Source: Symbiobacterium thermophilum (GTDB taxonomy: Bacteria > Bacillota > Sulfobacillia > DYFQ01). From it: a stretch of 64,000 nt of DNA. Both the position numbers and the translations under genes were made by a program. Positions 1 to 64,000 of this stretch are shown piece after piece; position 1 is the first letter of the stretch, and each line of letters starts with the position of its first letter. Under the pieces are notes generated by a model. The model did not search any database, was not told the origin of the DNA, and worked only from the letters and a program-made list of their open reading frames with translations. Location of the stretch: contig DYFQ01000004.1 in the NCBI GenBank assembly GCA_020725105.1, forward strand, positions 3,127-67,126. Direction: 5' to 3'.

Positions 1-85
1 CCACGGTCCTCGCTGTCCTCCCGCCCCTCCTGCTGGCGGCCCTCCTCGGACACCTGACGCACCCCCTTCGCAAGCCGCCGGCGGA

Positions 86-2191
86 TCACGTCCGGCCGTG
101 CCGTGTGTCTTCTACTTCTTGCCCGGAAGGTCCTCCAAGCAGGGAATCTCCGGCCGCCCGCACCAGCGCGTAGGCCAGAAAGCCCGCGCAGGTGGCAAAG
201 GCGGCGCCGGTGCGCACCCGCCCGGTCTCCCGGTCGAAGGCCTCGCAGGCCAGGCCGCCGTCGAGCCCGCCGGCCCGGCCCAGGTCCCGCAGGGTGGCCA
301 GCGCGGCCTGGCGCCGCTCGGGGACGCCGCAGAGCAAGCTGTTGAACAGGCCCATGACGAACGGGTGCGTTGAGTGGGGGCAGCCCACCTCCGGAAAGCG
401 CCCCTGGTAAGCATACGGGTTGTGCTCGGAATGGACCCAGCGCACGGTGTTGAGAAACGTGGGGTCGTCGGGAGAACAGAAGCCGTAGTACGCCAGCAAC
501 TGCAGGCTCCCCGGCGGCTCGTCGTAGACCTTGTGGGCGCCCTCGAGGTCCGTGGACCAGGCAAACATGGGGCCGAACGGACCCTCGACCACCAGGTGCT
601 CCCGGACGGCGGCCCGCACCGCCTCGGCCAGGCGTCTGGCCTGGCTGGCCGCCTCCTCCGCGGGGCCCGCCAGCCGCGGCTGGCCCTCGGACCTCAGCCG
701 CTCCGCCAGGCCCGCTTTGACCCGGGCGTAGATCTCGAGCGCCCGGCACACGAGGGCGTTGTCGTAGGTCAGGTACGGGTAGGTGGCCGGGTCGTCGGAC
801 GGGTAGAGGAAGGTGTCAAAGAGCGGCACCGACGGGTGCCGGTGGGCCAGCAGCTCGGTCCAGAACCGGTCCAACCCCTCCCGGACGGCCGGCACGTCAA
901 GCACGCTCTGGTCGCCCGTCGCGTCGAGGTAGCGGCCGAGGGCCACGGGATAGGCGCAGAGTTCGTCGAGCTCGAAGCCGGGATAGAGCACGCTCCCGTC
1001 CACGTACAGGCTGTGGATGCCCGGGTTGCGCCCGTAGCGGGAAAAGGCCGTCACCAGCGCCTCCCGGGCCAGCGCCCGGTCCACCAGGAGCAGGGCCGGG
1101 AAGCTCCATAGCAGGGCGTCGCGGGCCCAGAAGGCGGCGCTCACGTAATACCGCGGGCTCCGGGAGGTGACCAGCACCAGGTCCTCGGTGTCGATGGCGC
1201 GGCCGGTCGCGTAGAAGTGGTTGAAGTACAGGTTGCGCCGGGCCAGGCTGGCCAGGGTGGCGTCCCGGAGCGGCACCGGGCGGGCGGAAAGCCAGCCCAG
1301 CGCCTGCTCGGCCAGGACGTCCGCCCCGCGCCGGAGGAGGTCCACGGCGGTGGTGCGCGCCCCGTCGCCCTCCCGGTTGACCCCGCCGTAAACGGCGACC
1401 TGGGCCTCCCCGCCGCGCGCGAGGCGGAATTCCCGCCCGATCCGGTAGTACAGGGCCCGCCCTACCCCCCACCACTGAAGCTCGGGCGTGTCCTCGGCCG
1501 GCCGTCGTTCGCCGGGCTCCGCCAGGTCCCAGCCGGTCGTTCCGCCGGGCAGCGCCAGAGCCAGGGCCAGCAGCGCCACCCCCGGCCGCGCCTCCAGCAC
1601 CGGCCCGCTGCACCAGCGGTCGAACCGGACGGCGTGGTGCCCCGGCACCGGGCGAGAGGTATACACCGTCTGGTGCGAGCGGTACCACCAGCCCTCGACG
1701 CCCAGAGAAACCGTGGCCTCGCCCCCGCCGCCCGAGCGGGCGACCCTGAGGTCCACCACGAACCCCTTGTGCCCGGGCGGCGTCACCAGCCGGCCTGCCA
1801 GGCGGAGGCCGCGCTCCGGGAGGTCGGCGGTGAAAGCGGGGATCCACTCCTCAAGCAGCCGCCACCGGAGGCGGCCGGCCAGTTCCACCCGGTCGCCCTC
1901 CAGGCTCAACCAGGGGCGGAGCAGGGGCGCCTCGGGCGTGCCCGCCAGTTCCACGAGGCTCACCGTGCCCAGGTGCAGGGCGCCCAGGCGTTCCACGCCC
2001 GCGTCGGCCGGCCGGATGACCGGCAGGCTGACCCACTCGTTGCCGGTGCACAGCACCCCGGCGTCGTCGTCCCCCACATCGTCGGGGACCGTCAGCCAGC
2101 GGCCCTCGTCCTCCCTGACCTCGCCCGCGGCGCCCACCGGCCCGGGACGTGCCGCCTGGTCCGACGAACGAAGCACGGCGTCTTTTCTCAT
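86..2191 (-). CDS. Six-hairpin glycoside hydrolase (GDE_C / GH63 / GH15-like amylo-alpha-1,6-glucosidase-type catalytic domain with N-terminal beta-sandwich)
   Basis: 701-aa ORF. The C-terminal half has (alpha/alpha)6-type motifs (NHFYATGRAIDTEDL, SPRYYVSAAFWARDALLW, YDNALVCRALEIY). Its start overlaps the ldcA stop in ATGA fashion (2188-2191). GH family assignment is tentative. Confidence 0.6.
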   Translation of the reverse strand: MRKDAVLRSSDQAARPGPVGAAGEVREDEGRWLTVPDDVGDDDAGVLCTGNEWVSLPVIRPADAGVERLGALHLGTVSLVELAGTPEAPLLRPWLSLEGDRVELAGRLRWRLLEEWIPAFTADLPERGLRLAGRLVTPPGHKGFVVDLRVARSGGGGEATVSLGVEGWWYRSHQTVYTSRPVPGHHAVRFDRWCSGPVLEARPGVALLALALALPGGTTGWDLAEPGERRPAEDTPELQWWGVGRALYYRIGREFRLARGGEAQVAVYGGVNREGDGARTTAVDLLRRGADVLAEQALGWLSARPVPLRDATLASLARRNLYFNHFYATGRAIDTEDLVLVTSRSPRYYVSAAFWARDALLWSFPALLLVDRALAREALVTAFSRYGRNPGIHSLYVDGSVLYPGFELDELCAYPVALGRYLDATGDQSVLDVPAVREGLDRFWTELLAHRHPSVPLFDTFLYPSDDPATYPYLTYDNALVCRALEIYARVKAGLAERLRSEGQPRLAGPAEEAASQARRLAEAVRAAVREHLVVEGPFGPMFAWSTDLEGAHKVYDEPPGSLQLLAYYGFCSPDDPTFLNTVRWVHSEHNPYAYQGRFPEVGCPHSTHPFVMGLFNSLLCGVPERRQAALATLRDLGRAGGLDGGLACEAFDRETGRVRTGAAFATCAGFLAYALVRAAGDSLLGGPSGQEVEDTRHGRT

Positions 2192-3153
2192 CGGGTAGCG
2201 GTCTCCTCGATTACCAGGCGGCCGGCGCCGGCGTCAAGACTCGCCATGACGCCGATGGGCAGGGTGGCGATGTGCTTGCCGTGGCCGATGGTGAGGCCCA
2301 TGAGCGTCGGGATGCCGAGCGGCCTGATCAGTTCGTCGACGACGTCCTCCAGTGACAGATTACTGAAGAAGGCCGGGTGATGGGGCCTGGGCACGCAGTC
2401 GACACACTCGCCGATGATGATGCCCGCCGCCCGTTGCAGTTTCCCGGCCAGCAAGAGGTGGGTCAGCATGGCGTCCATCCGGTAGGGCTCCTCGCCCACG
2501 TCCTCGATGAACAGGAGCCTGCCGTCGGTCTCGACCTCGTAGGGCGTGCCCAGAGTCTGAACGATCAGGCTCAGGCAGCCGCCGGTGAGCCGGCCGTGGG
2601 CCTGACCCGGGACCACCGTCTCCAGCCACGGGCCGTCCGGCGCCTGGCGCACCTCGCCCACCGGGGCGTCCCCGGCGATGGCCCGCAGCAGGTATTCGCG
2701 CTTGTATTCGGTCAGGTCCCGCTCGTTGTAGCCAGCCACGCCGGGGCCGTAGAAGGTCACGAGCCCCGTCTGACGGTGGATGGCCAGGTGCAACGAGGTG
2801 ATGTCGGAGAAGCCCACCAGGAGCTTGGGATCGGCGCGAAGGGCGTCGTAATCCAGGTGCGGCAAGAGCCTGCCGGAACCGTAGCCGCCCCGGGTGACGA
2901 AGACGGCCCTGACTTCCGGGTCGCGGAACATGGCGTTCAGGTCCGCGGCCCGCGCCGCGTCCTCCCCGGCCAGGTAACCGTGACGGGAAAAGGCGTGCTG
3001 GCCCACGCGAACCCGGTAGCCCCAGGACTCCAGGGTCCGGATGCCCCGGCGGACGTCGGAGCGGTTGTAGACCGGGCTGGCGGGCGCCACGACCCCCACC
3101 ACGTCGCCCGGCGCCAGGCGCGGCGGCTTGACCACCGGCTGAGTGACCGGCAT
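2188..3153 (-). CDS. ldcA: LD-carboxypeptidase (peptidase S66, muramoyltetrapeptide carboxypeptidase)
   Basis: The S66 domain starts at MPVTQPVVKPPRLAPGDVVGVVAPAS and the GFSDITSLH nucleophile motif is present. ATG at 3153 is preceded by GGAGGAGG. The upstream 200 aa of the tracked ORF is low-complexity and was excluded. Confidence 0.85.
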   Translation of the reverse strand: MPVTQPVVKPPRLAPGDVVGVVAPASPVYNRSDVRRGIRTLESWGYRVRVGQHAFSRHGYLAGEDAARAADLNAMFRDPEVRAVFVTRGGYGSGRLLPHLDYDALRADPKLLVGFSDITSLHLAIHRQTGLVTFYGPGVAGYNERDLTEYKREYLLRAIAGDAPVGEVRQAPDGPWLETVVPGQAHGRLTGGCLSLIVQTLGTPYEVETDGRLLFIEDVGEEPYRMDAMLTHLLLAGKLQRAAGIIIGECVDCVPRPHHPAFFSNLSLEDVVDELIRPLGIPTLMGLTIGHGKHIATLPIGVMASLDAGAGRLVIEETATR

Positions 3154-3329
3154 GGTCGACCTCCTCCGCTGAAACGTAGGGTGCCGCGTTCGGCCCACGC
3201 TACCGTTCCTCCCGTCCCGGTCAATACCTGCCACCTCCGGCCGCCGCATGAGCTTCCGGCGCCAGGGCATCATCTTCAAGGGAGGGACCCACTCTACGAG
3301 GAACGGAAAGAGGAAGGTGGTGAGCACGC

Positions 3330-3662
3330 GTGCCAGGTGACGCGCCCAAGCAGCCGCGGCCGCCAGCCAGGCGGAGACAGGCCGCCGGTCCCAGCCTTCC
3401 CGCGGAGGCCAGGAATCCCGGCGGCAACATTGAAGGGTGGCGCGGCGACCGGGAAGCCCGCCGCGAGCCGCTGGTCCCCGAGGCAGAGCAAGAGCTTGAC
3501 CGGTTGAAGGAAGAGGTTGCCGAAGATGTGGGACTGGACGACGACATCCGCCGGCGCGGCGGGGAGAACCTGAAGGCCCGCGAGGCGGGAAAGATCGGCG
3601 GGGAGATGGTCCGGCGCATGGTCCGCCGGGCCGAGGAGGACATGGCCGACCGGGACCGGTAG
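3330..3662 (+). CDS. Small acid-soluble spore protein, alpha/beta type
   Basis: The C-terminal 60 aa (LVPEAEQELDRLKEEVAEDVGL...KIGGEMVRRMVRRAEE) matches the two conserved SASP alpha/beta DNA-binding helices (EIAxEfGV and GGeiTKRLV). GTG start with GGAAAGAGGAAGG RBS. The N-terminal extension is unusual, so the start is uncertain. Confidence 0.8.
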   Translation: MPGDAPKQPRPPARRRQAAGPSLPAEARNPGGNIEGWRGDREARREPLVPEAEQELDRLKEEVAEDVGLDDDIRRRGGENLKAREAGKIGGEMVRRMVRRAEEDMADRDR

Positions 3663-3706
3663 CCCCGCCAGAGGCGTCAGGTTCCGGGGTGGCTACAGTG
3701 CGTGGG

Positions 3707-3736
3707 GGGCTCCGGCAGCATACGCAGCCGGAGCCC
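3707..3736. terminator. Putative intrinsic terminator hairpin between convergent SASP and protease genes
   Basis: Perfect 10-bp stem GGGCTCCGGC/GCCGGAGCCC with a 10-nt loop, followed by a weak T-containing tract (CTCTTGCTTC). The U-tract is poor, as is common in high-GC genomes. Confidence 0.35.
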
Positions 3737-3771
3737 GCGCTTGCCGGCCCCCTCTTGCTTCGCGGGCGCAC

Positions 3772-4605
3772 CTACCACCAGGCCCGCCGGAAGTCGGGAA
3801 CCGGAGTTTCCACCGGCACGTACTGGACCGAAGGGCGCCTGCCCGTGGGCTGGGGAAACAGTTCCATCAGTTCATAGACCTGCCGGGGCAGCCCCCCTCT
3901 GGCCGGCAAACCCAGGGCCTGGAGCTGTTCAAGGCCGATGGGGTAGTCGTGGGTCCAGCGCCCGCCGGTGAGTTCCTCGGCCACCCGGTCGGCCTCGGCC
4001 TCGGGGAGCTTGTCGGCCAGGATGTCGCGCACCGTCTCACGCATCTGGTACAGCGCCTTCTCGGCCACGTCGGCCAGGACCAGGGTCTTGTCGTCCACCC
4101 GGTCCTTGTTCTTCCGCTCCACGGCCCGGAGGATGGAGACGGCGGGCAGGCCGCCGATCTGCGGGTCGATGGGGCCCAGCACGGCGTTTTCGTCCATCAG
4201 GATCTCGTCGGCCGCCAGGGCGATGAGGGTCCCGCCGGACATGGCGTAGTGTGGCACGATCACCGTCACCCTGGCCGGGTGCTTGCGGACCGCCCGGGCG
4301 ATCTGGTCAGCCGCCAGCACCAGGCCGCCGGGCGTGTGGAGGATGAGATCGATGGGCATCTCCGGCGGCGTGAGCCGGATGGCCCGCAAGACCTGTTCGG
4401 AGTCTTCGATATTGATGAAGCGGGCCAGCGGAATGCCGAGAAAACTCAGGGCCTCCTGGCGGTGGATGAGGCTGATGACCCGGGTGCCCCGGCGGGCCTG
4501 CAACCCGACAATGGCCCTCAGGCGGGCCCGTTCTATCTGGCGCATGCGCCAGATGGGCAACACGACGGCCCAGAGGATGAAGGCGATCCAGATCAGCGAC
4601 TGCAC
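3772..4605 (-). CDS. Membrane-anchored ClpP-class serine protease (SDH / S49 family, SppA-like)
   Basis: N-terminal TM helix (IWIAFILWAVVLPIW) followed by a ClpP/crotonase-fold region (ILHTPGGLVLAADQIARAV, SGGTLIALAADEILM). Confidence 0.7.
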   Translation of the reverse strand: MQSLIWIAFILWAVVLPIWRMRQIERARLRAIVGLQARRGTRVISLIHRQEALSFLGIPLARFINIEDSEQVLRAIRLTPPEMPIDLILHTPGGLVLAADQIARAVRKHPARVTVIVPHYAMSGGTLIALAADEILMDENAVLGPIDPQIGGLPAVSILRAVERKNKDRVDDKTLVLADVAEKALYQMRETVRDILADKLPEAEADRVAEELTGGRWTHDYPIGLEQLQALGLPARGGLPRQVYELMELFPQPTGRRPSVQYVPVETPVPDFRRAWW

Positions 4606-4800
4606 CGGCGAGTCTCCCTTCGCCCGCAGCCCTTAGCATGCGGCCGGCGGCACCACTTCATCCGGCGCCGCACCTCGGGCACCTCGGGAACGACCAGGTC
4701 TCGCCAGCAGGGCTCACGGCCGCCCGGGATCAAGGCCGGTCAGAATAGGAGCCTGGGCCGGGTGGCAGCCTATGGAAGCCCGCCGGAAGGAGGCGCTGCC

Positions 4801-5862
4801 TTGGCCCGTCAGCCAACCCATGCCGACCTGGAACCCACCGTGCGACGCCTGGCCGGCCAGGTGTCGGACCGGCTGGAACGCTGGCTTGGCCGGTCTCCGG
4901 GTCTGGCCGGCGGCAAGCGCCTGCGGGGCGTCCTGACGCTCATGGTGGCGGAGGCGCTGGGCGGTGACCCGGAAGCCGCCCTGGAATCCGCCGCGGCGGT
5001 AGAACTGATTCACACCGGGACGCTGCTCCAGGACGACTGGCTCGACGGCGACGTCCTCCGCCGGGGAGGAGTGCCCGTCTACATTCTCGACGGCCCCCGG
5101 CGAGCCGTGCTCACCGCCGACCGTTACTTCGCCGCCGCCGTCCGCCGGGCCGCCGTCCACGGTCCGGCCCACGCCGCGGAACTGGCGGCGGCCCTCGAGG
5201 AGATGGTCCAGGGGGTCCTCCGCGAGGACCTGCCGGGACTGTTGCGCCGCGGCTGGGCGCGGGGCCTCCCGGCCGGCGAGTACCGGGCCATCATCGATGG
5301 CAAGACCGCCCGGCTGTTTGTCAGCGCGGCGAGGCTCGGAGGCATGACCGCCGGCGCCGGCCCGGCCGTGCTGGCCGCCCTGTCCCGCTACGGGCGCCAC
5401 CTGGGGCGGGCCTACCAGCTTACCGACGACCGGCTGGACCTGGAAGCCCTCGACCCGGCCGACCTGCACTGGCCCCGCCTGGCCGGCGCGGCCGCGGCCC
5501 TGCTTTACTTCGCCCCCGACGTACTGCGCCGGGCGCTGGAAGCCTGGTTCGCCGGCGCCGGGCCGGGAGGCCAAAGCGCGGGGGGCGAAACGGAAGGCTG
5601 GTTCACGCTGGAACTCAGCCGCCGGGTAGGCGCGGCCATCGACCGGGAGGTCGAACGGGGGATCCAGGGATGCAGGCGCAGCCTGGCGGGCCTGCCGCTC
5701 TCCGCCCGCGACCGCGCGCTCCTGGCGGCCTTCCCCGCCTACTGCGTGGCGGCCTTGCGGGCCGAAGCGGGCGCGCCCGCGGGTATGGCGCGGAAGGGGT
5801 CCACTCGAACCCGGGGAAGTCGCCGGAAGGACCGCAAGAACCAGGACACCAGCTCGCGGTAG
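4801..5862 (+). CDS. Polyprenyl diphosphate synthase (trans-isoprenyl diphosphate synthase family)
   Basis: First DDxxD-like motif in LIHTGTLLQDDWLD, then GKTARLF, then second DDxxD motif YQLTDDRLD. TTG start at 4801 with GGAAGGAGG RBS. The 5' part of tracked ORF 3949..5862 is antisense to the protease gene and was excluded. Confidence 0.75.
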   Translation: MARQPTHADLEPTVRRLAGQVSDRLERWLGRSPGLAGGKRLRGVLTLMVAEALGGDPEAALESAAAVELIHTGTLLQDDWLDGDVLRRGGVPVYILDGPRRAVLTADRYFAAAVRRAAVHGPAHAAELAAALEEMVQGVLREDLPGLLRRGWARGLPAGEYRAIIDGKTARLFVSAARLGGMTAGAGPAVLAALSRYGRHLGRAYQLTDDRLDLEALDPADLHWPRLAGAAAALLYFAPDVLRRALEAWFAGAGPGGQSAGGETEGWFTLELSRRVGAAIDREVERGIQGCRRSLAGLPLSARDRALLAAFPAYCVAALRAEAGAPAGMARKGSTRTRGSRRKDRKNQDTSSR

Positions 5863-6983
5863 CTCACCTCTCCGGTGAGAATCCCGAGCATCCGGCGAAA
5901 TGGCTCGGGACCCCCGAAGAACCTGGAAAAGAGCGCCTGCGGCGCCACCAGAAAGAGCCCGGCCAGTACGAGCGCCCAGCGCATCTCGCTTTCGAACTCC
6001 GCCGCGCAGCGGCGCCGGTAGGCGGCAAGGCCCCGCGTGTCCGGGACCCGGTCTTCGCCGAGGCAGGCGGCGACGGTCTCCGCGGCCAGGGCGCCCGAGC
6101 GGATGGCGTACCTGATGCCCTCGCCGGTGAAGGGGTCCACGAAGCCGGCGGCGTCGCCGCACAGGAGCAGCCTGTCCCCGGCGACCCGGCGGGGAAAGCC
6201 GCCGAGGGGGATGTGGTGGCCCCGGGGCCGCGGGCCCTCTGATTCCTCCAGCTTGGCGTCGCGAACCAGGCTACGGAAGGCCACCCCGGGTTGCGGGAAA
6301 CGGCACTTCAGCCCACCGACGCCCACCGTCAGGCGGCCGGCCTTCGGGAAGACCCAGCCGTAGCCGAGCCTGACGTGGCCAAAATACAGTTCCACGCCGT
6401 CCGGGAAACGGCCGGCCGCGTCGGGGTGGGGAAAGTCGGCCTCCAGGCAGAAGGCCGTGGTCCACGGCGACCAGCCCGGCCGGAGGCAAGCCGCGGTGAC
6501 GCCGTTGTAGCCGTCGGCGCCCATCACCACCCGCGCCGAAAAGCTCGACTGACGGGTGTGGACCAGAGCGCCACGGGGTTCCGTCTCGATCCTGACAACC
6601 CGCTCGCCCGCCACGACGCGGGCGCCCTCCGCCTCGGCCGCCTGCAACAGCGCCAGGTCGAACCGGGCCCTTGACACCTGGACCATGAACCGCCCGGGCA
6701 GCTTCACCCGGACCTCACGGTCGCCCAGAACGGCGCGGAGTTCCGAGGCGCCCGCCTCGAAGACCCCGGGCGGCAGGCGGACGGCCAGCCGGTCGAGAAG
6801 CTCCAGGCAGGCCCGGGTCACTCCGCCGCCACAGAGCTTGTCCCGGGGCAGCCCCTTCGCCTCCAGCACCAGGACCTTGAGGCCCAGGCGGGCGGCCGTG
6901 AGGGCCGCCGACGATCCGGCCGGGCCACCCCCGACCACCACCACGTCATACGCGGGCCGCGGGCCGCCCGCCTCCGGACGCAT
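5739..6983 (-). CDS. Geranylgeranyl reductase family FAD-dependent oxidoreductase (MenJ / ChlP-like)
   Basis: YDVVVVGGGPAGSSAALTAARLGLKVLVLE Rossmann motif with CGGG, and GDAAGFVDPFTGEGI. Start chosen at the second ATG (GGGGGG then a 6-nt spacer). Alternatives are 6989 and 7028. Confidence 0.8.
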   Translation of the reverse strand: MRPEAGGPRPAYDVVVVGGGPAGSSAALTAARLGLKVLVLEAKGLPRDKLCGGGVTRACLELLDRLAVRLPPGVFEAGASELRAVLGDREVRVKLPGRFMVQVSRARFDLALLQAAEAEGARVVAGERVVRIETEPRGALVHTRQSSFSARVVMGADGYNGVTAACLRPGWSPWTTAFCLEADFPHPDAAGRFPDGVELYFGHVRLGYGWVFPKAGRLTVGVGGLKCRFPQPGVAFRSLVRDAKLEESEGPRPRGHHIPLGGFPRRVAGDRLLLCGDAAGFVDPFTGEGIRYAIRSGALAAETVAACLGEDRVPDTRGLAAYRRRCAAEFESEMRWALVLAGLFLVAPQALFSRFFGGPEPFRRMLGILTGEVSYRELVSWFLRSFRRLPRVRVDPFRAIPAGAPASARKAATQ

Positions 6984-7145
6984 GGCCATCCCCCCGGCGC
7001 TAGGCTTCCCGCTCCCCTGGTGGCCCATGCCGCGGGTGCTTCCGGTATCACGGTTCGGGTGTCACGCCCCGGGCGGGTCCGCCTTCGGGTCGGGCCTGTC
7101 CGACCACCCCGGCCACAAGGTGGCCGCCCGCCAGGCCGGCGGACC

Positions 7146-8546
7146 TCACGGACGACCTGGCGCAGGCGCTAGCGTGAGTTCCCGGGCGACGCGGTCCACG
7201 TCGCCGGCCCCCACCGTCAGCACCAGGTCGCCGGGGCGGACCTCCCGGCGCAGGAGCGTCACCACGTCGTCCAGGGCGGGAACGTGGCGCGCGGTACTCG
7301 GTGCCCGGGCGTTGATTTCCCGGGCCAGGTCGGCCGAACTGATGTCGCCCGGGTCCTCCTCGCGGGACGGATAGATGTCGGGCAGCACCACCAGGTCGGC
7401 GGCGGCCAGTTCCTCGGCAAACTTGTCCAGCAGGGCCTTGGTCCGGCTGAACAGGTGGGGCTGGAACACGCACCACAGCCGGTCCGGGTTGAACCGGCGG
7501 GCGGCTTCAAGAGTCACCCTGATGGCCGCCGGGTGGTGGGCGTAGTCGTCGTATACCGGCGCGCCGTTCACCGAGCCGACCAGTTCGAACCGGCGACGGA
7601 CGCCCCGGAACTCGCTCACCGCCTCCAGCGCCGCCGGCCCGGAGACACCCAGCCTGGAACAGGCGGCCAGCGCGGCGAGGGCGTTTGACACGTGGTGGCG
7701 GCCGGGGAGCGAAAGTCGGACCCGGCCAGCCTGGGCGCCGTCCACCTCCAGCGTGAACTCGGGGTAAGGGGCATGCTCCACGTAGCGGACGTCCCGCGCC
7801 CGCCAGCGGGCCCCCCCGGCGAGTCCGTAGGTGATGACCTCGGCCCGGACGTCGCCCGCGCCGATCACCTCCCGGACCCGGGGGTCGTCGGCGTTCGCCA
7901 CCAGCGCCCCTTCGGGTGGCACCAGGCAGGCGAACCGGTGGAACGCCCGGACCACGTTGTCCATGGAGTGGAAGTAGTCCAGGTGGTCGTCGTCGATGTT
8001 CAGGATGACGCCCAGGTAGGGTTTGAACCTGAGGAAGGTCTCCGAGTACTCGCAGGCCTCGGTGACCAGCACGTTGCCGCTGCCCAGCCTGACGTTGCCC
8101 CCCAGCGGCTCGACCTCGCCCCCGACGAGGGCGGTGGGGTCCAGCCCCGCCCGGACCAGGGCCAGGGCGATGAGGGCGGTGGTGGTGGTCTTGCCGTGGG
8201 TGCCGGCGACCGCCACGCCGAAACGGGCCTGTTCCATCAGGGTGCCGATCAGCTCGGCCCGGGTCATCACCGGGATCCCCGCGCGGCGGGCGGCGGCCAG
8301 TTCGGGGTTGCTCTCCTTGACGGCGGCGGTGTAGACCACGAGGTCGGCGCCGTTGACGTGCTCCGCGGCGTGGCCCCGGTAAAAGGCCAGCCCCTGGTCG
8401 ACCAGGCGGCGGACAAGGGGCGAGTCCTTCAGGTCCGACCCCGACACCCGGTAGCCGCGGGCCAGCAGGTAAGCGGCCAGGCCGCTCATGCTGATGCCGC
8501 CCACGCCCACGAAGTGCACGTGCTTTACCTTCGGGTGAAGGGTCAT
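7146..8546 (-). CDS. murC: UDP-N-acetylmuramate--L-alanine ligase
   Basis: Mur ligase motifs VHFVGVGGISMSGLA and GTHGKTTTT. Full-length similarity pattern to MurC. Confidence 0.9.
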   Translation of the reverse strand: MTLHPKVKHVHFVGVGGISMSGLAAYLLARGYRVSGSDLKDSPLVRRLVDQGLAFYRGHAAEHVNGADLVVYTAAVKESNPELAAARRAGIPVMTRAELIGTLMEQARFGVAVAGTHGKTTTTALIALALVRAGLDPTALVGGEVEPLGGNVRLGSGNVLVTEACEYSETFLRFKPYLGVILNIDDDHLDYFHSMDNVVRAFHRFACLVPPEGALVANADDPRVREVIGAGDVRAEVITYGLAGGARWRARDVRYVEHAPYPEFTLEVDGAQAGRVRLSLPGRHHVSNALAALAACSRLGVSGPAALEAVSEFRGVRRRFELVGSVNGAPVYDDYAHHPAAIRVTLEAARRFNPDRLWCVFQPHLFSRTKALLDKFAEELAAADLVVLPDIYPSREEDPGDISSADLAREINARAPSTARHVPALDDVVTLLRREVRPGDLVLTVGAGDVDRVARELTLAPAPGRP

Positions 8547-8849
8547 CGCCGCCCTTGACACCTCAGGCCTTCTTCTCATGCGGTATGCGCCCGGCCACGA
8601 CGCCGTGTACGGCGACCCGTTGACGGCATTCGACGCCGGGCAACGGGATCATTCGCCCTGGTTATCATATCACGCCTGGCTGGAAATCATCCCCTCCCCC
8701 TCCGGGGGCAGCCGTTACCCGGCCGGGCGGTAAAGCCCGTCTCCGCCTGGGCCGATATAGACGGCGGAGGCGTTTCGCGGGACGGTGCATCCCGGACCCG
8801 GCGAGCCGTGTATCCTAACGACGCCCCCAGTTCTGGAGGAGGGGTTGGC

Positions 8850-9227
8850 GTGAAGGCGGAGAACCTGCGGTTCGACCGGGAAGGCTGGGTGGAGTACTGG
8901 GACGCCTCGGGCCGGATCTACCGGTTCCCCCTGGACCGCATGGTGGAGATCATCGTCCGGTTCGGCGAGTACGCGGGCACCGCCAGGCAGCGGCGCGATC
9001 CCGGTGTGCCGGACGACTGCGACCTGCCCGCCGACCCCCACGCCGACAAGATCGGCGCCGACGACATCATCGACGGCCACTTCGCCTGTCAGAGTATCCA
9101 ATCGGTGAACGACTTCGTCGAACAGGTGCTGGAGGCCCGCCGGCTGAACAAGGGCCGGGGGGCGTCCCGGCCCTCAGGCGGTCCGCCGCGGCAGCAGCGT
9201 GGCCAGGAGGACCGGAACTTCTCGTAG
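8850..9227 (+). CDS. Hypothetical protein
   Basis: GTG start with GGAGGAGGGG RBS. The peptide is non-repetitive and protein-like (ENLRFDREGWVEYWDASGRIYRF...). No family recognised. Its 3' end overlaps the convergent HAD gene. Confidence 0.35.
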   Translation: MKAENLRFDREGWVEYWDASGRIYRFPLDRMVEIIVRFGEYAGTARQRRDPGVPDDCDLPADPHADKIGADDIIDGHFACQSIQSVNDFVEQVLEARRLNKGRGASRPSGGPPRQQRGQEDRNFS

Positions 9228-9890
9228 CGACCCGGCCTGCCGGTACAGGGGATGCGCCACGTTGACCGGGGCGTGGTCGTACTCCCACGTGTCCGCGGGA
9301 ACGTGCACCGCCCAGACGCCGTTGGCCAGGGCCGGCTGAACGTCGGAAGAGAGTGAGTTCCCCACCACCACCGTCAGGTGGGACGGCCGCCCGTCCAGGT
9401 GCTCCCGAAGGGTCGCCGGCGTCTTGCGGGACACGGTGTAGACGGCATCCACCAGCCGCGCCAGGCCTGACCGGACCACTTTGGCCCGCTGGACCTCGGG
9501 ATCGCCGGCCGTCCAGATGACCACCTCGAACCCTTCCTGACGGCACCAGCGCAGCAGCGGCTCCGCGCCGTCCAGCAGGCGCTGGGGCTGTTCGTAGGCC
9601 CAGTCGGCGTGGGCCCGTACCTGGCGGAGGACCCCGGGGTCGGGTTCCCGGCCCACCCGGTGGCAGAGTTCCCGGTAGCAGGCGGACCAGGCGGTGGGAA
9701 AGCTCTGGCGGGTCAAGCCCATGGTCCTGGCGATCTCCAGGTCGAGCCGGTTGCCCGTCTCCGCCACCACATGGGGCTCCAGCCCGAGTTCGCGGCTGAT
9801 GAGATCCACCATGGCCTCGATGGCCTGCCTGAAGAAGCCGATGTTCTCGGCCAGCGTGTCGTCCCAGTCGATGAACGCGTGAGCGCGCAC
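9174..9890 (-). CDS. HAD-superfamily hydrolase
   Basis: DxD motif FIDWDDTL sits at residues 7-13 when the GTG at 9890 is used (RBS GGGTGGGGGG). The longer tracked ORF has 140 aa of low-complexity leader that overlaps pheA. Confidence 0.6.
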   Translation of the reverse strand: MRAHAFIDWDDTLAENIGFFRQAIEAMVDLISRELGLEPHVVAETGNRLDLEIARTMGLTRQSFPTAWSACYRELCHRVGREPDPGVLRQVRAHADWAYEQPQRLLDGAEPLLRWCRQEGFEVVIWTAGDPEVQRAKVVRSGLARLVDAVYTVSRKTPATLREHLDGRPSHLTVVVGNSLSSDVQPALANGVWAVHVPADTWEYDHAPVNVAHPLYRQAGSLREVPVLLATLLPRRTA

Positions 9891-10160
9891 CAGGGTCCCC
9901 CCACCCGCGTCCGGGTCACCGGCGGACCAGCCCCGGCGGCCGGTTCCCCCGCGCGCTGACCCTTCTTGACCGGCGGTCCGCTTCCCTCCCTGACCGGCCG
10001 CCGGCAGGCCGCGCCCGTTGGCGGGGGCCTGGGCGGGGGAAGGGGAATGTGCTACCATGGTGGCGTTATCCTCCGGGTGCATCCGGCGGGAGTATCTCGC
10101 GGCCAGGCGTCCCGGCCGTGCTCCCGGCCACCGGCAGCACGTGGCAGGAGGGATGAGCTC

Positions 10161-11003
10161 GTGGCGACGACGGCCCCGGCCGGGGGGCCGGTGGCCTTCC
10201 AGGGCGAGCGGGGCGCCTACGGCGAAGAGGCGGTCCGCCGGTTCTTCGGACCGGTCGAGGTCCTCCCCTGCCGCACCCTGCCCGAGGCCTTTGCCGCCGT
10301 GGCCACCGGACGGGCGGGCCACGCGGTGGTACCCGTAGAGAACTCCCAGGCCGGGAGCATCAACCAGACCTACGACCTGCTGCTGGACGGCAACCTCACC
10401 ATCGTCGGGGAGGTGGAGCTACCCGTCCGCCACTGCCTGCTGGCCCTGCCGGGCCAGCGCGTGGCCGACATCCGCCAGGTCTGGTCCCACCCCCAGGCCC
10501 TGGCCCAGTGCGAGCGCTTCCTGGCCGGCCTCCAGGCGGAACTGCTGGCGACGTACGACACGGCGGGGAGCGCCAGGCTCATTGCCGAGCAGGGGCTCCG
10601 GGGTATTGCCGCGGTGGCCAGCCGCACCGCGGCGGAGCGGTACGGCCTTGAAGTCCTGGCCGCGGACATCCACACCAGCCCCCACAACCTGACCCGTTTC
10701 CTGGTACTGGGTACCGGACCGGCGCCCCGGACAGCCAGGGCCAAGACATCCCTCGTCCTGGTCACCCGGCACGAGCCCGGGGCGCTCCATCACTGTCTGG
10801 GTGCCCTGGCCGGCCGCGGGATCAACCTGGAGAAGCTGGAGTCACGGCCCACCCGCAACCGCCCGTGGGAATATCTCTTCTACCTCGACCTGGACGGCCA
10901 CGCGGAGGATCCCAACGTCCGGGAAGCCCTGGCCGACCTGGCCTCCCGGGCCGCCTCCATCAGGATCCTGGGGTCGTATCCCCGAGCCACGAGCCCCGCT
11001 TGA
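10161..11003 (+). CDS. pheA: Prephenate dehydratase
   Basis: PDT domain (VAFQGERGAYGEEA, ENSQAGSINQTYDLL) plus a C-terminal ACT domain (TSLVLVTRHEPGALHHCLGALAGRGINL, ESRPTRNRPWEYLFYLD). GTG start with GGAGGG RBS and a 9-nt spacer. Confidence 0.85.
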   Translation: MATTAPAGGPVAFQGERGAYGEEAVRRFFGPVEVLPCRTLPEAFAAVATGRAGHAVVPVENSQAGSINQTYDLLLDGNLTIVGEVELPVRHCLLALPGQRVADIRQVWSHPQALAQCERFLAGLQAELLATYDTAGSARLIAEQGLRGIAAVASRTAAERYGLEVLAADIHTSPHNLTRFLVLGTGPAPRTARAKTSLVLVTRHEPGALHHCLGALAGRGINLEKLESRPTRNRPWEYLFYLDLDGHAEDPNVREALADLASRAASIRILGSYPRATSPA

Positions 11004-11234
11004 GGCTTCGCTCCTCCTGCCCGGCCCGGCAAGTGACCGGCGGACCCTGTTGCATGCAAACGCTTGCGCGCTCGCGGCCGGCCTCTCGCCGGCTTGAAGT
11101 CCGTCAACTGCCGGCAAAACCCTCCACCCCTGTCAGAGCAGGCGCCAAAGGGCACGGGCTCGGCAGGCGCTGGTCTTCTGGGCGAAGGGTTACCGACCCC
11201 GGTCTGCAACCGGTTGCGCATACCGGGCCGTCCT

Positions 11235-11576
11235 TCACTCCTCGCCTCCGGCCGAGGTCTCCTCCGCCACCCAGCTCAGGTAGTCGGGATTGCCCTGGAG
11301 GACCGGCAGGGCGTTGACGGCCGGCACGGAGTAGCTGTGGAGTTCTTTCACGGCGGCGATCAGCCGGTCGAAGCAGGCCCGCCTCGTCTTCAGCAACAGC
11401 AGGGCCTCCCGGTCCTCGGTCAACTGGCCCTGCCAGTGGTAGTAGGAAGCGATAGCGGGAACGATGTTGGCGCAGGCGGCCAGGCGCCTGGCGACGACCT
11501 CGCGCCCGATGCGGCGCGCCTCTTCCTCGTCACTCGCGGTGATGTAGACGACGATGAACTCGCCATTCGCCGCCAT
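11235..11576 (-). CDS. cutA: Divalent-cation tolerance protein CutA
   Basis: 113 aa with CutA1 signature (FIVVYITASDEEEARRIGREVVARRLAACANI, KTRRACFDRLIAAVKELHSYSVPA). Confidence 0.85.
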   Translation of the reverse strand: MAANGEFIVVYITASDEEEARRIGREVVARRLAACANIVPAIASYYHWQGQLTEDREALLLLKTRRACFDRLIAAVKELHSYSVPAVNALPVLQGNPDYLSWVAEETSAGGEE

Positions 11577-11580
11577 GGTG

Positions 11581-12171
11581 TCACACCTTCCCCTCGCGCC
11601 CGGCCGGGGCGTCGGCCAGCCGCATGGCCAGAAAACGCTGAAGGTCTTCCATTCCCGGCGGCAACTGGCTGGTCCGCAGCCGCGACTCGGCCTCCCTCAC
11701 GGCCGCCCAGGCGGCCGTGACCACCTCGGCGGAGTAGTTGTAACGCCGCCTGGCGGTTTCGAATTCATCCCGGCCGGCGACGGTGACCGGACCGCCCGGG
11801 GTGCCCACCACTTCCAGTTCCAGGTCAACCCAGGCCAGGGTGCCCGACCGGTAGACAAACCCTGGCAGGCAGACGTGAAAGTAGACCCGGTCAAGCCGGC
11901 CGTCGGGCCGGTAGTCGCCAAAGCAGTTGTACCAGTGCCGGGCACGGAAAACGCCCACGCAGGGGCGGTCCTGTTTGAGGACGAGACCCCTCCCCCGGTG
12001 GTCGAGGGAAGTGCCGGGGGCGATGTACAGCGCCAGGTCCTTCCCCGGCCGGTAGGCAACCTGACGGGCGGGGTACTGCACGTGCAGTTCCCCCCGGTAC
12101 TTGCGTACGGCGACGGTCACGGCGGGGCCGGCACGGGCCACCTCCAACCACTGCTCGAGCGACCGCTCCAT
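11581..12171 (-). CDS. DUF402-family protein (possible nucleoside tri/diphosphatase)
   Basis: 196 aa sitting 4 nt upstream of cutA. GGAAGGAGAGGGAGA RBS. The DUF402 assignment rests on a weak motif-level resemblance. Confidence 0.5.
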   Translation of the reverse strand: MERSLEQWLEVARAGPAVTVAVRKYRGELHVQYPARQVAYRPGKDLALYIAPGTSLDHRGRGLVLKQDRPCVGVFRARHWYNCFGDYRPDGRLDRVYFHVCLPGFVYRSGTLAWVDLELEVVGTPGGPVTVAGRDEFETARRRYNYSAEVVTAAWAAVREAESRLRTSQLPPGMEDLQRFLAMRLADAPAGREGKV

Positions 12172-12486
12172 TCTCCCTCTCCTTCCCCGCCGCTACCCTG
12201 CCGGGGCGCCACCCGGTGGTTCGTGGGGTGGCCGGGGCAACCCTGCCGGAGCAGCCCCGAGACGGGCAGGTCGGGACGGAGCAAGAGGCGGTTTTCCCGG
12301 ACCGATATTTCCCTGGAAAATTCGACGAGCAGCAGATGCCGAGACAGAGCAGCGGCCGGGCCGCTAGGGATCGCCGATCATGCCCCGGCCGAAGCTTCCC
12401 TGCCAACACGGCACGCTGGCCGCACGGCCTCCTGACCTCGTGAGGCCCCGCCCGCCACGGCCGGGAGCGACCGGCGGCGGGTAGCG

Positions 12487-12840
12487 TCACTCCGCCTGGG
12501 GGTGCCGAACCGGCGATACGTCCGCCTGTTGTCGGCGGGCGGCGGGCAGGCGCTCTTGCACCGCCTCGACCATGGTTTCCATGTCCACCGGGCGGTCGCG
12601 GCGCTCGTCGATGGTTATCTCGGTAACCACCCGGGGCGCCCCCCGGTCGAGCACGGTGCCGTGGACTTTCTGGGCCACGGCGAACAGGTCGGCCCGGTTG
12701 CCCTCCACCACCGTCCCCGTGGCCGTCAGGTCGTACTTCAGCCCGGCCGCCTCGATCGCGCGGCACGCTTCCGTAACGTAACTGGAAAAGCTGGCCGACT
12801 CGGTCCCGACCGGCGTGACTCGGATCTCCATGACCGGCAT
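12487..12840 (-). CDS. MTH1187/YkoF-family (DUF77) small ligand-binding protein
   Basis: The MPVMEIRVTPVGT...AGLKYDLTATGTVVEG pattern is typical of MTH1187/YqgV. ATG at 12840 with GGAAAGAGGAGGG RBS. A 177-nt GC-rich leader lies upstream. Confidence 0.7.
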   Translation of the reverse strand: MPVMEIRVTPVGTESASFSSYVTEACRAIEAAGLKYDLTATGTVVEGNRADLFAVAQKVHGTVLDRGAPRVVTEITIDERRDRPVDMETMVEAVQERLPAARRQQADVSPVRHPQAE

Positions 12841-13017
12841 CCACTGGCCCTCCTCTTTCCGCATGAACCTCCGGCCTCGCGCGAGACCTATTGTGCCCGG
12901 GGCGGCCGGCCACGCCACCAGCCGGCGCCGTCCGGCCGGGAACCGGAGCGGGGCACCCCGCCCTCCTCGCCCCGCCGCCGGGGCTGCGGTTCTCGGGAGT
13001 GCCCCGGTTTTCCCCTC

Positions 13018-13875
13018 CTAGCTGGCCGAGACTTCCTGGAAGGCGGGAGGGAAGTAGTTCCCGCCGTGGACGGACCGGATCCCGGCAACGAGCTCGGAGC
13101 TTGCGGCCCGCTTGGGGATGAACCCCACCGCGCCGGCCTTCCTGGCGACGACCATGTTCTCTTCCTCGTCGTACTGGGTCAGGATCAGCACCCGGATGTC
13201 GGGATACTGCTGCACTATCCGCCTGGTCGCTTCCAGACCGTTCAGCCCCGGCATCAGTATGTCCATCAGCACCACGTGGGGCCTCAAGACGGGCACCTTC
13301 TCGATGGCGTCGCGGCCGTCAACGGCTTCTCCCACCACCTCCATGCCCCTCTGCAGCCTCACCACGGCGCAGATGCCGTCCCTGACAATGGCGTGGTCGT
13401 CCGCTATCAAGACCTTGATCGTGCGCGGGGCAGCCTCGAGTAGTTCCCGAATTCGTGGCACCAGTGAGGCGGGCTCCACGGGCTTGGTGACGTAGTCCTC
13501 GGCCTCGAGCTGCATGCCCTCCGACCGCGTCCATCCCCGGATGGAACGTTCCTCGGACCGGGCATCAACCACCACCAGGGGCACCTGACGCCACCTGGGG
13601 TGCCGCTTCACCCACTGGTGCAAGGAGAAAGCCTGTCCTGCCGGGGCGAGCGTGCCCAGCACCACCAGGTCTGGCTCCACGGCGGCCATCAGTTCCCGGG
13701 CCTGGGCACTGTCAGAGGCGGTGAAGACCCGGTACGACCTGGCCTCCAGGGTCCGGCAAAAGGCCTGCACAAAAGCGGGCTCGTCGTCGACGATCATGAT
13801 GCGGCCCCCACCCCCGGGACCGGCCGCCCGTGCCGGTCCGGAATGGAGCAGTCTCCCGCGCTCCGCGTCTGTCAT
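13018..13875 (-). CDS. Response regulator with two tandem receiver (REC) domains and no output domain
   Basis: REC1 (RIMIVDDEP...LVVLGT...) and REC2 (KVLIADDHAIVRDG...VVLMDILMPGLNGLEATRRI...LILTQYDEEENMVVARKAGAVGFIPK), then the ORF ends. M1 carries the strongest RBS (AAAGGAGGGA). An alternative start is 13797. Confidence 0.75.
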   Translation of the reverse strand: MTDAERGRLLHSGPARAAGPGGGGRIMIVDDEPAFVQAFCRTLEARSYRVFTASDSAQARELMAAVEPDLVVLGTLAPAGQAFSLHQWVKRHPRWRQVPLVVVDARSEERSIRGWTRSEGMQLEAEDYVTKPVEPASLVPRIRELLEAAPRTIKVLIADDHAIVRDGICAVVRLQRGMEVVGEAVDGRDAIEKVPVLRPHVVLMDILMPGLNGLEATRRIVQQYPDIRVLILTQYDEEENMVVARKAGAVGFIPKRAASSELVAGIRSVHGGNYFPPAFQEVSAS

Positions 13876-13949
13876 CCTGGCCGTCCCTCCTTTACCGCGG
13901 TGTTCGACCGGGCCGCCCGGCGCGCTCGAGCCGCGCCTCGCCGGGCCGA

Positions 13950-14861
13950 TCAGTGACGCAGTACCTCGAGCTCCGCTGCCTCCAGGATGTCAGGCACCGC
14001 CTTCTCGTTGCCAACGGCCATGATGTGGACACCGTGGCATAGACGCTCCTCCCGGATGGCCCTCACGAACCGGGCGGCGATCTCTATGCCCTTGTCGCGC
14101 CCCTTCCCTTTCCCCGCCGAGGTCAACTCCTCGATGATGGCCCCGGGAACGGTGATCCCGGGGACGTTGTCGTTCATGAACCTGGCCATCCTGACCGAGG
14201 TGAGGACGATGATGCCGGCCAGGACGTACACATCGAACTGCGAGGCATACTGCATGAACCGGCGAAGGCTGGCCAGGTCGAAGATCCCCTGGGTCTGAAA
14301 GAACCGGGCCCCTGCGGCCACCTTCTTCTCGAACTTGATGAGCTGGGGCTCAATGAAGTCCGCCTCGGGGTGCACGGTCGCTCCGGCAAAGAACCGCGGG
14401 GCGCCCCGCAACGGGTTTCCGGAGAGATCCTGGCCGGACTCCAAGGTCCCCACCAGCCGCAGGAGCTGGACCGAGTCAAGGTCAAATACCGGCTTGGCCT
14501 CCTTGTGGTCTCCCACGTCCACCGAGTCGCCGGTCAGGCAGAGAACGTTGGTGATCCCCCGGGAATAGGCCAGGAGGAGGTCTGCCTGCAGGGCCAGGCG
14601 GTTGCGGTCCCGGCAGGTCACCTGCAGGATGGGTTCACCCCCGCGCTCCTTCACCAGGAGGCAGCCTCCCAGCGAGGGGAAACGCATCACCGAGCTCTGG
14701 TTGTCGGTGACGTTGATCGCGTCCACTCTGGTCTTGAGCAGGTCGATGAGGTGAACCAGCTCCGAGGCGTCCGCGCCCTTGGGCGGGCCGACCTCCGCGG
14801 TCACCACGAACTCGCCGGAGTTCAGTTTCTCCTCAAGCAGGCTGTGGGCCATCTGTCTCAC
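13950..14861 (-). CDS. metF: Methylenetetrahydrofolate reductase, catalytic subunit
   Basis: Full-length MTHFR TIM barrel (FVVTAEVGPPKGAD, QVTCRDRNRLALQADLL, YVLAGIIVLTS). Confidence 0.9.
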   Translation of the reverse strand: MRQMAHSLLEEKLNSGEFVVTAEVGPPKGADASELVHLIDLLKTRVDAINVTDNQSSVMRFPSLGGCLLVKERGGEPILQVTCRDRNRLALQADLLLAYSRGITNVLCLTGDSVDVGDHKEAKPVFDLDSVQLLRLVGTLESGQDLSGNPLRGAPRFFAGATVHPEADFIEPQLIKFEKKVAAGARFFQTQGIFDLASLRRFMQYASQFDVYVLAGIIVLTSVRMARFMNDNVPGITVPGAIIEELTSAGKGKGRDKGIEIAARFVRAIREERLCHGVHIMAVGNEKAVPDILEAAELEVLRH

Positions 14862-15525
14862 CCGGGCCGCCGGCCCTGCTGGTGATCCTCCGCGGACGGG
14901 GAATCGTCCGGAAGTTCCTGGGCGGATAGTACCGGCGCATCTTCTCCAGCTGGTTCAGGGTTTCCAGCCGGCGGTAGATCAGCACCCAGCCGCAGTCCAT
15001 TTCCGGGCTGGCCTCGCACTTGCCGTTCTTGGTACCGGCGCACGGACCGTTGAGCATCCCCTTGGTGCAGCGGGTGATCGGACAGATGCCACCGGTATCG
15101 GCCAGCCGGCAGTCGCCGCAGGCGGCGCACCGCTCGTCCCAGACCCCCCACTCGTCCGCCATGCCCACGAAGGAGGTATTGACTCCGGGCAGCACCGGCA
15201 GGTCGGGGAAATGCTCGGCTATGGCCTGGACTCCCACGCCACAGCCAAGGGACAGCACGGCGTCCACCTCCGCGACCCTGTCCTTGAGCAGGTCCAAGAA
15301 CTCGAGGTCGCACTGCCGCTTCAGGGTGTGCTCGAGGAAGATCCGCGGCTCTCCCCCAGCCCGCGCCCGCGCCACCCTGAGGGCATGGTGCAGATAGGAG
15401 ACCTCGCGCTCGCCCCCGGCACCGCACACGGTCATGCAGGTGCCGCAGCCCACGATGAGGACCCTGGAGTAGGGGGCGAGCATCCTTGCCATCTCGTCCA
15501 GGGGCTTTTGCTCCGCGATGATCAA
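14833..15525 (-). CDS. metV: Methylene-THF reductase small subunit (MTHFR_C, Cys-rich)
   Basis: Cys motifs CGTCMTVCG and CAACGDC...CPITRCTKGMLNGPCAGTKNGKCE are characteristic of MetV in acetogens. Its ATG overlaps the stop of the upstream oxidoreductase (ATGA). Confidence 0.8.
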   Translation of the reverse strand: MIIAEQKPLDEMARMLAPYSRVLIVGCGTCMTVCGAGGEREVSYLHHALRVARARAGGEPRIFLEHTLKRQCDLEFLDLLKDRVAEVDAVLSLGCGVGVQAIAEHFPDLPVLPGVNTSFVGMADEWGVWDERCAACGDCRLADTGGICPITRCTKGMLNGPCAGTKNGKCEASPEMDCGWVLIYRRLETLNQLEKMRRYYPPRNFRTIPRPRRITSRAGGPGETDGPQPA

Positions 15526-17657
15526 CGGCCTGCCTCCCGCCTCATGACCTCGGCCAGGTAGAGCCCGCCGACCCGCTCCACGAACCGGTCAAGCTCGACG
15601 GCCAGGTTCTCCGCGCCGCCCGCCAGCACGAACGCCTGAAGCCGCCCGGGCTCCACTCCGACCTGGGCCAGAGTCTTGCGCACCCTTTCCACTCGCTGGC
15701 GAAGCCAGAGATCGGTGTTTTCGCGGGCGCACTGCTCGCCGCACCCGGCCACGAAGACTGCCTCGCCGCCGAGCTCGAAGGCCTTCAGAAGGTGCTCTGC
15801 CTCGACCTTGGCCGCACACAGCACCGGCACGATCCAGACTCCCGCCCTCGCCCGCCGCCAGACTCCCGCCAGCGAGTGGGTGCCAAACAGCCCGTACTGG
15901 CAGCAAAAGCCAAGGATCAGGGGCCTGACCTTGGCCTCCGCGGCGGCATTCAAAGCGTGTTCAAGCTCCTCGTCGACCTGGCGTCGATCGTGTGGCTTGC
16001 GCAGGGCAATGGCGCGGGCAGGGCACTCTCCGACGCAGACGCCGCAGGCCTGGCATTGCTCCGGCGGTATCCGCACGTTGCCAGCCTCGTCAAGCCGGGG
16101 AACGTGGTATGGGCAGACCCTGAGGCAGGTGAGGCAGGCGGCGCACTTATCCTGGAAGAGGATCTCGGCACCCATCCCGCAGCGCAGGCACCGCCTGGCC
16201 TCGCTGACCGCGGCCTCCCAGTCGTACACCGCCTCGACCGGCTCGAAGCCCTTGCGCCTCGCCTCGGGCGCCAGCACGGGGGGCTCCATCCGCCCCGTCC
16301 GCCTGATCACCTCGACCGTGCGGGGTTCCAGGTCGCCTTCCAGCCTGGGCCCCGGGTCGCGGGGCTTGGGGTAACGGTGCTGCAAGTAGTCGTCAATGCG
16401 GTGGGCGGCCAGCCTGCCCTGGGCGAGGGCCCGCACGGCGGTGGCGGGACCGCTCACGGCGTCTCCACCCGCGAACACGCCCGGCCGGTTGGTGGCGAGA
16501 GTGACCGGGTCGACCTGTATGGTACTGCCTCTGCCGGTGCGGAGGCGGAAGTCCTCGGGAACCTGGGGCACCTGGCCGATGGCCGTGATCAGGGTGTCAC
16601 AGGACAGGTGGGTCGTCGTGCTCTCATCGTAGGTGGGGCTGAACCTTCCGTCCGCATCGAACACGCTAACGCACCGTATGCACTGCACGCCGGTGACGTG
16701 GCTATCCCCGCTGATCGCCCCGGGGCCCCAGCCGCAGTTGAGCGCAACGCCTTCCTCCACGGCCGCCTCTACGTCCTCGGCGGACCCCGGCATCTCCTCC
16801 CGCTTTTCCAGGCACACGACGTGCACCTCTCGCGAGCCCAGCCGCAGCGCCGTGCGGGCTGCGTCCATGGCCACGTTTCCGCCGCCTATGACAACCACCC
16901 GGTCGCCCAGGGAGGGCTTGAGGCCGAGGTTCACCTCCCTGAGGAAGGTGATGGCGTCCACCACTCCGGGGAGGTCCTCCCCCGGAACCCCGAGGCGGCG
17001 GCTCTGCTGGGCTCCGACGGTGACGAAGATCGCCCGGTAACCTAGCTGGAACAGCAGGTCCAGCGAGACCACGCGGGTGTTGGTCCGGATCTCCACCCCC
17101 ATGCGGGTCAGTCGCTCGACCTCAGCGTCCAGCACCGCCCGCGGCAGCCGGTACTGGGGAACCCCGCCCCGGAGCATCCCCCCCACCTCCGGGTGGGCCT
17201 CGAAGATGGTGACGGGATACCCTAGCTTGCGGAGGTAGTAAGCGCAGGCCATGCCGGCCGGACCTGAGCCAACGATGGCTACCCGCTCACTGTGGATCGT
17301 CTCCGCCTCCGTTTGCACCAGCCTGTCCCCGCCGAACTCGACCGCGAACCGCTTGAGCGCCCGGATGGCCACCGCGTTGTCCACCTGGGCCCGCCTGCAC
17401 TGGTCCTCACAGGGATGGCTGCACACGTACGCGCAGATCGAGGGAAAGGGGTTGCCGCTCCTGATCACCCGCAGCGCCTCGAGGATCCGACCCTGGGCCA
17501 CCAGGTCAACATATTCCCTTATGTCCTGGTACAATGGGCAGGCCGCCTGGCAGGGCGGGACCAGGCTCCGGTCGGCGAGCTGCCCCGTACCGGCCCTGGG
17601 GACTGGTGGCGCCGGGCTTGCCGGCGTGAAGCGCACGGCCTGTTCTCCTGCTATCAT
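15522..17657 (-). CDS. Fusion oxidoreductase: GltD/NfnB-like NAD(P)H-binding FAD/FeS module + 2x[4Fe-4S] ferredoxin domain + C-terminal MvhD-like domain
   Basis: N-terminus has GltD/DPD-type FeS (CQAACPLYQDIREYV...ICAYVCSHPCEDQC), then two dinucleotide-binding folds (VAIVGSGPAGMACA; VVVIGGGNVAMDAA). The ferredoxin domain reads CLRCGMGAEILFQDKCAACLTCLRVCP...CQACGVCVGECP. The MvhD-like domain is LILGFCCQYG...VPVLCAAKVEAEHLLKAFELGGEAVFVAGCGEQC. ATG at 17657 overlaps the kinase stop in ATGA fashion, and the stop overlaps the metV start. Confidence 0.8.
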   Translation of the reverse strand: MIAGEQAVRFTPASPAPPVPRAGTGQLADRSLVPPCQAACPLYQDIREYVDLVAQGRILEALRVIRSGNPFPSICAYVCSHPCEDQCRRAQVDNAVAIRALKRFAVEFGGDRLVQTEAETIHSERVAIVGSGPAGMACAYYLRKLGYPVTIFEAHPEVGGMLRGGVPQYRLPRAVLDAEVERLTRMGVEIRTNTRVVSLDLLFQLGYRAIFVTVGAQQSRRLGVPGEDLPGVVDAITFLREVNLGLKPSLGDRVVVIGGGNVAMDAARTALRLGSREVHVVCLEKREEMPGSAEDVEAAVEEGVALNCGWGPGAISGDSHVTGVQCIRCVSVFDADGRFSPTYDESTTTHLSCDTLITAIGQVPQVPEDFRLRTGRGSTIQVDPVTLATNRPGVFAGGDAVSGPATAVRALAQGRLAAHRIDDYLQHRYPKPRDPGPRLEGDLEPRTVEVIRRTGRMEPPVLAPEARRKGFEPVEAVYDWEAAVSEARRCLRCGMGAEILFQDKCAACLTCLRVCPYHVPRLDEAGNVRIPPEQCQACGVCVGECPARAIALRKPHDRRQVDEELEHALNAAAEAKVRPLILGFCCQYGLFGTHSLAGVWRRARAGVWIVPVLCAAKVEAEHLLKAFELGGEAVFVAGCGEQCARENTDLWLRQRVERVRKTLAQVGVEPGRLQAFVLAGGAENLAVELDRFVERVGGLYLAEVMRREAGR

Positions 17658-19312
17658 CTCCGGTCGTCTCCACCTTCGCGTCCCGTCCCGCCCGGCAGCG
17701 GTACTGTCACAGTGATCCGGGTTCCGCGCCCTGGTTCCGACTCGACCTGACAAGTTCCCCCGACCAGCTTGGCCCGTTCCTTCATGGTGAAAAGCCCTGC
17801 GCCCCGGCCGCCTGGCTCCACCCGCGTCAGCCGGCCAACCTCAAACCCCCGGCCGTCGTCTTCCACCCGGAGCACGCACTCGTTCTCGTCGCACTCCAGC
17901 CGAATGGAGGCATGCCTGGCGCCGGAGTGCTCCAGGATGTTGCCGATCAGCCCCTGCGCCACGCGGAAAAAGGTCATCTCCACCTCGGAGGGGAGGCGCT
18001 TGTCCATGCCCTTGAACTCCGTGGTTACGGCAATCCCCCGGGACTGCAGCATGTCCTTGGCGTAGCGCTGGATGGCGGCCGGCAGCCCGAGCTCATCCAG
18101 CAGGGTCGGCCGGAGCGCCTTCATCAGCTTGACGATCTCATTTCCCATGTGCACCGCCTGGGAGTAGGTCTTGTCCAGCATCTCGACCAGCTCGGGGTCG
18201 TTCACGCCCGTCAGCCCGACCATCTCGATGATCGCCTTGAGGTTCAGGGTGAGGCTCGTCAGGGCCTGACTGGTCCCGTCGTGGAGCTCCCTGGCGATGC
18301 GCTTTCGCTCCTCCTCCTGGGCGCTCAGGGCGCGCTGCAACAGGGCCTGGTAGCGTTGCCGCGCTTCCGCCAGCCGCGCGTAGAGCCTGGCCTGCTCGAC
18401 GGCGGCCCCCAGGTAGTCGCCGATCGACTTGAGCAAGGAGACGTCGTCGGGACTGAAGCGACCGACCACAAGGCTGGCCACGTTCATCACGCCCACCACT
18501 TCGCCCCGGCTCCTCAGCGGTATGCTGGCGAAACCCTTGAGCCCCTCGGCGCTGACCAGGTCGGGCCGGACCGTTCGAGGATCGGTGGAAAGATCCTCAA
18601 GCAGCATGGCCTCACCGGTCGCCGCCACCCGGCCCGCTATTCCCTCTCCCAGGGGTATCCGCATCTCCCGTACGTACTTGGGCGACAGGCCGCGGTGCAC
18701 GCGGTAGTGGAGGGTGTCCGTCTCCCGATCCACGAGCAGGATGCCCCCGCTCGAGCCGTTCACCAGCTCCAGGACGTTGTCCAGGGCGATGGTCAGGATG
18801 GAATCCAGGTCGTGAATGCCGCTCACCGCGCTCGAGACGTGATTGAGGGCGAGCAGCCTATGGTGCTGGCGAAGAATCTGGGTCTCCAGCTGGCGCTCGG
18901 CCGTAACGTCTCGTCTGAGCTCGAGGACGGCCCTCACCTTGCCCTGGCGGTCGCGGACCGGATAGGCACTGATCTTGAGGTATGTCTCTGCCCACGGGAT
19001 GCGGGCCGGATGGATGACGGTGGTCATGCGCCCGGACCGGAGCACGCTGCGCAGGGGACAATCCCAGAGGGGGGCCCCGCACGGTCGGTCACGATCATAG
19101 AAGACCTGGTAGCAAAGCTTCCCGACCGGTGATTCAACGCCCCTTCGCAGCCTGCTGCTGGCAGCCCGGTTGGCAAAGCGGATCCGGAACTCGCCGTCGA
19201 TGACCAGGAGGTCATCTTCCATGCTGTCCGCGATGTCCTGGAGCGTGATGTCGAAACCCGCCTGGCCGGAGGACTCCTGGATGACTATGTCCCGCGTGCC
19301 CACGTCTACCAC
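17654..19312 (-). CDS. Sensor histidine kinase, PAS-GAF-HisKA_3-HATPase
   Basis: Cys-containing PAS (CYQVFYDRDRPCGAPLWDCPL), a GAF domain, an H-box ELHDGTSQ (HisKA_3 / NarX-DegS type) and an ATPase G-box (GRGAGLFTMKERAKLVGG). Start is GTG at 19312 or 19303. Confidence 0.8.
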   Translation of the reverse strand: MVDVGTRDIVIQESSGQAGFDITLQDIADSMEDDLLVIDGEFRIRFANRAASSRLRRGVESPVGKLCYQVFYDRDRPCGAPLWDCPLRSVLRSGRMTTVIHPARIPWAETYLKISAYPVRDRQGKVRAVLELRRDVTAERQLETQILRQHHRLLALNHVSSAVSGIHDLDSILTIALDNVLELVNGSSGGILLVDRETDTLHYRVHRGLSPKYVREMRIPLGEGIAGRVAATGEAMLLEDLSTDPRTVRPDLVSAEGLKGFASIPLRSRGEVVGVMNVASLVVGRFSPDDVSLLKSIGDYLGAAVEQARLYARLAEARQRYQALLQRALSAQEEERKRIARELHDGTSQALTSLTLNLKAIIEMVGLTGVNDPELVEMLDKTYSQAVHMGNEIVKLMKALRPTLLDELGLPAAIQRYAKDMLQSRGIAVTTEFKGMDKRLPSEVEMTFFRVAQGLIGNILEHSGARHASIRLECDENECVLRVEDDGRGFEVGRLTRVEPGGRGAGLFTMKERAKLVGGTCQVESEPGRGTRITVTVPLPGGTGREGGDDRR

Positions 19313-19569
19313 CCCTGAGTGGACAATCCGGGCTGGCCACGTGTTGCCGCCGGGAAGTGGAGATGCTGCAGGGGATGGGCCAGGGCTTTCACGCCTCGGC
19401 CGCCAGCACGTTCAGTGCGTCGAACGGTGGCTGAAACTGCCGCGTCAGCGCGCACCTGGAAGGTACTTTAATCTTGAGCCACAGGCGCTTGGGCTGTCAA
19501 GCGTTCAGCGCCCTGAGGTTTTTGCGTCCGGTCCTTATGGCAACACCTCATTAATAAAACTACGAGAAT

Positions 19570-19599
19570 TTGACCCGTTTTCGGGATTAAGAGTAGAAT
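19570..19599 (+). promoter_or_regulatory. sigmaA-type promoter candidate for the downstream Cys-rich wHTH regulator
   Basis: TTGACC (19570-75), 18-nt spacer, TAGAAT (19594-99), inside an AT-rich island in an otherwise ~70% GC region. RBS AGGGAG lies before ATG at 19626/19632. Confidence 0.4.
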
Positions 19600-19625
19600 T
19601 TCTGTGAGGGTCCAACAGGGAGCGG

Positions 19626-20273
19626 ATGCCAATGATTCCCCAGGGCACCCGGGGAGAGATTCTTCAGTTGCTGAAACGCCACCGGGGGCTGACCATCGCC
19701 CAGCTGGCCAGGGAATTGGGGATCAGTCCCATGGCCGTCCGGCAGCACCTGATGCTGCTGGAGGGCGAGGGGCTGGTGGAAGGCGAGAAAATCCGGGGCC
19801 GCGTCGGCCGGCCGGGCCTCGCCTACCGGCTCACCCGCGACGGCGACGAGATCTTTCCCCGGCGCTACGACGTGCTGGCCGAAACCTTGCTGGACGCCGT
19901 GGCCGAACTGCACGGGCCCGAGACGGTAGACGCCCTGTTCCGGAAGCGGATGGAACGTCAGCTGGCCCGCTACTCCGAGCGCCTGGGCCACCTCGACCTG
20001 CCAGAACGGGTGCGGGAACTGGCCCGCATTCAGGCGGACGGCGGCTACATGGCGGAACCCTGGCGATCAAATGGCAATGCCCGGGGAGAGCATGGCTTTG
20101 TCCAGTACAACTGCCCCATCGCCCTGATCGCCAGGCGGTACCCCGTGGCCTGCCACTACGAGCTTGAACTGTACTGCCGGCTGCTGGGCGCGCCAGTGGA
20201 GCGGGTCGAGTGCATCGCCCAGGGCGGCACCTGCTGCCGCTACCGGATCGGGAACGGGCTGCCCGTCTCGTAA
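19626..20273 (+). CDS. ArsR-like winged-helix transcriptional regulator with C-terminal cysteine-rich domain
   Basis: N-terminal wHTH (EILQLLKRHRGLTIAQLARELGISPMAVRQHLMLLEGEGLV). The C-terminus carries CPIALIARRYPVACHYELELYCRLL...CIAQGGTCCRYRI. It is a paralogue of the CDS at 43031-43774. Confidence 0.7.
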   Translation: MPMIPQGTRGEILQLLKRHRGLTIAQLARELGISPMAVRQHLMLLEGEGLVEGEKIRGRVGRPGLAYRLTRDGDEIFPRRYDVLAETLLDAVAELHGPETVDALFRKRMERQLARYSERLGHLDLPERVRELARIQADGGYMAEPWRSNGNARGEHGFVQYNCPIALIARRYPVACHYELELYCRLLGAPVERVECIAQGGTCCRYRIGNGLPVS

Positions 20274-20279
20274 GCCGGG

Positions 20280-21572
20280 CTAGCCGCCGGCCGCCGCCTC
20301 CTTGACCCGGGTACCTTTCAGGAAGTAGACGGTATCCAGGCGGACCTTCCGGGCCACGGCCGTGATCTGACCGGCATCCACGCGCTCCAGGCCGGCAATG
20401 GCTTCGTCGGGAGTGTCAGGCCGGCCGTCCACGATCCCCCGCATGGTCCGCTCCACGTAGCGGCGGGGCTGATCGACCACGGTCCGCAGGGCGGTGGCCG
20501 CCGATTCCCGCGCCGCCAGCACCTCCTCGGGAGTGAAGTCCCCCCGGCCCATCGCCTCGAACTGCGCCTCCATGATCTCCAGGGCCTGCTCGAAGCGCGC
20601 GGGATCGATGCCCGCGAAGGCCAGCAGCAGCCCCTTGGACGGGTTCAGCCGGGCGTTGGCCGCGTAGGCCAGGCTGGCCCGCTCCCGGACGTTCAGGAAC
20701 AGCTTGGAGTTGGTGGTCCCGCCGACGATCCGGTGGTAAAGCATAAGCGCGTGGTAGTCAGGGTCGGCGTGGGCCACGTTGGTCCGGAAGCCCAGAAAGA
20801 GCCACCCCTGCCCCATCTCCTGCTCTTCCACGACCCGGCGGGCCCGGTCCGGCTGGTGGTAAACGGCAGTCGCCGGTAGCTGCCACGCCTCGCCCCGCTC
20901 CCACCTGAAGGTCCTCCGGGCCAGTTCGGCGACGGCGTCAGCGTCCACGTCCCCCACCACGAAGATGTCCACCGGGCTCCGGGCCAGGACCTCCTGGTGC
21001 AGCCGCCACAGGGAGCGCGGCCCCAGGGCCCGCACCCCCTCGACGGTGCCCAGTTCGTACAGGCCGAAGGGCTCGCCGCGGAACATCTCTTCCACGCACC
21101 GCTGGGCGGCGTAGGCCGGCTTGTTGTCGGCCAGGCGGGCAATTCGCTTCTCCTGCAGTGCCTGCTCCTGCGACACGTACTCGGGATCGAAGCCGCCGTT
21201 CCTGGCCAACGGCCGGGCAACCAGTTCGCCCAGGAACTCGAAGCCCCGCTCCAGTAGACCGGCCTCACCCGTGAAGCGGTCGGCGGGCAGTTCCAGGGTG
21301 AAGCCCAGGGTGTGGCGGTCGCCCACCTTGACCACGTCGGTGAAAAGGGTCGCGCCGTAAAGTCCGGCCAGGGCCGCCTCGATGTCCCGGGTCGTGGGGT
21401 GGCTCCGGGTGCCGCGGCGCAACACCGCCGGCAGCAGGGCGTTGCCGCTCACCCGGTCCGCTTCCAGCGGCAGGTGGAAGAACAGGCTCACCGTGGTCCG
21501 CTTGAACTTCCGGGTCGGCTCCACGTAAAAGTTCATCCCCGGGCCCAGCCCGGTCCGGTGAAAGCTCGCCAT
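20280..21572 (-). CDS. M16-family peptidase-like protein (non-catalytic partner; no HxxEH)
   Basis: Insulinase fold without the zinc-binding HxxEH motif. Sits 6 nt downstream of the catalytic M16 gene. Confidence 0.75.
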   Translation of the reverse strand: MASFHRTGLGPGMNFYVEPTRKFKRTTVSLFFHLPLEADRVSGNALLPAVLRRGTRSHPTTRDIEAALAGLYGATLFTDVVKVGDRHTLGFTLELPADRFTGEAGLLERGFEFLGELVARPLARNGGFDPEYVSQEQALQEKRIARLADNKPAYAAQRCVEEMFRGEPFGLYELGTVEGVRALGPRSLWRLHQEVLARSPVDIFVVGDVDADAVAELARRTFRWERGEAWQLPATAVYHQPDRARRVVEEQEMGQGWLFLGFRTNVAHADPDYHALMLYHRIVGGTTNSKLFLNVRERASLAYAANARLNPSKGLLLAFAGIDPARFEQALEIMEAQFEAMGRGDFTPEEVLAARESAATALRTVVDQPRRYVERTMRGIVDGRPDTPDEAIAGLERVDAGQITAVARKVRLDTVYFLKGTRVKEAAAGG

Positions 21573-21578
21573 CGCGCT

Positions 21579-22889
21579 CTACCGTTCCTTTCCGTCCAGC
21601 GGTTCCACCACGGACGCCACCGACCGGTCCTCCCGGATCACCGTCTGGAGCCAGGCCCTGGCCTCGTCGAGGCCGATGGACCGGATGACCTCGGGCACCT
21701 GGAAGAAGTCCATCTCCAGGAACTTGTAGGCGATGTAGCCGTGGGCCTGATTCTCCGGGACGTCCAGGTGGGCCAGGAACTCGCCGTAGGCCTTGCGGCG
21801 GGCCGTCTCGAAGGCCCGCTCGTCGATGGCGCCGTCCCTGGCCGCCTCAAGGGTGGCCCAGATGCGCTCGCGGAACCGGTCGGGATTGGCCGTCTCCCCA
21901 CCCACAGCCACGTAACTCGCCTGGGGGTACCAGTCGTAACTGAACCAGTACTGCTCGGTGACGGTGCCGTCCTGGTACAGGTCGTAGTAGACCGGGGAGG
22001 CCCTGCCGACGAGGGTTTCCAGCACCAGTTCCCCGGTGAGGTGCCGGCGCAGCCGCCCGGCCCGAGAGCGGACTTCCTGTTCAGGAGGGGTGCCCTTGAC
22101 GCCCAGTTGCACGTAGGGCCGGACGACCCTCATGCGGTGGCGCACCTCGGCCCGGGCCGGGCCGGCAGGCTCGTCCGCCCAGACGCACTGGGCCGGATCC
22201 GGGGCCGTATAACCGCGGGGAGCCATGTCCTGGCGCACCTGCTCGACGACGGCGACCGGCTCCACGTCGCCCACCACGCAGATGGTCATCCGCCCCGGGT
22301 GGTACCAGGTGCGGTGGAGCTCGTAGAGCAGGTCCTTGGTGATCTGGCCGATGGACTCCTCGGTACCCAGCACCCAGTCGCGGAGCGGGTGCCGGTGGTA
22401 CATGGCCTGCAGGAAATTGAGCATCACCATGGCCCGGGGGTCATCGTGGTACATCCGGATCTCCTGGCCGATGATGCCCTGTTCCTTGCGGACGTTCTCC
22501 TCGGTGAAGTACGGGTTCTGCACGTAGTCCAGCAGGAGGTCAAAGCACTCGGCGAACCGGTTCACGGTGGAGAAGAGATAGACGGTGTAGGTCTCGCCGG
22601 TGTAGGCGTTGGGGCTGGCCCCCAGTTCCGAGAAGCGCTGCAGCACGTTGAGTTCCGGCTGCTCGAACATCTTGTGTTCGAGAAAGTGAGCCACTCCCGC
22701 CGGCACCCGCACCCGCCGACGGCCGGCGGTCCAGAACTCGCCGTGCACCGCGCCGTACGGCGTGGCGAAGGCGGCGTATTTCTTCTGGTAACCCGGCTTG
22801 GGGAAGACCACGATCTCCAGCCCGAAGTCTAGCCGTTCGGACACCATGGTCTCGCCAAGCTCGGAAAAGGCCGTTTCAGCCAGCTTCAC
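21579..22889 (-). CDS. M16-family zinc metalloprotease (catalytic subunit)
   Basis: HFLEH zinc-binding motif. GTG start with GGAGG RBS. The N-terminal 35 aa of the tracked ORF was excluded. Confidence 0.8.
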   Translation of the reverse strand: MKLAETAFSELGETMVSERLDFGLEIVVFPKPGYQKKYAAFATPYGAVHGEFWTAGRRRVRVPAGVAHFLEHKMFEQPELNVLQRFSELGASPNAYTGETYTVYLFSTVNRFAECFDLLLDYVQNPYFTEENVRKEQGIIGQEIRMYHDDPRAMVMLNFLQAMYHRHPLRDWVLGTEESIGQITKDLLYELHRTWYHPGRMTICVVGDVEPVAVVEQVRQDMAPRGYTAPDPAQCVWADEPAGPARAEVRHRMRVVRPYVQLGVKGTPPEQEVRSRAGRLRRHLTGELVLETLVGRASPVYYDLYQDGTVTEQYWFSYDWYPQASYVAVGGETANPDRFRERIWATLEAARDGAIDERAFETARRKAYGEFLAHLDVPENQAHGYIAYKFLEMDFFQVPEVIRSIGLDEARAWLQTVIREDRSVASVVEPLDGKER

Positions 22890-23040
22890 TGCCAGGTCCT
22901 CCCTTGCTTCGCGGCTCCGGTGCGGCCACCCGGTTGGGTTCGCCTGCCGGGAAACCGTTCCCTGCGCCCGTTGACACCCGGAGGCGGGAGCCATAGAATG
23001 GGCTCAAAGGTCAAACAAGGTCAAGAGGGAAGGGACCCGC

Positions 23041-24030
23041 ATGGTTCACCCCCCCGAGCAAGCGGACGGTCAGGCCGATCTGACCCTCGATACCCTCTCG
23101 CAAAGCATTTCCCGGGCGGCCGACCTGGTCGGCCCCTCGGTCGTCCAGATCACCACCTCGGGCCGTCTCCGCGGGTGGCGCGGCCGTGAGGGGCTGGGCT
23201 CGGGCATCCTGATGGACTCCGGCGGCCACGTGCTCACCAACGCCCACGTGGTGCAAGGCGCCGACGAACTGATGGTCACCCTGCCCGAGGGCCGGCGTTC
23301 CGGCGCGCGGGTCGTCGGCGCCGACGGCCTCTACGACCTGGCGCTGTTGAGCGTGCCCACGAGCCTGGCCAGACACCCCGCCCGGTTCGGCGAGTCCGAC
23401 CGGCTCAGGGTGGGCCAGGTGGTCATCGCCATCGGCAACCCTCACGGCCTGTCCTGGACCGTCACCATGGGGGTGGTGAGCGCGGTGGACCGCACCATCG
23501 CCACTCCGAACGGCGCGGCCCTGGACGGCCTCCTGCAGACGGACGCCGCCATCAACCCGGGCAACTCCGGCGGACCGCTGGCCACCCCCGACGGGCGCGT
23601 GGTGGGCGTCACCACGGCCATGCTCATGGGTGCCCAGGGGATCGGGTTTGCCATCCCCTCCGCCACCGCTCTGCGCGTCGCCGAGCAGCTGCTGGCCACC
23701 GGACGCGCCGTCCACCCGTGGCTGGGTGTCATCGGCACCCCCGAGATCATCGACGAGCGGTGGGTGAAGGCCTTTGACCTGCCGGCCAGCCGGGGGCTGG
23801 TGGTTACCGAGGTCATCCCGGGCAGCCCGGCGCACCGGGCGGGTATCCGGACCTTCGACATGATCGTCCGGCTGGGCGCCCGGCCCGTCAAGAGCCAGGG
23901 AGACATCCGCCAGGAACTGGCTTCCGCCGGGGTCGGGGCGCTGGTGGACACCGTCGTCCTGCGGGGGACCCGGCTGCTGAGCATCCCGGTCCGGGTGGAG
24001 GAATCGCCGCGGACGGCACGCCTGGCCTAG
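23041..24030 (+). CDS. htrA: HtrA/DegP-family serine protease with PDZ domain
   Basis: Trypsin-like triad context (TNAHVV, D, GNSGGPL) plus a C-terminal PDZ. AGAGGGAAGGGA RBS. Confidence 0.85.
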   Translation: MVHPPEQADGQADLTLDTLSQSISRAADLVGPSVVQITTSGRLRGWRGREGLGSGILMDSGGHVLTNAHVVQGADELMVTLPEGRRSGARVVGADGLYDLALLSVPTSLARHPARFGESDRLRVGQVVIAIGNPHGLSWTVTMGVVSAVDRTIATPNGAALDGLLQTDAAINPGNSGGPLATPDGRVVGVTTAMLMGAQGIGFAIPSATALRVAEQLLATGRAVHPWLGVIGTPEIIDERWVKAFDLPASRGLVVTEVIPGSPAHRAGIRTFDMIVRLGARPVKSQGDIRQELASAGVGALVDTVVLRGTRLLSIPVRVEESPRTARLA

Positions 24031-24099
24031 CCGGCGCGTTGGCGGAGGAAAAAACCCCCGGGCAAGCCGGACCCGCCGGGATACCACACTAGCTACGGA

Positions 24100-25137
24100 A
24101 TGCTTCGAGGGTGTTTCCGGATTGGGGGTTCTGACGTGGGCGACTTCGACTGGCGCCGGCGTCTGGAAGACCTGAGTGCCAGCTGGCGGCGGGTAGACTG
24201 GCGGAGCTTCTGGCGGCGCTGGGGCGTGTGGGTCGGGCTGGGCGGCGTGGTGCTCGTGCTGGCCGTGGCCCGGGGCCTGGACCGAGGTCCCGAGCAGCGA
24301 CCCATCGACCGGGTACGTCTGGGGCCGGAACCCCGGGTCACGGTGGAACTGGACGGCGGCAGCCGTACCCTGCCCATGGACGAGTACGTGGCCGGCGTGG
24401 TCGCCGGCGAGATGGACAACACCTGGCCGGTGGACGCCCTGGCGGCGCAGGCCATCGTGGCCAGGACCTTCGCCCTGCGGGAAATCCAGGACACCGGCGG
24501 CATCATCTCGGCTGACTTCGCGACGGCCCAGGCCTACAAGCCCGACCAGATCAACGACCGGGTGCGGGAGGCGGTCCGCAAGAGCCGTGGCGAGGTCATA
24601 ACCTACCGTGGCGAGTTGATCCGCGCCTTCTTTCACAGTTGCGCCGGCGGCAGGACGGCAACGGCCCAGGAAGGCCTGGGCTTCCGCAAGGAGGAGACAC
24701 CCTACCTTCAGGTGGTCACAGATGACGCCGACTGCACCGGCCGCTTCGGCCAGCGCAAGAACTGGCAGGCGACTTTTGAGAGTCAGGCCGTGCGCCGGGC
24801 CGTCCGACAGGTCACCGGCCGGGACCCCGGTCCCGTCCGGAGCTTCCGGATCGCCGGACGGGGACCTTCCGGCCGCGCCACCGTTTTCGCCGTCAACGGC
24901 GTCCAGGTGCCGGCGCCTGCCTTTCGCCTGGCCATCGGCTCCGAGACCATGCGCTCAACCCTGATCGACCGGATCGAGGTTGTTGGCGGCAGGGTCAGGC
25001 TGGCCGGGCGTGGCTTCGGACACGGTGTGGGGATGGCCCAGTTCGGCGCCCTCGCCCGGGTTCAGCAGGGGTGGTCCCCCGAGCGGGTGATCAGGTACTA
25101 CTTCCGGGACGTGGCCATTGAAAAGCGCTGGGAATGA
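24100..25137 (+). CDS. spoIID: SpoIID/LytB-domain protein (stage II sporulation protein D-like)
   Basis: SpoIID domain with FFHSCAGGRTA and GRGFGHGVGMAQFGA motifs. N-terminal TM segment. Start uncertain. Confidence 0.75.
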   Translation: MLRGCFRIGGSDVGDFDWRRRLEDLSASWRRVDWRSFWRRWGVWVGLGGVVLVLAVARGLDRGPEQRPIDRVRLGPEPRVTVELDGGSRTLPMDEYVAGVVAGEMDNTWPVDALAAQAIVARTFALREIQDTGGIISADFATAQAYKPDQINDRVREAVRKSRGEVITYRGELIRAFFHSCAGGRTATAQEGLGFRKEETPYLQVVTDDADCTGRFGQRKNWQATFESQAVRRAVRQVTGRDPGPVRSFRIAGRGPSGRATVFAVNGVQVPAPAFRLAIGSETMRSTLIDRIEVVGGRVRLAGRGFGHGVGMAQFGALARVQQGWSPERVIRYYFRDVAIEKRWE

Positions 25138-25165
25138 GACCCGGCTACCCGAGCCGCGGCAGGCG

Positions 25166-25750
25166 TCAGACCTCGGCCGGCGGTGGCGGCTGGCCCCCCG
25201 GCGACCACTCTTCCTCCGGGCGGCCCAAACGGCGGTTGACTGCCCGGGCCAGGACGAAGAACAGGTCTGACAGGCGGTTCAGGTACTGGATCACGCTGTC
25301 GTTCACCGCCGCGCCGGCCGCCAGGGTCACCGCCCGCCGTTCCGCCCGGCGGGCCACCGTTCTCGCCAGGTGCAATAACGCCCCCGCCTGCCCGCCGCCC
25401 GGCAGGATGAACCGGGTGAGCGGCGGGAGTCCAGCCTGATAGTGGTCGATGGCCGCCTCCAGCGCCGCCACCCGTTCCGGCCCCACCCTGGGTACCCGCC
25501 GCGCCCGGCCGGCCGCCCCGCGCCGTGCTGTGGTGGCCAGTTCGGCGCCCAGGTCCAGCAGTTCTGACTGGATCCGGCGGAGCAGCGAGTCGACCTCAGG
25601 GTCGTCCAGCGTCGCTCTGACCACGCCGATCAGGCTGTTCAACTCGTCCACGGTACCGTAGGCCTCGACCCGCCGGTGATCCTTGCGGACCCGCTCGCCC
25701 GTGAAGAGGCTGGTGTTTCCGGTATCTCCGGTTCGCGTGTAGATGCGCAT
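25166..25750 (-). CDS. PduO-type ATP:cob(I)alamin adenosyltransferase
   Basis: MRIYTRTGDTGNTSLFTGERVRKDHRRVEAYGTVDELN is the canonical N-terminus of the PduO/MMAB-type ATR. Confidence 0.85.
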   Translation of the reverse strand: MRIYTRTGDTGNTSLFTGERVRKDHRRVEAYGTVDELNSLIGVVRATLDDPEVDSLLRRIQSELLDLGAELATTARRGAAGRARRVPRVGPERVAALEAAIDHYQAGLPPLTRFILPGGGQAGALLHLARTVARRAERRAVTLAAGAAVNDSVIQYLNRLSDLFFVLARAVNRRLGRPEEEWSPGGQPPPPAEV

Positions 25751-25865
25751 CCGCCACCCGCCCTCCGTCTCCCGGACTTCGGCGCGTTCAAGGTCCGTCC
25801 TTCACCTGCCGATAACCAGAGTGCGCGGCCCCTGTCCGGGCCGGCGGCCCGGCGACCGGCGTCCG

Positions 25866-25895
25866 ACCCCCTGATGTTGGCCGGCGCCGGCCGAA
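25866..25895 (+). promoter_or_regulatory. Candidate sigma-I-type autoregulatory promoter elements upstream of sigI
   Basis: ACCCCC (25866-71) and CGAA (25892-95) resemble the -35/-10 elements reported for sigmaI promoters. The 20-nt spacer is longer than I recall for the consensus, so this is tentative. Confidence 0.25.
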
Positions 25896-25918
25896 TCCCA
25901 TACCGGGCAGGATCGTTG

Positions 25919-26632
25919 ATGCAAGCAGCTGACCTTGACCTGCTGGTCATGAAGGCCAAGGGTGGTGACGGCACCAGCCGGGAACTGGTGCTGGAGCGCT
26001 GCCGCCCGTTCATCGTCAGGGTGGCAAGCCGCCAGGCCAAGCGCTTCCTCGACTGGGAGAACGACGACGAGTTGAGCGTCGCCCTGGTGGCCCTCAACGA
26101 AGCCATCGACGCCTACCAGCCCCAGACCGGCGCGGGGTTTCTGGGCTTCGCCCAGGTGGTCATCACCCGCCGGCTGGTGGACTACTTCCGCCGCCAGGGA
26201 AGGCACATGGCGGAGACCCTGGACGGCGGCGGCTGGACCGAGGACGGCAGCCTGGTCCGCCTGGCCCGGCTGGAACAGGCCCGGCGGGAAGAGGAGGCGG
26301 CGCGCGCCGAGGAACTGCAGGAACTGAAGGCGGTGCTCAGCACGTTTGGCATCAGCCTGCGCGAACTGGCCCGGGTGGCGCCGCGCCGCGTGGACGCCCG
26401 CCAAGGCCTGGCGCAGGCCGCCCGGGTGCTGGCCAGCGACCCAGTTCTCGTCCAGCAGCTCTACTTCACCCGGCAACTGCCCCTGGCCGCGCTGGCCGGC
26501 CGGGTCCGGGTGTCGCGCAAGACCCTGGAACGGGGCCGCAAGTACCTGATCGCCCTCGCCATCGTCCTGGACCGGGGCCTGGACCACCTGATCGAGTACC
26601 TCAAACCGCTGTTTCGGGAGGGCCGGGCATGA
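25919..26632 (+). CDS. sigI: RNA polymerase sigma factor SigI
   Basis: 237 aa. The region-2 and region-4 pattern is typical of SigI (LLVMKAKGGDGTSRELVLERCRPFIV, FLGFAQVVITRRLVDYFR). An ATGA overlap leads to a downstream RsgI_N-domain gene. Confidence 0.8.
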   Translation: MQAADLDLLVMKAKGGDGTSRELVLERCRPFIVRVASRQAKRFLDWENDDELSVALVALNEAIDAYQPQTGAGFLGFAQVVITRRLVDYFRRQGRHMAETLDGGGWTEDGSLVRLARLEQARREEEAARAEELQELKAVLSTFGISLRELARVAPRRVDARQGLAQAARVLASDPVLVQQLYFTRQLPLAALAGRVRVSRKTLERGRKYLIALAIVLDRGLDHLIEYLKPLFREGRA

Positions 26633-27747
26633 GGCGCGGTATCGTGGTGGACATGGATGGCCGCCGGATCACGGTGGTGACCCCGTCCGGCCAGGTGGAG
26701 AACCTGCCAAGCCACCGCTGGCAGCACCCGCCCCGGTTGGGGCAGGAGATACTGCTCCCCGAACGCCCGGGACTCCGGGCGACCGTCGCCGCGGGCCTGA
26801 GCCGCCTGGGCCAACTGCCGGGGCGAGGCCGCCCGGCCCGGCGGCCACGCTTCCGGCTGCCGGCCCTGGTCCTGCCCAGGCCTGCCGTGTCGCTGCCCGC
26901 GCCGCGCCACATTCTTGGCTGGCTCGCGCAACGCCGGGCGCCCGCGGTCCTGGCGTCCGTCCTGGCCGCCACCGCCGTGGTGGCCGTCGGACTGACCCTG
27001 CCGGCCGTGTGGAACCCTCCCGTGGCCACCGTGGGCCTGGAAATCAACCCCCGGCTGGAACTGGCCGTCACGGCCGATGCCCGCGTGGCGGCGGTCCGCG
27101 CCCTGGACCCGGCCGGCTCGGCCGTACGGGACCTGGCCCGGTCCCGAACGCCGGCCTGGCCGCGGGGCTGGTGGGACTGGCGGAGCCGGCCTGAACTGGC
27201 CTCGGCCGTGACAGACCTGGTGACCGCCGCCCGCGACCTGGGCTATCTCTCCGATGGGGGGGCGGTGGTGGCGGCCGTGGTACCCCTGCGGGCGGCCGTC
27301 GACCCTGGCCTGATGTGGGAAGCCGTCCAGGAGGCCGTCACCCGGCTCGTGGCCACCGAGACCGGGACGATCCTCGTCGCCGTCCGCGCCACTCCCGAGA
27401 CCCTGGGCGCCGCCCGCGAGGCCGGCATGTCAATAGGTCTGTACCTGATGAGCCGGGCAGCCGAGATCGCCGGGGCTCCCCGGCCGGCGGAGCCCGGGGC
27501 CGGCCTGGGCCGGTGGGTCGGCGCTATCGGCGGGCCGAAGCGGGCGGCCGTCCTCCAGGCGGCGCTGGAGCAGGTGACCGAGGTGGTCGTGGTGGAGGTG
27601 CGGTCCACGGGCCGCGACGTCGACTCACAGCCCTCATCGGTCACCGGCGCCGACACCGACACCCCGGCTCCCCCTCCCGCCGAGCGGGAGCCCCGGCGCC
27701 GGCCCCGCGAGCCGCAGCCCGGACGCGGGCCGGTACCCCAGCCCTGA
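26629..27747 (+). CDS. rsgI: Anti-sigma-I factor RsgI-like protein
   Basis: RsgI_N domain (MRRGIVVDMDGRRITVVTPSGQVENLP), a single TM helix (VLASVLAATAVVAVGLTLPAV), then an Ala/Arg/Pro-rich extracytoplasmic region with no recognisable CBM. Confidence 0.7.
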   Translation: MRRGIVVDMDGRRITVVTPSGQVENLPSHRWQHPPRLGQEILLPERPGLRATVAAGLSRLGQLPGRGRPARRPRFRLPALVLPRPAVSLPAPRHILGWLAQRRAPAVLASVLAATAVVAVGLTLPAVWNPPVATVGLEINPRLELAVTADARVAAVRALDPAGSAVRDLARSRTPAWPRGWWDWRSRPELASAVTDLVTAARDLGYLSDGGAVVAAVVPLRAAVDPGLMWEAVQEAVTRLVATETGTILVAVRATPETLGAAREAGMSIGLYLMSRAAEIAGAPRPAEPGAGLGRWVGAIGGPKRAAVLQAALEQVTEVVVVEVRSTGRDVDSQPSSVTGADTDTPAPPPAEREPRRRPREPQPGRGPVPQP

Positions 27748-27788
27748 CCCGGGGCTCAGCGCCGGCGGCCCCGCTACCCCGGCCGGCC

Positions 27789-29279
27789 CTACCGACCCGG
27801 AATGCCTGGCTCGGTCATGGGTCCGGGGTCGAGAACGCGTTCCAGTTCTTCCTCGGAGAAGATGCCCCGCTCCCGCACCACGTCTCTGACCCGGCGCCGC
27901 GACCGGTGGGCCTCCTGGGCGATTCTGGCCGCCTCGGCGTAGCCGATGTAGGGCGTCAGCGCGGTGGCCAACATGAGACTGTCCTCCACCAGTTCCCGGC
28001 AGCGCTCCGGGTCGGCGGTGATGCCGGCCACGCACCGCTCGGTGAGGACCCGGGCGGTGTTCTTCAGGATCTCCAGGGAGAACAGCAGGTTGTGGCAGAT
28101 GACCGGCATCATCACGTTGAGCTCCAGTTGCCCGGCCTCGGCCGCCAGCGCCACGGTGAGGTCGTTGCCCATCACCTGGAAGCAGACCATGTTGGTCATC
28201 TCGGCGATGACGGGATTCACCTTGCCCGGCATGATGGAGGACCCGGGCTGGACCGGCGGCAGGACGATCTCGGCCAGGCCCGCACGCGGTCCGGACGACA
28301 GTAGCCGGAGGTCGTTGGCCAGCTTGGACAGGTCGACCGCCAGGGCCCGCAGAGCGCCCGAGAACTCCGCCAGGTCAGCCATGGACTGCATGGAGGCTAC
28401 CCGGTCCGGGGCCGGGCGAAAGTCGACGCCGGTGAGGCTGGATATGTGCTGGACCACGGTGGCGATGTACTCGGGCTCGGCGTTGACGCCGGTGCCCACG
28501 GCGGTGCCGCCGAGGCCCAGTTCCTTGACGCTTTCGGCGGCCCGGTGGATCCGGGCCACCGCCCGGCGCATGTTCTCGCCGTAGCCCCGGAACTCCTGGC
28601 CCAGCCTGATGGGGGTGGCGTCCTGCAGGTGGGTCCGCCCCGCCTTGACGATGGGATCGAACTCCCGCGCCCGGGCCAGGAGCGAGTCGGCCAGGGCCAC
28701 CAGCCGGGGCCTGGTCTCCCGCCATAAGACGACCACGGCCACCCGCATGGCGGTGGGGAAGAAGTCGTTGGTGGAATGGGCCATGTTCACGTGGTCGTTG
28801 GGATGGACCAGCGTGTACTCCCCCCGGCGCCCGCCGAGCAACTCGGCGGCGCGGTTGGCCAGCACCTCGTTGACGTTCATGTTGTGGGACGTGCCGGCGC
28901 CGGCCTGGTAGACGTCCACCACGAACTGGCCTCGCCAGCGGCTTGACGGCGACGCCAGGTCCGCCAGGATCTCATCGGCGGCCTGGCAGATGGCCTCGCC
29001 CACGGCGCGGTCCAACCGGCCGGTGGCCATGTTGCTCATGGCCGCCGCCCGCTTCACGAGCAGGCTGGCTCTGAGGAAGACCGGGTGGGCCCGTAGCCCG
29101 GAGATGGGGAAGTTCTCGACGGCGCGCGCTGTCTGGGCCCCGTAGTAGGCGTCGGCGGGGACCCTCACCGGGCCGAGGGAGTCCCTTTCGGTCCTGGTTT
29201 CGGCGGCCTCCTCACCCGTCCTCGCCGGCGGACAGGCATAGGCTGGCAAAGTATCTGACAACGTGGTCACCTTCCTCAA
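27789..29279 (-). CDS. aspA: Aspartate ammonia-lyase (aspartase)
   Basis: Close motif match to AnsB/AspA (ENFPISG, QAADEIL, GAGTSHNMNVNEV, HSTNDFFPT, GSSIMPGKVNP). TTG at 29279. An alternative TTG at 29261 has a better RBS (GAGGAAGGTGA). Confidence 0.85.
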   Translation of the reverse strand: MRKVTTLSDTLPAYACPPARTGEEAAETRTERDSLGPVRVPADAYYGAQTARAVENFPISGLRAHPVFLRASLLVKRAAAMSNMATGRLDRAVGEAICQAADEILADLASPSSRWRGQFVVDVYQAGAGTSHNMNVNEVLANRAAELLGGRRGEYTLVHPNDHVNMAHSTNDFFPTAMRVAVVVLWRETRPRLVALADSLLARAREFDPIVKAGRTHLQDATPIRLGQEFRGYGENMRRAVARIHRAAESVKELGLGGTAVGTGVNAEPEYIATVVQHISSLTGVDFRPAPDRVASMQSMADLAEFSGALRALAVDLSKLANDLRLLSSGPRAGLAEIVLPPVQPGSSIMPGKVNPVIAEMTNMVCFQVMGNDLTVALAAEAGQLELNVMMPVICHNLLFSLEILKNTARVLTERCVAGITADPERCRELVEDSLMLATALTPYIGYAEAARIAQEAHRSRRRVRDVVRERGIFSEEELERVLDPGPMTEPGIPGR

Positions 29280-29328
29280 AGGCGGCGTGGAATGGTATCC
29301 GGCGCTGGCGCCCGCAAGTAGTCTTAGC

Positions 29329-30222
29329 CTAGTTCAAGAGGTCACGCAGGTTTTCCCTGAGCGGGTGCTCGCGAAGCCGGGCCAGGGCCCGGGTCTCGAT
29401 CTGCTTGGTCCGCTGCTTGGAAATACCCAGCCGGCGGCTGATCTCCCGGAAGGTGCACGGTTCTTCCCCGCCAAGGCCCAGCCGGAGGGTGATCACTTCC
29501 CGCTCCCGCTCGGTCAGGCCGGCCAGCATGGCCTCGACGGACTCCCGGGCCAGCCGGCCGCAGGCCAGGTCAAACGGCCCATCGTCGTCCGAAGCGATCA
29601 GGTCCGACACGTGGCCGTCCCCGCTCTCCAGGGGGTAGTCCAGCGAGAGCACGTTGCGGGACCGCTCGTACAGCCGCCGCTTCTCCTCGGCTTCGGGGCT
29701 CAGGTTCTGCCGGGACCCGTCGTCGGCCCCCGTGGCATCCCAGGCGCCGTCCAGGTCCAGCGAGGCCTTGATGTGGTAGTAGGAACTGACGGGGAGGTGG
29801 ATCAGCCCGGACTGCTCGACGACGGCCCGGCCGATGGCCTGCTGGATCCACCACCAGGCGTAGGTGGAGAACCGGAAGCCTTGCCGCCAGTCGTACCGTT
29901 CCACCGCTTTCAGGAGACCCACGTTGCCTTCCTGGATCAGGTCGGCCAGGGGGACGCCGCGGCCCTTGAAGCGGTAGGCCACCTTGACCACCAGCCGCAG
30001 GTTGGCTTCGATCAGCCGCCGGCGGGCTTCGGGGTCCCCCGCCTCGACGCCCTGGGCCAGACGGACTTCCTCGTCAGGCGTCAGTAACGGGACGCGGCCG
30101 ATCTCCTGCAGGTACGGGGTAAGGGCTTCCGGACCCGGCTGCGGTCCGGCTTCCCGGGAGCTGGCCGTTTCGGCGGCGGTAGCGGGTGGTACCCCGCCGG
30201 TGGCCTCGGCGCTGCGGGACAC
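29329..30222 (-). CDS. Sigma-70 family sigma factor, RpoD-like (group 1/2-type region 2.4)
   Basis: Region 2 (LIQEGNVGLLKAVERYD...FRFSTYAWWWIQQAIGRAV) and region 4 (TEREREVITLRLGLGGEEPCTFREISRRLGISKQRTKQIETRALARLR). GTG start at 30222 with GAGGGAGG RBS and a 10-nt spacer. The tracked ORF start (TTG 30270) lies inside the promoter. Confidence 0.8.
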   Translation of the reverse strand: MSRSAEATGGVPPATAAETASSREAGPQPGPEALTPYLQEIGRVPLLTPDEEVRLAQGVEAGDPEARRRLIEANLRLVVKVAYRFKGRGVPLADLIQEGNVGLLKAVERYDWRQGFRFSTYAWWWIQQAIGRAVVEQSGLIHLPVSSYYHIKASLDLDGAWDATGADDGSRQNLSPEAEEKRRLYERSRNVLSLDYPLESGDGHVSDLIASDDDGPFDLACGRLARESVEAMLAGLTEREREVITLRLGLGGEEPCTFREISRRLGISKQRTKQIETRALARLREHPLRENLRDLLN

Positions 30223-30268
30223 GGTCTGCCAACCTCCCTCAGGTACGGCAGGTTGAAGGCGCATTCCC

Positions 30269-30298
30269 AATATATTCGAGATGTTAGCACTATGTCAA
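30269..30298 (-). promoter_or_regulatory. sigmaA-type promoter (TTGACA-17-ATATAT/TATATT) driving the RpoD-like sigma factor gene
   Basis: Minus-strand TTGACA at 30298-30293, a 17-18 nt spacer and a -10 near 30275-30269, in a local AT-rich patch. The predicted TSS is ~40 nt upstream of the GTG at 30222. Confidence 0.45.
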
Positions 30299-30440
30299 TA
30301 GTATTAACTGCGCAAAGCCCTTCCCGCCAGTGCCGTGCCGTCAGGAGGGGAATCGGCTGCCGCGGCCGCGGGGCAGACTCCACTTGGAGCCGCGCGCACG
30401 ACAAGCCACGGCAAGCCACACGAAAGGGGCGAACAGACCG

Positions 30441-30674
30441 GTGCCCGAGGTCAAGTGCGAAGTCGCCAGTTGTTACTACTGGGCGCAGGGGAACCACTGC
30501 GCCGCCGAGTTCATCGAGGTGGCCAACACCCGGACCCACCGTGGGGGCATGGAGGTGGGACGCCTGGGCAACCAGGCCTACGCGACCACGTCGCAGGAGA
30601 CCTGCTGCGCCACCTTCACGCCCAAAGAGCACGGGCCCAAGGAGAACGTTCGCCGCCAGGACGCGCACCGCTAG
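30441..30674 (+). CDS. DUF1540-domain small cysteine-rich protein (spore-associated family)
   Basis: MPEVKCEVASCYYWAQGNHCAAEFIEV...ETCCATFTPK matches the duplicated DUF1540 Cys motif. GTG start with GAAAGGGG RBS. Confidence 0.7.
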   Translation: MPEVKCEVASCYYWAQGNHCAAEFIEVANTRTHRGGMEVGRLGNQAYATTSQETCCATFTPKEHGPKENVRRQDAHR

Positions 30675-30804
30675 CCACTTCATCACGCGGCGCGGCCGCC
30701 CGCCGGCCAGGCCGCGGGCCAGACGAAACCCGGGCCCCAGGAGCATCTGGCTCCCGGCCGGCCCGGGTTCGCTGGCCCACTCACACCGGGTTCGGGCGCA
30801 GTGC

Positions 30805-31263
30805 CTAGCTACGCCACTCGCGTTCCTCGCGGCCGCCCGGGGCGGCAAAGGTGGGCCCACCATACGTCGGGTAAGGCTCGGGCGCGCCCACGTGGCGCCC
30901 CTGGTCACGACCGTACTGGGGCCCGACCCCCGGCATGGCGCCGGGGATCATGCCTGCCGGCGCCTGGGCGTAGGGCTCGGCCCGGACGGTGCCCCGGTAA
31001 TCGTGAACGAACTTGGACACCTTGTGCTGGTCGGCGGCGGACACCTCGTACCAGCCCTTGTGGTGCAGGTACTCGAAGAGTTCGTAGTGCCGCTCCAGGT
31101 GGTCGTTCATGAGCGCCATGAAGCTGTTCCGGACTGGCCGGTTGGCCGCCTCGACGGTGCCCGTGTGATAGAAGGACGACAGGAACTTGCACGCGTCCAG
31201 GCACGCGAAGGCGATGGTCCGGTCGTCCAGCCGGTGGGCATGGGGTTGCGGGTGAACGCTCAC
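30805..31263 (-). CDS. Spore coat protein F-domain (CotF-like) protein
   Basis: Coat_F-like helical region (LDDRTIAFACLDACKFLSSFYHTGTVEAANRPVRNSFMALMNDHLERHYELFEYLHHKGWY). GTG start with GGAGAAAGGAGG RBS. Confidence 0.65.
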   Translation of the reverse strand: MSVHPQPHAHRLDDRTIAFACLDACKFLSSFYHTGTVEAANRPVRNSFMALMNDHLERHYELFEYLHHKGWYEVSAADQHKVSKFVHDYRGTVRAEPYAQAPAGMIPGAMPGVGPQYGRDQGRHVGAPEPYPTYGGPTFAAPGGREEREWRS

Positions 31264-31306
31264 GCGCTGCCTCCTTTCTCCGCTTCTGCGTCGCCATGGC
31301 ACAGGT

Positions 31307-31639
31307 CTAGGTACGGTAGCCTGGCCCGCCCAGTTCCGGCGGGTTGGGACGGTCGAAGGCCCCGGGGCCCCGCTGCTCCGGCCCGGCCACCGGCCGGTAC
31401 CCGGCCTGGACTCCCGCGCCGGCCGTGCCTGTCCAGCCCGGGTTCTGAGCCAGCTGGACGAGGGTCTGCAGCGCCCGCTCCGAACGGCGCCGGTGATCCT
31501 CGACCATGTGGCGCAATTGCGGGTCGTGGCACTGCTCGGCCAGGATGCCCAGCTTGGAGAGATGCACCGCTTCCGACCGGGCCAACTGCTCCATCATGTG
31601 CAGTTCGACCTGGCTCAGCCCGCCGATGTTGTGCGGCAT
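31307..31639 (-). CDS. Small CotF-domain-like spore coat protein
   Basis: LSQVELHMMEQLARSEAVHLSKLGILAEQCHDPQLRHMVEDHRRRSERALQTLVQLAQNPGW follows the same Coat_F pattern. The ATG is at residue 24 of the tracked ORF. The coordinate was derived arithmetically from the ORF table and is good to +/-1. Confidence 0.5.
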   Translation of the reverse strand: MPHNIGGLSQVELHMMEQLARSEAVHLSKLGILAEQCHDPQLRHMVEDHRRRSERALQTLVQLAQNPGWTGTAGAGVQAGYRPVAGPEQRGPGAFDRPNPPELGGPGYRT

Positions 31640-31803
31640 GAGATTGCCCCCCTTCCGCGTTCCCTGTGGTTGCCAAGGGATAGTCTGGGGCGGCGCTTGC
31701 GGCGGCATGAGCGGGAGTTTCTGGTAGGCAAGAGATAACGGGCCGGGCGGCGCTTGCCGCCCGGCCCGTGGTCTTCCGCGGCCCCGCGGCCCGGAGAAGG
31801 CAG

Positions 31804-32682
31804 CTAGGCGAAGTCCTTCAGGATCCTGGCCCAGTCCTGCTCGGGGAAGCTGAGGTCGAACTGGCGAGCCAGCGGTTCTTTGGCCAGCCCGGGCAGTTCC
31901 GCCTCGAAACTGGGCCGCTCCTCCTGGTAGATGAGACCTCGCACCAGACCCTCGTGCTGGAGAACCACGCGGATGGCGCCCGTCCGGTCGTGCGGGTCAT
32001 ACTCCGGTTCGTCGTCCAGGTTCACGCAGTTCTCCCGCCAGAAGTCGTAGGTGTCCTCCCGGTTGAAGGTGACGCAAGGGCTCAAGACGTTCAGATAGGC
32101 AAACCCCCGGTGCTTGATGGCCATTTCCACCAGCCTGGTCAACTGCTTCACGTCACCGGAGAAGCCCTGGGCCACAAAGCTCGCCCCCGCCGCCAGGGCC
32201 GTCTCCAGCGGCCGGACCGGGTATTCGGCCGTGCCGTAGGGGGAGGTCTTGGTCTTCATCCCCTTCCGGGACGTCGGCGAAGCCTGGCCGGTGGTCAGGC
32301 CGTAGATGTGGTTGTCCATCACCATGTAGACCAGGTCGATGTTGCGCCGGACGGTGTGCAGGAAGTGGGACAGGCCGATCCCGTATCCGTCACCGTCGCC
32401 GCCGAAGACGACGACCGTCAGATCACGGTTGGCCAGCTTGATGCCGGTGGCCACCGGGATCGCGCGGCCGTGGACCGAGTGGAACCCGTAGGCCCCGAAG
32501 TACGAGGGCGCCTTGGAGGAGCAGCCGATGCCGCCAACCACCACCACCTGGTCCGGGCTCAGCCCCAGCCCGGCGCAGGCCCGCTGCAGGGCCGCCAGGG
32601 CCGGGAAGTCGCCGCAACCCGGACACCAGGTGGACGGCTCCACGATGGACTGCTTGTAATCCATCACCGTTACCCGGGCCAC
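31804..32682 (-). CDS. korB: 2-oxoacid:ferredoxin oxidoreductase beta subunit (TPP-binding)
   Basis: CPGCGDF...GIGCS TPP/FeS motifs and a GDG Mg-TPP site. Directly abuts korA. Confidence 0.9.
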   Translation of the reverse strand: MARVTVMDYKQSIVEPSTWCPGCGDFPALAALQRACAGLGLSPDQVVVVGGIGCSSKAPSYFGAYGFHSVHGRAIPVATGIKLANRDLTVVVFGGDGDGYGIGLSHFLHTVRRNIDLVYMVMDNHIYGLTTGQASPTSRKGMKTKTSPYGTAEYPVRPLETALAAGASFVAQGFSGDVKQLTRLVEMAIKHRGFAYLNVLSPCVTFNREDTYDFWRENCVNLDDEPEYDPHDRTGAIRVVLQHEGLVRGLIYQEERPSFEAELPGLAKEPLARQFDLSFPEQDWARILKDFA

Positions 32683-34437
32683 CTATACCACCTCCTTTGC
32701 CATCCGGTAGATCTCGTTCGCGGTGAAGGGGTTCCCGTCGAACTTGAGGCAGCTTCGAATGCGGTCCTTGAACCCCAACCTGAGTTTGATCAGGTTAGCC
32801 ACCTGGCCGGAGTAGTTCGATTCCACCACCAGCACGTGCCTGGACGCCTCCAGGTAGCGGGCCAGCCCCGCCTCGGGCAGCGGCCAGAGCGCCTTCAGGT
32901 GCAGCCGGCCCACTCGGGCCCCCTCGTCGGCCAGCTTCCGCCAGACTTCGGCGATGGGCCCGTAGGACGAGCCGTAGCCTACCAGCAGGAGATCGGCCCG
33001 CTCCGGACCGTGGTGCTCCAGAGCCCAGTCCGACAGGTCAAGCCCGTGGAGCTTCTTCATCCGCTTGTGCATCTGGCGGACCCGGTTCTCCGGGCTTTCC
33101 TCCTCCACGCTGATCTCGGAATGCTCGTTGGACAGCGACGTGAACCGCCCGTTGGGCTGGCCGGGCACCGTCCGGGGGGAGATGCCCGATTCGGTCAGCC
33201 GGTAGCGGGCAAAGGTCCCCGGCGTCACGTCCTTCAACTCGTCGTCCGTCACGCGCAGGCCACGGTCCCACGTCCAGGTGCCGGTGGCCAGGTCGGCCAC
33301 GGGGACCGACTGGCGGGACAGGCCCAGCGCCAGGTCGGAGACGACGATCACCGGGCACTGGTAATGCTCGGCCAGGTTGAAGGCCCGGCCCATCACGTGG
33401 AAGCAGTCAGCCACCGTCGAGGGCGCCAGCACGATCCGGGGCGACTCCCCGTGGGAGCCGTAGACGATGGTGTTCAGGTCGCCCTGCTCGGTCTTGGTGG
33501 GCAGCCCGGTGCTGGGCCCCGCCCGCTGGACGTCCACGATCACCAGCGGCACCTCGGCGATGCCGGCCAGGCCCAGGGATTCCATCATCAGCGACAGCCC
33601 GGGACCGGAGGTGGACGTCATGGCCCGGACCCCGGCGAAGCCGGCGCCGATGGCCATGAAGGCGGCCGCCATCTCGTCCTCGCCCTGAACAATGGCGCCA
33701 CCGTACCTGGGGAAGTACTTGAACGCGGTGTACAGGATCTCGGTGGCCGGCGTGATGGGGTAGGCAAACAGGAGCCTGCACCCGGCCACCAGCGCGCCCA
33801 GGGCGATGGCGTCGTTGCCCGACAGGTACGCCGACTCGGGGCGGTCCGTCACCACGTCGGCCAGCACCTGCCTGGGCGTGAAGTGGGTCTTGTAATAGTC
33901 GTAGCCGGCCATGAAGGCCTTGCGGTTGGCCTCCACCACCTGCTCGCCCTTGTCGCCGAACCGGTCGCGGATGGTCGTTTCGAAGTCGGCCAGTTCCAGA
34001 CCCAGCATGGCGGCGGAGACACCGACGGCTACCATGTTCTTCATGATCGACCGACCCTGCTCTTCCGCCAGCCTGGTCATGGGCACGGGCATGAGTTCAA
34101 GCTCCCGGCCTTCAGGAACCCGGGCCACGAAGGCGGCGTCGTGAACGATGGCCGTGCCGTCTCTCAACTGGGGGAGGTTATAGTCGATGGACTCCTGATC
34201 GAAGGCGACCAGCAGGTCGTCCTGGTCGCCGCGGTGCCACACGGGACCCGAGCGGACCCTGATCTTGTAATGGGTGTGTCCGCCCTTGATCCGGGACATG
34301 AAGTGCCGGTAGGCATATACATAAAAGCCCCGGCGGTGCATCGCCTGGGCGAAGATCTCGCCGGTGGAATCGATGCCCTCGCCTTGCTGGCCCCCCACCT
34401 TCCAGGTGAAATCGATAACCCTGGTGACCACACTCAA
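32683..34437 (-). CDS. korA: 2-oxoacid:ferredoxin oxidoreductase alpha subunit (fused alpha/gamma)
   Basis: 584 aa with the POR N-terminal and transketolase-like domains. TTG start with GGAGTGAGGTG RBS. Confidence 0.9.
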   Translation of the reverse strand: MSVVTRVIDFTWKVGGQQGEGIDSTGEIFAQAMHRRGFYVYAYRHFMSRIKGGHTHYKIRVRSGPVWHRGDQDDLLVAFDQESIDYNLPQLRDGTAIVHDAAFVARVPEGRELELMPVPMTRLAEEQGRSIMKNMVAVGVSAAMLGLELADFETTIRDRFGDKGEQVVEANRKAFMAGYDYYKTHFTPRQVLADVVTDRPESAYLSGNDAIALGALVAGCRLLFAYPITPATEILYTAFKYFPRYGGAIVQGEDEMAAAFMAIGAGFAGVRAMTSTSGPGLSLMMESLGLAGIAEVPLVIVDVQRAGPSTGLPTKTEQGDLNTIVYGSHGESPRIVLAPSTVADCFHVMGRAFNLAEHYQCPVIVVSDLALGLSRQSVPVADLATGTWTWDRGLRVTDDELKDVTPGTFARYRLTESGISPRTVPGQPNGRFTSLSNEHSEISVEEESPENRVRQMHKRMKKLHGLDLSDWALEHHGPERADLLLVGYGSSYGPIAEVWRKLADEGARVGRLHLKALWPLPEAGLARYLEASRHVLVVESNYSGQVANLIKLRLGFKDRIRSCLKFDGNPFTANEIYRMAKEVV

Positions 34438-34556
34438 CGTTTCGTCACCTCACTCCAGTGAAACAACCGCAAGACACGGAACCCTCCTCGCGCGGGCCGG
34501 AACGAAATGATCCGGTCGCGGGCCTGGCAAGCTACCGTCGCGCGGCGCGTCGCAAT

Positions 34557-34565
34557 ATTATAACA
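34557..34565 (-). promoter_or_regulatory. Extended -10 promoter element (TGTTATAAT) upstream of korAB
   Basis: Minus-strand TGTTATAAT sits ~105 nt upstream of the korA start in an AT-rich patch. No good -35 was found, but the extended -10 can compensate. Confidence 0.35.
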
Positions 34566-34630
34566 CGACCGCGCAAGCCCACGGCCCGCTCCCGAACGGC
34601 CGGCGGGCACTGCCCGAGCACGCCGCCGGC

Positions 34631-35650
34631 TCAGCCGGACGCGGCCGAGGTCCCGGAGGCGGCGGCCGTCCCGTCCAGGTAGAAGTCGTGCTCGTAGAGT
34701 TCCTGGATTCTGGCCAGGTCTTCCCCGGTCAGGTCGGGAAGGTCCGAAGCCGCGGCGAATTCCCGCAGCTGGTCAGAATGGTAGATGTTGGGCAGCACGG
34801 TGGTTACCGACGGCTGGGCAAGGATGAACTTTAGGGCCGCCTGGCCGATGGTCCGGCCTCGACCCTCGGTGAGGAAGGCCAGGCGCTCCAGCTTCTTCAG
34901 GCCTCTGGTCAGCCATTCCCTGGGCCGGTGCCGGCGGTGGTCCCCCTGGGCAAAACGGGTTCCCTCGGTGTACTTCCCCTCCAGCAGGCCCGAGGAGTGG
35001 GGTACCCGGACCATGATCCCCACCGCCCGGTCCCGGGCCGTAGGGAAGAACCGGCGGCCGGGGTCCTGTTCCAGCAGGTTATAGATGATCTGAAGGCTGG
35101 TGATCTTCCGGCGGGTCATGGCCGCGATACCCTCATCGAGCCAGCCGATGGCGGGTCCGAGGGCAACCCCGTAGTGCCGGATCTTACCCGCCACCTTGAA
35201 AGACTCCAGCTGTTCGAACAGGTCGTCACGGTCAATGGCGTCAAACCGGGCATTGTGCAACTGGTAGAGGTCGATGTAGTCGGTGTTCAACCGCCTGAGG
35301 CTCTGTTCCAGGGCGAACCGGACAAACCGCGGGGACCAGTCCTGCGGCCGCTCCTGCTGCCCGCGGCGCTCGGTATGGGTGTAGAAGTCGTAGCCGAACT
35401 TGGTGCTGATGACCACCCGGTCGCGGGGCTCGCCAGCCAGGGCTTTGGCCAGTACCGTCTCGCCCCGGCCGGCACCGTAGGTGTCGGCGGTATCGAAGAA
35501 GGTCACGCCCAGGTCCAGCGCTTCGCGAAGCAGGGCGACCGCGTCCTCGTCGGTGTAGTCGCCCCACCAGCCCGCGGTCACGGTCCAGACGCCGAACCCG
35601 ATCTCCGAGGCGACCAGGTCGGTGTTGCCAAACCTGCGGTAGCGCATCAA
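34631..35650 (-). CDS. Aldo/keto reductase
   Basis: AKR fold motifs (FDTADTYGAG, LHNARFD, IRHYGVAL). Confidence 0.85.
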   Translation of the reverse strand: MMRYRRFGNTDLVASEIGFGVWTVTAGWWGDYTDEDAVALLREALDLGVTFFDTADTYGAGRGETVLAKALAGEPRDRVVISTKFGYDFYTHTERRGQQERPQDWSPRFVRFALEQSLRRLNTDYIDLYQLHNARFDAIDRDDLFEQLESFKVAGKIRHYGVALGPAIGWLDEGIAAMTRRKITSLQIIYNLLEQDPGRRFFPTARDRAVGIMVRVPHSSGLLEGKYTEGTRFAQGDHRRHRPREWLTRGLKKLERLAFLTEGRGRTIGQAALKFILAQPSVTTVLPNIYHSDQLREFAAASDLPDLTGEDLARIQELYEHDFYLDGTAAASGTSAASG

Positions 35651-35811
35651 CCCATCCCCTCCCCGGCCGTCAGGGCCCGGCGTACGGCCTGCGCGCGGCC
35701 TTCACCGGCTTGCTCGTCGAGGGGTTCCAGGGCGGCGGTCATGGTGGCCACGGCGCTCACTGGCGCTCACTCCCCGCCTGCGTGGCGGCCGGGCGGCCGC
35801 CGTTTCGCCCC

Positions 35812-36270
35812 CTAGTCTACTTCACCGGGGGGCCTGGCGGCAACGTCGGGGACCGTGGCGCCAGCACCGATCAGCGCGAGCGCCAGTTCCATCAGGCCCC
35901 GGCCTAGCCGGGTGTGGGGAATCACGCGGTCGGCGCCGGCGTGGGTGGCCGCCTGGAGTAGATCTGCCTGGACGTGGAGGCCAAAGGCCAGGATGGGTAG
36001 GCCGGGACAGTCTGCCTTGGACCGGCTGATGGCCATGACCGCTCCCGGCGCCGAGAGGTCCACGATGCCCAGACACGAGCCGGGGAGCGCCGCCTTGAAG
36101 GTGGCGGCGCTGTCGACGATGCGGCACCTCAGGCCGGCCTCCGCCAGTTCGGCCTCGAGCCGCGTGGCGAGGAACAGGTTTGGCACCAGCGCGACAACCG
36201 GCCGTGACCTGGAGTCTGGCCGGATCCCCGCCGGGCCAGAGCGGTCCTGGGTACCGCGACGCTCGTTCAT
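35812..36270 (-). CDS. Hypothetical protein with receiver-like (CheY-like fold) beta-alpha pattern; uncertain
   Basis: Alternating hydrophobic beta strands and helices (VVALVPN / RCRIVDS / CLGIVDL / LPILAFG) but no acidic pocket. Other ORFs in this interval look spurious. Confidence 0.3.
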   Translation of the reverse strand: MNERRGTQDRSGPAGIRPDSRSRPVVALVPNLFLATRLEAELAEAGLRCRIVDSAATFKAALPGSCLGIVDLSAPGAVMAISRSKADCPGLPILAFGLHVQADLLQAATHAGADRVIPHTRLGRGLMELALALIGAGATVPDVAARPPGEVD

Positions 36271-36314
36271 GTCCGGTTTGAAGTCTACAGGACGTCCGGC
36301 CGCCGGGGAAGCCG

Positions 36315-37019
36315 TCAGGTAGCCGCGCGTTGCTCCATGGCCAGGCTGACGCCGGCGGAGGTCCCGAGCCGGTCGGCGCCCGCCTCGATGAGCGCCAGCG
36401 CCTGGCGATACTGCCGGATGCCGCCGGAAGCCTTGACCCCGAGCCGGTCGCCCACCGCCGCCCGCAAGAGGGCGACGTTTTCCGGCGTCGCCCCCCCGGG
36501 TCCGAAGCCGGTGGAGGTCTTGACGAAGTCGGCGCCGGCCTCGGCGGCCAACCGGCAGCCGGACCTGATCTCGTCCTCGGTCAGCAACCCGACCTCCAGG
36601 ATGACCTTGACCAGGGCCGAAGGGTTCGCCGCCTTGCTTGCCCGGACCACCGCCGCCAGGTCCGCGGCCACGCCGGCCGCGTCACCGTCTTTAAGCCGCC
36701 CGATGGGGATCACCACGTCAACCTCCCGGGCACCCTCCTCCACGGCGTGCCGGGCCTCGAGAACCCTGGTCTCGGTCAGGCCGGCTCCCAGGGGGAACCC
36801 GCAAACGGTCACGACCCGCACTCCGGTGCCCTCGAGCCTGGCGGCCGCCCGGGCCACCCGGGCCGGATTGACGCAGACGCCAAAAAAACCCCAGGTCACG
36901 GCCTCGCTGCAGAGCCGGTCCACGTCGGCGGCGCTGGCTTCGGGCCGCAGGTTCGTGTGTTCGATCCGTCCGATCACGCCCGGCGCCCCGCCGGGCGGGG
37001 CTGTTGCCCCACCTTTCAT
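36315..37019 (-). CDS. deoC: Deoxyribose-phosphate aldolase
   Basis: IEHTNLRPEA...FFGVCVNP and the Schiff-base region ADFVKTSTGF. GAAGGAAGGCGGG RBS. Confidence 0.85.
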   Translation of the reverse strand: MKGGATAPPGGAPGVIGRIEHTNLRPEASAADVDRLCSEAVTWGFFGVCVNPARVARAAARLEGTGVRVVTVCGFPLGAGLTETRVLEARHAVEEGAREVDVVIPIGRLKDGDAAGVAADLAAVVRASKAANPSALVKVILEVGLLTEDEIRSGCRLAAEAGADFVKTSTGFGPGGATPENVALLRAAVGDRLGVKASGGIRQYRQALALIEAGADRLGTSAGVSLAMEQRAAT

Positions 37020-37049
37020 GGGGGGTACCCGCCTTCCTTCAGGCCCCGC

Positions 37050-38363
37050 CTAGAGCTTGGTGGCGGCCGCGTTCTGCTGGGCCATCAGGATCTCGTTGGC
37101 CCTGGACAGGTGCTCGGCGGCACGGGCGAAATCTCCGCGCTCGTTCAGGAGGCGGCCCAACTCGGTGTAGGCCTGGGCCAGTTCCTTCCGGACCAGCTTG
37201 GCGCCTTCGAAAACGGCGATGGCCTTCTCGAAGAGGGAGACGGCCGCGTCCGCGTCACCCTGAGCCTTCTTGACCCTGGCCAGCGTCAGGGTAGCCACTC
37301 CAACCTGGTCGGCCGGGTCACGCTTTTCCTTTAGCAGCCCGAGGGCCCGCTCACACAGGTTCTGGGCCTGGTCAAGCTTGCCCTGGGCGAGCCAGTGGTT
37401 GGCCATGGCCGTTAGGGTGGCAGCCTGCGCGGGCCGGTTGCCCAGCGACTGGCTCAGGACCAGGCTCTGCTCGTAGTAGCCGCTGGCCCGGTCCCACTGG
37501 TTACGGCCGCCGTATAGCTGGCCCAGGTGGTGATACATCGCCGCCAGCAGGTGCTTGGCGTTGGCCCGGCGGAACAGGGCCAGCGCCTGGAAGGCGTAGC
37601 TCAGGGCCTTGTCGTCCTCGCCGCGGCTGCGACAGAGAATGCCCAGGCCCAGCAACAGGCCGGCCGCCGACCGGTCGTCCCGCACCTTGTCGACGGTGCC
37701 GAGGGCTTCGTTGAAGCAGTCCAGCGCCAGGTCATCGTCCTGCAGGCGCAGGTAGACGTTGCCCTGCTCGACCAGGGCCCGCAGCCGCACCAGGTCGTCC
37801 TTGACCGACGCTTCGTTGTACGCCTGGGCCGCCCGCTTGAAGGCCTCGACGGCCTTGGCGTGCAGGCCCCGCCGGTGATGCAACTGGCCCAGGAGCAGGT
37901 AGCTCTCGGCCACCTGGTCCTTCAGGTCCTCGCCCTCGAAGGCGTCCAGCGCGCGCCGGATGTGGGTCTCCGCCCTGGTGTAGTCTTGCTGGGCCAGGTA
38001 GACCGAGGCCTGGAGCCGTTCGGCGCCGCCCAGGAGTTCCGGGTTCTCCAGAATCTCGGCCACCTGCTGCGCCTCCTGAGCGCACTCCAGGGCCTCGGCG
38101 TGCCGGCTCTGTTCAAGGTGGCCCTCACCCAGCGCCAGCAGGAACATGGCCTGGTGCCGGTTCTGGGGCACGTCGCCAAGGAAATAGGCGAGCGGCTTGC
38201 CCAGCCGGGCAGCCAGGATCTTCAGGGCCTTGAGCGAGGGATTCGCCTTTCCCCGCTCGATCTGGCTGATGTATGATTTGGTAAAAGATTCCCCGGCGAG
38301 TTGCTCCTGGGTCATATGTAGCTCTAACCGGGCCTTTTTCAGCTTGTTGCCCAAAGTCTCCAT
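37050..38363 (-). CDS. XRE-family HTH transcriptional regulator with C-terminal TPR repeats (RNPP/NprR-like architecture)
   Basis: N-terminal HTH_XRE (LKKARLELHMTQEQLAGESFTKSYISQIERGKANPSLKAL) followed by ~370 aa of TPR-like helical repeats. GAGGGAGGA RBS. Confidence 0.8.
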   Translation of the reverse strand: METLGNKLKKARLELHMTQEQLAGESFTKSYISQIERGKANPSLKALKILAARLGKPLAYFLGDVPQNRHQAMFLLALGEGHLEQSRHAEALECAQEAQQVAEILENPELLGGAERLQASVYLAQQDYTRAETHIRRALDAFEGEDLKDQVAESYLLLGQLHHRRGLHAKAVEAFKRAAQAYNEASVKDDLVRLRALVEQGNVYLRLQDDDLALDCFNEALGTVDKVRDDRSAAGLLLGLGILCRSRGEDDKALSYAFQALALFRRANAKHLLAAMYHHLGQLYGGRNQWDRASGYYEQSLVLSQSLGNRPAQAATLTAMANHWLAQGKLDQAQNLCERALGLLKEKRDPADQVGVATLTLARVKKAQGDADAAVSLFEKAIAVFEGAKLVRKELAQAYTELGRLLNERGDFARAAEHLSRANEILMAQQNAAATKL

Positions 38364-38728
38364 GTTTCGTCCTCCCTCACACAGCTGGCCAGCAAAAAGT
38401 TAACCAGTCTGGTTTACGAATGCTTAAGTCTGCCAACATGAGAACTAGTACGGTAACGGACAGCCGATATCCTGCCGCGAGTGACACGATTTTCCCCCAC
38501 TCTGACTGGTACTATAATCAAATGCTGGTATGACCATCGCCTTAACCGGAGCGTTCCAGAAGCCCGGGACAGGGTACGGTAGGCTGGCTGGATTTGACAC
38601 GCAGTTTACCGGAGCCATATCCTTGGTATGGACCCGGCTCAGCTGTCGGACGCCCGCGCGGGTACGGAGCTGAACCCACGCCGGCCGCCGCGGCGGGTCC
38701 AAGTCCACCACCCGCGGAGTGATGAAGC

Positions 38729-39361
38729 TTGAGGATCAAGCAACTCGTGGTGGGACCCCTGGGGACCAACTGCTTCGTTGTCCTCGACGACCCCTCCGGG
38801 CGGGCCGCGGTGGTCGATCCCGGCGCCAACGCTCAGCGGGTCGTGGAAGCGCTTGAGGGCTACACCGCCAGCTACATATTGGTGACCCACGCCCACTTCG
38901 ACCACATCGGCGGTGTAGGAGACGTCAAGGCGGCCACGGGCGCCCCCGTCGCCATCCACCGACTGGAGGCCGAGTGGCTCTCCGACCCGGTGCGCAACGG
39001 TTCCGGGCTGTGGCCCGACGTCTGCCCCGAGCCGGTGGTCGCACCGCCCCCCGACCGGACCCTCGAGGACGGTGACCGCCTGCCTTTCGGCGACCGGGAA
39101 ATCGTCACCCTGTTCACGCCCGGCCACAGCCCGGGCCACGTGGCCTATCTCCTGGGCAACGTGGTCTTTGCTGGCGACACGCTGTTTCAGGGGTCCATCG
39201 GACGCAGTGACATCCCTGGAGGCGACCACGGCGTCCTCTTGCGGTCCATCCGTGAGAAGCTCCTGGTGCTGGGGGACGACACCATCGTGGCTCCGGGCCA
39301 CGGCCCCGCCACCACCATTGGTCGGGAGAAGCTGGCCAACCCTTTCTTGCGGGACAGGTAG
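38729..39361 (+). CDS. MBL-fold metallo-hydrolase (glyoxalase II-like)
   Basis: HxHxDH motif (VTHAHFDHIGG) with downstream His/Asp ligands. TTG start. Confidence 0.8.
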   Translation: MRIKQLVVGPLGTNCFVVLDDPSGRAAVVDPGANAQRVVEALEGYTASYILVTHAHFDHIGGVGDVKAATGAPVAIHRLEAEWLSDPVRNGSGLWPDVCPEPVVAPPPDRTLEDGDRLPFGDREIVTLFTPGHSPGHVAYLLGNVVFAGDTLFQGSIGRSDIPGGDHGVLLRSIREKLLVLGDDTIVAPGHGPATTIGREKLANPFLRDR

Positions 39362-39374
39362 CGGGACTGCCGGG

Positions 39375-40154
39375 TCAGGCGCACCCTTCTTGCGGCCTGG
39401 CCTCCCAGGCCAGGCGGAGCCCTTCCACGGTCAGCCACTCGTCGACGGCCTGGATGGTCGCGCTGTGGGGCGCCACCAGCGAAGCCAGCCCGCCTGTCGC
39501 CACCACCCGCGCGTCGGCCCCGATCTCCGCCCGGATCCGCTGGACCATGACGTCGACCAGGCCCGCCGAACCGTAAATGAGCCCCGACAGCATGGCCTGG
39601 GCCGTGTCCTTCCCGATGACCGGGCCGGGGGAAGCCAGTTCGATGCGGGGGAGGCCGGCGGCTCGCTCGAACAGGGCGTCCGCCGAGATGCCGACGCCGG
39701 GCGCCACGGCACCGCCCCGGTAGACACCGTCACGGGTCACGACGTCCAGCGTGGTGGCGGTTCCGAAGTCCACCAGGATGAGGGGGGTCCCGTACCGGTG
39801 GATGCCGCCTATCGCGTTGACCACCCGGTCGGGACCGACCGCGGTCGGCGGGTGGTAGTCGATGACCAGCCCCAGGTTCCGGCCGGGGCTGGCGACGAAT
39901 GCCTCCTGGCCGAAGTAGGTGCGGGCCATCTCCGCCAGGGCCGGCGTCAAGGGCGGCACCACCGAGCAGACGGCCACCGCGTCGATGGACGACAGGTCCA
40001 CACCCCGCAGGCGGAGGAGGTTCTGGAACAGGACCCCGTAGTCATCGGCCGTCCTGGCGCGGTCCGTCCCCAGCCGCCACGACGTCACGCGCTCGGGGCC
40101 GCTGAACACGGCGGCCACCAGGTTGGTGTTGCCCAGGTCTACCGCCAGGAGCAT
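39375..40154 (-). CDS. coaX: Type III pantothenate kinase
   Basis: MLLAVDLGNTNL start and CoaX/Bvg accessory-factor family fold. Sits 4 nt downstream of coaBC. Confidence 0.85.
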   Translation of the reverse strand: MLLAVDLGNTNLVAAVFSGPERVTSWRLGTDRARTADDYGVLFQNLLRLRGVDLSSIDAVAVCSVVPPLTPALAEMARTYFGQEAFVASPGRNLGLVIDYHPPTAVGPDRVVNAIGGIHRYGTPLILVDFGTATTLDVVTRDGVYRGGAVAPGVGISADALFERAAGLPRIELASPGPVIGKDTAQAMLSGLIYGSAGLVDVMVQRIRAEIGADARVVATGGLASLVAPHSATIQAVDEWLTVEGLRLAWEARPQEGCA

Positions 40155-40158
40155 CCGG

Positions 40159-41370
40159 TCACGCCCCCCTCTTGCCCCGTTCCTGTAGCAGGCGCGCCAC
40201 GTGGTCCCAGACCGCGTGAGCCAGGTTGTCCTTGCTGGTCAGCGGCACTTCGGCCACGACGCCCGAGCCGTCAAGGATGACAGCGGCGTTGTTGTCCGCG
40301 CCAAAGCCGCGGTCGGGCTGGCCGACGTCGTTGGCCACCACCAGGTCGGTTCCCTTGGCCGCCAGCTCTCGCTGGCCCCGGGCCACCAGGTCCCCGATCT
40401 CCCCGGCAAACCCGACCACCACCCGGTCGCCCTTTACCCGCGCCACCTCGGCCAGGATGTCGGGGGTGAGTTCCAGTTCCAGCCCCAGGTCCAGCGACTC
40501 CTTGGCCAGCTTCCCGGTGACCTGTCGGCGTGGCCGGAAGTCGGTGACGGCGGCGGCCATCACCACGGCGTCGGCCTCCGCCAGCCGCTCCAGGACGGCC
40601 GACCGCATCTCGGCGGCGGTCGTCACGCGCGCCACCTCCACCCCACGCGGCTCCGGCAGGACGGAGGGGCCGGTGACCAGCGTCACCCGGGCCCCCCGGT
40701 CTCGAGCCGCCCGGGCCAGGGCAAAGCCCATCTTCCCGCTGGACGGGTTCGCGATGAACCTGACGGCGTCGATGGGCTCGCGGGTTGGTCCACCGGTCAC
40801 CAGCACCGTGCGGCCGCGAAGGTCCTTGGGCGCCAGCAGACCCCGGATGGCGTCCAGAATGGTCTCGGTGGACGGCAGGCGACCCTGGCCGATCCGGCCC
40901 GACGCCAGGCGGCCCTCGTCGGGCTCCAGGATGGTCACTCCCAGGGCCTGCAGGCGGGCCAGGTTGCCCTGGGTCACCGGGTTGGCGTACATGTCGGCGT
41001 CCATGGCCGGGGCCATCAGGCACGGCGCCCGGCAGGCGAGCAGCGTGGCCGTCACAAAGTCGTCGGCCAGACCGTTGGCCACCTTGGCCAGGCAGTTGGC
41101 GGTGGCGGGCGCCACCACGAAGGCGTCCGCGTGGTCGGCCAGCCAGATGTGGTCCACCGGCCCCAGGCGGGCGGGGGCGAAGAGGTCCCAGAAGGCCGGG
41201 CGACCGGAAACGGCCTCGAAGGTGAGCGGCGTGACGAAGCGGGTGGCTGCCGGCGTCATCAGGACGTACACCGCGGCACCGGCCTGGTGCAGCTTGGAGA
41301 CCACGTCCACCGCCTTGTAACAGGAGATTCCGCCGGTCACCCCGTAAAGGATGGTTTTGCCCTCGAACAT
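40159..41370 (-). CDS. coaBC: Bifunctional phosphopantothenoylcysteine decarboxylase / phosphopantothenate-cysteine ligase
   Basis: N-terminal flavoprotein domain (ILYGVTGGISCYKA) plus the C-terminal CoaB ligase domain. Confidence 0.9.
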   Translation of the reverse strand: MFEGKTILYGVTGGISCYKAVDVVSKLHQAGAAVYVLMTPAATRFVTPLTFEAVSGRPAFWDLFAPARLGPVDHIWLADHADAFVVAPATANCLAKVANGLADDFVTATLLACRAPCLMAPAMDADMYANPVTQGNLARLQALGVTILEPDEGRLASGRIGQGRLPSTETILDAIRGLLAPKDLRGRTVLVTGGPTREPIDAVRFIANPSSGKMGFALARAARDRGARVTLVTGPSVLPEPRGVEVARVTTAAEMRSAVLERLAEADAVVMAAAVTDFRPRRQVTGKLAKESLDLGLELELTPDILAEVARVKGDRVVVGFAGEIGDLVARGQRELAAKGTDLVVANDVGQPDRGFGADNNAAVILDGSGVVAEVPLTSKDNLAHAVWDHVARLLQERGKRGA

Positions 41371-41474
41371 GAGCTTCTCCTTTCAGTGCCCCGCCAGGCT
41401 CTTTCGGTCCGGGCGGGCGGCATCCTGCCCGCGCGGGGTCCGCGCCCGGGGATAGCCCCTGAGCGGCCCGTGGC

Positions 41475-42785
41475 CTACCTGACGAAGGCGCGGTACGCTT
41501 CCCAGCCCAGCCGGGCCAGGGAACCCCAGCCCCCGACCTCGCGGCGGACTTCCCCCACCAACCAGGCCTCCTTCTCCTTGATGCTCTTGCCGTCGACGGT
41601 GAACAACTCGGTCACCACGCGGTTCAAGAGCGCCGGATAGGTGGTGAACAGCTCCCGGTGGCGGTTGAGGAACTCGGGGACCCGCCGGTACTTCTTCAGG
41701 TCCTGGAGGATGAAGCTCTCCGCCAGCCGCTCGTGATAGCGGCGCAGGGCGCGGGAGGAGAAATCGCCCCGCTCCTTGGCCTCGACCACCGCCTGGCCGG
41801 CCAGTTCGCCGGATTTCATCGCCAGGTTTGACCCTTCCCGGTGGATGACGTTGACCAGGCCCGCCGTGTCTCCGACCATCAGGTACCCATCGCCGTACAC
41901 CCGGGGCAGCGACTCAAACCCGCCCTCGGGAATCAGGTGGGCCATGTACTCCTTGGGTTCGCCCCCCTGGACGAGCTTGCGGACGGCGGGGTGGGCCTTC
42001 ATGTGCTCCAGGATGTCGTAGGGCTTCAGCTGCAGCTTGACAAAGTCGGCCAGGATCGAGCCGATGCCCAGGGATATGGAGTCGCGGTTGGTGTAGATCC
42101 AGCCCATGCCGAAAGTGCCCCGGGTGGCGTCGCCCACCAGTTCGATGGTGGCGCCCTGGCCGTCTTCCAGGTTGAAGCGGTCCTCGATCTTCTCCCGGGG
42201 GAGGACGATGATCTCCTTCACCGCCAGGGCCACCTTCTCCGGGGGCCATTCGGGCCGCAGGCCGGCCTTGGGCGCCAGGATGGAGTTGACCCCGTCGGCC
42301 AGGATCACCACGTCGGCAAAGACATCGCCGTCGGGCCGGCCGGTCCTGACGCCGACCACCCGGTCGCCTTCCTTGAGCAGGTCCTCCACGACGGTCTCGG
42401 TGACGAGCAGCGCTCCCGCCGCCTCCGCCTGAGCGGCGAACCAGCGGTCGAAGCGCGAGCGGAGCACGGTGTAGGCCATGTGGGGCGGACCCTCGCCCCA
42501 GCGGGCGGACTGGTGGCCGACCCGGAGCGCGGAGCCGCTCTCGTCCAGGAGCCACATCTCCTGGCGGGTCACGGGGCGTTCCACCGGCACGTCCTTGGGC
42601 CAGGCGGGGAACAGGTCCGCAAGCTGGCGGGAATAGAGCACTCCGCCCATCACGTTCTTGGCGCCGGCGAAGTCGCCGCGCTCGATCACCAGGACCTTGA
42701 CCCCGGCCCGGGCCATGGTCAGGGCGGCGGCGGACCCCGCCGGCCCGGCTCCCACCACAATGGCGTCGTAGCGCTCCACAGCCAT
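41475..42785 (-). CDS. fixC: Electron-transfer flavoprotein:quinone oxidoreductase FixC-like FAD-dependent oxidoreductase
   Basis: YDAIVVGAGPAGSAAALTMARAGVKVLVIE plus FixC-type central and C-terminal regions. ATG at 42785 with AGGGGG RBS. No fixA, fixB or fixX is adjacent. Confidence 0.85.
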   Translation of the reverse strand: MAVERYDAIVVGAGPAGSAAALTMARAGVKVLVIERGDFAGAKNVMGGVLYSRQLADLFPAWPKDVPVERPVTRQEMWLLDESGSALRVGHQSARWGEGPPHMAYTVLRSRFDRWFAAQAEAAGALLVTETVVEDLLKEGDRVVGVRTGRPDGDVFADVVILADGVNSILAPKAGLRPEWPPEKVALAVKEIIVLPREKIEDRFNLEDGQGATIELVGDATRGTFGMGWIYTNRDSISLGIGSILADFVKLQLKPYDILEHMKAHPAVRKLVQGGEPKEYMAHLIPEGGFESLPRVYGDGYLMVGDTAGLVNVIHREGSNLAMKSGELAGQAVVEAKERGDFSSRALRRYHERLAESFILQDLKKYRRVPEFLNRHRELFTTYPALLNRVVTELFTVDGKSIKEKEAWLVGEVRREVGGWGSLARLGWEAYRAFVR

Positions 42786-42973
42786 TCTCAGGTACCCCCT
42801 CCGGGCTTCGGCCACCGGGACCCGCGACGTGGATTCGGTCACCGGGGGACAGTTCAGTCCCAGGACCTTGCCACCCATGGCGACCGGCCTGTGGTTGTGA
42901 ATTTCGTCACGTTCCTGTCACGTTCCAAGTATACCATCGGCCACGACCCGGGCGAAGCCCCGGCTCTCTCGCG

Positions 42974-43000
42974 TTTACGCTGCGACGACGCGTCATATAA
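42974..43000 (+). promoter_or_regulatory. Promoter candidate with consensus -10 TATAAT (42995-43000) for the second Cys-rich wHTH regulator
   Basis: Perfect TATAAT with a weak -35 (TTTACG). RBS GGAGGGA and TTG start follow ~30 nt downstream. Confidence 0.35.
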
Positions 43001-43030
43001 TGTGTGGGACGTGGGACGGAGGGACCGGGG

Positions 43031-43774
43031 TTGAAGGCGGAGACGCTGAAGGTCCTGAGCGCGCTCGGGGACCCGACGCGATATGCCATCTACCACTACC
43101 TCGTCGCCAGCGAAAGCCGGGGCGCGACCGCCCAGGAGGTTGGCGACGCCTTCTCCATCCATCCCAACGTTGCCCGGCTGCACCTGACCAAGCTCGAAGA
43201 GGCCGGCGTGGTCGAGTCGTACGTGCAGAAACCGCTGCCCGGCGGCGGCCGCCCGGCCCGGGCCTACGTGGTGGCCGACCGCCCGCCGGAACTCGAGTTT
43301 CCCGCCAGGGAGTGGCGGCTCCTTTCCGAGGTGGCCACTTCAGCCCTGGCCATGCTGATGCCCGACGCCGCCGAGAGCCTCTGTGCGGAAGGGCGCCGGC
43401 ATGGGCTGGCGCTGGGCGAAGCCAGTCTCCGCCGCTCTGAACCGGGACTGGTTCCGGAGACCGGCGGCTCGCCGGCCACCTCCCCGGGGCGCCTGGAAAA
43501 CCTGAGGCAACTGCTTTGCGACTGCCATCCGGGAGCCGAGGTGCGGTGGCAGGACGGGGGGTTTTCGGTGAGCCTGCCTCAGTGCCCGTTCCGGGAGGTG
43601 GCCGCCAGCCAGCCGCAAGTGGTCTGCCAGATGCACCTGGCCCTGCTCCAGGGAATGGTCGAGTCCCACCTCGGCCCGGTCGCCGCGAGCGCGCTGGCGC
43701 TCATGCCCGACGGGTGCGCCACCTGTGACTTTGCCTTCGCCCCGGCCGGCCACGACCGGCCGGCCGCCGGCTAG
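43031..43774 (+). CDS. ArsR-like winged-helix transcriptional regulator with C-terminal cysteine-rich domain (paralogue of 19626-20273)
   Basis: wHTH (LKVLSALGDPTRYAIYHYL...ATAQEVGDAFSIHPNVARLHLTKLEEAGVV). C-terminus carries CDCHPG...CPFREV...VCQMHLALLQG...CATCDF. TTG start with GGAGGGA RBS. Confidence 0.7.
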   Translation: MKAETLKVLSALGDPTRYAIYHYLVASESRGATAQEVGDAFSIHPNVARLHLTKLEEAGVVESYVQKPLPGGGRPARAYVVADRPPELEFPAREWRLLSEVATSALAMLMPDAAESLCAEGRRHGLALGEASLRRSEPGLVPETGGSPATSPGRLENLRQLLCDCHPGAEVRWQDGGFSVSLPQCPFREVAASQPQVVCQMHLALLQGMVESHLGPVAASALALMPDGCATCDFAFAPAGHDRPAAG

Positions 43775-44763
43775 CGCCGCAGCCACCGGAGGGCCTCGAC
43801 CGCCCTCGCCGCCAGCATCTCGGCGCCCGTCTCCCGGAAGCGCTCCCCCATCGCAGCGCCGGACTGGCCCGCCACGAGCCCGCAGAAAAGGACCGGCGTC
43901 CGGCTGGCTTCCGGGGTCTGCCGGTACCGCTGGGCGGCCCGGGCGTCGTCCAGGTTGTCGCCGAAGTACACGGCCACCGACGGCGACAGCACCCGGACCA
44001 GCGCCTGCAGGCCGCCGGGGTCGGGCTTGAGGTGGCCGGAGTCCGCGGTGATGACCGCCTCCGGAGGGACCAGGCCGCTCAGCCCGCACAGTTCCAGCGC
44101 GGGCAGGGCCTCGGACGCGGCCCGGCCGGTGTAGATGCCGAGCCTGCCCGGTGGGAGGTCCCGCGCCGTGACCAGCGCCCGCTCCCGGCGGTACAGCCCC
44201 GGCCCGCGGACGTGGCGGGGGACGATTCCGAAGAGGGCCGGCGCGTCGTCACGGGCATAGTACTCGCAGCACAGGGTCTCGATGAGGCCCGGATCCCAGG
44301 TCTCGAGCGCCCGGGCCATCACGGCCTCACCCACTCGCGCCTGCAGCACAGAACGGGCGGCGACGAGACCTCCGCCGGCCTGCGCCACCTCACGGCAGAA
44401 GGCCTGCAGGTCGGCGGGATCCCGGACCCGGTCCAGGTGCCGGCGGCCGAGGGCTTCTCCCAGGGCCAGAAAGTACAGGGTCGCCGCCCGGGCCAGGTCC
44501 CAGTCGCTGTTGAAGCCGCCCGCCTGCTTGAACCAGGCGGTGTCGCCGGGAACAAGAGGCGGTCCCTCGCCCGGCCAGCCCGAGATCCTGCCGAGATAGT
44601 GGGTCACCGTCCGGACGATGACCTCGGGATAGGAGGCCGAGGTGTCTACCAGCACCCCGTCGATGTCGAACAGGTAGGCGTCTGCACCGGCCAGCCGGGA
44701 AAGGGCGTCCGGCCGGACCCAGACGTCGCCGGCAACGCGCCGGTATCCGTCAGGCTGGACCAT
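43771..44763 (-). CDS. HAD-like hydrolase
   Basis: DIDGVLVDT motif I near the N-terminus and GDNLDD motif IV. Low-complexity, possibly partly mis-framed. Confidence 0.5.
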   Translation of the reverse strand: MVQPDGYRRVAGDVWVRPDALSRLAGADAYLFDIDGVLVDTSASYPEVIVRTVTHYLGRISGWPGEGPPLVPGDTAWFKQAGGFNSDWDLARAATLYFLALGEALGRRHLDRVRDPADLQAFCREVAQAGGGLVAARSVLQARVGEAVMARALETWDPGLIETLCCEYYARDDAPALFGIVPRHVRGPGLYRRERALVTARDLPPGRLGIYTGRAASEALPALELCGLSGLVPPEAVITADSGHLKPDPGGLQALVRVLSPSVAVYFGDNLDDARAAQRYRQTPEASRTPVLFCGLVAGQSGAAMGERFRETGAEMLAARAVEALRWLRR

Positions 44764-45128
44764 GCTCCGACCTCCGTTCCTCCCTTCATTGCGTTTTATC
44801 GCTCTGAGATTCCTGCTTCCACGGGCCCGCCCGGAGCCGGCGGTCTAGCCAGCCCTCCAGGTCCCGCAGGGCGGCAAGCCCGCTTCCGGCCAACGTCCTT
44901 GCCTCAAGCGGCACTGGCCAGAGATACGACCCAAGCTGCTTGGCGACGCGTACCTGCCGCAACCGGTCCGGCGCGTGGAGATCCCCAAGCCGGGCGGCGG
45001 AGTGAGGCCGCTTGGCATAGACCAGAGAGCTAGCACTAACGGGCCGAGTGTCCCGGGTCGATAGAGTATGTGGGTGGTGCCGGTTGAGTTCCACGGTGGG
45101 CGATCAGGAGACTGTCGAGCTACAGAGC

Positions 45129-45758
45129 ATGACCAAGCCGCTCCCGGAGCCCGAGCCGGCGCGGGTGAAACCTTCCGTGTGGCCGGAGGACCGGCTTGTC
45201 GTGCGGCCAGCCCAGCCGGCCGACTACCGCCGCATCGTCTCCATCTGTTTCGAACTCGGGGGCGTCGAGGGCCACCTGTCGCCGCTGCGCGGTCCCACAG
45301 TCAGTGACCTCCGCCACAACAGGCACTCCGTCATCAGGGCCAACCTGGAGCGGCTCAGGGACGTCCCCATGACTGCGGCATTAGTCGCGGAGCTGGGCGG
45401 AGCCGTCGTCGGCTACGTCATCCTCCGGCTGCAGGAGTCCCCGTTAGGCGGACTGGAAGGACAGATCCAGGACCTTGCGGTGACCCAGGAGTGCTGGGGC
45501 AAGGGCGTGGCCCGTCGCCTCATGGAGGCCGCCGAAGCCCACGTAGAGGAACGGGGGGGCGCGGCCATCAGCATTCAGGTGTTCTCGTCGAATGTGCGGG
45601 CGCTGAAGTTTTGCTCGAAAACCGGCTTCCTGGAAGAGCGGAAGCACCTGGTCAAGGTGCTCCGGAAGGGGAACCACCAGCGGCCAGCACAGACCGTGGG
45701 CTCGGCCGAAGACACGGCGGCGGGGCTCGGGCCTGCGGGCGGAGGAGGAGCGGCGTGA
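45129..45758 (+). CDS. GNAT-family N-acetyltransferase
   Basis: Acetyl-CoA binding motif (QDLAVTQECWGKGVARRLMEAAE). The start is uncertain because the RBS is weak. Confidence 0.65.
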   Translation: MTKPLPEPEPARVKPSVWPEDRLVVRPAQPADYRRIVSICFELGGVEGHLSPLRGPTVSDLRHNRHSVIRANLERLRDVPMTAALVAELGGAVVGYVILRLQESPLGGLEGQIQDLAVTQECWGKGVARRLMEAAEAHVEERGGAAISIQVFSSNVRALKFCSKTGFLEERKHLVKVLRKGNHQRPAQTVGSAEDTAAGLGPAGGGGAA

Positions 45759-45823
45759 CCGGACCCGTACCGGAGCCAGGACCAACGGCCGGAGCTCGTC
45801 GCGGCACCTAACAACCCGTCCGA

Positions 45824-45854
45824 ATGACCTGGTGCAATCGGAGGATGTATAATG
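45824..45854 (+). promoter_or_regulatory. Promoter candidate with extended -10 (TGTATAAT) upstream of the iscA-like gene
   Basis: ATGACC (-35-like), 18-19 nt spacer, TGTATAAT at 45847-45854, ~30 nt before the GAGGTG RBS. Confidence 0.4.
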
Positions 45855-45885
45855 GGCGTGACGATCCTCTAGCGAGGTGAACGGC

Positions 45886-46245
45886 GTGATCAGTTTCACG
45901 CCCGAGGCGGCCGAGAAACTGAAGGCCATCATCGCCGCCAGGCAGCGGGACGACCTGGCCCTGCGGGTCGCCGTGGTGCCAGGCGGCTGCCGGGGCTTCA
46001 ACTACCGCATGTTCCTGGAAAACAATCCCCGGGACGGGGACGAGATTTTACAGCATGACGGCTTCAAGGTGGTGGTCGACCCCTTCAGCGCCATGTACCT
46101 CGAGGGGGCCGAGATAGGGTTCGACGACTCCCTGATGGGCGGCGGGTTCACCGTCTCCAACCCCAACGCCAACTCCACCTGCGGTTGCGGCCAGTCGTTC
46201 CGCACCGCCGCCGACCGCGGCGCGCCCAGGTCCTGCACCTCCTGA
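45886..46245 (+). CDS. iscA: HesB/IscA-family iron-sulfur cluster insertion protein
   Basis: A-type carrier motifs (CRGFNY...CGCGQSF). GTG start with GAGGTG RBS. Confidence 0.85.
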   Translation: MISFTPEAAEKLKAIIAARQRDDLALRVAVVPGGCRGFNYRMFLENNPRDGDEILQHDGFKVVVDPFSAMYLEGAEIGFDDSLMGGGFTVSNPNANSTCGCGQSFRTAADRGAPRSCTS

Positions 46246-46335
46246 CGGGCCTTGCGGCCTGGCCGTTCCGACCTCGCCCGCCCGGGCGTCGCCCTGTGGA
46301 ATCCGGTAGAATGAGGCCGGACCGGCGGGACTCGG

Positions 46336-47079
46336 ATGGCAGCCGGCAAGGCGGCCGGGGGGCGGAGGCGCGTAGTTGAGCGAGCCGACTTCTACAAAGG
46401 TTTGATCCAGCTGGCGGTGGCGTACTACCAGTACTACGTCCGGCGCAGGCGGACGGGCGCCGGCCGGCTCTTTGCCCGGGTCAGGCGGCTGTTGGCCCCG
46501 TTCGCTCCGGAGCACCGGGGGGTGGACGTCCGCCGACTCCTGCACGACGTGGAGGTCTGCATCGACGCCGTGGCCGCGGGCGAGGACCCGCCAAAGCTGA
46601 CCCTGCGGGGGCCGGGCATCGACCCCGTCGTCGAGGGCCTGAAGCACCGGAGCAAGCGTGCCGGGTATCCCGAGCATCCCCGGCCGTCGGTCCACGCCGC
46701 CATCGTCCGCGACAACCACGCGCTGCTGGTCCTCCGCAAGGGCGAGCCCTTCGCCGGGCGGTGGGGGCTCCCCGGGGGTGCCCTTGAACTGGGCGAGACC
46801 CTGGAAACGGCCTTGACCCGGGAGGTCCGCGAGGAGACCGGCCTGGAGGTCCGCCCGGTCCGGGTGATCGACGTGCGGGACGCCATTCACCGGGACCCCG
46901 ACGGTCGGATCCGCTTTCACTACCTGGTGCTGTTCATGACGGCGGTGCCCACCGGCGGCCGGCTGCGGGCCGCCGACGATGCCGGCGAAGCCCGCTGGGT
47001 GAGCCCGGAGGAACTGCGCCAGCTACCCCTGGTGCCGGGAGTGACAGCCATCCTGGCCCGGGCCGGTTTTCCCGCCTGA
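46336..47079 (+). CDS. DUF309-NUDIX fusion protein
   Basis: N-terminal DUF309-like helices (FYKGLIQLAVAYYQ). C-terminal Nudix box (GRWGLPGGALELGETLETALTREVREETGL). Confidence 0.7.
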   Translation: MAAGKAAGGRRRVVERADFYKGLIQLAVAYYQYYVRRRRTGAGRLFARVRRLLAPFAPEHRGVDVRRLLHDVEVCIDAVAAGEDPPKLTLRGPGIDPVVEGLKHRSKRAGYPEHPRPSVHAAIVRDNHALLVLRKGEPFAGRWGLPGGALELGETLETALTREVREETGLEVRPVRVIDVRDAIHRDPDGRIRFHYLVLFMTAVPTGGRLRAADDAGEARWVSPEELRQLPLVPGVTAILARAGFPA

Positions 47080-47949
47080 GCCGGCCATGGTCGCCATCGC
47101 CTCGGCGGCGTTGAAGGAACTCCTGACGAAGGGGCCGGCCGCCACGTAGGCGAAGCCCATGACCTTTGCCCAGCCGCGAAAGGTCTCGAACTCGCCGGGG
47201 GTGACGTAACGGTCGACGGGGGCGTGGTCGAAGGTGGGCCTGAGGTACTGGCCGATGGTCACCGCCTGGACCCCGACCTTCCGGAGTTCGCCGAGCAGGT
47301 CCCGGACCTCGTCGTTGGTCTCGCCGAGCCCCACCATGAAGCCGGACTTCACGATGACGTCGGGATCCATGGCTCTGACCCGGCGCAGGAGTTCCAGGGA
47401 CCGGTCGAAGTTCCCCTGGGGCCGGACCCTGGGAAAGACCCGCCGGACGGTCTCGATGTTGTGGTTCAGCACGTCCGGCCGGGCCCCCATCACCTGCCGC
47501 AGGTCTTCCTCCCGGCCCTTGAAGTCGGGAATCAGCACCTCCACCGTGGCGCGGGGCAATTCGCGCCGCAGCGCCAGGATGGTGCGGGCAAAATGCCCCG
47601 CTCCCCCGTCGCGCAGGTCGTCGCGGGCCACGGAGGTGACCACCACGTGCCGGAGGCCCATGTCCCGGGCCGCCTCGGCCACCTTGTCCGGCTCGTCGGG
47701 GTCGGGCGGCAACCCGCGGCCGGTCGGCACGTTGCAGTAGTGGCAACGCCGGGTGCACACCGAGCCCAGCAGGATGAAGGTGGCCGTACCCCGCCCCCAG
47801 CACTCGTTCAGGTTGGGGCAGGCCGCCTCCTCGCACACGGTCGTCAGCTGAAGGCCTCGTAACAGCCGGCGGAGTTCGTTCGCCTCGTGGCCGGGCCGGA
47901 TCTTCTTGTGAAGCCAGGTAGGTTTGCGGGCGTAGGGGCTGACGGCCAA
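47023..47949 (-). CDS. lipA: Lipoyl synthase
   Basis: Radical-SAM CxxxCxxC (CTRRCHYCNV) plus an N-terminal auxiliary-cluster Cys (CEEAACPNLNEC). TTG start with GAGGAGG RBS. Confidence 0.9.
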   Translation of the reverse strand: MAVSPYARKPTWLHKKIRPGHEANELRRLLRGLQLTTVCEEAACPNLNECWGRGTATFILLGSVCTRRCHYCNVPTGRGLPPDPDEPDKVAEAARDMGLRHVVVTSVARDDLRDGGAGHFARTILALRRELPRATVEVLIPDFKGREEDLRQVMGARPDVLNHNIETVRRVFPRVRPQGNFDRSLELLRRVRAMDPDVIVKSGFMVGLGETNDEVRDLLGELRKVGVQAVTIGQYLRPTFDHAPVDRYVTPGEFETFRGWAKVMGFAYVAAGPFVRSSFNAAEAMATMAGSGGKTGPGQDGCHSRHQG

Positions 47950-48217
47950 AGACCCGCCTCCTCGTGACTGCCGCCGCTTCGACGTGGTCTTCCATGCTCA
48001 GTATATCTTGGACGCCCCTCCTCCATCTGGTGCCGGCCCCCGGCCGGGACTCAGGGCCCGTCCGGCCTCCTGGAGCGGTTCGGCCGTCCGGCCCGGCCCG
48101 GTACCGGTACACCCGGGCCATGGCGGAGGCGCGTCCGGAACGCGCTATATTTGGTTGGAAGCAGGTAGTTCTCGGGTCTTTTTCATTCCACACTCCGCTC
48201 CAGGAGATGGGCAGACG

Positions 48218-48796
48218 ATGGCCGGAATGCTGGAGATCCGCTGGCACGCCCGGGGCGGCCAGGGAGCGAAGACGGCGGCGATTCTCCTGGCCGAGGCGGC
48301 GTCGGCGGCGGGCATGTACATCCAGGCCTTTCCCGAGTATGGCCCGGAGCGGATGGGGGCGCCGATCCTGGCCTTCAACCGGATCAGCGACCGGCCCATC
48401 CGGATCCACTGCCACGTGTCCCGACCCCACGTGGTGATGGTCCTGGATCCCACCCTCATCGGCAAGGCCCCCATTACCGACGGGCTGCCCGAGGACGGCC
48501 TGGTGGTCGTGAACACGGCCAGGTCGCCTCAGGAGGTCCGCCAGGTCCTGGACCTGGCCAACGGCAGGGTGTACACCGTGGACGCCAGCGGCATCGCCCT
48601 GGACACCCTGGGCCGGGACATCCCCAACACGCCGATGATCAGCGCGCTGGTCCGTATCACGGGGCTGATTCCCTTCGAGAGGTTCATGGAACTCATCAGG
48701 AGCGAACTGGAGCACAAGTTCCGCGCCAACCGGCGGGTGGTCGAGGGCAACCTCGAGGCCCTTCGCCGGGGCTACCGCGAGGTGAAAGGGGCATGA
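48218..48796 (+). CDS. porG: Pyruvate/2-oxoacid:ferredoxin oxidoreductase gamma subunit
   Basis: POR gamma domain (GGQGAKTAAILLAEAA). AGGAGA RBS with a 10-nt spacer. Confidence 0.85.
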   Translation: MAGMLEIRWHARGGQGAKTAAILLAEAASAAGMYIQAFPEYGPERMGAPILAFNRISDRPIRIHCHVSRPHVVMVLDPTLIGKAPITDGLPEDGLVVVNTARSPQEVRQVLDLANGRVYTVDASGIALDTLGRDIPNTPMISALVRITGLIPFERFMELIRSELEHKFRANRRVVEGNLEALRRGYREVKGA

Positions 48797-49131
48797 AACG
48801 CAAGTTGAACGGGCCGGCCGACCGGCCGGGGACCGCGGGGCCCGCCGTCGTGGGCTGGCAGGAGATGCCCCGGGGCTGCGTCATCCTCAACCCGGGGAAC
48901 GCCCTGGAGTACCAGACCGGGGACTGGCGCAGCTTCCGGCCGGTCTGGGACGAGAACCTCTGCATCCACTGCCTGCGGTGCTGGATCTTCTGTCCCGACG
49001 ACAGCATCGTGGTCCGCGACGGCACGATGGTGGGCATCGACTACGACCACTGCAAGGGTTGCGGCATCTGCGCCCGGGAGTGCCCGCCAAAGGTGGGCGC
49101 CATCGAGATGCAGAAGGAATCGGGGGCCTGA
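48793..49131 (+). CDS. porD: Pyruvate/2-oxoacid:ferredoxin oxidoreductase delta subunit (2x[4Fe-4S] ferredoxin)
   Basis: CIHCLRCWIFCP and CKGCGICARECP motifs. ATGA overlap with porG. Confidence 0.85.
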   Translation: MKRKLNGPADRPGTAGPAVVGWQEMPRGCVILNPGNALEYQTGDWRSFRPVWDENLCIHCLRCWIFCPDDSIVVRDGTMVGIDYDHCKGCGICARECPPKVGAIEMQKESGA

Positions 49132-49134
49132 CCC

Positions 49135-50364
49135 ATGGGACAGAAGGTGGCCTTGACCGGCAACGAGGCCGCGGCGTTCGCCATGCGCCAGATCGACCCC
49201 GACGTGGTGGCGGCCTACCCGATCACCCCGCAGACCGAGATCGTGCAGCATTTCTCGAGCTTCGTCCACGACGGCAGGGTGCGTACCGAATTCGTCACCG
49301 TGGAGAGCGAGCACAGCGCCATGAGCGCCTGCATCGGCTCGGCGGCCGCCGGGGCCAGGACCATGACGGCCACCTGCTCCCAGGGGCTGGCCCTCATGTG
49401 GGAGATGCTCTACATCGCGTCGGCCTTCCGCCTGCCCCTGGTGATGCCGGTGGTCAACCGCGCCCTGTCCGGGCCCATCAACATCCACTGCGACCACTCG
49501 GACGCAATGGGGGCGCGAGACTCGGGCTGGATCCAGCTGTATTCGGAAAGCGCCCAGGAGGTCTACGACAACCTGATCCAGGCGGTGAGGATCGCCGAGC
49601 ATGCCCAGGTTCACCTCCCCGTCATGGTCTGCCAGGACGGCTTTGTGACCAGCCACGGCCTGGAGAACCTGGAAATCGAGCCCGACGAGGCGGTCCGGGC
49701 CTTTGTCGGGGAGTACCGGCCTGAATACCACCTGCTGGACCCGGAACGGCCCATCACCATGGGTCCCCTCGCCCTGCAGAACGCGTACTTCGAGGCCCGC
49801 CGGCAACTGGCCGCCGCCATGCACGAGGCCAAGCCGGTCATCCTGGCCGTCGCGAGGGAGTTCGAGGCCCTGACCGGGCGCTCGTACGGGTTCTTCGAGG
49901 CGTACCGGATGGCCGACGCTGAACTGGTGGCCGTGGCGCTGAACTCCACGGCCGGGACGCTGAAGGAAGCCGTCGACGAACTCAGGCGCCAGGGAACCAG
50001 GGCCGGCCTCTTGAAGCCCCGGGTCTTCCGGCCGTTCCCGTGGGAGGAGATGGCCGACGCCCTCACCCGCCCCGGCATCCGGGCCGTGGCGGTGCTGGAC
50101 CGGGCCGATACCAACTCCACCCTGGGCGGCCCGTTGTTCAACGACGTCCGGGCCGCCCTGTTCGACGCCGGGCGCCGGCCGCCGGTGAAAAATTACATCT
50201 ACGGGCTCGGCGGGCGCGACGTGAGCTTCGCCGAGCTTGTGTCGGTCTTCGGGGATCTCCGGGCGACGGCTCGCGACGGGGGGACCGACACGCCCGTGAC
50301 CTACCTCGGGGTGCAGCCGCGACGGTCGGGCGAACTGGCCGCCGCGGGCACCCGGAGGCGCTGA
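49135..50364 (+). CDS. porA: Pyruvate/2-oxoacid:ferredoxin oxidoreductase alpha subunit
   Basis: 409 aa with the POR alpha N-terminal and domain-II pattern. Confidence 0.9.
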   Translation: MGQKVALTGNEAAAFAMRQIDPDVVAAYPITPQTEIVQHFSSFVHDGRVRTEFVTVESEHSAMSACIGSAAAGARTMTATCSQGLALMWEMLYIASAFRLPLVMPVVNRALSGPINIHCDHSDAMGARDSGWIQLYSESAQEVYDNLIQAVRIAEHAQVHLPVMVCQDGFVTSHGLENLEIEPDEAVRAFVGEYRPEYHLLDPERPITMGPLALQNAYFEARRQLAAAMHEAKPVILAVAREFEALTGRSYGFFEAYRMADAELVAVALNSTAGTLKEAVDELRRQGTRAGLLKPRVFRPFPWEEMADALTRPGIRAVAVLDRADTNSTLGGPLFNDVRAALFDAGRRPPVKNYIYGLGGRDVSFAELVSVFGDLRATARDGGTDTPVTYLGVQPRRSGELAAAGTRRR

Positions 50365-50381
50365 GGGGGCTGGGGGACACA

Positions 50382-51302
50382 ATGCCCGGAACACTGAAGG
50401 ACCTCTCCCGGCGACCGTCGCTGCTCACGGCGGGGCACCGCCTGTGCGCCGGCTGCGGCGCCCCCATCGCCATCCGCCAGCTGCTCCTGGCCGCCGGCAC
50501 CGGCCTGGTGATCTCCAACGCCACCGGCTGCGTCGAGGTGGGGACGACCATCTACCCCCAGACGGCCTGGAACGTGTCGTGGATCCACTCGGCCTTCGAG
50601 AATGCGGCCGCCACCATGAGCGGGGTGGAGACGGCCTACCGGTCCCTCAAGAAGCAGGGCAAGGTCCGGGCGGACTTCAGGTTCGTCGCCCTGGGGGGTG
50701 ACGGCGGCACCTACGACATCGGCTTCCAGGCCCTCTCCGGCGCCGTGGAGCGGGGGCACCGGATGGTCTACGTCTGCTACGACAACGGCGCCTACATGAA
50801 CACGGGCATCCAGCGTTCCAGCGCGACACCACTGGGAGCGGACACCACCACCAGCCCGGCCGGCACCCGGATTCCCGGAAAGCCGGGCCACAGAAAGGAC
50901 CTGACGGCCATCATGGCGGCCCACGACGTACCCTACGTCGCCCAGGCGTCCCCCAGCCACTGGCAGGACCTGGTGGCCAAGATGGAAAAGGCCCTGGCCG
51001 CCGACGGCCCCGCCTTCCTGAACGTCCTGGCGCCCTGCCCCCGGGGCTGGCGGCACGAGAGTTCCGAGACCATCGAGGTGGCCAGGCTGGCGGTGGACAC
51101 CTGCTTCTGGCCGCTCTACGAGGTCGCGAAGGGCGCCTGGCGCCTCACCTACCGGCCCGGCAAGAAGAAACCCCTGGACGAGTGGCTGAAGCTCCAGGGC
51201 CGGTTCGCCCACCTGTTCCGCCCCGGGGGTGAAGCCATCAGGCAGGAGCTCCAGGCCTGGGTGGACCGGAAGTGGGCCGAACTCGTGGCCCGCTGCGCGT
51301 GA
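50382..51302 (+). CDS. porB: Pyruvate/2-oxoacid:ferredoxin oxidoreductase beta subunit (TPP-binding)
   Basis: CAGCG...TGC FeS/TPP motifs and GDGG Mg-TPP. ATG at 50382. Confidence 0.9.
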   Translation: MPGTLKDLSRRPSLLTAGHRLCAGCGAPIAIRQLLLAAGTGLVISNATGCVEVGTTIYPQTAWNVSWIHSAFENAAATMSGVETAYRSLKKQGKVRADFRFVALGGDGGTYDIGFQALSGAVERGHRMVYVCYDNGAYMNTGIQRSSATPLGADTTTSPAGTRIPGKPGHRKDLTAIMAAHDVPYVAQASPSHWQDLVAKMEKALAADGPAFLNVLAPCPRGWRHESSETIEVARLAVDTCFWPLYEVAKGAWRLTYRPGKKKPLDEWLKLQGRFAHLFRPGGEAIRQELQAWVDRKWAELVARCA

Positions 51303-51399
51303 GACCAGCAGAACGGGGGCCCCGGAGGGCCCCCGCGAACCACGGATAGCGCCCCGCGCCCGGGGCCGCCCGGGTAGTGATGGCGAACCCGGCGGCAGG

Positions 51400-52653
51400 T
51401 CACATCTGGAAGCTGGTCGCCTCCAGCCAGCGCTTGAGGTGGGCGAGGAACATGGCACCGGTGGCCCCGTCAATCACCCGGTGGTCGAAGGAGAGGCCCA
51501 GGTTCAGCATGGAACGGACCGCGATGGCGTCGCCGTTGGGTCCCTCCACGACCACCGGCCGCTTCCGGATGGCCTCCACGTCCAGGATGGCCACCTGGGG
51601 CTGGTTGATGATGGGCGTGCTGAAAATGGTGCCGAACACGCCCGGGTTGGTGATGGTAAAGGTCCCCCCCTGGACGTCCTCCGGGGTGAGGGTCTTTTCC
51701 CGGGCCCGCCCGGCCAGGTCGTGGACCTCCCGGGCCAGGCGGGAGAAGCTCTTCTCGTGGGCGTTCTTGATCACCGGAACGATCAGGCCGTCGGGAACGG
51801 CCACGGCCACGCCCACGTTGACGTAGTGCTTGAGGACGACGGCCCCCTCCTCCACCGAGGCGTTGAGCACGGGAAAGGCCCGCAGCCCCGAGACGGCGGC
51901 CTGGACGAAGAAGGGGGTGTAGTTGAGCGGGATGCCCTCGCGGCGCTCGAACGACTCGCGGTTGGCCTCTCTGAAGCGCACCAGGTTGGTCACGTCCACC
52001 TCGACGAAGGTGGTGACGTGGGCCGAGGTCCGCCGGGAAAGCACCATGTGCTCGGCGATGCGGCGGCGCATGGGGGTGAAGGGGACACGCTCCACGGGGC
52101 CCCACACGTCCCGCTCCCGGCGGGCTTCGGCGGGAGCGCGTCCAGCCGCGGCGGGAGGTCTGTCGCCCGCGGGCGCCGGGGCCCGTGCCGCTTCGTCCAC
52201 CCGGAGACGCTCGATAAAGGCTTCCACGTCTCGCCTGGTCACCCGGCCGCCGGCCCCCGTGCCCTTCACCCGGGAAAGGTCGATCCCGTGCTTATCGGCC
52301 AGCCGGCGGACGGCGGGCGAGTAGCTCCCGGCCGGAGCTTCCCCGGCGGGAACGGCCCCGGCCTCGGGCTCCGTGAGCCCTGGCCGCGGCTCAGGCCGGG
52401 CAGCCAGGGGGGCCCCGTCGGCCTTGATGACCGCCAGGACCGTCATGACCGGCACCGTCTCCCCTTCGCGGACCAGGATGTCCCGGACAATCCCGGCCGC
52501 CGGCGAGGGGATCTCCACGTCCACCTTGTCGGTGGAGACGGCGACCAGGGGCTGTTCCTTCTCAACCCGTTCCCCCGCCCTGACCAGCCACTGGACCACG
52601 GTTCCCTCGGCCACCGACTGGCCCAGCTGGGGCATCACCACTTCGGTCGGCAC
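51400..52653 (-). CDS. Dihydrolipoamide acyltransferase (E2) of a 2-oxoacid dehydrogenase complex
   Basis: Lipoyl domain (VSTDKVDVEIPSP), E3-binding domain and a catalytic domain containing DHRVIDGA. Confidence 0.9.
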   Translation of the reverse strand: MPTEVVMPQLGQSVAEGTVVQWLVRAGERVEKEQPLVAVSTDKVDVEIPSPAAGIVRDILVREGETVPVMTVLAVIKADGAPLAARPEPRPGLTEPEAGAVPAGEAPAGSYSPAVRRLADKHGIDLSRVKGTGAGGRVTRRDVEAFIERLRVDEAARAPAPAGDRPPAAAGRAPAEARRERDVWGPVERVPFTPMRRRIAEHMVLSRRTSAHVTTFVEVDVTNLVRFREANRESFERREGIPLNYTPFFVQAAVSGLRAFPVLNASVEEGAVVLKHYVNVGVAVAVPDGLIVPVIKNAHEKSFSRLAREVHDLAGRAREKTLTPEDVQGGTFTITNPGVFGTIFSTPIINQPQVAILDVEAIRKRPVVVEGPNGDAIAVRSMLNLGLSFDHRVIDGATGAMFLAHLKRWLEATSFQM

Positions 52654-52673
52654 CGCCCCGCTCCCCTCCCGCC

Positions 52674-53651
52674 TCAGTAAGCCGCCAGCTTCCGGCAGGC
52701 AGCCAGCACGTCGTCGACCCCGGGCAGGTAGAACCGCTCCAGGGGCGGGGCAAACGGCACCCCCGGGCTGTCCTTTGCCCCTACCCGCATGACGGGCCCG
52801 TCAAGGTATTCAAAGCCGTCCTCGGCGATGACGGACGCCACCTCCGCCCCGGGGCCCATGGTCAGCGGCGGCTCGTACACCACCACTGCCTTGCCCGTCT
52901 TCTCCACCGTGGCCAGGATGGCGGACCGGTCGAGGGGCTTCAGGGTCCGCAGGTCGAGCACCTCGGCGTCCACCCCCTCGGCGGCCAGGGTCTCGGCCGC
53001 CTCGAGACAGGTGTGGAGCGTCGCGCCGTAGGTGATCAGGCTCAGGTCCCCGCCCTCCCTGGCCACGCGGGCCTTGCCGATGGGGACGGTGTAGTCGTCG
53101 TCGGGCACTTCCCCCCGGATCCGGCGGTACAGGAACTTGTGCTCGAAGTAGACCACCGGGTCGTCGTCCCGGATGGCCGCCTTCAACAGACCCTTGGCGT
53201 CGTAGGGCGTGGCCGGGGCCACCACCTTCAGCCCGTTCTGCTGCGCGTACCAGGTCTCCGGGCACTGGGAGTGGAACGGGCCGCCCGAGAAGCCCCCGCC
53301 GTAGGGCATCCTCAGCGTGACCGGGCAGGGAGCCCCCCACCGCCAGTAGCTCTTGGCCATGATGTTGATGATGGCGTCAAACGCCACCGAGGAGAAGTCG
53401 GCGAACTGGAACTCGCACACCGGGCGCAGGCCCATGAAGGCGGCCCCGGCGCAGGCGCCGGTGTACCCGGCCTCGGACAGGGGGCTGTCGATGACCCGCT
53501 CCTCGCCGAACTCCTCGACCAGCCCGGCGGTGACCTTGAAGGCCCCGCCGTAGACCCCGATGTCCTCGCCGATCAGGAAGACCGATGGGTCGCGCCGCAT
53601 CTCCTCCCGGAGCGCCCGGCGGATGGCCTCGAGATAGAGCAACCGGGGCAT
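52674..53651 (-). CDS. 2-oxoacid dehydrogenase E1 component beta subunit
   Basis: Transketolase-like pyrimidine-binding and C-terminal domains. Confidence 0.9.
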   Translation of the reverse strand: MPRLLYLEAIRRALREEMRRDPSVFLIGEDIGVYGGAFKVTAGLVEEFGEERVIDSPLSEAGYTGACAGAAFMGLRPVCEFQFADFSSVAFDAIINIMAKSYWRWGAPCPVTLRMPYGGGFSGGPFHSQCPETWYAQQNGLKVVAPATPYDAKGLLKAAIRDDDPVVYFEHKFLYRRIRGEVPDDDYTVPIGKARVAREGGDLSLITYGATLHTCLEAAETLAAEGVDAEVLDLRTLKPLDRSAILATVEKTGKAVVVYEPPLTMGPGAEVASVIAEDGFEYLDGPVMRVGAKDSPGVPFAPPLERFYLPGVDDVLAACRKLAAY

Positions 53652-53678
53652 GCTGGACCTCCTTCGCTCCCCTGCCCG

Positions 53679-54671
53679 TCAGAGCGGCGTGGCGTAGACA
53701 TCGTCCAGCAGCTCGGGGCCCTGGGGCGCCGGTGCCTGCTCCGCGTGGTCGACGGCGTCGTCCACCACCGCCCTGACCTCGGCGTCCAGTTCCGCCTGGA
53801 CCTTGTCGTCCAGGTGGCCCGCCTCCCGAAGCCGGCCGGCCATCCGGAGGATGGGGTCCTTGCCCTTCCACTCCTCCAGCAGCTCCTTGGGAACATACTC
53901 GGCCCGGTCGGCCTCCGAGTGGCCGTGCATCCGCATGGTCTTGCACTCGATGAGGGAGGGACCTCCCCCTTCCCGCGCCCGCTCGATGGCCTCCCGCGCC
54001 GCCAGGTACACGGCCACCACGTCGTTTCCGTCCACCACCTGGCCCGGGAAGCCGTAGGCGGCCGACCGGTCGGCGATGTCCCGGATGGCCAGTTGCTTGT
54101 GCAGGGGGGTGGAGTAGGCAAACTGGTTGTTGTTGCAGACGAAGACCACCGGCAGCCGCCGGACGGCGGCCAGGTTCATCGACTCGTGGATGTAACCGGT
54201 GTTGGCCGCGCCGTCGCCAAAGCTGGCCACCGCGACGCGGCGTTCACCCCGCAGCTTGAAGGCGAGGGCGGCGCCGACCGCCTGTGGGGTGCTGGCCCCC
54301 ATGTGGCTGACGAAGGCCAGCACCCCGGCCTCCAGCTTGCCGATGTGGACGTTGCCGTCCCGGGCCCGGGTCGGGCTGGTGAGCTTGCCCAGCCACTGGG
54401 ACATGATCTCCCGGGGGGTGATCCCCCGCTGCAGGATGGCTCCCAGGTCGCGGTGGGACGGGGCGATGACGTCCTCGGGGCCCATGGCCGCGCCCACGCC
54501 AACGCTGATGGCCTCCATGCCGTACTCGTTGTACACGCCGCCGACGATGCGGCCCTGGCGGTACAGGCTGATCACCCGGTCCTCGACGGCCCGGGTCAGG
54601 AGCAGGGTGCGGTAAAGGTGCAGCAGCAGCTGGCGGTCGAGTTTCGAGGCGGCCTCAACCTCAGCCTTCAC
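53679..54671 (-). CDS. 2-oxoacid dehydrogenase E1 component alpha subunit (TPP-dependent)
   Basis: TPP motif GDGAANTG...NN. GTG start with GGGAGGTGG RBS. 116 aa of antisense-type N-terminus was excluded. Confidence 0.85.
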   Translation of the reverse strand: MKAEVEAASKLDRQLLLHLYRTLLLTRAVEDRVISLYRQGRIVGGVYNEYGMEAISVGVGAAMGPEDVIAPSHRDLGAILQRGITPREIMSQWLGKLTSPTRARDGNVHIGKLEAGVLAFVSHMGASTPQAVGAALAFKLRGERRVAVASFGDGAANTGYIHESMNLAAVRRLPVVFVCNNNQFAYSTPLHKQLAIRDIADRSAAYGFPGQVVDGNDVVAVYLAAREAIERAREGGGPSLIECKTMRMHGHSEADRAEYVPKELLEEWKGKDPILRMAGRLREAGHLDDKVQAELDAEVRAVVDDAVDHAEQAPAPQGPELLDDVYATPL

Positions 54672-54987
54672 AGAACCACCTCCCGGCGGTCTGGAGGGTG
54701 CCGCGGGCGCCCTCCCGGAAGCCCGGTTGCGGGCTCTACTCGGTGTCTCCGGAACCCACGATACTCCAAGCGCGAGCCGCAACGTCCCCGCGGAAGCCCC
54801 GCGCCCACCTCCAGGCGGGCAAAAGGGGACCCGGGCCCGGGGCCACCGGGTCTGGACCGGCGCGAAAGGGAGTCCGGCGCGGCGCCGCCGGAGAACCTTC
54901 CCTGGTATTGGCTGGCTGCCCAGGAGAGTCCTCCCGGGGCGGCGTAACCCTGCCTGGGGATACTGCACGGAGGGGGCCTGTAGCAAG

Positions 54988-56172
54988 GTGACCGGAGCCG
55001 GAGGGTGGCTGGACCGGGCCATCGCTCACCTGGAGGCCCAGCTGGCCGAGACCATCGAGGATATCGTCAGCATCTGCGAGATCCCCGCGCCCACCTTCCG
55101 GGAGCGGCGGCGGGCCATGGAACTGGCCCGCCGGCTGAACGCCCTCGGGCTTTCAGACGTGCACCTGGACGGGGTCGGCAACGTCATCGGACGTTACCCG
55201 CTCCGGGCCTCCGGGTCGCGAAACGGAGCCCTGGTCGTGTCGGCTCACCTGGACACGGTGTTTCCCGACGAGACCCCCATCAAGGTCCGGCGGACCGGCG
55301 ACCGGCTGGAGGGACCGGGGGTCGGGGACAACTCCACCTCTCTCGCGGTGCTGGTCCGGGTGGTGGCGGCCCTCCTCGCGGCTGGCTGGGAATCCCCCGT
55401 GGACCTGGTGGTCCTGGCCAACGTGGGCGAGGAAGGCCTGGGGGACCTGAGGGGGATGAAGGGTTTCTTCGACGGCTACGCCGCCGAGAACAGGCTCAAC
55501 GTCCGCGGCTGCCTGGTGCTGGACGGGCCGCTGGGTAACCTCTCCAACCGGGGCATCGGCTCCCGCCGGCTGGACGTGACCTTCACGGGCCCGGGTGGGC
55601 ACAGCTGGAAGGACTTCGGCACCCCCAGCGCCATCCACGCGCTCGGCCGGGCCATCGCCGTCGTCGCCGACCTCACGGTGCCCCGACGACCCAAGACCAC
55701 CTACAACGTGGGGCTCGTCAGGGGCGGCACCTCGGTGAACACCATCGCAGCCGAAGCCGGAATGGTGGTCGACCTCAGGTCGGAGCAAGAGGAAGCCCTC
55801 GACCGGCTCGAGGCGCGGGTGAGGCGGGCGGTGAGCGCCGCCGCGGGAGAAGGGACCGGCGTGCGCATCGAGGTGGTGGGCGACCGGCCCATCGGGGCCA
55901 TCCCGGACCAGCACCCCCTGGTCCAGGCGGCCCGGGACGCCGCCCGGGGCCTGGGCCTGGCGCTTCGCTGCGGCTCCTCCAGCACCGACGCTAACGTCCC
56001 GCTCTCGAGAGGCATTCCCGCCTGCGCGCTCGGGGTGTACCGGGGCGGCGGCGCCCATACCCGCCAGGAGTACGTCCTCACCGGCTCGCTGCCGGACGGG
56101 ATGAAGCTGGCCCTGCTGACGTTGGTGGGTTGGGCGGCGTGGGCGGCCGCCGAAAGCGAGCGGTCCGGCTAG
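54988..56172 (+). CDS. M20-family metallopeptidase (peptidase T / ArgE / DapE-like)
   Basis: HLDTVFP metal-binding motif, dimerisation-domain pattern. GTG start with GGAGGGGG RBS. Confidence 0.7.
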   Translation: MTGAGGWLDRAIAHLEAQLAETIEDIVSICEIPAPTFRERRRAMELARRLNALGLSDVHLDGVGNVIGRYPLRASGSRNGALVVSAHLDTVFPDETPIKVRRTGDRLEGPGVGDNSTSLAVLVRVVAALLAAGWESPVDLVVLANVGEEGLGDLRGMKGFFDGYAAENRLNVRGCLVLDGPLGNLSNRGIGSRRLDVTFTGPGGHSWKDFGTPSAIHALGRAIAVVADLTVPRRPKTTYNVGLVRGGTSVNTIAAEAGMVVDLRSEQEEALDRLEARVRRAVSAAAGEGTGVRIEVVGDRPIGAIPDQHPLVQAARDAARGLGLALRCGSSSTDANVPLSRGIPACALGVYRGGGAHTRQEYVLTGSLPDGMKLALLTLVGWAAWAAAESERSG

Positions 56173-56627
56173 GAGCGCTGCCTGGCCGGGGCTTCCTTCT
56201 GGCAGGCCTTGCAGACCCCGAAGAACTTTACCTCGTGGTCGATCACCTGAAACTGGTTTGCCTCGCCGACCGCCTCTTCCAGCGAGCGCAGGAAGGCCTC
56301 GTCAAAGGCCTCAACCGCACCGCACCTGACGCAGATCAGGTGGTTCTGGTACTGGGAGCCGCCGTCGGCCAGCCCGTAGCGGGTCTTGCCGTCGCCGAAA
56401 GACACCCGCTGCAGCATCCCCAGGTCGGTCAGGAGGTCAAGGGTGCGGTAGATCGTTGCCAGGCCGATCTCAGGGTAGTCCTGTTTGATGAGGTTGTAGA
56501 CGTCCTCGGCTGAAAGCTGGCGGTCCTTGTTCAGCACGATCTCCTTGATGATGGCCCACCGCTGCCAGGTGACCCGGTACTCGCTTGAATTCAGCCGCTC
56601 GAGGATGGTGCGGATGTTATGGGGCAC
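56169..56627 (-). CDS. fur: Fur-family transcriptional regulator (Fur/PerR/Zur type)
   Basis: DNA-binding helix (HNIRTILERL...LSAEDVY...ATIYRTLDLL) and a structural-Zn CxxC pair (HLICVRCG...CKAC). GTG start with AGGAGGGGAG RBS. Confidence 0.8.
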   Translation of the reverse strand: MPHNIRTILERLNSSEYRVTWQRWAIIKEIVLNKDRQLSAEDVYNLIKQDYPEIGLATIYRTLDLLTDLGMLQRVSFGDGKTRYGLADGGSQYQNHLICVRCGAVEAFDEAFLRSLEEAVGEANQFQVIDHEVKFFGVCKACQKEAPARQRS

Positions 56628-56907
56628 GCCCGCTCTCCCCTCCTGTCCGCTGAACGGCGCCGGTGGCTTCAGCAACATCTTATCGAAAATGATCATCAGT
56701 GAGAATCCACGAGAACGGGCAGACTGTCCCCCCGGGGAGGCCCGGAGGGCAAGGAGATGGTGGCGTTGACCGGCGGCGCGGGCCCTGGCGGACCGGGTAC
56801 CGCCCCCGCGCCGGGCCCGGCCCACCCGCGCCCTGGCCGACGCCAGCCCGCGCCCCACGGACCCGGTGTATTGAACTCAACCGGCGAAACGCCAGCGGAA
56901 GCGGCCG

Positions 56908-57780
56908 TCAAAGGGAGTCCCGCTTCAGAAACGCCGTCATGCAGTGGAGGGAACCCCAGCCCTTCTGGAGTTCCGACACGTCAATCTCGATCACCTCGAC
57001 CCCAGCCCTCGACAAAGCCTCCGCGGTCCGGGGCGCCCCCTGGGCCACCACCACGCGACCGGGAGCCAGGGCGACGAAGTTGGCGGCGGAGCGCTCCTTG
57101 GCCTCGCGGACGTCGTTCACCTCGATGATGCGGAAACCACGCCGCTTGAAAACCTCGTAGACCACGAAGGGGGTCTGCCACGGGAACAGCACCACCACGT
57201 CCCGATCGGCAATGTTGAAAATGCCGTCCAGGTGCACCCCGCCAAAGCTGTGCTGGACGGTGACGATCTCCTCGACCCCCATCCGGCGAAGTTCCTCGGC
57301 CACCTGCCGGAGGCCCTCGGCGTTGGACCGGTTGCCCAGGCCCAGGAAGGCCGTCTTCCGGTCCAGCCACATGAGATCCGCGCCCTCGAAGGTGCCCGCT
57401 CCGGCCACCGTCCGGATGATGGGCACCCCCAGGCGGGCCAGGGTCTCGGCCACGTACCGTTCCTCGCCCCGGCGGACCTCCAGGGCCGGCCGGGCCAGGA
57501 TGGCGCCTTCGGGCGTCATGGCCACCAGATCGCGCACGAAATACCCGTTGGGCCGGTCTTCTCCCATCCGCTCGACGTAGTGCACGGCCACCCCGTGCTC
57601 CCGGTAAAGACCGCACAGCGCGTCGTGCTGGGCCCGGGCCCGTTCGGGATCTACAGGGGCGCGGAAGCGGGCCCGGGCCGGGTCGACGTTTTCGATCTCC
57701 CGGCCAGGCCGCCGGACCAGCACCGCCCGGAGGGTGCCGATCTCGCTGTCACACCCCCAGTCGCCCCACAGGTCCTTCAT
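56908..57780 (-). CDS. Amidinotransferase-superfamily enzyme (dimethylarginine dimethylaminohydrolase / arginine deiminase-like)
   Basis: C-terminal GSLHCMTAFLKRD, the active-site Cys motif of the DDAH/ADI/amidinotransferase fold. Confidence 0.7.
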   Translation of the reverse strand: MKDLWGDWGCDSEIGTLRAVLVRRPGREIENVDPARARFRAPVDPERARAQHDALCGLYREHGVAVHYVERMGEDRPNGYFVRDLVAMTPEGAILARPALEVRRGEERYVAETLARLGVPIIRTVAGAGTFEGADLMWLDRKTAFLGLGNRSNAEGLRQVAEELRRMGVEEIVTVQHSFGGVHLDGIFNIADRDVVVLFPWQTPFVVYEVFKRRGFRIIEVNDVREAKERSAANFVALAPGRVVVAQGAPRTAEALSRAGVEVIEIDVSELQKGWGSLHCMTAFLKRDSL

Positions 57781-57963
57781 GTCCTCCTCGAAGGTGGTCG
57801 GTTTGGCAAACCAGCGTTCCCCGGTGGCCTCCACTGACGGCACGACTCCTCTCTCGGGCGGTGGCGTGCTCGGGCCGGTACGACTCCAACTCCTGACCCT
57901 GGTAGGACTGTTACGGGTAGCCCCGCGCCTTCCCCTGCGACCGAGGCGAAAGTCCACCGTGGG

Positions 57964-58257
57964 CTAGCGGAAACCGATTAGCAGGCTGAGAAGCAGGATG
58001 CACGACACGGCCAGGCCGGCCGCCAGCCCGGCCACGTCCCGGCGGCGGCTGAACCGCACCATCGCCGCCGCCACCCCGGCCACCGGGGTTGCCACCAGGA
58101 CGTCGAGCCCGGCGGTGAGCACCCGCAGGGCGGGGGAGCCCGGGGCGGTTCCGGTCGCCACCGCCAGCAAGAGGCCGGCGCCAAACAGCGCGGTGCAGAG
58201 ACCCACCCCGGCCAGCAGTACCAGGGCCAGCAGCTGGTCGTCCCGGCGTGAGTTCAT
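57964..58257 (-). CDS. Small integral membrane protein (DUF1634-like), translationally coupled to the TauE/SafE gene
   Basis: 97 aa with three predicted TM helices. Its ATG overlaps the TauE stop (ATGA at 58254-58257). It is the C-terminal part of tracked ORF 57964..58788. Confidence 0.45.
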   Translation of the reverse strand: MNSRRDDQLLALVLLAGVGLCTALFGAGLLLAVATGTAPGSPALRVLTAGLDVLVATPVAGVAAAMVRFSRRRDVAGLAAGLAVSCILLLSLLIGFR

Positions 58258-59093
58258 GGCCCGCCGGCTGCCGCCACCCGGCGGACAAGCTGAACCGCCA
58301 GGACGATCAGAAGCGCTGCCACCAGTCTTTCCAGCAGGCGCTGGTCCGCCCGGCTGGCCAGCCGGGCGCCGGCCAGGGCTCCCCCCAGCACCCCGAGGGC
58401 GGCGGGCGCCGCCAGCATCGGGTCCAGCAGGCCGTGGGTCCGGTAGACGGCACTGGAGGCGACCGCGGTCAGGCCCACCATGTAGGCGCTGGTGGCCGTG
58501 GCCACACGCACGGGGAGCCCCATGCCCAGGTGCAGCAGGGGCACCTGCACGACCCCGCCGCCGATCCCCAGAAACCCTGACGCCGCGCCGGCCACGGCGG
58601 CGGCCAGCAAACCCATGATCCGGCCGCGGAGCCGCCGGGCGGTAACCTCCGGCCCGCGGGACCCGCCGGGCGCCAGCCACAGCCGCAGGGACACCAGGCC
58701 CGCGGTGATCACGAGCACCACCGCCAGGACGGTGGTGATGGCCTGAGGCGGCACGCGAACCGCGACGGCGCTGGCGCCCAGGGCGCACAGGGTGGCCACC
58801 GACTGGAGGGCCAGACCCAGGCGAACCAGGGGCAACCCCTCCCGCAGGTACAACCCGGCAGCCATGCTGGAGGTCGCCAGGACCGCCACCAGGCTCACGC
58901 CCACCGCGGACCGGACGGGCAGCCCCAGGCCCAGGTGCAGGAGGGGCACCAGCACCACGCCACCCCCGATGCCCGCCATGGCTCCCAGCACGCCGGTACC
59001 GAATCCCGTTGCCAGCAGGAGCAGAAAGAACACAGGCCCCACGAGCGCCGCCGGCCTCCCTCGGCTCGGTGCCAGGGTATGCGGGGCCGTCAC
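58254..59093 (-). CDS. TSUP-family (TauE/SafE, DUF81) anion exporter
   Basis: Duplicated 4-TM repeat carrying the GxGGG motif twice (GIGGGVVLVPLLHLGLGLP and GIGGGVVQVPLLHLGMGLP). Confidence 0.8.
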   Translation of the reverse strand: MTAPHTLAPSRGRPAALVGPVFFLLLLATGFGTGVLGAMAGIGGGVVLVPLLHLGLGLPVRSAVGVSLVAVLATSSMAAGLYLREGLPLVRLGLALQSVATLCALGASAVAVRVPPQAITTVLAVVLVITAGLVSLRLWLAPGGSRGPEVTARRLRGRIMGLLAAAVAGAASGFLGIGGGVVQVPLLHLGMGLPVRVATATSAYMVGLTAVASSAVYRTHGLLDPMLAAPAALGVLGGALAGARLASRADQRLLERLVAALLIVLAVQLVRRVAAAGGP

Positions 59094-59336
59094 GCCGGTA
59101 GTCCCGCAGGTTACCAGCCCTTTGGCGGGAGGGTCACCTTCAACCCGCGGCGAACTGTCGTTCCAGGTGAATCAGCACCGGCCGCAGCGCTAAAAAAAAA
59201 GCCAAGAGTGCCGGGTATTACCCTGGGAGGGAGCCCTCCTGGAATCCCTGTTCTACGCTCTCTGCGGCCCGGCCGCCGGCAGGCTCGACCGGGGTGAGGC
59301 GCCCTCCGCGGCAGGCGTAGTCCCGGAGGGATGACC

Positions 59337-60005
59337 GTGCTGGATACAACCTGGTTTCCGGTGCTCCTGTCGCTCCGCGTGGCTTCCCTGGCCACCCTGG
59401 GGGCCCTGGCCGTGGGCGTGCCGCTGGCGGCCGTACTGGCCCGCCGGCGGGGCTGGGGAGCCGACCTGCTGAGCGCCACGGTCACCCTGCCGCTGGTCCT
59501 GCCTCCCACGGTCCTCGGTTACTACCTGCTGGTGGTGATCGGCCGGCGCAGCGTGGTGGGAGCGTTCCTTGAAGAACGGTTTGGCGTCGTGCTGGTCTTC
59601 ACCTGGCAGGCGGCGGTGCTGGCCGCCATGGTGGTGGCCCTGCCCCTGGTAGTCCGGTCGGCGCTGGCCGCCTTCGAGAGCATCGATCCCCGCCTGGAAG
59701 CCGCCGCCCGGACGCTGGGCCGTTCGGAACTGGCCATCTTCTTCACGGTCAGCCTCCCCCTGGCCTGGCGCGGCCTGGTGGCCGGAACCGTGCTGGCCTT
59801 CGCGCGGGCGATGGGAGAGTTCGGCGCCACCCTGATGGTGGCCGGCAACATCCCGGGCAAAACCCAGACGCTGTCCATCGCCATCTACGACGCCGTCCAG
59901 GCCGGCCGCGCGGACCTGGCCAACAGCCTGGTGGTCCTCATCAGTCTGGTCACCATCGGCGCCCTCGTGCTGCTGGCGCGGGTGGCCCGCCTGACCAGGT
60001 GGTGA
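59337..60005 (+). CDS. modB: Molybdate ABC transporter permease
   Basis: ModB/CysTW-family EAA loop region (FARAMGEFGATLMVAGN). GTG start after GGAGGG. Confidence 0.85.
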   Translation: MLDTTWFPVLLSLRVASLATLGALAVGVPLAAVLARRRGWGADLLSATVTLPLVLPPTVLGYYLLVVIGRRSVVGAFLEERFGVVLVFTWQAAVLAAMVVALPLVVRSALAAFESIDPRLEAAARTLGRSELAIFFTVSLPLAWRGLVAGTVLAFARAMGEFGATLMVAGNIPGKTQTLSIAIYDAVQAGRADLANSLVVLISLVTIGALVLLARVARLTRW

Positions 60006-61144
60006 CCATGCTCCGCTGCGACATCTCCAAGCAGCTACCTGGTTTCCGTCTTGAGGTCCGGCTCGAGGCCGGCCGGGGGGTGCAGGCCCTCTTCGGCCCG
60101 TCCGGTTCGGGCAAGAGCCTCACCCTGCAGTGCCTGGCCGGGCTGGTCCGCCCCGACACCGGCCTGATCGAGGTCGGCGGCCGGCCGGTGTTCGCCGCGG
60201 ACCGGGGCGTCGACCTGCCCCCGCAGCGCCGGCAGGTGGGCTACGTGTTCCAGAACTACGCCCTGTTTCCCCACCTGACCGTGAAGGAGAACGTGGCCTA
60301 CGGCCTCCACCGGCTTCCCCGGCCGCAACGGGAGGCCAGGGTGGCCGAGGCTCTGGCCGCGATGCGGCTGGCGGGGCTGCAAAACCGCCGGCCGGCGGAA
60401 CTCTCCGGCGGGCAGCAGCAGCGGGTCGCCCTGGCCCGCGCCCTGGTGACCAGACCCAAGCTCCTGCTCCTGGACGAGCCCTTCGCCGCGCTGGACAGCA
60501 TCATCCGCGGCCGGCTCCACCGGGAACTCCTTGAACTCCTCGACGAGGCCCCCGTGACGACCCTGCTGGTCACTCACAGCCTGGACGAGGCCTATGCCCT
60601 CAGCCGGGAGATCGCCGTGTTCGAGGCCGGCCGGGTGCTGCAGCACGGCCCGCGGGACGAGGTCTTCTACCACCCCAGCTGCAAGAGCGTGGCCCGGTTC
60701 ATGGGGATGAAGAACTTCATCCCCGGCCTGGTAGCCGCGGTGACGGAACAGTATACCCGGGTGGACGGTCCGGGGTTCACCCTGTGGGGCCCTCCGGCGG
60801 CCTGCCGGCCGGGCCAGGCGGTGGAGTGCTGCATCCGGCCCGAGCACGTGCTGCTGGTCCGCAAGGACCGCGCCGGCGAGGGGCCCGGTCCCCTGGAGGC
60901 GCGGCTTGACGGGGTCATCGTCCAGGAGGTCACCTACGGGGGCTACGTGCAGCTTTTGTGGCGGGCAGCCGGGCCGGCCCATCCGGACATGCCCGACCTG
61001 CACGTGACCTTGCCGACCCACGTCTACCGCAGGCTCGGCGTGGCGGGTCAGGCCCGGTGGAGTGTGGCCCTCAAGGCCGACTTCATCCACCTGCTCCCGG
61101 CCGAACCCGACCGGACGGAGTGGACCCGGGCGGGGGCCGACTGA
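59999..61144 (+). CDS. modC: Molybdate ABC transporter ATP-binding protein with C-terminal TOBE/MOP domain
   Basis: Walker A (GPSGSGKS), signature (LSGGQQQRVALARAL), Walker B (LLLLDEPF), C-terminal TOBE. Confidence 0.85.
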   Translation: MVTMLRCDISKQLPGFRLEVRLEAGRGVQALFGPSGSGKSLTLQCLAGLVRPDTGLIEVGGRPVFAADRGVDLPPQRRQVGYVFQNYALFPHLTVKENVAYGLHRLPRPQREARVAEALAAMRLAGLQNRRPAELSGGQQQRVALARALVTRPKLLLLDEPFAALDSIIRGRLHRELLELLDEAPVTTLLVTHSLDEAYALSREIAVFEAGRVLQHGPRDEVFYHPSCKSVARFMGMKNFIPGLVAAVTEQYTRVDGPGFTLWGPPAACRPGQAVECCIRPEHVLLVRKDRAGEGPGPLEARLDGVIVQEVTYGGYVQLLWRAAGPAHPDMPDLHVTLPTHVYRRLGVAGQARWSVALKADFIHLLPAEPDRTEWTRAGAD

Positions 61145-61235
61145 GCCGGCCGCCACGGGGGCAGGAAGCCGCCGGCGGCTACCGCTGGCCGAGGCAACCG
61201 CCAACCGGCCAAGGATTTCTCTCTCGGACCCCGGA

Positions 61236-62207
61236 ATGCTAACGGGCGTGGTCCGCGGTTACGGTCTTGTAGTTCTGGCGGCGCTTCTGTGGGGGTCGAG
61301 CGGGCTCTTCGCGCGGCTCATCTACGGGCTGGGCGTTTCTCCCACGGTCGTCGCTCTCTGGCGAACCGCCTTCGGTTCTTGCCTCACCCTCTTGTGGACG
61401 CGATGGCTGGGCGGCCGGACGGGGCGACCCTCCGGCGGCGCCGGCCGGGCGCCACCAGCCGGCGCGGCGCGGCTCCTGGTGGCCAGCGGCCTGGCCATGG
61501 GTCTCCTGGCGCTGACTTACCTCCACTCGATGGGCCTGAACCGGCTGGCCGTGGCCGCCCTGCTGCTGTACACCGCGCCGGCCTTTGTCGCCGTGGGGGC
61601 CTGGCGCTGGCTGGGCGAGCCATTGACCTTTTCCAAGCTGGCGGCCCTCGGCGGTGCGCTCACCGGCGTCGGGCTCCTGGCTCTCCCCGGCCTGGCTCCG
61701 GCCGGTCTCAGTGGCGCGGGCCTGGCGGTCGGGCTCCTGGCCGGGCTGTCCTACGCGGGCCTGAGCCTGGTCACCAGGGCGGCGGTCCGCCACTACCCGC
61801 CCGCGACGACGGCCCTGTGGACGCAGGCCGTGGCGACGCTCACCGTTGGGCTCGCCCTGTTCCCGGCGGCCCGGGGCGCCCTGGCCCTGCCGGCCAGGGC
61901 CTGGCTTCTACTGGTCGGGGCGGCCATCTGCAACGCCTTCTTGCCGTACCTGCTCTACAGCACCGCCCTGACCCGGGTGCCCGCCTCCAACGCCAGCCTG
62001 GTGGCGCTGGTCGAACCGGTGTCCAGCGCCCTGTGGGGACTCTGGTGGTTCGGAGAGCGGCTCACGCCGGCGGAGGTCGCCGGCGCCACCTTGATCCTGG
62101 GGGCGGCCGCCCTTGTCGCCACGCAGGGTAGAGCCGGGCGGGTCTCCGCCGCTAGTCCTCCTCCACCACCGCCACGGCCCGAATCGGCGAGCCGCTCCCG
62201 TTCTTGA
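61236..62207 (+). CDS. DMT-superfamily (EamA-like) transporter
   Basis: Ten predicted TM helices in two EamA repeats. The start and the 3' end are uncertain; the tail overlaps the convergent cyclase gene. Confidence 0.65.
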   Translation: MLTGVVRGYGLVVLAALLWGSSGLFARLIYGLGVSPTVVALWRTAFGSCLTLLWTRWLGGRTGRPSGGAGRAPPAGAARLLVASGLAMGLLALTYLHSMGLNRLAVAALLLYTAPAFVAVGAWRWLGEPLTFSKLAALGGALTGVGLLALPGLAPAGLSGAGLAVGLLAGLSYAGLSLVTRAAVRHYPPATTALWTQAVATLTVGLALFPAARGALALPARAWLLLVGAAICNAFLPYLLYSTALTRVPASNASLVALVEPVSSALWGLWWFGERLTPAEVAGATLILGAAALVATQGRAGRVSAASPPPPPPRPESASRSRS

Positions 62208-62871
62208 TCTTCAGCGGCAGCCCGATAAACCTGAACACCGGCGTCGGGATCTGGTCCAGGTTGGCCAGGTTCTCGATCATGTACCACTCGTACTTCCGCA
62301 TCAGGTAGTGGGCCGGGTAACGGCGCGGGTCGTTGGGTTCAAGGCCGCTGTCCGGGAAGTGGACGTACCGGTCCAGCTCCATGGTGACCATGTCCATCCC
62401 GATGTTCTTGACTCCCTGCCGCAACAGCCATTCCGTCGCCTCGGGAGTGACGTTCAGGAGATCGGCGTGGTACGCCGGTGTCCCCCAGAGCTTGTAGCGG
62501 TCGGTCCGCAGCATCACGATGCGGAAGTCGGCCACAGACACCCCGGCCTGGCGGGCCGCGGCCTCGAGGTCGGCGATGGTCACGTCCTCCCGCGCCCGCT
62601 TGTGGGAAAGGTCCAGGACGCAGGCGGGACCGCAGAAGGCTTCCAGGGGAACCCGATCGGTGGGCGTCCCCTCGGGATTGAAGTGGATCGGCGCGTCCAT
62701 GTGGGTCCCGCAGTGGTCGCCGATGTAGAGCGCGCACTCGTAAAACCCGTTCGCCTCGTAAGTGGCGAAGGTGCCGATGAGGGTCCGGGCATTCTCGCCC
62801 AGCTGCTGATAGGGGTTGTCGCCGTAGGACTCGATGGGGTGCGTCAGGTCGATGATCCGCTCCCCGGGCAT
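62152..62871 (-). CDS. Cyclase-family protein (kynurenine formamidase-like)
   Basis: HxGTHxDxPxH motif (GDHCGTHMDAPIHF). ATG at 62871 with AGAGGAGGCGG RBS. Confidence 0.75.
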   Translation of the reverse strand: MPGERIIDLTHPIESYGDNPYQQLGENARTLIGTFATYEANGFYECALYIGDHCGTHMDAPIHFNPEGTPTDRVPLEAFCGPACVLDLSHKRAREDVTIADLEAAARQAGVSVADFRIVMLRTDRYKLWGTPAYHADLLNVTPEATEWLLRQGVKNIGMDMVTMELDRYVHFPDSGLEPNDPRRYPAHYLMRKYEWYMIENLANLDQIPTPVFRFIGLPLKIKNGSGSPIRAVAVVEED

Positions 62872-62981
62872 GGCACCGCCTCCTCTGGCGTTCATGGTCG
62901 AACTCCAATTCGACAAGGAGTAGCGTTTTCCGCCCCTGCTGAACCTCCCCACCACCGCTGCTCGGGAGCTGAGAGGGAAAC

Positions 62982-64000
62982 CTACTGGGGTCGCCCTCGC
63001 TCTACCAGGGTTTCCCACCGCCGGTAGCCCGCTTCGAGCTTCACCTCTACCTCCCGGTACTCCCGGACCAGGTCACCGCCGGACCCCGACCGGTAGGTGG
63101 CCGGGTCGGCCAGGACCCGCTCCAGTTCGGTCCGGCGGGCCTCCAGGGCGGCGATCTCCGCCTCCAGTTGCTCCAGTTCGGCCTGGACCCCGGTCGCCCG
63201 GTCCCCGCCAACCGCGGGCCCGGACCTGGCGGGGGCCCGGCGTGACGGCCGGCGGCAGGCCGGGCCGCCGCGCCGCGCCGGCTCCGGTTCTTGCCGGCCG
63301 GCGGGCGGCGCCTTGCCGTCTCGCCAGGCCCGGTAGGCCGAGTAGTTTCCCGGGACGAAGACCGCCGACGCCCGGTCCAGGACCAGTATGTGGCTGCAGA
63401 CGGCGTCCAGCAGGCGCCGGTCGTGGCTCACCAGCAGCACCGTACCGTCGAAAGCGGCAATGGCGTCCTCCAGCGCCCGGCGGGCTGGAAGGTCCAGGTG
63501 GTTGGTGGGCTCGTCCAGCACCAGGAAGTTGGCGCCCGACAGCACCAGCCGCAAGAGGGCCAGCCGGGCCCGCTCGCCGCCGGACAGGCTGCCCACGGTC
63601 TGGAAGACCGTGTCACCGCGGAACAGGAACCGGGCCAGCAGCGAGCGGGCCTCGCCCACCGTCAACTCCCGGCCGGCCTCGTCGGCCGCGTCGAGGCAGG
63701 CCTCCAGGACCGTGGCGCCGTTCTCCGGCGCCTCCCGGGATTGGGGCAGGTAGCCGGGCACGACACCGGCGCCCCAGCGCACGCGACCGGCCGCCGGGGG
63801 CTCGAGCCCCAGCAGCAGCCGGAGCAGCGTCGTCTTGCCCGCGCCGTTGGGACCCACCACGCCGACGCGGGCGCCCCGCTCCACCCGGAAAGACACCTGG
63901 CTGAACAGGACGCGCCCCCCGTACCCCTTGGCCAGACCCTCCGCCTCCACCACCAGCCTGCCTGGCGCCCCCTCGGGCGAAAACGCCAGCGACAGGCCGG
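62982..64000 (-). CDS. ABC-F family ATPase, C-terminal ABC domain and coiled-coil tail (5' end lies beyond the window)
   Basis: Walker A GPNGAGKTTLL, signature LSGGERARL, Walker B LVLDEPTNHLD. The reading frame stays open to the window edge, so the first ABC domain is off-window. Confidence 0.8.
   Translation of the reverse strand, partial: GLSLAFSPEGAPGRLVVEAEGLAKGYGGRVLFSQVSFRVERGARVGVVGPNGAGKTTLLRLLLGLEPPAAGRVRWGAGVVPGYLPQSREAPENGATVLEACLDAADEAGRELTVGEARSLLARFLFRGDTVFQTVGSLSGGERARLALLRLVLSGANFLVLDEPTNHLDLPARRALEDAIAAFDGTVLLVSHDRRLLDAVCSHILVLDRASAVFVPGNYSAYRAWRDGKAPPAGRQEPEPARRGGPACRRPSRRAPARSGPAVGGDRATGVQAELEQLEAEIAALEARRTELERVLADPATYRSGSGGDLVREYREVEVKLEAGYRRWETLVERGRPQ

Follow-up and report, generated by a model that had tools for sequence, protein, structure and literature searches.

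At positions 13018 to 19312 of the window, the whole 64-kb stretch of DNA that was analysed, lie five co-directional genes on the minus strand, as the sequence-only reading of this DNA had proposed. All five open reading frames are present, and every domain assigned to their products holds in Pfam, NCBIfam and PDB searches. The operon runs from a histidine kinase (HK) through a fusion protein, MetV and MetF to a response regulator (RR2), with the following features:

19313..19625, no strand: intergenic region, 313 nt, locally richer in A+T, presumed from sequence to be the operon promoter region
17654..19312, minus strand: cytoplasmic sensor HK, 552 aa, with PAS_4, GAF, HisKA_3 and HATPase_c domains (Pfam)
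19058..19114, minus strand: PAS motif G-K-x-C-Y...R-D-x-P-C-x-x-P-L-W-x-C-P-L with Cys67, Cys78 and Cys85 (kinase alignments)
15522..17657, minus strand: fusion protein, predicted electron-input subunit, 711 aa (Pfam, NCBIfam, PDB)
17337-17558, minus strand: Fer4_20 of the fusion protein, in its NfnB/GltD-like module (Pfam)
16416-17285, minus strand: FAD/NAD(P)H Pyr_redox_2 of the fusion protein, in the same module (Pfam)
16005-16154, minus strand: 2x[4Fe-4S] ferredoxin domain of the fusion protein (Pfam)
15567-15917, minus strand: MvhD/FlpD [2Fe-2S] domain of the fusion protein (PF02662, E 5e-18)
14833..15525, minus strand: MetV, FeS/Zn small subunit of a MetVF-type MTHFR, 230 aa, TTG start (PF12225, E 4.4e-35)
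13950..14861, minus strand: MetF, predicted catalytic methylene-THF reductase subunit, 303 or 300 aa (PF02219, E 1.2e-35)
13018..13875, minus strand: RR2, receiver-only, 285 aa (Pfam: two Response_reg stretches and nothing else)
13435-13803, minus strand: REC1 of RR2, a pseudo-receiver with the invariant Gly74-Thr75 at the phospho-acceptor position (alignment)
13051-13419, minus strand: REC2 of RR2, a canonical NarL-class receiver with D159, D160, D205, T233 and K255, all invariant

The genes are closely packed. The stop codon of the kinase gene and the start codon of the fusion gene share the ATGA at 17654-17657, a 4-nt overlap that couples the kinase tightly to the enzyme genes, as had been claimed. 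An ATGA had also been claimed at the junction of the fusion gene with metV; the sequence at 15522-15525 reads TTGA, still a 4-nt overlap, and the TTG start of metV is supported because homologues align from residue 1 (68-80% identity in the orthologous loci). The fusion protein has an alternative GTG start 7 codons downstream with its own AGGAG, and the NCBI call is 704 aa. The overlap of metV and metF is 29 nt, the figure given previously, if metF starts at the GTG at 14861, but 20 nt if it starts at the ATG at 14852, which yields a 300-aa protein of the length of its homologues. A 74-nt gap with AAGGAGGG ahead of the RR2 ATG separates metF from RR2. At the other end of the operon the intergenic region lies between the kinase gene and a divergent gene for an ArsR-type regulator. 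Its minus strand has an exact TTGACA at about 19495-19500; a promoter scan returned nothing on the minus strand of 19313..19625, and the region is not conserved with its equivalent in the related loci L083 and L084. The host of the 64-kb window looks like a spore-forming high-GC member of the Bacillota.

MetF and MetV form the core of a MetVF-type MTHFR as in types II-IV, with a TIM-barrel MetF directly adjoined by MetV. PF02219 covers MetF residues 9-296, the PDB matches include the MTHFRs 1v93_A and 3apt_A, and identity across the orthologous loci is 70-86%. No homologue of MetV was found in the copy of the PDB searched. Neither MetF nor MetV of this type of enzyme has its own site for pyridine nucleotides (PMC8760232).

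The sequence-only reading had described the partner of MetVF as a single GltD-like NAD(P)H/FAD/FeS protein fused to MvhD, and the domain matches agree. PRK12771 covers residues 31-553 of the fusion protein and the C-terminus of HdrA2 matches residues 501-697 (NCBIfam NF040770, E 9.5e-38). Its PDB matches are 9bov_A, 9n5u_A and 8oh5_C, which are the best, NfnB (4ylf_B), GltD and MvhD (5odc_D), and residues 34-427 correspond to essentially the whole of NfnB (4ylf_B, E 1e-71; 5jca_L). The features of GltD/NfnB are all present, namely a Fer4_20 with 2x[4Fe-4S], an FAD GxGxxG and an NAD(P)H GxGxxA Rossmann fold. Both glycine motifs and all Fe-S cysteines are invariant among the fusion orthologues, as are the five MvhD cysteines, CC...C...C...C, which align with those of 5odc_D. 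On these matches the protein is assigned as an NfnB/GltD-like module followed by a ferredoxin domain of the HdrA C-terminal type and by MvhD. Identification of the whole protein as HdrA was rejected, since the flavin module matches NfnB/GltD and HdrA matches residues 501-573 only. The YRR(S/T) motif that follows beta-2 of the NADPH fold is missing from the protein of the window, which reads VVCLEKRE, with CLE where NfnB, NfnI, StnC, 9bov and 9n5u have YRR; most fusion orthologues keep LYRR(S/T)R. Because CLE replaces the YRR of NADPH-binding homologues the electron donor in the window is probably NADH, an assignment that follows a general rule for Rossmann folds, which is not specific to the fusion family.

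The kinase has no evident transmembrane segment. Its H-box histidine, His344 in ELHDxTSQ, is invariant in kinase alignments, and its architecture is common to at least 120 orthologue clusters at 63-74% identity. The three PAS cysteines lie in the region of the ligand pocket and are invariant in 45 kinases, in which His101 is invariant too. The AF2 model has a pLDDT below 50 exactly at residues 57-84 and gives no geometry for the triad, and there is no solved homologue. Known Fe-S PAS sensors have four cysteines, against three (plus His101) here. In staphylococci the PAS domain of NreB binds an O2-labile [4Fe-4S] cluster and the partner, NreC, is a NarL-family regulator. The present system resembles it in having a soluble HisKA_3-type kinase with a cysteine-bearing PAS domain and, in most relatives, a putative NarL-family partner; by description, the present kinase differs from NreB in having three conserved cysteines instead of four, an additional GAF domain and an additional receiver-only protein.

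That protein, RR2, has no output domain recognised by Pfam, as expected of the regulator without DNA-binding output that had been placed after metF. The claim that it is a tandem-REC protein stands as regards its two Response_reg stretches, but only REC2 is a true receiver; REC1 has Gly74 at the phospho-acceptor position and is strongly conserved, with at least 20 invariant positions in the RR2 alignment. REC2 is a paralogue of the receiver in the NarL-type regulator that the clusters of relatives encode; identity between the two is 49% for REC2 of the window, within a range of 47-61%. The nearest PDB matches are VraR/DevR for REC2 and PleD/PhoB for REC1. PleD (REC, pseudo-REC, GGDEF) likewise joins a true receiver to a non-phosphorylatable adaptor with a receiver fold, but in RR2 the order is reversed, with the pseudo-receiver first, and there is no enzymatic or DNA-binding output domain.

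A gene-neighbourhood search conducted from both the fusion protein and RR2 finds the same module in more than 100 loci of uncultured bacteria, mainly in MAGs of Chloroflexota/Dehalococcoidia. Full-length fusion orthologues of at least 55% identity define 34 loci, and among the evaluable ones MetF is present in 30/30, MetV in 29/30, RR2 in 30/30, the kinase in 27/28 and a NarL-type regulator in 24/28; no other gene around the module is conserved across these loci. The junctions from the fusion gene to metV and metF in the orthologous loci are mostly overlapping or near-abutting. Fusion members that are only 38-40% identical, from other phyla (L013, L051, L053), also occur with MetF and MetV. 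Starting from RR2, 73 of 80 metagenome loci have it in a cluster with MetV/MetF, and MetF is directly upstream of RR2 in 43 of the 80. A second type of cluster (30/80) has, in this order, the kinase, the NarL regulator, RR2, an FdhA-like protein, NuoE, a NuoF::GltD fusion and MetV. GAF-only kinases occur in clusters of this type, which shows that a kinase can be associated with MetV clusters without a PAS domain. The gene order is more than chance because dozens of independent loci share it despite unrelated flanks, a G+C content of 40-68% and at least three phylum labels, and the link of signalling genes to enzyme genes is judged real because it is conserved.

The commonest arrangement has six genes, with the gene for a NarL-type DNA-binding regulator between the kinase and the enzyme genes. 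Of 26 six-gene loci, 12 have a conserved 27-nt element ahead of the enzyme genes. The NarL gene is missing from a five-gene form found in the window, in its closest relatives L083, L084 and L085, and in L012; the contig of L085 shows only the C-terminal end of the kinase upstream, and the NarL gene is probably lacking there. The 64-kb window encodes no response regulator with a receiver and a GerE/LuxR DNA-binding domain. The lineage of the window is best read as a variant that has lost the NarL regulator gene.

The set of fusion protein, MetV and MetF fits none of the four MTHFR types distinguished in the scheme of Oppinger and Müller (PMC8760232). Type IV is the MetFV-HdrCBA-MvhD enzyme of Moorella thermoacetica (Mock et al. 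2014, as summarised in PMC8760232). As outlined there it shares with the present module the MetV and MetF core, an MvhD-type [2Fe-2S] connector, a flavoprotein, location in one cluster and suspected bifurcation; its flavoprotein oxidises NADH, the predicted donor here. By the same outline the module differs in having no HdrB or HdrC genes, a flavoprotein that is NfnB/GltD-like rather than of the thioredoxin-reductase type of HdrA, MvhD fused to this flavoprotein (three polypeptides instead of six) and a dedicated two-component system. Neither the cluster of the window nor the 34 orthologous loci contain HdrB/HdrC (CCG-domain) genes or an HdrA-type flavoprotein. Type III, RnfC2-MetFV of Acetobacterium woodii (Bertsch et al. 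2015, as summarised in PMC8760232), follows a comparable three-subunit logic in that MetVF is joined by one further subunit, which contributes the NADH site and Fe-S clusters. In that account, however, RnfC2 is an RnfC/NuoF-like FMN protein unrelated to the fusion protein, with its NfnB/GltD-like FAD module, HdrA-type ferredoxin domain and MvhD. Pfam finds no RnfC/Complex1_51K domain, as type III would require, in the five products.

Residues 33-546 of the fusion protein align end to end with the NfnB and StnC/NfnABC modules (4ylf_B, 5jca_L, 8oh5_C, 9bov_A, 9n5u_A). The shared parts are a pair of [4Fe-4S] clusters at the N-terminus, FAD and an NAD(P)H Rossmann fold, and with StnC-like proteins the alignment extends into the ferredoxin domain that follows. 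Unlike these, the fusion protein has no NfnA partner, Bfu core or molybdopterin domain, and its C-terminus is MvhD. HdrA2 of Methanosarcina, an HdrA::MvhD fusion, ends in the same ferredoxin domain and MvhD, but the flavin-binding body of the present protein is not HdrA-like, and both an HdrBC partner and heterodisulfide chemistry are lacking. Clusters termed 'hdrA-mvhD-metVF', in which MetVF adjoins MvhD and a Pyr_redox_2 flavoprotein, have been reported from uncultured Actinomycetota, Acetothermia and Chloroflexi (Merino 2020, PMC7325909; Colman 2022, PMC9586279; Sewell 2017, PMC5736913). In these studies the flavoprotein is taken to be HdrA and the complex to be of the Moorella kind; the NfnB-like::MvhD fusion, the conserved set of kinase, NarL regulator and RR2, the pseudo-receiver and the five-gene variant are absent from them. 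A two-component system ('phoBR') flanks metF_1 in a marine Chloroflexi single-cell genome (Sewell et al. 2017, PMC5736913), and no description of the module beyond that one sentence was found in the literature. The sequence-only reading had presented an MTHFR operon with an embedded two-component system as new; the architecture is normal in more than 100 loci and thus widespread, yet it is not characterised, and the module has apparently never been studied.

The label of a Wood-Ljungdahl operon given to the locus is not borne out by the window itself. There are no genes for CODH/ACS, fhs, folD or corrinoid proteins, nor any other C1-pathway gene, within the 64-kb window, and Wood-Ljungdahl genes flank the module in none of the orthologous loci. 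The label has indirect support from the distant homologous trio of L053 (38% identity), which lies inside an AcsB-CdhD...CooC-AcsE-like-FDH cluster.

On the whole it is rather likely that these genes are a self-contained, laterally distributed module of a predicted three-subunit MetVF-type MTHFR with its own signalling proteins, working as follows. We infer that the proteins form a complex in which a hydride from NAD(P)H would pass to the FAD of the NfnB/GltD-like module of the 711-aa subunit, and electrons from there through the [4Fe-4S] clusters and the C-terminal MvhD [2Fe-2S] to MetV. MetV would hand them to the flavin of MetF, which would reduce methylene-THF to methyl-THF; electrons could also take this path in the opposite direction. 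The role of RnfC2 in Acetobacterium and of HdrABC-MvhD in Moorella would here fall to the fused subunit. The soluble kinase would read a cytoplasmic signal, candidate inputs being a metal, Fe-S or thiol-redox site at the PAS cysteine triad and a small ligand at GAF, autophosphorylate on His344 and pass the phosphate to RR2, at Asp205 of REC2. In most relatives the kinase may also serve the NarL-type regulator, which presumably switches on the enzyme operon; from the presence of this DNA-binding regulator, control in the common six-gene form is probably transcriptional, at least in part. With the NarL gene absent and the kinase gene within the enzyme operon, RR2 would be the only cis partner in the lineage of the window. 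The output there would most likely be at the protein level, with phospho-REC2 changing the binding of REC1 to a target, for which the reductase complex is the most plausible candidate. This step would be unnecessary if the gene of a NarL-type partner lay beyond the 64 kb, which may be the case.

That the fusion protein is an independent oxidoreductase, a relative of Nfn, sulfide dehydrogenase or glutamate synthase that merely neighbours metVF, is suggested by how widespread GltD-like proteins are (25,718 representatives at E<=0.001) and by the many loci of the fusion search with GltD-like genes and no MetVF. This is very unlikely given the near-perfect co-occurrence of its full-length orthologues with MetF and MetV, which holds at 38-40% identity in other phyla, the lack of a pyridine-nucleotide site in MetVF and the role of MvhD as a known connector of electrons between subunits. 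If the fusion protein does belong to the enzyme, the trio might be a flavin-based electron-bifurcating, or confurcating, MTHFR. The NfnB-like FAD would then split the electron pair, one electron going through the ferredoxin domain and MvhD to MetVF and methylene-THF, the other through the N-terminal [4Fe-4S] pair to ferredoxin; the reverse would be oxidation of methyl-THF. The FAD of NfnB, matched by residues 34-427, is the bifurcating flavin of NfnAB, the Fer4_20 and the ferredoxin domain with MvhD provide two separate Fe-S branches, and the trio occurs in Wood-Ljungdahl clusters of energy-limited lineages. Bifurcation has also long been proposed for MetVF enzymes and for HdrABC-MvhD-MetFV of Moorella (PMC8760232). 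However, the GltD-like module is a plain, non-bifurcating entry for NAD(P)H in glutamate synthase. It is reportedly the same in the StnC/NfnABC-type enzymes according to the 8oh5 study, and these are the best PDB matches of the fusion protein. Sequence cannot separate a bifurcating from a non-bifurcating flavin here and the structure model is too poor to do so; bifurcation is regarded as rather unlikely.

Chance adjacency of the kinase and RR2, belonging to an unrelated regulon, would agree with the uninformative promoter and terminator scans, but is extremely unlikely beside an association conserved in both search directions, across differing flanks, G+C contents and phylum labels, and the overlap of kinase and enzyme genes in the window. 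It is somewhat doubtful, though closer to credible, that RR2 serves as a phosphate sink, or as a competitor or heterodimer partner of the NarL-type regulator, instead of an enzyme effector. The resemblance of REC2 to the NarL receiver implies that the same HisKA_3 kinase should serve both. The RR2 gene closes the regulated operon in six-gene loci and directly follows the NarL regulator gene in clusters of the second type; since RR2 would be expressed together with the target operon, such a role would give negative transcriptional feedback. Yet RR2 is kept where the cluster has no NarL regulator (the window, L083/L084, L012 and probably L085), and a sink would not need so strongly conserved a pseudo-receiver. 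It is quite possible, if short of probable, that in the organism of the window the module works outside the Wood-Ljungdahl pathway and is used conditionally as a source or a sink of methyl-THF, for instance for methionine/SAM synthesis or to oxidise the methyl groups of methylated substrates. Apart from the missing pathway genes in the window and beside the orthologous modules, a sensor of its own suggests that the module is used under certain conditions and not constitutively, in Methanosarcina the role of MetVF is anabolic (PMC9012536), and the host has a putative 2-oxoacid dehydrogenase complex (from ORF translations only, without Pfam confirmation). Against this, distant homologues of the trio sit in the ACS/CODH cluster of L053, the sister regulatory set controls a cluster that couples formate dehydrogenase with MetV, and Wood-Ljungdahl genes are often dispersed, 64 kb of genome having been examined. 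The favoured reading remains the self-contained reductase module with its own signalling proteins; its most specific version, a three-polypeptide bifurcating or confurcating MTHFR gated by the kinase at the protein level via RR2 in the five-gene lineage, is improbable.

The electron donor and energetics of MetVF-type MTHFRs are an acknowledged open problem of Wood-Ljungdahl bioenergetics (PMC8760232). The Moorella enzyme, the only suspected bifurcating form named, is a six-subunit complex that has resisted full reconstitution. The present module would be a much simpler natural version with three genes, one of them for a polypeptide that unites the NAD(P)H site, the Fe-S wire and MvhD. The module is abundant among uncultured Chloroflexota and occurs inside the ACS/CODH clusters of other phyla as well, which makes it a practical object for heterologous expression. 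The kinase, the NarL-type regulator and RR2, tied almost exclusively to MetV-containing clusters, may represent an unstudied regulatory input into C1 metabolism, and the five-gene variant of the window would be a natural case in which the receiver-only output alone remains.

The interval 13018-19312 holds five minus-strand ORFs with a codon bias of the coding type, and Pfam bears out all the domains that the sequence-only reading had named in them:

Minus strand, kinase: PAS_4, GAF, HisKA_3 and HATPase_c.
Minus strand, fusion oxidoreductase of 711 aa: Fer4_20, Pyr_redox_2, a two-cluster ferredoxin domain and FlpD (MvhD).
Minus strand, MetV: PF12225.
Minus strand, MetF: PF02219.
Minus strand, RR2, the last product, 285 aa: two Response_reg stretches only.

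The kinase stop and the oxidoreductase start share the ATGA at 17654-17657, as that reading had it. The 4-nt overlap between the oxidoreductase stop and the metV start also stands, with the sequence corrected from ATGA to TTGA and the start codon to TTG, and with this one correction the observation as a whole is confirmed. The reported 29-nt overlap of metV and metF applies to a start at GTG 14861 and becomes 20 nt if MetF begins at ATG 14852, which gives a protein of 300 aa, the same length as its homologues. A strong Shine-Dalgarno sequence lies in the 74-nt spacer before the RR2 gene. Neither this spacer nor the region 3′ of the RR2 gene folds better than shuffled sequence (z of -0.04 and -0.78), which leaves no basis for proposing an attenuator or terminator. 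A promoter and terminator scan gave nothing usable for the minus-strand operon, and the window as a whole gave no match in Rfam or tRNA scans, so that no riboswitch is indicated.

Sequence comparison shows the 711-aa oxidoreductase to be a chimera. Its residues 33-546 align with the GltD/NfnB-like NADP(H) modules found in StnC/NfnABC-type proteins of known structure (9bov_A, 2e-106; 9n5u_A; 8oh5_C) as well as with NfnB (4ylf_B, 1e-71), NfnI, GltD and dihydropyrimidine dehydrogenase. The C-terminus of HdrA2, an HdrA::MvhD fusion, matches residues 501-697 (NCBIfam, 9.5e-38), and MvhD itself matches residues 578-697, its five cysteines all in register. The PDB and NCBIfam matches rule out HdrA as the identity of the protein, since the flavin body of HdrA is unmatched. 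Across 15 homologues, the glycine motifs for FAD and NAD(P)H and every Fe-S cysteine are invariant. The AlphaFold2 model has a mean pLDDT of 54, with the Fe-S domains below 50, and a database look-up found the exact sequence of the window's protein not to be on record. MetV has no sequence-detectable homologue in the PDB copy searched, and the PDB matches of MetF are stand-alone NAD(P)H-type MTHFRs only.

The coenzyme site of the fusion protein (window 16800-16830, residues 277-286) was compared at the same position in 32 loci. The motif YRR(S/T) follows beta-2 of the NADPH fold in NfnB, NfnI, StnC, 9bov and 9n5u, and the majority of the fusion orthologues carry LYRR(S/T)R, as do NADPH-binding NfnB and StnC. 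A minority, comprising the window (CLE) and six related loci (among them L001, L003, L083, L085 and L086), carries (V/A)CLE(S/K)R. By the usual Rossmann-fold rule this suggests NADH as the coenzyme in the window and NADPH in most relatives.

Orthologues of the fusion protein form at least 120 clusters of about 700 aa and 65-77% identity, the named ones mostly from Chloroflexota/Dehalococcoidia; the best 150 representatives include about 40 more 50%-identity clusters that share this full-length architecture. Neighbourhoods were taken from genomes, exact-protein look-ups and metagenomes seeded with the last gene of the module, six proteins being placed by tblastn, and 34 loci with a full-length fusion orthologue at 55% identity or more were counted as orthologous. 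Where the locus could be evaluated, the fusion gene is followed by MetF and the tandem-receiver protein in 30 of 30 cases and by MetV in 29 of 30, and a kinase is present in 27 of 28. In 24 of 28 loci the kinase and oxidoreductase genes are separated by a gene for a NarL-type regulator (REC+GerE). The loci range from 40 to 68% G+C, with labels of Chloroflexota, Thermoleophilia and others, and their flanks have no other gene family in common. Among the orthologous loci that could be evaluated, L127:1-3305 alone lacks both the kinase and the NarL regulator, over 3.3 kb upstream. At L014:10052-16204 the kinase and NarL regulator follow the tandem-receiver gene rather than preceding the fusion gene, and a second, divergent MetV-MetF pair (38-41% identity) comes next on the opposite strand. 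At L001:7156-7808 the gene call splits the NarL-type regulator into two ORFs (REC, 103 aa; GerE, 114 aa), through a frameshift or an assembly error.

The same linkage appears when the search starts from the other end. In 80 metagenome loci seeded with the tandem-receiver protein, the gene immediately upstream encodes MetF in 43 and a NarL-type regulator in 30; four loci are too short and three have other arrangements. The 30 loci with the regulator represent a second architecture, in which a GAF-only HisKA_3 kinase, NarL regulator and tandem-receiver protein are followed by FdhA-like, NuoE, NuoF::GltD and MetV genes, as established by Pfam on L163:

L163:4891-14734, second architecture, with an FdhA-like molybdopterin enzyme of 894 aa and a NuoF::GltD fusion of 1022 aa; the sequence taken ends before MetF.
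L133, L134, L139, L142, L143, L146, L149, L151, L156, L161 and L164, the same architecture.

Its kinases keep the GAF domain and lack PAS, and its products make up a putative formate-dehydrogenase/Bfu-type complex linked to MetV(F). Every locus of this type with at least 5 kb downstream has GltD-like and MetV genes, so that the signalling trio is linked to two kinds of MetV-containing C1 cluster. This makes chance adjacency untenable, and the synteny kept in both search directions likewise rules it out.

The window belongs to a five-gene variant, with no NarL/GerE regulator anywhere in its 64 kb. In its closest relatives L083/L084 (fusion 74% identical, 66% G+C) the kinase gene directly precedes the oxidoreductase gene, without an intervening NarL regulator; L085 (77%) fits the five-gene form on a contig holding only the C-terminal end of the kinase upstream, and the distant L012 has it too. 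The CLE/YRR split at the coenzyme site does not coincide with the division into five-gene and six-gene loci. A conserved 27-nt element, consensus TCCYAGGnnnTTTCCYATTG(T/C)C, precedes the fusion gene by about 55-115 nt in 12 of the 26 six-gene loci:

L002:7919-7945, 27-nt element.
L086:3263-3289, 27-nt element.
L100:3070-3096, 27-nt element.
Nine further six-gene loci, 27-nt element.

The element abuts a -35-like TTGYC, a second similar box often occurs about 46 nt further upstream, and it is a candidate, and probable, operator of the NarL-type regulator. Searches of the window and the five-gene loci gave background-level scores only, and the element is missing from several six-gene loci too. 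The region upstream of the window's kinase gene shows no conservation with L083/L084.

The signalling proteins are themselves strongly conserved. In an alignment of RR2 homologues, an invariant Gly-Thr, part of PDxVVLGT, occupies the phospho-acceptor position of the first receiver, REC1, and many more of its residues are invariant; REC1 is a conserved pseudo-receiver. The second, REC2, has the full D-D-D-T-K set, shares 47-61% identity with the receiver of the cluster's NarL regulator and finds its closest PDB receivers in VraR/DevR/NarL. No membrane segment is evident in the kinase. Its PAS domain carries invariant cysteines at 67, 78 and 85 and an invariant His101 in the helical pocket region, and there is no solved homologue. 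An AlphaFold2 model of the kinase has a pLDDT of 74 overall and falls below 50 at residues 57-84, the triad segment and the only low-confidence part of the PAS model, as would be expected for a cofactor-dependent loop.

Assignment of the module to the Wood-Ljungdahl pathway, as first proposed, is unproven for this organism, as the 64-kb window contains no genes of the pathway. Inside a Wood-Ljungdahl cluster at L053:1027-14219, MetV and MetF accompany a distant fusion-protein homologue of 686 aa, which has 38% identity and the same Pfam architecture; the order is AcsB, CdhD, fusion, MetV, MetF, CooC-like, Pterin_bind (AcsE-like) and FDH. The last of these, a StnC-like GltD::molybdopterin protein, is split at 12587/12636, perhaps through a selenocysteine TGA. 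The cluster has no kinase or receiver gene. Its position between AcsB/CdhD and the CooC-like, AcsE-like and FDH genes indicates that the trio of fusion, MetV and MetF can serve as the reductase of the pathway.

The module sits among unrelated housekeeping genes, with a thiamine-binding protein, DUF402, CutA and prephenate dehydratase on one side and an ArsR-type regulator, M16 peptidases, HtrA and SpoIID on the other. The divergent ArsR/HTH_5-type regulator (window 19626-20273, plus strand, 215 aa) is rich in cysteine in its C-terminal half (CPIALIARRYPVACHYELELYCRLL...GGTCCRY); it is probably unrelated to the module, as its adjacency is not kept in relatives. The nature of the host can be read from four features:

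Window 24100-25137, SpoIID-like.
Window 25676-27747, SigI/RsgI-like.
Window 30805-31302, Coat_F.
Window 7146-8579, MurC, closest among named relatives to Bacillota MAGs, at no more than 58-59% identity.

Coat_F, SpoIID, the SigI/RsgI-like pair and the MurC relatives indicate that the host is probably a deep-branching, endospore-forming Bacillota of 70% G+C. The module (67.4% G+C) has its relatives, at up to 80% identity, mostly in Chloroflexota, and this difference from the host suggests lateral spread. The window also contains two 2-oxoacid:ferredoxin oxidoreductase gene sets and, as called from ORF translations only, an apparent 2-oxoacid dehydrogenase E1alpha/E1beta/E2 set with lipoyl synthase (regions 31804-34437, 47984-51302, 51400-55022 and 47023-47949), so that ferredoxin-linked and NAD-linked oxidative decarboxylation both appear to be encoded.

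MetF and MetV have no nucleotide site of their own (PMC8760232). The evidence best supports an NAD(P)H-dependent MetVF reductase, in which the fused subunit would supply the pyridine-nucleotide site, an Fe-S wire and the MvhD connector to MetVF, with an NfnB-like flavin that may or may not bifurcate electrons. The four-type scheme of acetogen MTHFRs includes no such type (PMC8760232). 'hdrA-mvhD-metVF' clusters have been reported in MAG/SAG papers (PMC7325909, PMC9586279), and for a marine Chloroflexi genome one sentence states that 'phoBR' flank metF_1 (PMC5736913). Beyond that sentence, literature searches covering open-access papers and bioRxiv turned up no description of the association of kinase, RR2 and MetVF, and nothing on the kinase, the pseudo-receiver protein or on the fusion as an MTHFR subunit.

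The operon would be controlled by a dedicated cytoplasmic sensor. The interpretation drawn from the sequence is supported in part: the module and the proposed sensory linkage hold up, and the linkage is the rule for the family and not an oddity of one genome. The usual form of the family includes a DNA-binding regulator (24 of 28 loci). In the common form control would probably be transcriptional and run through the NarL regulator, and the receiver-only protein would be a second output or a modulator; in the window this second output would be the sole one left in cis. RR2 may be a phosphate sink, or an unlinked regulator may be involved. The favoured reading is that phospho-RR2 acts at the protein level through its pseudo-receiver.

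Follow-up and report, generated by a model that had tools for sequence, protein, structure and literature searches.

An output-less tandem-receiver protein encoded downstream of metF combines a conserved, aspartate-less pseudo-receiver with a NarL-type receiver

Regulators that consist of two receiver domains and lack an output domain are common in genomes and, to our knowledge, almost unstudied, the one characterised case being DrdR, which acts on motility ATPases. In DrdR of Xanthomonas campestris a pseudo-receiver comes first and a functional receiver second, with no output domain behind them, and the protein binds PilB, PilT and FleQ and thereby changes their ATPase activity, for which both domains are needed (PMC13507683; PMC13535131). 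The tandem-receiver (tandem-REC) protein described here, which is encoded in a 64-kb stretch of DNA that was analysed as a whole (hereafter the window), has the same domain order, likewise lacks an output domain and is of similar size. This likeness is drawn from the published description of DrdR, and in it D148, D198, T231 and K253 of DrdR correspond to D160/161, D205, T233 and K255 of the tandem-REC protein. Set against DrdR, the first receiver (REC1) of the tandem-REC protein folds as a full (beta-alpha)5 domain and retains the two acidic residues (DD) and the Lys. Furthermore, DrdR is an orphan without an adjacent kinase and controls pili and flagella, whereas the tandem-REC gene has a kinase as its neighbour.

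The best whole-chain structural match is PleD of Caulobacter (Foldseek, E = 2.5e-13), which likewise has one phosphorylatable receiver and one pseudo-receiver in tandem. In PleD, however, the order is REC, pseudo-receiver and GGDEF, while in the tandem-REC protein it is reversed and neither GGDEF nor another output follows. Superposition on PleD is poor (rmsd ~16-17 A over both domains, TM 0.37), and the domain arrangement is therefore not shared. According to PMC12632262, the packing of receiver and pseudo-receiver in PleD shifts on phosphorylation. Known pseudo-receivers function through contact with other proteins or through binding of a ligand, inhibition of a HisKA domain being among the roles described (PMC4395418; PMC12632262), and the second D is reported there as non-acidic in ~80% of pseudo-receivers. 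REC1 resembles known aspartate-less receivers (FrzS and the pseudo-receivers of ShkA, CikA and KaiA) in that a receiver HMM matches it although the acceptor Asp is missing. It differs from typical pseudo-receivers in retaining both acidic DD residues and the Lys, and from other pseudo-receivers in having an invariant Asp at the Thr position.

The second receiver (REC2) is, by sequence and by fold, of the same type as those of the NarL/FixJ (LuxR-type) regulators VraR, LiaR, DesR and NarL, and the pairing of such a receiver with an adjacent HisKA_3-class kinase is present as well (Table 1). Compared with these regulators the protein lacks the GerE/LuxR HTH and has an extra N-terminal pseudo-receiver, while the Tyr of helix alpha4 that is conserved in DNA-binding NarL relatives is Asn240 in REC2. 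A last comparison is with CheY1 of Sinorhizobium and with LovR, single-domain receivers that branch a pathway as phosphate sinks. The likeness would lie in an output-less receiver sharing its kinase with a second regulator; CheY1 and LovR are single receivers, though, whereas the tandem-REC protein has a conserved pseudo-receiver and is retained at loci that no longer have the competing regulator.

The open reading frame of the tandem-REC protein is a real gene, with a GC3 of 0.84 and a codon-position GC content typical for coding sequence. The same architecture, length and stop position are found at 59-70% identity in over 120 database clusters, which come from many samples, and the C-termini of 30 aligned homologues lie within ~20 residues of the same point. 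The initial annotation had described two receivers without an output domain and a protein that ends right after REC2, lying immediately downstream of metF, and in these respects it holds: PF00072 (Response_reg) covers two stretches at a whole-protein E of 2.7e-42, while nothing else in Pfam matches, PF00196 (GerE/LuxR-type HTH) included; 9 residues remain between the end of REC2 and the C-terminus, and homologues stop alike; and the gap to metF is 74 nt, on the same strand. A downstream HTH domain in another frame, separated by a frameshift, had been considered there too, but none is seen in any of the three translated frames, and the cognate GerE HTH as tblastn query against the 64-kb window returned nothing (best E = 3.3). 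The next gene begins ~100 nt downstream. At the other end, the N-terminal extension (Table 1) is also found in the closest homologue (P0002) and is called in several further homologues. In the AlphaFold model (mean pLDDT 85.8) both domains are complete (beta-alpha)5 folds with five strands and five helices each, while the pTM is only 0.64, for which reason the mutual orientation of REC1 and REC2 in the model is not reliable.

Table 1. Features of the tandem-REC gene and of the genes upstream of it, in window coordinates
Feature	Position	Strand	Description and basis
Tandem-receiver protein gene	13018..13875	-	285 aa; pseudo-receiver followed by NarL-type receiver; no output domain
Shine-Dalgarno AAGGAGG	13886..13892	-	10 nt before the ATG at 13875; direct sequence reading
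N-terminal 24-residue extension	13804..13875	-	predicted disordered; pLDDT <50 at residues 1-21
REC1, aa 25-148	13432..13803	-	aspartate-less pseudo-receiver; CheY/PhoB/NarL alignment, family invariants
REC2, aa 153-276	13048..13419	-	canonical NarL/VraR-type receiver; D160, D161, D205 (acceptor), T233, K255
metF (MTHFR catalytic subunit)	13950..14861	-	PF02219, E = 1.2e-35; immediately upstream, same operon
metV (MTHFR C-terminal-domain protein)	14833..15525	-	PF12225, E = 4.4e-35
Fusion oxidoreductase (OxRed)	15522..17657	-	Pfam and NCBIfam
Soluble sensor kinase, PAS-GAF-HisKA_3-HATPase_c	17654..19312	-	Pfam; presumed phosphodonor of REC2

It is in REC1 that the earlier reading, which saw a DDE...D...K pattern in both domains, does not stand. 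[quoted passage not shown] The aspartate that had been counted is probably D69 of 'EPDLVVLG', five residues too early; in the AlphaFold model it is G74 that closes strand beta3 (70-74) on its C-terminal side, at the site expected for the acceptor. Neither G74 nor D104 varies among the 30 closest homologues or among 11 more distant relatives that were aligned, which makes REC1 an aspartate-less pseudo-receiver, with receiver HMM and fold present and the acceptor Asp missing, as pseudo-receivers are defined in PMC4395418 and PMC12632262. NCBIfam places REC1 with the OmpR/PhoB-like receivers, and its helix alpha4 is remodelled, with an invariant G114-W115. Conservation of the phospho-acceptor in orthologues, proposed earlier as a check for both domains, thus holds for D205 of REC2 (invariant in 30 homologues) and fails for REC1. 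REC1 thus has no canonical Asp on which it could be phosphorylated, and the protein is a pseudo-receiver plus a receiver rather than a double acceptor.

The REC1 module also occurs alone, in proteins of 131-166 aa that keep G74, D104, G114-W115 and E119. Their genes adjoin HdrC/HdrA-like genes, and at one locus (L171) additionally a NarL regulator and a HisKA_3 kinase. Given these stand-alone homologues, the pseudo-receiver appears to be an autonomous module.

In REC2, all five active-site residues are in place (Table 1), D205 and K255 being invariant among the 30 homologues and T233 nearly so, and across the tandem-REC family the architecture and both active-site states are fixed. REC2 matches the NCBIfam models UvrY/GacA, MctR and NarL, and a PDB profile search returns LiaR/VraR at E = 7.5e-34. 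Foldseek superposes it on LiaR, DesR and VraR with an rmsd of 1.5-2.1 A, and on DesR taken from the DesK:DesR complex at 1.5 A. In that complex, helix alpha1 is the main kinase-docking element.

Most related clusters additionally encode a DNA-binding regulator of the NarL type (REC-GerE). In an NJ tree of 200 NarL-type receivers (without bootstrap, and with the 'other' NarL receivers picked by motif similarity), REC2 and the REC-GerE receivers of the clusters form one exclusive clade of 50; the mean identity between the two groups is 54%, versus 45% to other NarL-type receivers. Their helix alpha1 consensus sequences are DDHTmVRDGICAVLaL versus DDHTLVRDGIRALLAL, and the derived residues I168, L174, M211, Q234 and Y235 are common to both. 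The only strongly fixed difference between the two receiver clades is in alpha4, with N240 in REC2 and Tyr in REC-GerE. It therefore seems that REC2 is the sister paralogue of the cluster's REC-GerE receiver, with an almost identical helix alpha1.

The tandem-REC family, conserved and previously uncharacterised, occurs mostly in Chloroflexota, plus a few other anaerobes, and is strictly associated with operons of MetVF reductase and formate dehydrogenase. In at least 32 of 32 informative loci the tandem-REC gene adjoins metF (22, window included) or fdhA (10) on the same strand, where the counts, taken from metagenome and genome scans among the matches listed, represent a sample and not a census. 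At the 22 metF loci it closes a conserved OxRed-metV-metF unit, with metF of related clusters being 69-82% identical. At the 10 further loci an fdhA-nuoE... operon begins with the orthologue, and at L091 this operon runs on into metV-metF. A functional link to the MTHFR operon, as initially suggested, is thereby supported, and it extends to formate dehydrogenase operons. OxRed combines GltD/NfnB-like Fer4_20 and Pyr_redox_2 domains, 2x[4Fe-4S] and an MvhD/FlpD domain. The HisKA_3 kinase and the paralogous NarL-type regulator, both missing from the initial annotation, are among the strongest linkage partners. A GAF-HisKA_3 kinase is encoded in the same cluster at 22 of 25 informative loci among the matches listed, while at L006, L087 and L092 there is none within 2.3 to 5.4 kb upstream. 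This soluble kinase gains a PAS domain in the metF-type clusters; its catalytic core resembles those of DesK and VraS, and the PAS domain contains an invariant Cys triad.

Related clusters contain operator-like GGGTATTTCCC repeats between the kinase/regulator genes and the target operon. In the window, a loose pattern of this motif gave 199 matches, which is useless in a sequence of 70% GC, while the strict 11-mer gave 2, both far from the cluster. An Rfam scan of the whole window for riboswitches and leaders gave no matches at the gathering threshold, a promoter and terminator scan of 12300..20400 returned nothing informative on the operon strand, and terminator-like sites in that interval were at or below shuffle expectation. 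As for lateral transfer, base composition offers weak evidence and the idea was not retained: the cluster has 67.4% GC versus 70.2% in the remaining sequence, at the low edge of the window's range, but its GC3 is fully host-like. MurC homologues suggest no more than a Bacillota lineage for the window.

The window is one of four loci in which the DNA-binding regulator has been lost or has decayed. With three cognate regulators as tblastn queries, only REC2 is matched in the 64 kb. The likely start of OxRed (the ATG at 17657) overlaps the stop codon of the kinase (ATGA). At L165 the kinase is followed by 66 nt and then OxRed, at L169 the gap still holds a remnant ('HTLVRDGIWALLSLS') of the regulator, and at L011 the regulator is a frameshifted pseudogene with an internal deletion. 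In all four loci the kinase and tandem-REC genes are intact. Since the tandem-REC proteins of the window and L165 are only 66% identical, the state without regulator has probably been kept for long. As the DNA-binding paralogue and the operator region are gone and the kinase gene has been joined to the enzyme operon, no partner of the kinase other than the tandem-REC protein is encoded locally, although a REC-GerE regulator could sit elsewhere in the genome, the negative results covering 64 kb. The retention of kinase and tandem-REC protein after loss of the regulator fits an output through protein contact.

Following these results, we consider it an even chance that the tandem-REC protein serves, without an output domain, as response regulator in a small signalling module dedicated to redox enzymes in the methyl branch of the Wood-Ljungdahl/folate pathway. 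The adjacent kinase would phosphorylate D205 of REC2, as linkage and paralogy suggest, in parallel to the DNA-binding paralogue where this is present. The pseudo-receiver would serve as the effector surface, and phosphorylation of REC2 would alter what it binds, whereby the signal would leave the system by protein-protein contact and not by DNA binding, a mode of action for which DrdR offers a precedent. The most likely candidate for the target, put forward tentatively, is the co-expressed flavin/iron-sulfur enzyme complex (here OxRed-MetV-MetF), with the kinase as the main alternative. Because the family also adjoins formate dehydrogenase genes, a contact specific to MetF is not implied. That the neighbouring enzymes are MetVF and oxidoreductase in some clusters and FDH and NuoE/F in others speaks against such a contact and fits a target that all clusters share, e.g. 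the kinase.

A role confined to the pathway itself, as phosphate sink and/or feedback inhibitor of the kinase, is possible, though we rather doubt that it is the whole of the function. REC2 would then drain phosphoryl groups of the kinase in competition with REC-GerE, the pseudo-receiver might clamp the DHp domain, and the response would be shut off once the enzymes are made, the protein being produced along with the target operon. It is plausible that the two regulators compete for one kinase, as REC2 and the receiver of the regulator are sister paralogues with near-identical helix alpha1. The gene is co-transcribed with the target operon and not with kinase and regulator, with the GGGTATTTCCC-bearing intergenic region in between, an arrangement one would expect of a feedback loop; moreover, metVF-type and fdh-type clusters have kinase and regulator as their common partners. 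Pseudo-receivers that inhibit HisKA are known from ShkA and CikA (PMC12632262). In the four loci where the regulator is deleted or decayed, however, kinase and tandem-REC gene are intact, and there would be no competitor unless an unlinked regulator exists.

The same recurrent loss weighs on the idea that REC2 heterodimerises with the REC-GerE receiver and so poisons or assists its DNA binding, as anti-activator or co-activator. NarL-family receivers (LiaR, VraR, DesR) dimerise when activated; they are also the nearest solved structures to REC2, and the two cluster receivers, at 54% identity, are each other's closest relatives. Nevertheless, stand-alone pseudo-receiver homologues without REC2 hold the same genomic position, and the difference between the clades in alpha4 (N240 versus Tyr) is strongly fixed, which together with the loss of REC-GerE at four loci makes heterodimerisation quite improbable. 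Still less probable is a phosphorelay, in which the phosphoryl group of REC2 would pass via an Hpt protein to a terminal regulator elsewhere, one of the roles named in the initial annotation. Spo0F is an output-less receiver that acts as such an intermediate, but the gene tables of ~33 clusters contain no Hpt or Spo0B-like gene (unlinked genes being possible), HisKA_3 kinases with NarL-type partners normally transfer directly, and the conserved pseudo-receiver would be left unexplained. That the protein is an artefact or in decay, i.e. a NarL regulator deprived of its HTH by frameshift or truncation and mis-assembled onto another receiver, would agree with the NarL-type REC2 and with the automatic JGI name of several homologues ('DNA-binding NarL/FixJ family response regulator'), but is ruled out for practical purposes by frame translation, tblastn and homologue alignment, given the lack of an HTH remnant in any frame, the next gene at ~100 nt, the shared length and stop, and the coding-like codon-position GC.

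Returning to the enzyme complex as target, a more specific version can be formulated, which we regard as speculative and, taken in full, unlikely. Kinase and tandem-REC protein would together form a two-component system whose output is direct, phosphorylation-gated enzyme control in place of transcription: docked on the flavin/iron-sulfur module of the MetVF-type methylene-THF reductase (in relatives, of FDH-NuoEF), the pseudo-receiver would switch the electron flow of the methyl branch when the Cys-triad PAS domain of the kinase senses a redox or metal signal, with REC-GerE as a transcriptional add-on that can be lost. A literature search for two-component control of metF or of the Wood-Ljungdahl methyl branch in carriers of the family yielded no specific paper. 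The sole trace is in PMC5736913, which mentions in passing that metF of a deep-sea Chloroflexi single-cell genome is flanked by 'phoBR' genes.

Having both an evident kinase and an evident paralogous DNA-binding branch, the tandem-REC family provides a second, sharply defined case of a tandem-receiver regulator without output. For annotation it means that tandem-REC proteins are not 'DNA-binding NarL/FixJ regulators', and that they have a single phosphorylation site. Action on the enzymes would mean that a two-component system controls C1 redox enzymes post-translationally, and action on the kinase would make the protein a tidy natural example of built-in feedback.

The tandem-REC gene is preceded by AAGGAGG 10 nt 5' of its ATG and encodes 285 residues; GC in its frame is 0.84 at third versus 0.46 at second codon positions, the pattern expected of a real gene in 70% GC sequence. 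Pfam finds two Response_reg stretches in the product and no other domain (whole-protein E = 2.7e-42). By NCBIfam, residues 25-147 (REC1) are nearest to PhoB/OmpR-type receivers and residues 153-276 (REC2) to UvrY/GacA, MctR and NarL-type receivers, and the protein ends nine residues past REC2. The initial annotation was therefore right to describe two receiver domains only, and the downstream helix-turn-helix domain in another frame that would have refuted it did not appear: there is none in any of the three frames 3' of the gene, and the GerE domain of related regulators had no match in the whole window (best E = 3.3). A basic N-terminal extension of 20-30 residues with a loosely conserved S-R-x-S-R-L-x-K-S-N motif was called in the window, where AlphaFold predicts it to be disordered, and in homologues P0005, P0010, P0013, P0028, P0046 and P0120; other homologues were called from a later start, leaving ~140 nt of 'intergenic' sequence after metF. 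This predicted extension may be translated, or it may be the trace of a conserved nucleotide element. The next gene downstream, ~100 nt on, encodes a member of the MTH1187/thiamine-binding-protein family, and DUF402 and CutA1 genes lie in the same stretch and on the same strand; since these genes do not accompany the module elsewhere, a relation between the two is improbable.

Active-site positions were assigned by alignment of the protein to CheY, PhoB and NarL. The five catalytic residues are complete in REC2 (D160, D161, D205, T233 and K255), whereas REC1 retains only the acidic D30 and D31 and the Lys, K131, with Gly74 (motif LVVLGTLAP) at the phospho-acceptor position (D57 of CheY) and Asp104 at that of the conserved Thr/Ser. 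In the AlphaFold model (mean pLDDT 85.8), G74 lies at the end of strand beta3 (70-74), i.e. in the acceptor's place; the Asp of "EPDLVVLG" was ruled out as REC1 acceptor, being five residues too early. The earlier claim of an acceptor Asp in both receivers was thus mistaken, and its conservation among orthologues holds for one receiver only: in 30 homologues (59-70% identity) D205 and K255 of REC2 are invariant, and so are G74, D104 and K131 of REC1. G74, D104, G114-W115 and E119 are still invariant in relatives at only 35-44% identity. Given the invariance of G74 and D104, REC1 is an aspartate-less pseudo-receiver in the sense of PMC4395418 and PMC12632262, and canonical phosphorylation is possible on REC2 only. 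Retention of both acidic residues of the DD pair sets REC1 apart from most pseudo-receivers; the review PMC12632262 gives the second D as non-acidic in ~80% of them.

The surroundings were surveyed in 33 loci with a full-length homologue, a sample from metagenome and genome scans that includes the window. The type A layout consists of a kinase (PAS-GAF-HisKA_3-HATPase), a REC-GerE regulator (217 aa), a gap of 180-270 nt, an oxidoreductase (a fusion of GltD-like, 2x[4Fe-4S] and MvhD/FlpD parts), metV, metF and the tandem-REC gene. Type C, the layout of Dehalococcoidales and relatives, has a kinase (GAF-HisKA_3-HATPase), a REC-GerE regulator, a gap of 220-380 nt, the tandem-REC gene, fdhA (a NuoG-like molybdopterin formate dehydrogenase of ~908 aa) and nuoE; on one long contig (L091) the operon runs on into a 1024-aa NuoF+GltD-like fusion, metV and metF. 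The type C set looks like the genes of a methylene-THF reductase linked to formate/NAD(P)H, and it differs from the window's MvhD-containing fusion. Dehalococcoidales-type loci in which the tandem-REC gene heads the operon are L091, L008, L012-L016, L088, L089 and L092. The proposed link to the MTHFR operon is real, the gene lying directly 3' of metF in 22 loci; it lies directly 5' of fdhA in 10, so that one or the other adjoins it in 32 of 32 informative loci. Overlooked in the initial annotation were the kinase, present in 22 of the 25 clusters with enough visible sequence (exceptions L006, L087 and L092), and the paralogous REC-GerE regulator. Since the genes outside vary from locus to locus, what is conserved as a unit is the module.

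Coordinates of the features discussed, in the window and in related loci (Lnnn)
Feature	Locus	Position (strand)
Tandem-REC gene	window	13018..13875 (-)
AAGGAGG	window	13886..13892
N-terminal extension	window	13804..13875
MTH1187/thiamine-binding-family, DUF402 and CutA1 genes	window	11235..12918 (-)
murC	window	7146..8579
Kinase-to-tandem-REC cluster	window	13018..19312
PAS Cys triad	window	~19070..19130 (-)
SufR-like regulator gene	window	19626..20273 (+)
Kinase-oxidoreductase interval (kinase stop 17654-17656, oxidoreductase ATG 17655-17657)	window	17654..17657
Kinase-oxidoreductase interval	L082	4307..5225
Kinase-oxidoreductase interval	L169	4955..5272
Kinase-oxidoreductase interval (pseudogene)	L011	7680..8532
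Tandem kinases	L169	1963..4954
Long type C operon	L091	2139..10831
11-mer-bearing region	L082	4961..5225
11-mer-bearing region	L083	5033..5305
11-mer-bearing region	L012	2016..2264
11-mer-bearing region	L167	5022..5225
REC1-type locus beyond the tandem family (stand-alone)	L170	185..685
REC1-type locus beyond the tandem family (stand-alone)	L171	3205..3690
REC1-type locus beyond the tandem family	L172	224..1096

In a neighbour-joining tree of 200 NarL-type receivers from all fetched loci, 29 REC2 domains form one clade and 16 receivers of the co-clustered REC-GerE regulators another, the two being sisters within an exclusive clade of 50. Mean identity between REC2 and the REC-GerE receivers is 54%, versus 45% to other receivers; the two groups have derived residues in common at positions 168, 174, 211, 234 and 235, and their sole strongly fixed difference is N240 versus Tyr in alpha4. 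Helix alpha1 is nearly the same (DDHTmVRDGICAVLaL versus DDHTLVRDGIRALLAL), and alpha1 is the main docking helix in kinase-regulator specificity work and in the DesK:DesR complex, from which we infer that one cluster kinase would serve both receivers; REC2 and the DesR of this complex superpose at 1.5 A.

In its PAS domain the kinase carries a Cys triad (C-x11-C-x6-C, kinase residues ~62-90; G-K-L-C-Y-Q-V...R-P-C-G-A-P-L-W-D-C-P-L), which is invariant in 10 of 10 aligned PAS-containing kinases and may be a site for sensing metal, iron-sulfur or redox state; type C kinases lack the PAS domain altogether. The GAF domain has a weak likeness to those of DevS/DosT, among others. Two HisKA_3 kinases stand in tandem 5' of the operon in L169, one of 435 aa with GAF only (as in fdh-type clusters) and one of 551 aa with PAS-GAF (as in metF-type clusters). 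Divergent from the window's kinase gene is that of a winged-helix regulator of 215 aa, Cys-rich in its C-terminal half, which resembles cyanobacterial SufR (TIGR02702, 138.8 bits, under the 178.8 cut-off), and in L083 sufC/sufD-like genes lie upstream of the kinase. These neighbours may hint at Fe-S cluster supply being tied to the Fe-S-rich operon.

The DNA-binding branch is not always kept. The window's kinase stop overlaps the oxidoreductase ATG (ATGA), which means that the regulator and the intergenic region following it, both present in most relatives, are missing, and no REC-GerE or other NarL-type regulator was found in the 64 kb. On the contig of the closest homologue (L165) the regulator is cleanly missing, with 66 nt between kinase and oxidoreductase; the 318-nt gap after the kinases of L169 still codes for a regulator fragment ("HTLVRDGIWALLSLS"), and in L011 it survives only as a pseudogene, internally deleted and frameshifted. 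Loss of this branch is therefore recurrent, and kinase and tandem-REC gene are intact in all four regulator-less loci. The proteins of the window and L165 share only 66% identity; should the two have inherited the loss from a common ancestor, the state without regulator would have been long maintained. In relatives, the intergenic region after the REC-GerE gene holds two or three copies of the 11-mer GGG[TG][AGT][AT][AT]T[CT]CC, often inside a CCAGGG...CCCTGG palindrome; in clusters of either type they lie upstream of a -10-like box. The loci from which the motif was derived gave 13 matches in 4.5 kb versus 16 in 211 kb elsewhere, and three held-out loci 4 in 0.73 kb versus 3 in 51.6 kb. These repeats, which the window's cluster does not have, are probably the operator of the REC-GerE regulator.

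A search with REC1 alone against 1.84 billion representative proteins returned 7 close relatives at E <= 1e-30 and ~25 at >= 38% identity, all of at most 290 aa; further matches were generic receivers. Stand-alone proteins of 131-166 aa keep the G74/D104/GW/E119 signature, though in some the DD pocket is gone as well. In L170 the gene for one of them precedes HdrC-like and HdrA-like genes, and in L171 another heads an HdrA-like operon, from which a NarL regulator and a GAF-PAS-HisKA_3 kinase are divergent. In one further relative, from metagenomes, a weak two-CW Cys-rich domain (29.5 bits, cut-off 35) takes the place of REC2. With such proteins standing alone beside Hdr-like genes, it seems that the pseudo-receiver can work without an attached phospho-receiver, always beside flavin/iron-sulfur redox genes; for the tandem protein, the best reading is that REC2 serves as input and REC1 as output.

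In the proposed mechanism, the kinase would phosphorylate D205 of REC2; this would shift the relationship between REC1 and REC2, as in PleD, where receiver and pseudo-receiver repack upon phosphorylation (PMC12632262); and REC1 would then bind or let go of a partner. On balance, we lean towards phosphorylation of REC2 by the adjacent kinase combined with protein contact through the pseudo-receiver. Two targets would fit the data. The co-expressed enzyme complex is put forward tentatively, because the gene strictly adjoins enzyme genes, pseudo-receivers that stand alone lie beside Hdr-like genes, and kinase and tandem-REC protein outlast the DNA-binding branch. The kinase itself, for which the protein would act as feedback or sink, is the other candidate and only slightly less probable; for it speak the co-transcription of the tandem-REC gene with the target operon, the alpha1 helix shared by REC2 and the REC-GerE receiver, and the presence of kinase and regulator as common partners in metVF-type and fdh-type clusters.

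For action of such a protein on enzymes, the precedent is DrdR of Xanthomonas: its pseudo-receiver is N-terminal, its functional receiver C-terminal, an output domain is lacking, and it binds PilB, PilT and FleQ, changing their ATPase activity (PMC13507683, PMC13535131). In architecture, the tandem-REC protein fits the DrdR-type definition of pseudo-receiver plus receiver; it differs in its complete (beta-alpha)5 REC1, its dedicated kinase and its biological setting. Over both domains the closest structures are PleD and a receiver pair from a GGDEF regulator (3luf), at an rmsd of 13-17 A, so that only the domain types match, whereas REC2 by itself fits LiaR, VraR and DesR at 1.5-2.1 A. Without a GerE domain the protein does not belong to the NarL/FixJ family, and the automatic name "DNA-binding NarL/FixJ family response regulator" on several homologues is wrong; nor is it PleD-like, having no GGDEF domain and the reverse domain order.

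Among 5.8 billion proteins, more than 120 clusters (at 90% identity) matched the protein at E < 1e-105, all of 259-316 residues and with PF00072 alone. The named sources are Chloroflexota/Dehalococcoidia MAGs and one Thermoleophilia MAG, from which the window's host probably differs: its MurC shares only 58-59% identity with its closest matches, from Bacillota MAGs, whereas the proteins of the kinase-to-tandem-REC cluster are 58-82% identical to Chloroflexota/Dehalococcoidia versions. The cluster also has somewhat less GC than the sequence around it (67.4% versus 70.2%), and no other 6.3-kb stretch of the window is as low (67.0-67.4% versus a mean of 69.7%), which, together with these identities, suggests that it has been shared laterally between phyla.

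Nothing specific was found in the literature on two-component control of metF or the Wood-Ljungdahl pathway, and the sole trace found of the module comes from PMC5736913, which mentions a putative two-component system, "phoBR", flanking metF_1 in DscP3, a deep-sea Chloroflexi genome. A 2026 paper (PMC13535131) describes tandem-receiver regulators as both widespread and poorly understood. The tandem-REC module is not a new kind of system; it is a well-defined, conserved and uncharacterised one, on a pathway of little-known regulation.

Follow-up and report, generated by a model that had tools for sequence, protein, structure and literature searches.

The locus raises the question of how a MetVF-type methylene-tetrahydrofolate reductase (MTHFR) is supplied with electrons. 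This supply, together with the conservation of energy during methylene-tetrahydrofolate (methylene-THF) reduction, is the least settled step of the Wood–Ljungdahl pathway. MetVF cannot by itself draw on NAD(P)H and depends on a further subunit that binds it (PMC8760232, PMC9430772). In the stretch of 64,000 nucleotides analysed here (the window), a flavin- and iron–sulfur-binding fusion protein is encoded directly before metV and metF and is for that reason most likely the electron-input subunit of MetVF. The reading that we favour, with a probability of roughly 0.55, is a three-protein MetVF-type MTHFR in which the fusion serves as a linear, non-bifurcating wire. The features of the locus are listed in Table 1.

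Table 1. Genes and domains of the fusion–metV–metF locus (window positions; residue numbers refer to the fusion protein).
Feature	Position	Strand	Basis
Sensor histidine kinase (PAS-GAF-HisKA_3-HATPase)	17654..19312	minus	Pfam
Fusion gene, 711 aa, GltD/NfnB-like FAD/FeS oxidoreductase + 2x[4Fe-4S] ferredoxin + MvhD	15522..17657	minus	ORF, translation, Pfam/NCBIfam/PDB matches
GltD/DPD-type FeS domain (Fer4_20), residues 34-107	17337..17558	minus	Pfam E 2e-17, profile positions 30-106 of 113
FAD + NAD(P)H Rossmann folds, residues 125-414	16416..17285	minus	Pfam Pyr_redox_2 E 5.5e-32, 111.8 bits
Displaced first segment of GltD FeS domain, residues 462-494 (helix + R-C490-L-R-C493)	16176..16274	minus	Structure-chain alignments
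2x[4Fe-4S] ferredoxin domain, residues 502-550	16008..16154	minus	Pfam Fer4_10, Fer4_7, Fer4_9
MvhD/FlpD domain, residues 581-697, predicted [2Fe-2S]	15567..15917	minus	Pfam FlpD E 5e-18
metV, 230 aa, TTG start	14833..15525	minus	Pfam DUF5981 (MTHFR C-terminal) E 4e-35; gene calls in L081
metF, 300 aa, ATG at 14852	13950..14852	minus	Pfam MTHFR E 1e-35
Double receiver protein (REC-REC, without output domain)	13018..13875	minus	Pfam Response_reg, two stretches, E 3e-42

The reading frame proposed in the first-pass annotation was found at exactly the same coordinates and was assigned to the minus strand, with its ATG at 17657 and its stop codon at 15522-15524. An alternative GTG start at 17636 gives a product of 704 residues; the NCBI gene call (P0001) begins there, seven codons later, and is 100% identical to the window translation. 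The GC3 of the frame is 0.85 within a window of 70% GC. Long plus-strand ORFs running across the gene are the usual high-GC shadows.

The N-terminal region scored 63.2 bits against Pfam Fer4_20 (cut-off 25.8) and contains C36, C40, C75, C79, C83, C87 and K102. The two Rossmann folds that follow carry the FAD motif G130-S-G-P-A-G and the NAD(P)H motif G258-G-G-N-V-A-x-D, both of which are invariant in the orthologue alignment. The AlphaFold2 model was compact and confident (pLDDT 90.8, pTM 0.89). Its Foldseek matches were NfnA/StnC, NfnL, GltD and dihydropyrimidine dehydrogenase (DPD), the GltD core superposing on NfnL/NfnB and GltD with TMt 0.77-0.80 and r.m.s.d. 2.2-2.9 Å. The GltD-like N-terminal FeS domain and paired Rossmann folds described in the first-pass annotation were recovered in this way by profile and by fold.

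The helix and CxxC motif of the displaced segment (RCLRC; C490/C493) follow the flavin domains, an arrangement shared with StnC/NfnA and PRK12771 proteins. Residues 462-494 align with residues 11-42 of Thermotoga maritima NfnB (4ylf_B) and 12-46 of Pyrococcus furiosus NfnL and are colinear with StnC and NfnA. Judged by profile score, NCBIfam PRK12771 ('NAD(P)-binding protein') is the nearest named subfamily, formal membership being missed with 498.3 bits over residues 31-553 against a curated cut-off of 516.

The ferredoxin dicluster was detected above the Fer4_10 cut-off (E 2.5e-6, 27.7 bits), with ligands C505/508/511/515 and C535/538/541/545. It had been described as an insert; the 2x[4Fe-4S] domain is present, but it sits between the GltD core and the MvhD domain and interrupts neither. 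The C-terminal domain matched FlpD with 65.6 bits (cut-off 22.3) over profile positions 1-120 of 123. The anticipated CC...C...CGEQC signature corresponds to C585-C586, C614 and C639-GEQ-C643, of which C586, C614, C639 and C643, plus C585, are the predicted [2Fe-2S] ligands. Solved MvhD chains (5odc_D, 8rvu_F, 9sfi_K) match the C-terminus with E values of 1e-11 to 1e-13 (2.4e-13 for 5odc_D), and the cysteines are aligned. Profile and alignment agree that the C-terminus is MvhD-like.

An identity as HdrA was considered and rejected. The HdrA2 profile (130 bits, cut-off 1100) and the HdrA profile (67 bits, cut-off 1300) match within residues 481-697 only, HdrA2 covering residues 501-697 with its C-terminus (NF040770 positions 575-769); they reach the ferredoxin and MvhD domains, and the thioredoxin-reductase-like FAD domain of HdrA is absent. 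HdrA does not occur among the top 50 fold matches of the model, and by both Foldseek and profiles the N-terminal part has the GltD/NfnL fold.

The cofactor ligands are strongly conserved. Among 194 orthologues, 19 of the 21 cluster-assigned cysteines are invariant and the rest are retained in at least 97%. C75, C79, C83, C87, C490 and C493 occur in every orthologue; C36 is found in 191/194 and C40 in 192/194, the losses being confined to a few N-terminally short sequences. Seven of the eight ferredoxin cysteines are invariant (C535, 193/194), as are C586, C614, C639 and C643 of the MvhD domain (C585, 188/194). K102 is also invariant and aligns with K170 of StnC and K165 of Thermococcus sibiricus NfnA. 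C75 is an additional invariant cysteine that is lacking in StnC and NfnA, and might take the place of K102 as a cluster ligand. Several distant MetVF-linked fusions have decayed MvhD cysteines (P0127).

The fusion, metV and metF are tightly packed: the TTG start of metV overlaps the TGA stop of the fusion, metF overlaps metV by 20 nt and the stop of the histidine kinase gene overlaps the fusion ATG (ATGA). In related loci metV lies immediately downstream of the fusion in all 76 cases having downstream sequence, and metF is conserved in all 67 that reach that far. A two-component system flanks these three genes, the histidine kinase being kept upstream of the fusion and the REC-REC gene, the last of the conserved cassette, downstream of metF. 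This synteny spans Chloroflexota, Actinomycetota and Thermodesulfobacteriota MAGs, and the cassette, including its dedicated two-component system, moves from phylum to phylum as one unit. Three distant fusions (40-46% identity) were sampled, two of which adjoin metV; those of 46% and 41% identity both lie beside metV-metF. One distant fusion in this position clusters with CdhD and a pterin-binding methyltransferase (AcsE). The fusion of 40% identity (P0126) has no adjoining metVF. From gene order we infer a complex of the fusion with MetVF. The role of electron-input subunit for MetFV, already put forward in the first-pass annotation, is strongly backed by this synteny, in the overlapping codons, the 76/76 loci and two of the three distant fusions.

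In the mechanism proposed, NAD(P)H would bind to the second Rossmann fold and its hydride would pass to the FAD. Single electrons would then move to the FAD-proximal [4Fe-4S] cluster (three Cys and K102), the distal [4Fe-4S] cluster, the two [4Fe-4S] clusters of the ferredoxin domain and the [2Fe-2S] cluster of the MvhD domain. The latter would dock on MetV, the clusters of which would reduce the flavin of MetF for the conversion of 5,10-methylene-THF to 5-methyl-THF. Sequence topology and homology, rather than distances, are the grounds for this order of clusters. The ferredoxin domain begins 10 residues past C493, which belongs to a ligand-bearing segment of the GltD clusters; this spacing and the joint match of the ferredoxin and MvhD domains to the HdrA2 C-terminus suit a serial arrangement. 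The electron donor may differ within the family. The β2 motif of the second Rossmann fold is C282-L-E-K-R in the window, CLE being found in 32/194 orthologues and YRR in 162/194; by the general Rossmann β2 rule, the donor is therefore probably NADH for the window protein and NADPH for most relatives.

Published MTHFR schemes comprise types I-IV and a proposed NuoEFG 'X' type (PMC8760232, PMC8515935). Neither the ORFs scanned across the window nor the cassettes of relatives contained a CCG/HdrBC protein, an RnfC-like domain or an NfnA/NfnS partner (PyrK-like, [2Fe-2S] + FAD). With these absent, and without the HdrA thioredoxin-reductase domain, the arrangement fits none of types I-IV or 'X'. 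The type-IV enzyme (HdrCBA-MvhD-MetVF; Moorella thermoacetica, Sporomusa ovata) also has a MetV-MetF core beside an MvhD module, and the fusion counts long HdrA-GltD(-MvhD) proteins among its relatives. The present system differs in lacking the HdrA flavin domain, HdrB and HdrC (CCG), in combining GltD, ferredoxin and MvhD in one 711-residue chain and in its order fusion-metV-metF with a flanking two-component system. Within the M. thermoacetica type-IV HdrA, a GltD NAD(P)H domain is joined by an MvhD-like one (PMC9430772), portions that the parts of the fusion recall; 'streamlined', the word chosen in the first-pass annotation, is apt since type-IV HdrA already carries both. The type-III enzyme of Acetobacterium woodii (RnfC2-MetV-MetF) follows the same logic, an extra FeS flavoprotein encoded beside metVF supplying the NAD(P)H site and connecting it to MetV, and is non-bifurcating (PMC8760232). 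By analogy, the fusion appears to fill the job of RnfC2. The two input subunits are unrelated: RnfC2 belongs with the RnfC-like FMN proteins and has an N-terminus resembling MetV, whereas the fusion is a GltD-type FAD protein with an MvhD adaptor.

The best sequence matches were StnC (S. ovata, 8oh5_C) and NfnA (T. sibiricus, 9n5u_A; Caldicellulosiruptor saccharolyticus, 9bov_A), with 326-360 bits. The GltD modules of these Bfu-type transhydrogenases were also the best fold matches (TMq 0.64) and share with the fusion the displaced RCLxC segment, the FAD-proximal Lys and [4Fe-4S] clusters after the GltD core. In StnC and NfnA the chain goes on with NuoG/FdhF-like domains and supplies a separate HydBC-like FMN module, which bifurcates, whereas the fusion ends in a bacterial-type 2x[4Fe-4S] domain and MvhD, is MetVF-linked and has the extra C75; at the NAD(P) site, part of its family carries CLE in place of YRR. 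NfnB/NfnL of the bifurcating NADH-dependent ferredoxin:NADP+ oxidoreductase (NfnAB/NfnSL; 4ylf_B, 5jca_L) has the same fold at 36% identity, with two [4Fe-4S] clusters, FAD, an NAD(P)H site and a conserved Arg near the flavin N5. The fusion differs from it in having no NfnA, Lys for Glu, a permuted N-terminal segment and added ferredoxin and MvhD domains. The wire envisaged resembles that of DPD, in which a chain of four [4Fe-4S] clusters runs from an N-terminal GltD-type FeS/FAD/NADPH module to a second flavin site. Only the GltD part is covered by the DPD fold match (1h7w and related entries); DPD has its acceptor flavin domain in the same polypeptide and lacks MvhD. HdrL of Desulfobacterium autotrophicum, an HdrA/glutamate-synthase fusion, likewise brings MvhD together with an NAD(P)H module of the GltD type (PMC2702500), but it keeps the HdrA domains, has its MvhD encoded separately and lies next to dsr or fdh genes rather than metVF.

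The main alternative is a minimal electron-bifurcating MTHFR, in which the NfnB-like FAD would split the NAD(P)H electron pair. The downhill branch would run through MvhD, MetV and MetF to methylene-THF (E0' about -200 mV) and the uphill branch through [4Fe-4S] clusters to ferredoxin; when oxidising methyl-THF, the enzyme would instead confurcate. A flavin-based bifurcation site had been suggested in the first-pass annotation, and we regard it as unlikely and as a less likely reading than the linear wire, nothing specific having been found behind it. In its favour, the fold is shared with bifurcating NfnL/NfnB (values given above), a Cys is kept at position 75 as in T. maritima NfnB but not StnC/NfnA, [4Fe-4S] and [2Fe-2S] clusters could serve two branches and MvhD is typical of bifurcating Hdr-type complexes. 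Coupling of MTHFR to ferredoxin has also long been proposed for the Wood–Ljungdahl pathway (PMC8760232, PMC8515935). The conserved N5-contacting Arg of NfnB/NfnL, whose hydrogen bond to the flavin stabilises the anionic semiquinone there, is uninformative, because the same Arg (QYRLP motif) is equally conserved in non-bifurcating StnC, where it lies ~6 Å from N5. Against bifurcation, the GltD modules of NfnABC/StnABC come closest to the fusion among solved relatives, and their FAD is non-bifurcating and feeds a [4Fe-4S] chain (PMC10482914, PMC12018979), and K102 occupies the FAD-proximal cluster position where NfnB/NfnL has Glu. Sequence topology would place ferredoxin and MvhD in series behind the GltD clusters and thus leave one exit from the FAD; no second exit partner like NfnA is encoded nearby. 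The decayed MvhD cysteines of several distant MetVF-linked fusions also ill suit an essential high-potential branch. A slightly less probable proposition still is that, among the flavin-based bifurcating systems so far found for the Wood–Ljungdahl pathway, this one is the smallest. If true, one NfnB-like FAD in a 711-residue chain would couple NAD(P)H oxidation to the reduction of both methylene-THF and ferredoxin, providing subsurface Dehalococcoidia and other hosts with an energy-conserving MTHFR step and answering the old question of whether this step can couple to ferredoxin.

Less probable again is that the enzyme works mainly in reverse, as a methyl-THF dehydrogenase of oxidative Wood–Ljungdahl or methyl-group-oxidising metabolism, in which NAD(P)+ would receive electrons that leave MetF and MetV and cross MvhD and the cluster chain. 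Such a reading differs from the linear wire in direction, not in architecture, and overlaps with it. The type-III enzyme runs backward if its product is drawn off (PMC8760232), sediment Dehalococcoidia make up many of the hosts, one distant homologue lies within the CdhD/AcsE cluster and a dedicated two-component system suggests conditional, catabolic use. However, methyl-THF oxidation by NAD(P)+ is endergonic (-200 versus -320 mV), and neither the window nor the immediate flanks in those close relatives that were sampled contain CODH/ACS or methyltransferase genes. It is similarly improbable that the fusion acts by itself as an oxidoreductase between NAD(P)H and ferredoxin or another carrier, merely co-expressed with a MetVF that it does not bind and that takes electrons from a reduced soluble carrier: type-II MetVF does accept reduced ferredoxin in vitro and P0126 stands apart from metVF, but electron transfer from NAD(P)H to ferredoxin is uphill unless bifurcating, and the covalent MvhD adaptor and strict translational coupling to metV (76/76 loci, across phyla) suggest a physical partnership.

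The system comprises only three genes, with a single flavoprotein as input subunit, and is thus simple enough for reconstitution, which would allow tests of MvhD-MetV docking, of NADH versus NADPH use (exploiting the natural CLE/YRR dimorphism) and of bifurcation by a GltD-type flavin.

No description of the fusion-metV-metF cassette was found in the searchable literature. Dehalococcoidia and MetV are named together in just two papers there, and one of these (PMC5736913) states that, among Chloroflexi clades, metV is confined to its marine subphylum I lineage. The cassette is a compact, very common, further arrangement of MetVF-type MTHFR. At least 530 relatives were found in a one-genome-per-species scan, mostly in Dehalococcoidia MAGs from sediments and aquifers and in some Thermoleophilia, Thermodesulfobacteriota and Anaerolineae. 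The window itself seems to come from a high-GC Bacillota host. The exact metF product of the window is recorded in three metagenome contigs.

The fusion gene is encoded on the minus strand; a plus-strand reading of 15522-17657 was rejected owing to the many stops in its translation. The open frame spans 15522-17753, and the ATG at 17657 gives a protein of 711 residues. The public NCBI call of identical sequence (P0001) starts seven codons later and comprises 704 residues. Database names for the protein are 'FAD-dependent oxidoreductase' or 'formate dehydrogenase beta subunit'. The GC3 of the frame is 0.85, similar to the neighbouring genes (window G+C 70%), and the long ORFs opposite the gene are high-GC shadows. 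A 541-residue ORF without a family match [23011-24636 (-)], which overlaps an HtrA-like trypsin-PDZ gene [23041-24030 (+)], is likewise a spurious antisense ORF typical of a 70% GC genome.

The architecture proposed in the first-pass annotation, a GltD-like core fused to ferredoxin and MvhD domains, was borne out by Pfam, solved-structure and Foldseek matches. The best solved-structure matches, to the GltD-like parts, were the Bfu-type transhydrogenase subunits 9bov_A, 9n5u_A (T. sibiricus NfnA) and 8oh5_C (StnC), with E values of 1e-96 to 1e-106, followed by NfnB/NfnL, GltD and DPD; the C-terminus is MvhD-like, as annotated, and matched solved MvhD chains with E values of 1e-11 to 1e-13. The top NCBIfam model, PRK12771 ['NAD(P)-binding protein'], covered residues 31-553 with 498 bits, narrowly missing its cut-off of 516. 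AlphaFold2 supplied with 50 close orthologues only (65-77% identity) gave an unusable model (pLDDT 58.8, pTM 0.35), and the addition of fusions of 33-46% identity gave a compact, confident one (pLDDT 90.8, pTM 0.89). Using the latter, Foldseek ranked NfnA/StnC first (TMq 0.64), in agreement with the sequence matches, followed by NfnL/NfnB (TMt 0.77-0.80, rmsd 2.2-2.9 Å), GltD and DPD. An HdrA identity of the N-terminal part was rejected, since HdrA was absent from the top 50 Foldseek matches and the HdrA2 and HdrA models covered residues 481-697 only (ferredoxin and MvhD domains), with scores far under their cut-offs.

Residues 462-494 (containing EARRCLRC; window 16176-16274) correspond in alignment to the very N-terminus of NfnB from T. 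maritima and of NfnL from P. furiosus. This segment, the first helix and CxxC motif of the GltD FeS domain, is N-terminal in NfnB, NfnL and GltD, whereas in the fusion it follows the flavin domains, as in StnC, NfnA and the PRK12771 proteins; StnC and NfnA are colinear with the fusion here. Judged from these alignments, the Fer4_20 domain has undergone a permutation-like rearrangement, and the colinearity of the displaced segment with StnC and NfnA places the GltD core in the StnC/NfnA/PRK12771 branch.

The conservation of ligands and motifs was counted in 194 orthologues. Of the 21 cysteines assigned to clusters, 19 are invariant and the remainder are present in at least 97% of the sequences; both Rossmann motifs are invariant. 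The predicted cofactor set is one FAD, four [4Fe-4S] clusters and one [2Fe-2S] cluster. C75 is an extra invariant cysteine, which T. maritima NfnB also has. K102, likewise invariant, aligns with two lysines that ligate a cluster, K170 in StnC and K165 in NfnA of T. sibiricus, whereas the bifurcating NfnB/NfnL have Glu at this position. The MvhD cysteines have been lost in several distant GltD-ferredoxin-MvhD fusions, P0127 (L090, 8001-10091), P0157 and P0136, and P0127 is nevertheless still adjacent to metV-metF, within a CdhD/AcsE cluster; in such cysteine-less lineages the MvhD domain may be a docking scaffold only.

Features of the window (nucleotide positions) and of the fusion protein (residues)
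Feature	Position	Strand	Remarks
REC-REC protein, no output domain	13018-13875	-	Next after metF
metF (MTHFR)	13950-14852	-	Overlaps metV by 20 nt
metV (DUF5981)	14833-15525	-	TTG start overlaps fusion TGA
Fusion gene	15522-17657	-	711 aa
PAS-GAF-HisKA_3 kinase	17654-19312	-	Directly upstream of fusion
MurC, SpoIID, Coat F, RsgI-like genes	7146-8579, 24100-25137, 30805-31302, 26629-27747	-, +, -, +	
2-Oxoacid oxidoreductase/dehydrogenase and lipoyl synthase genes	31804-34437, 47984-51302, 51400-55022, 47023-47949	-, +, -, -	
Fer4_20	Residues 34-107		Pfam, E 2e-17
Pyr_redox_2	Residues 125-414		Pfam, E 5e-32
4Fe-4S dicluster	Residues 502-550		Pfam Fer4_10, 27.7 bits
FlpD/MvhD	Residues 581-697		Pfam, 65.6 bits (cut-off 22.3)
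GltD-type cluster ligands	C36, C40, C75, C79, C83, C87, C490, C493		C36 in 191/194, C40 in 192/194
Ferredoxin-domain ligands	C505/508/511/515, C535/538/541/545		C535 in 193/194
MvhD-domain ligands	C585, C586, C614, C639, C643		C585 in 188/194

In the window, the stop codon of the kinase gene and the start codon of the fusion gene overlap (ATGA, 17654-17657). Translation of metF from the ATG at 14852 gave an exact product on record; none was returned for the GTG-start version or for an exact look-up of P0001. Relatives were scanned in one genome per GTDB species and at least 530 were found, the best 80 of which are mostly from Dehalococcoidia and Dehalococcoidales MAGs and also from Thermoleophilia, Thermodesulfobacteriota and Anaerolineae. 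metV starts 0-9 nt past the fusion gene in all 76 loci with downstream sequence, and metF is next after metV in 67 of 67, followed by the REC-REC gene. The PAS-GAF-HisKA_3 kinase is found upstream in all loci with enough upstream flank except L063, and this dedicated two-component system (kinase upstream, REC-REC downstream) brackets the MTHFR genes in nearly every relative (loci L002-L086). The cassette is self-contained, because the neighbourhoods outside its genes differ among relatives. Most relatives carry a NarL-type regulator (REC + GerE, 217 aa) between the kinase and the fusion (about 9150-9810 in L084-L086; split into two genes in L084), which is absent from the window and from the locus of the 74% identical P0003 from the same metagenome; in both, the end of the kinase gene overlaps the beginning of the fusion gene.

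The cassette clade forms one cluster at 50% clustering, and the next fusions are 35-46% identical. Of three distant fusions sampled, one has metV and then a probable metF downstream, one comes after metV-metF, its cluster also holding genes for CdhD, a pterin-binding methyltransferase and two-component proteins, and one is without metVF. REC, REC and kinase genes adjoin metV in L090, the locus of a distant MetVF-linked homologue. Just upstream of the cassette in L085 (Dehalococcoidia; 1625-5891) are genes for a molybdopterin oxidoreductase, a Fer4_11 protein and a second GltD-like protein, which is shorter than the fusion (532 aa) and has no MvhD domain; this genome therefore employs GltD-type input modules with further partners as well.

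MetVF-type reductases alone cannot oxidize NAD(P)H, the added components of known enzymes being RnfC2 (type III) or HdrCBA-MvhD (type IV) (PMC8760232). In M. thermoacetica HdrA a GltD domain provides the NAD(P)H site, and the protein also contains an MvhD-like domain (PMC9430772). The fusion therefore resembles such a system reduced to its GltD, ferredoxin and MvhD portions, with neither the HdrA flavin domains nor HdrBC. As judged from sequence, the fusion is most likely the electron-input protein of a MetVF-type MTHFR, acting as a linear wire. An input role for MetFV had been put forward in the first-pass annotation, and it holds as the likely reading, backed by the adjacency of metV and metF in the related loci. 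Electrons would pass from NAD(P)H to the FAD of the fusion, then to the two GltD-type and the two ferredoxin-type [4Fe-4S] clusters (in an order proposed from sequence), and from these through the MvhD [2Fe-2S] cluster to MetV, the MetF flavin and methylene-THF. A solved structure of MetV or MetVF was sought as a docking model and none was found.

The same annotation had suggested that the fusion FAD might bifurcate electrons, which is possible but currently disfavoured. The arginine contacting flavin N5 is conserved in the fusion; it was dropped as a test and is uninformative, because the non-bifurcating StnC has the same residue. The linear wire is preferred on four grounds. The FAD of the closest solved relatives, the GltD modules of NfnABC/StnABC, is non-bifurcating and feeds a cluster chain (PMC10482914, PMC12018979). 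K102 is invariant where NfnB/NfnL have Glu. The ferredoxin domain starts 10 residues past the ligand-bearing GltD-cluster segment and, together with MvhD, matches the HdrA2 C-terminus, which suggests that both are placed in series after the GltD clusters. Finally, a gene for a second partner of the NfnA type was not found among the ORFs scanned in the window or in the cassettes of relatives.

In the NAD(P) fold, the beta-2 motif at residues 282-286 (window about 16800-16814) takes the form YRR[S/T] in 162 of the 194 orthologues and CLE[S/K]R in the other 32, to which the fusion of the window belongs; positions 308 and 329 covary with the form of the motif. The NADPH-binding NfnB, StnC and NfnA have the YRR type, like most of the orthologues. 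In Rossmann folds, Arg pairs generally bind the 2'-phosphate and an acidic residue the ribose hydroxyls. By this rule NADH may be the preferred donor of the enzyme in the window and NADPH that of most relatives, and the YRR/CLE dimorphism is a possible NADPH/NADH switch.

All parts of the fusion are already known, and combinations of GltD and MvhD are on record in HdrL (PMC2702500) and in Moorella HdrA. A single-chain GltD-ferredoxin-MvhD protein coupled to MetVF fits neither MTHFR types I-IV nor the NuoEFG type that has been proposed; searches of the open-access full-text literature, where absence is no proof, gave no account of such a combination. The cassette is common in nature and simple enough for testing, and is relevant to a question of Wood-Ljungdahl bioenergetics that is still open.

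The MurC of the window is 58-59% identical to proteins of Bacillota MAGs, followed by Clostridia. These matches and the sporulation genes indicate that the host is probably a high-GC member of the Bacillota and not of the Dehalococcoidia; set against the mainly Chloroflexota relatives, this suggests that the whole cassette, regulators included, was transferred between phyla. In L091, the locus of the closest sampled relative (P0003), a Cas12f1-like TnpB gene and a Y1 transposase (IS200/IS605-type) are located at 15541-17526, about 8 kb downstream of the cassette, which fits a mobile neighbourhood. Wood-Ljungdahl genes (CODH/ACS, FolD, Fhs) were absent among the ORFs scanned in the window. Two separate 2-oxoacid:ferredoxin oxidoreductase gene sets are present, together with a lipoate-dependent 2-oxoacid dehydrogenase complex (E1 alpha, E1 beta and E2) and lipoyl synthase, so that ferredoxin-linked and NAD-linked 2-oxoacid oxidation coexist.
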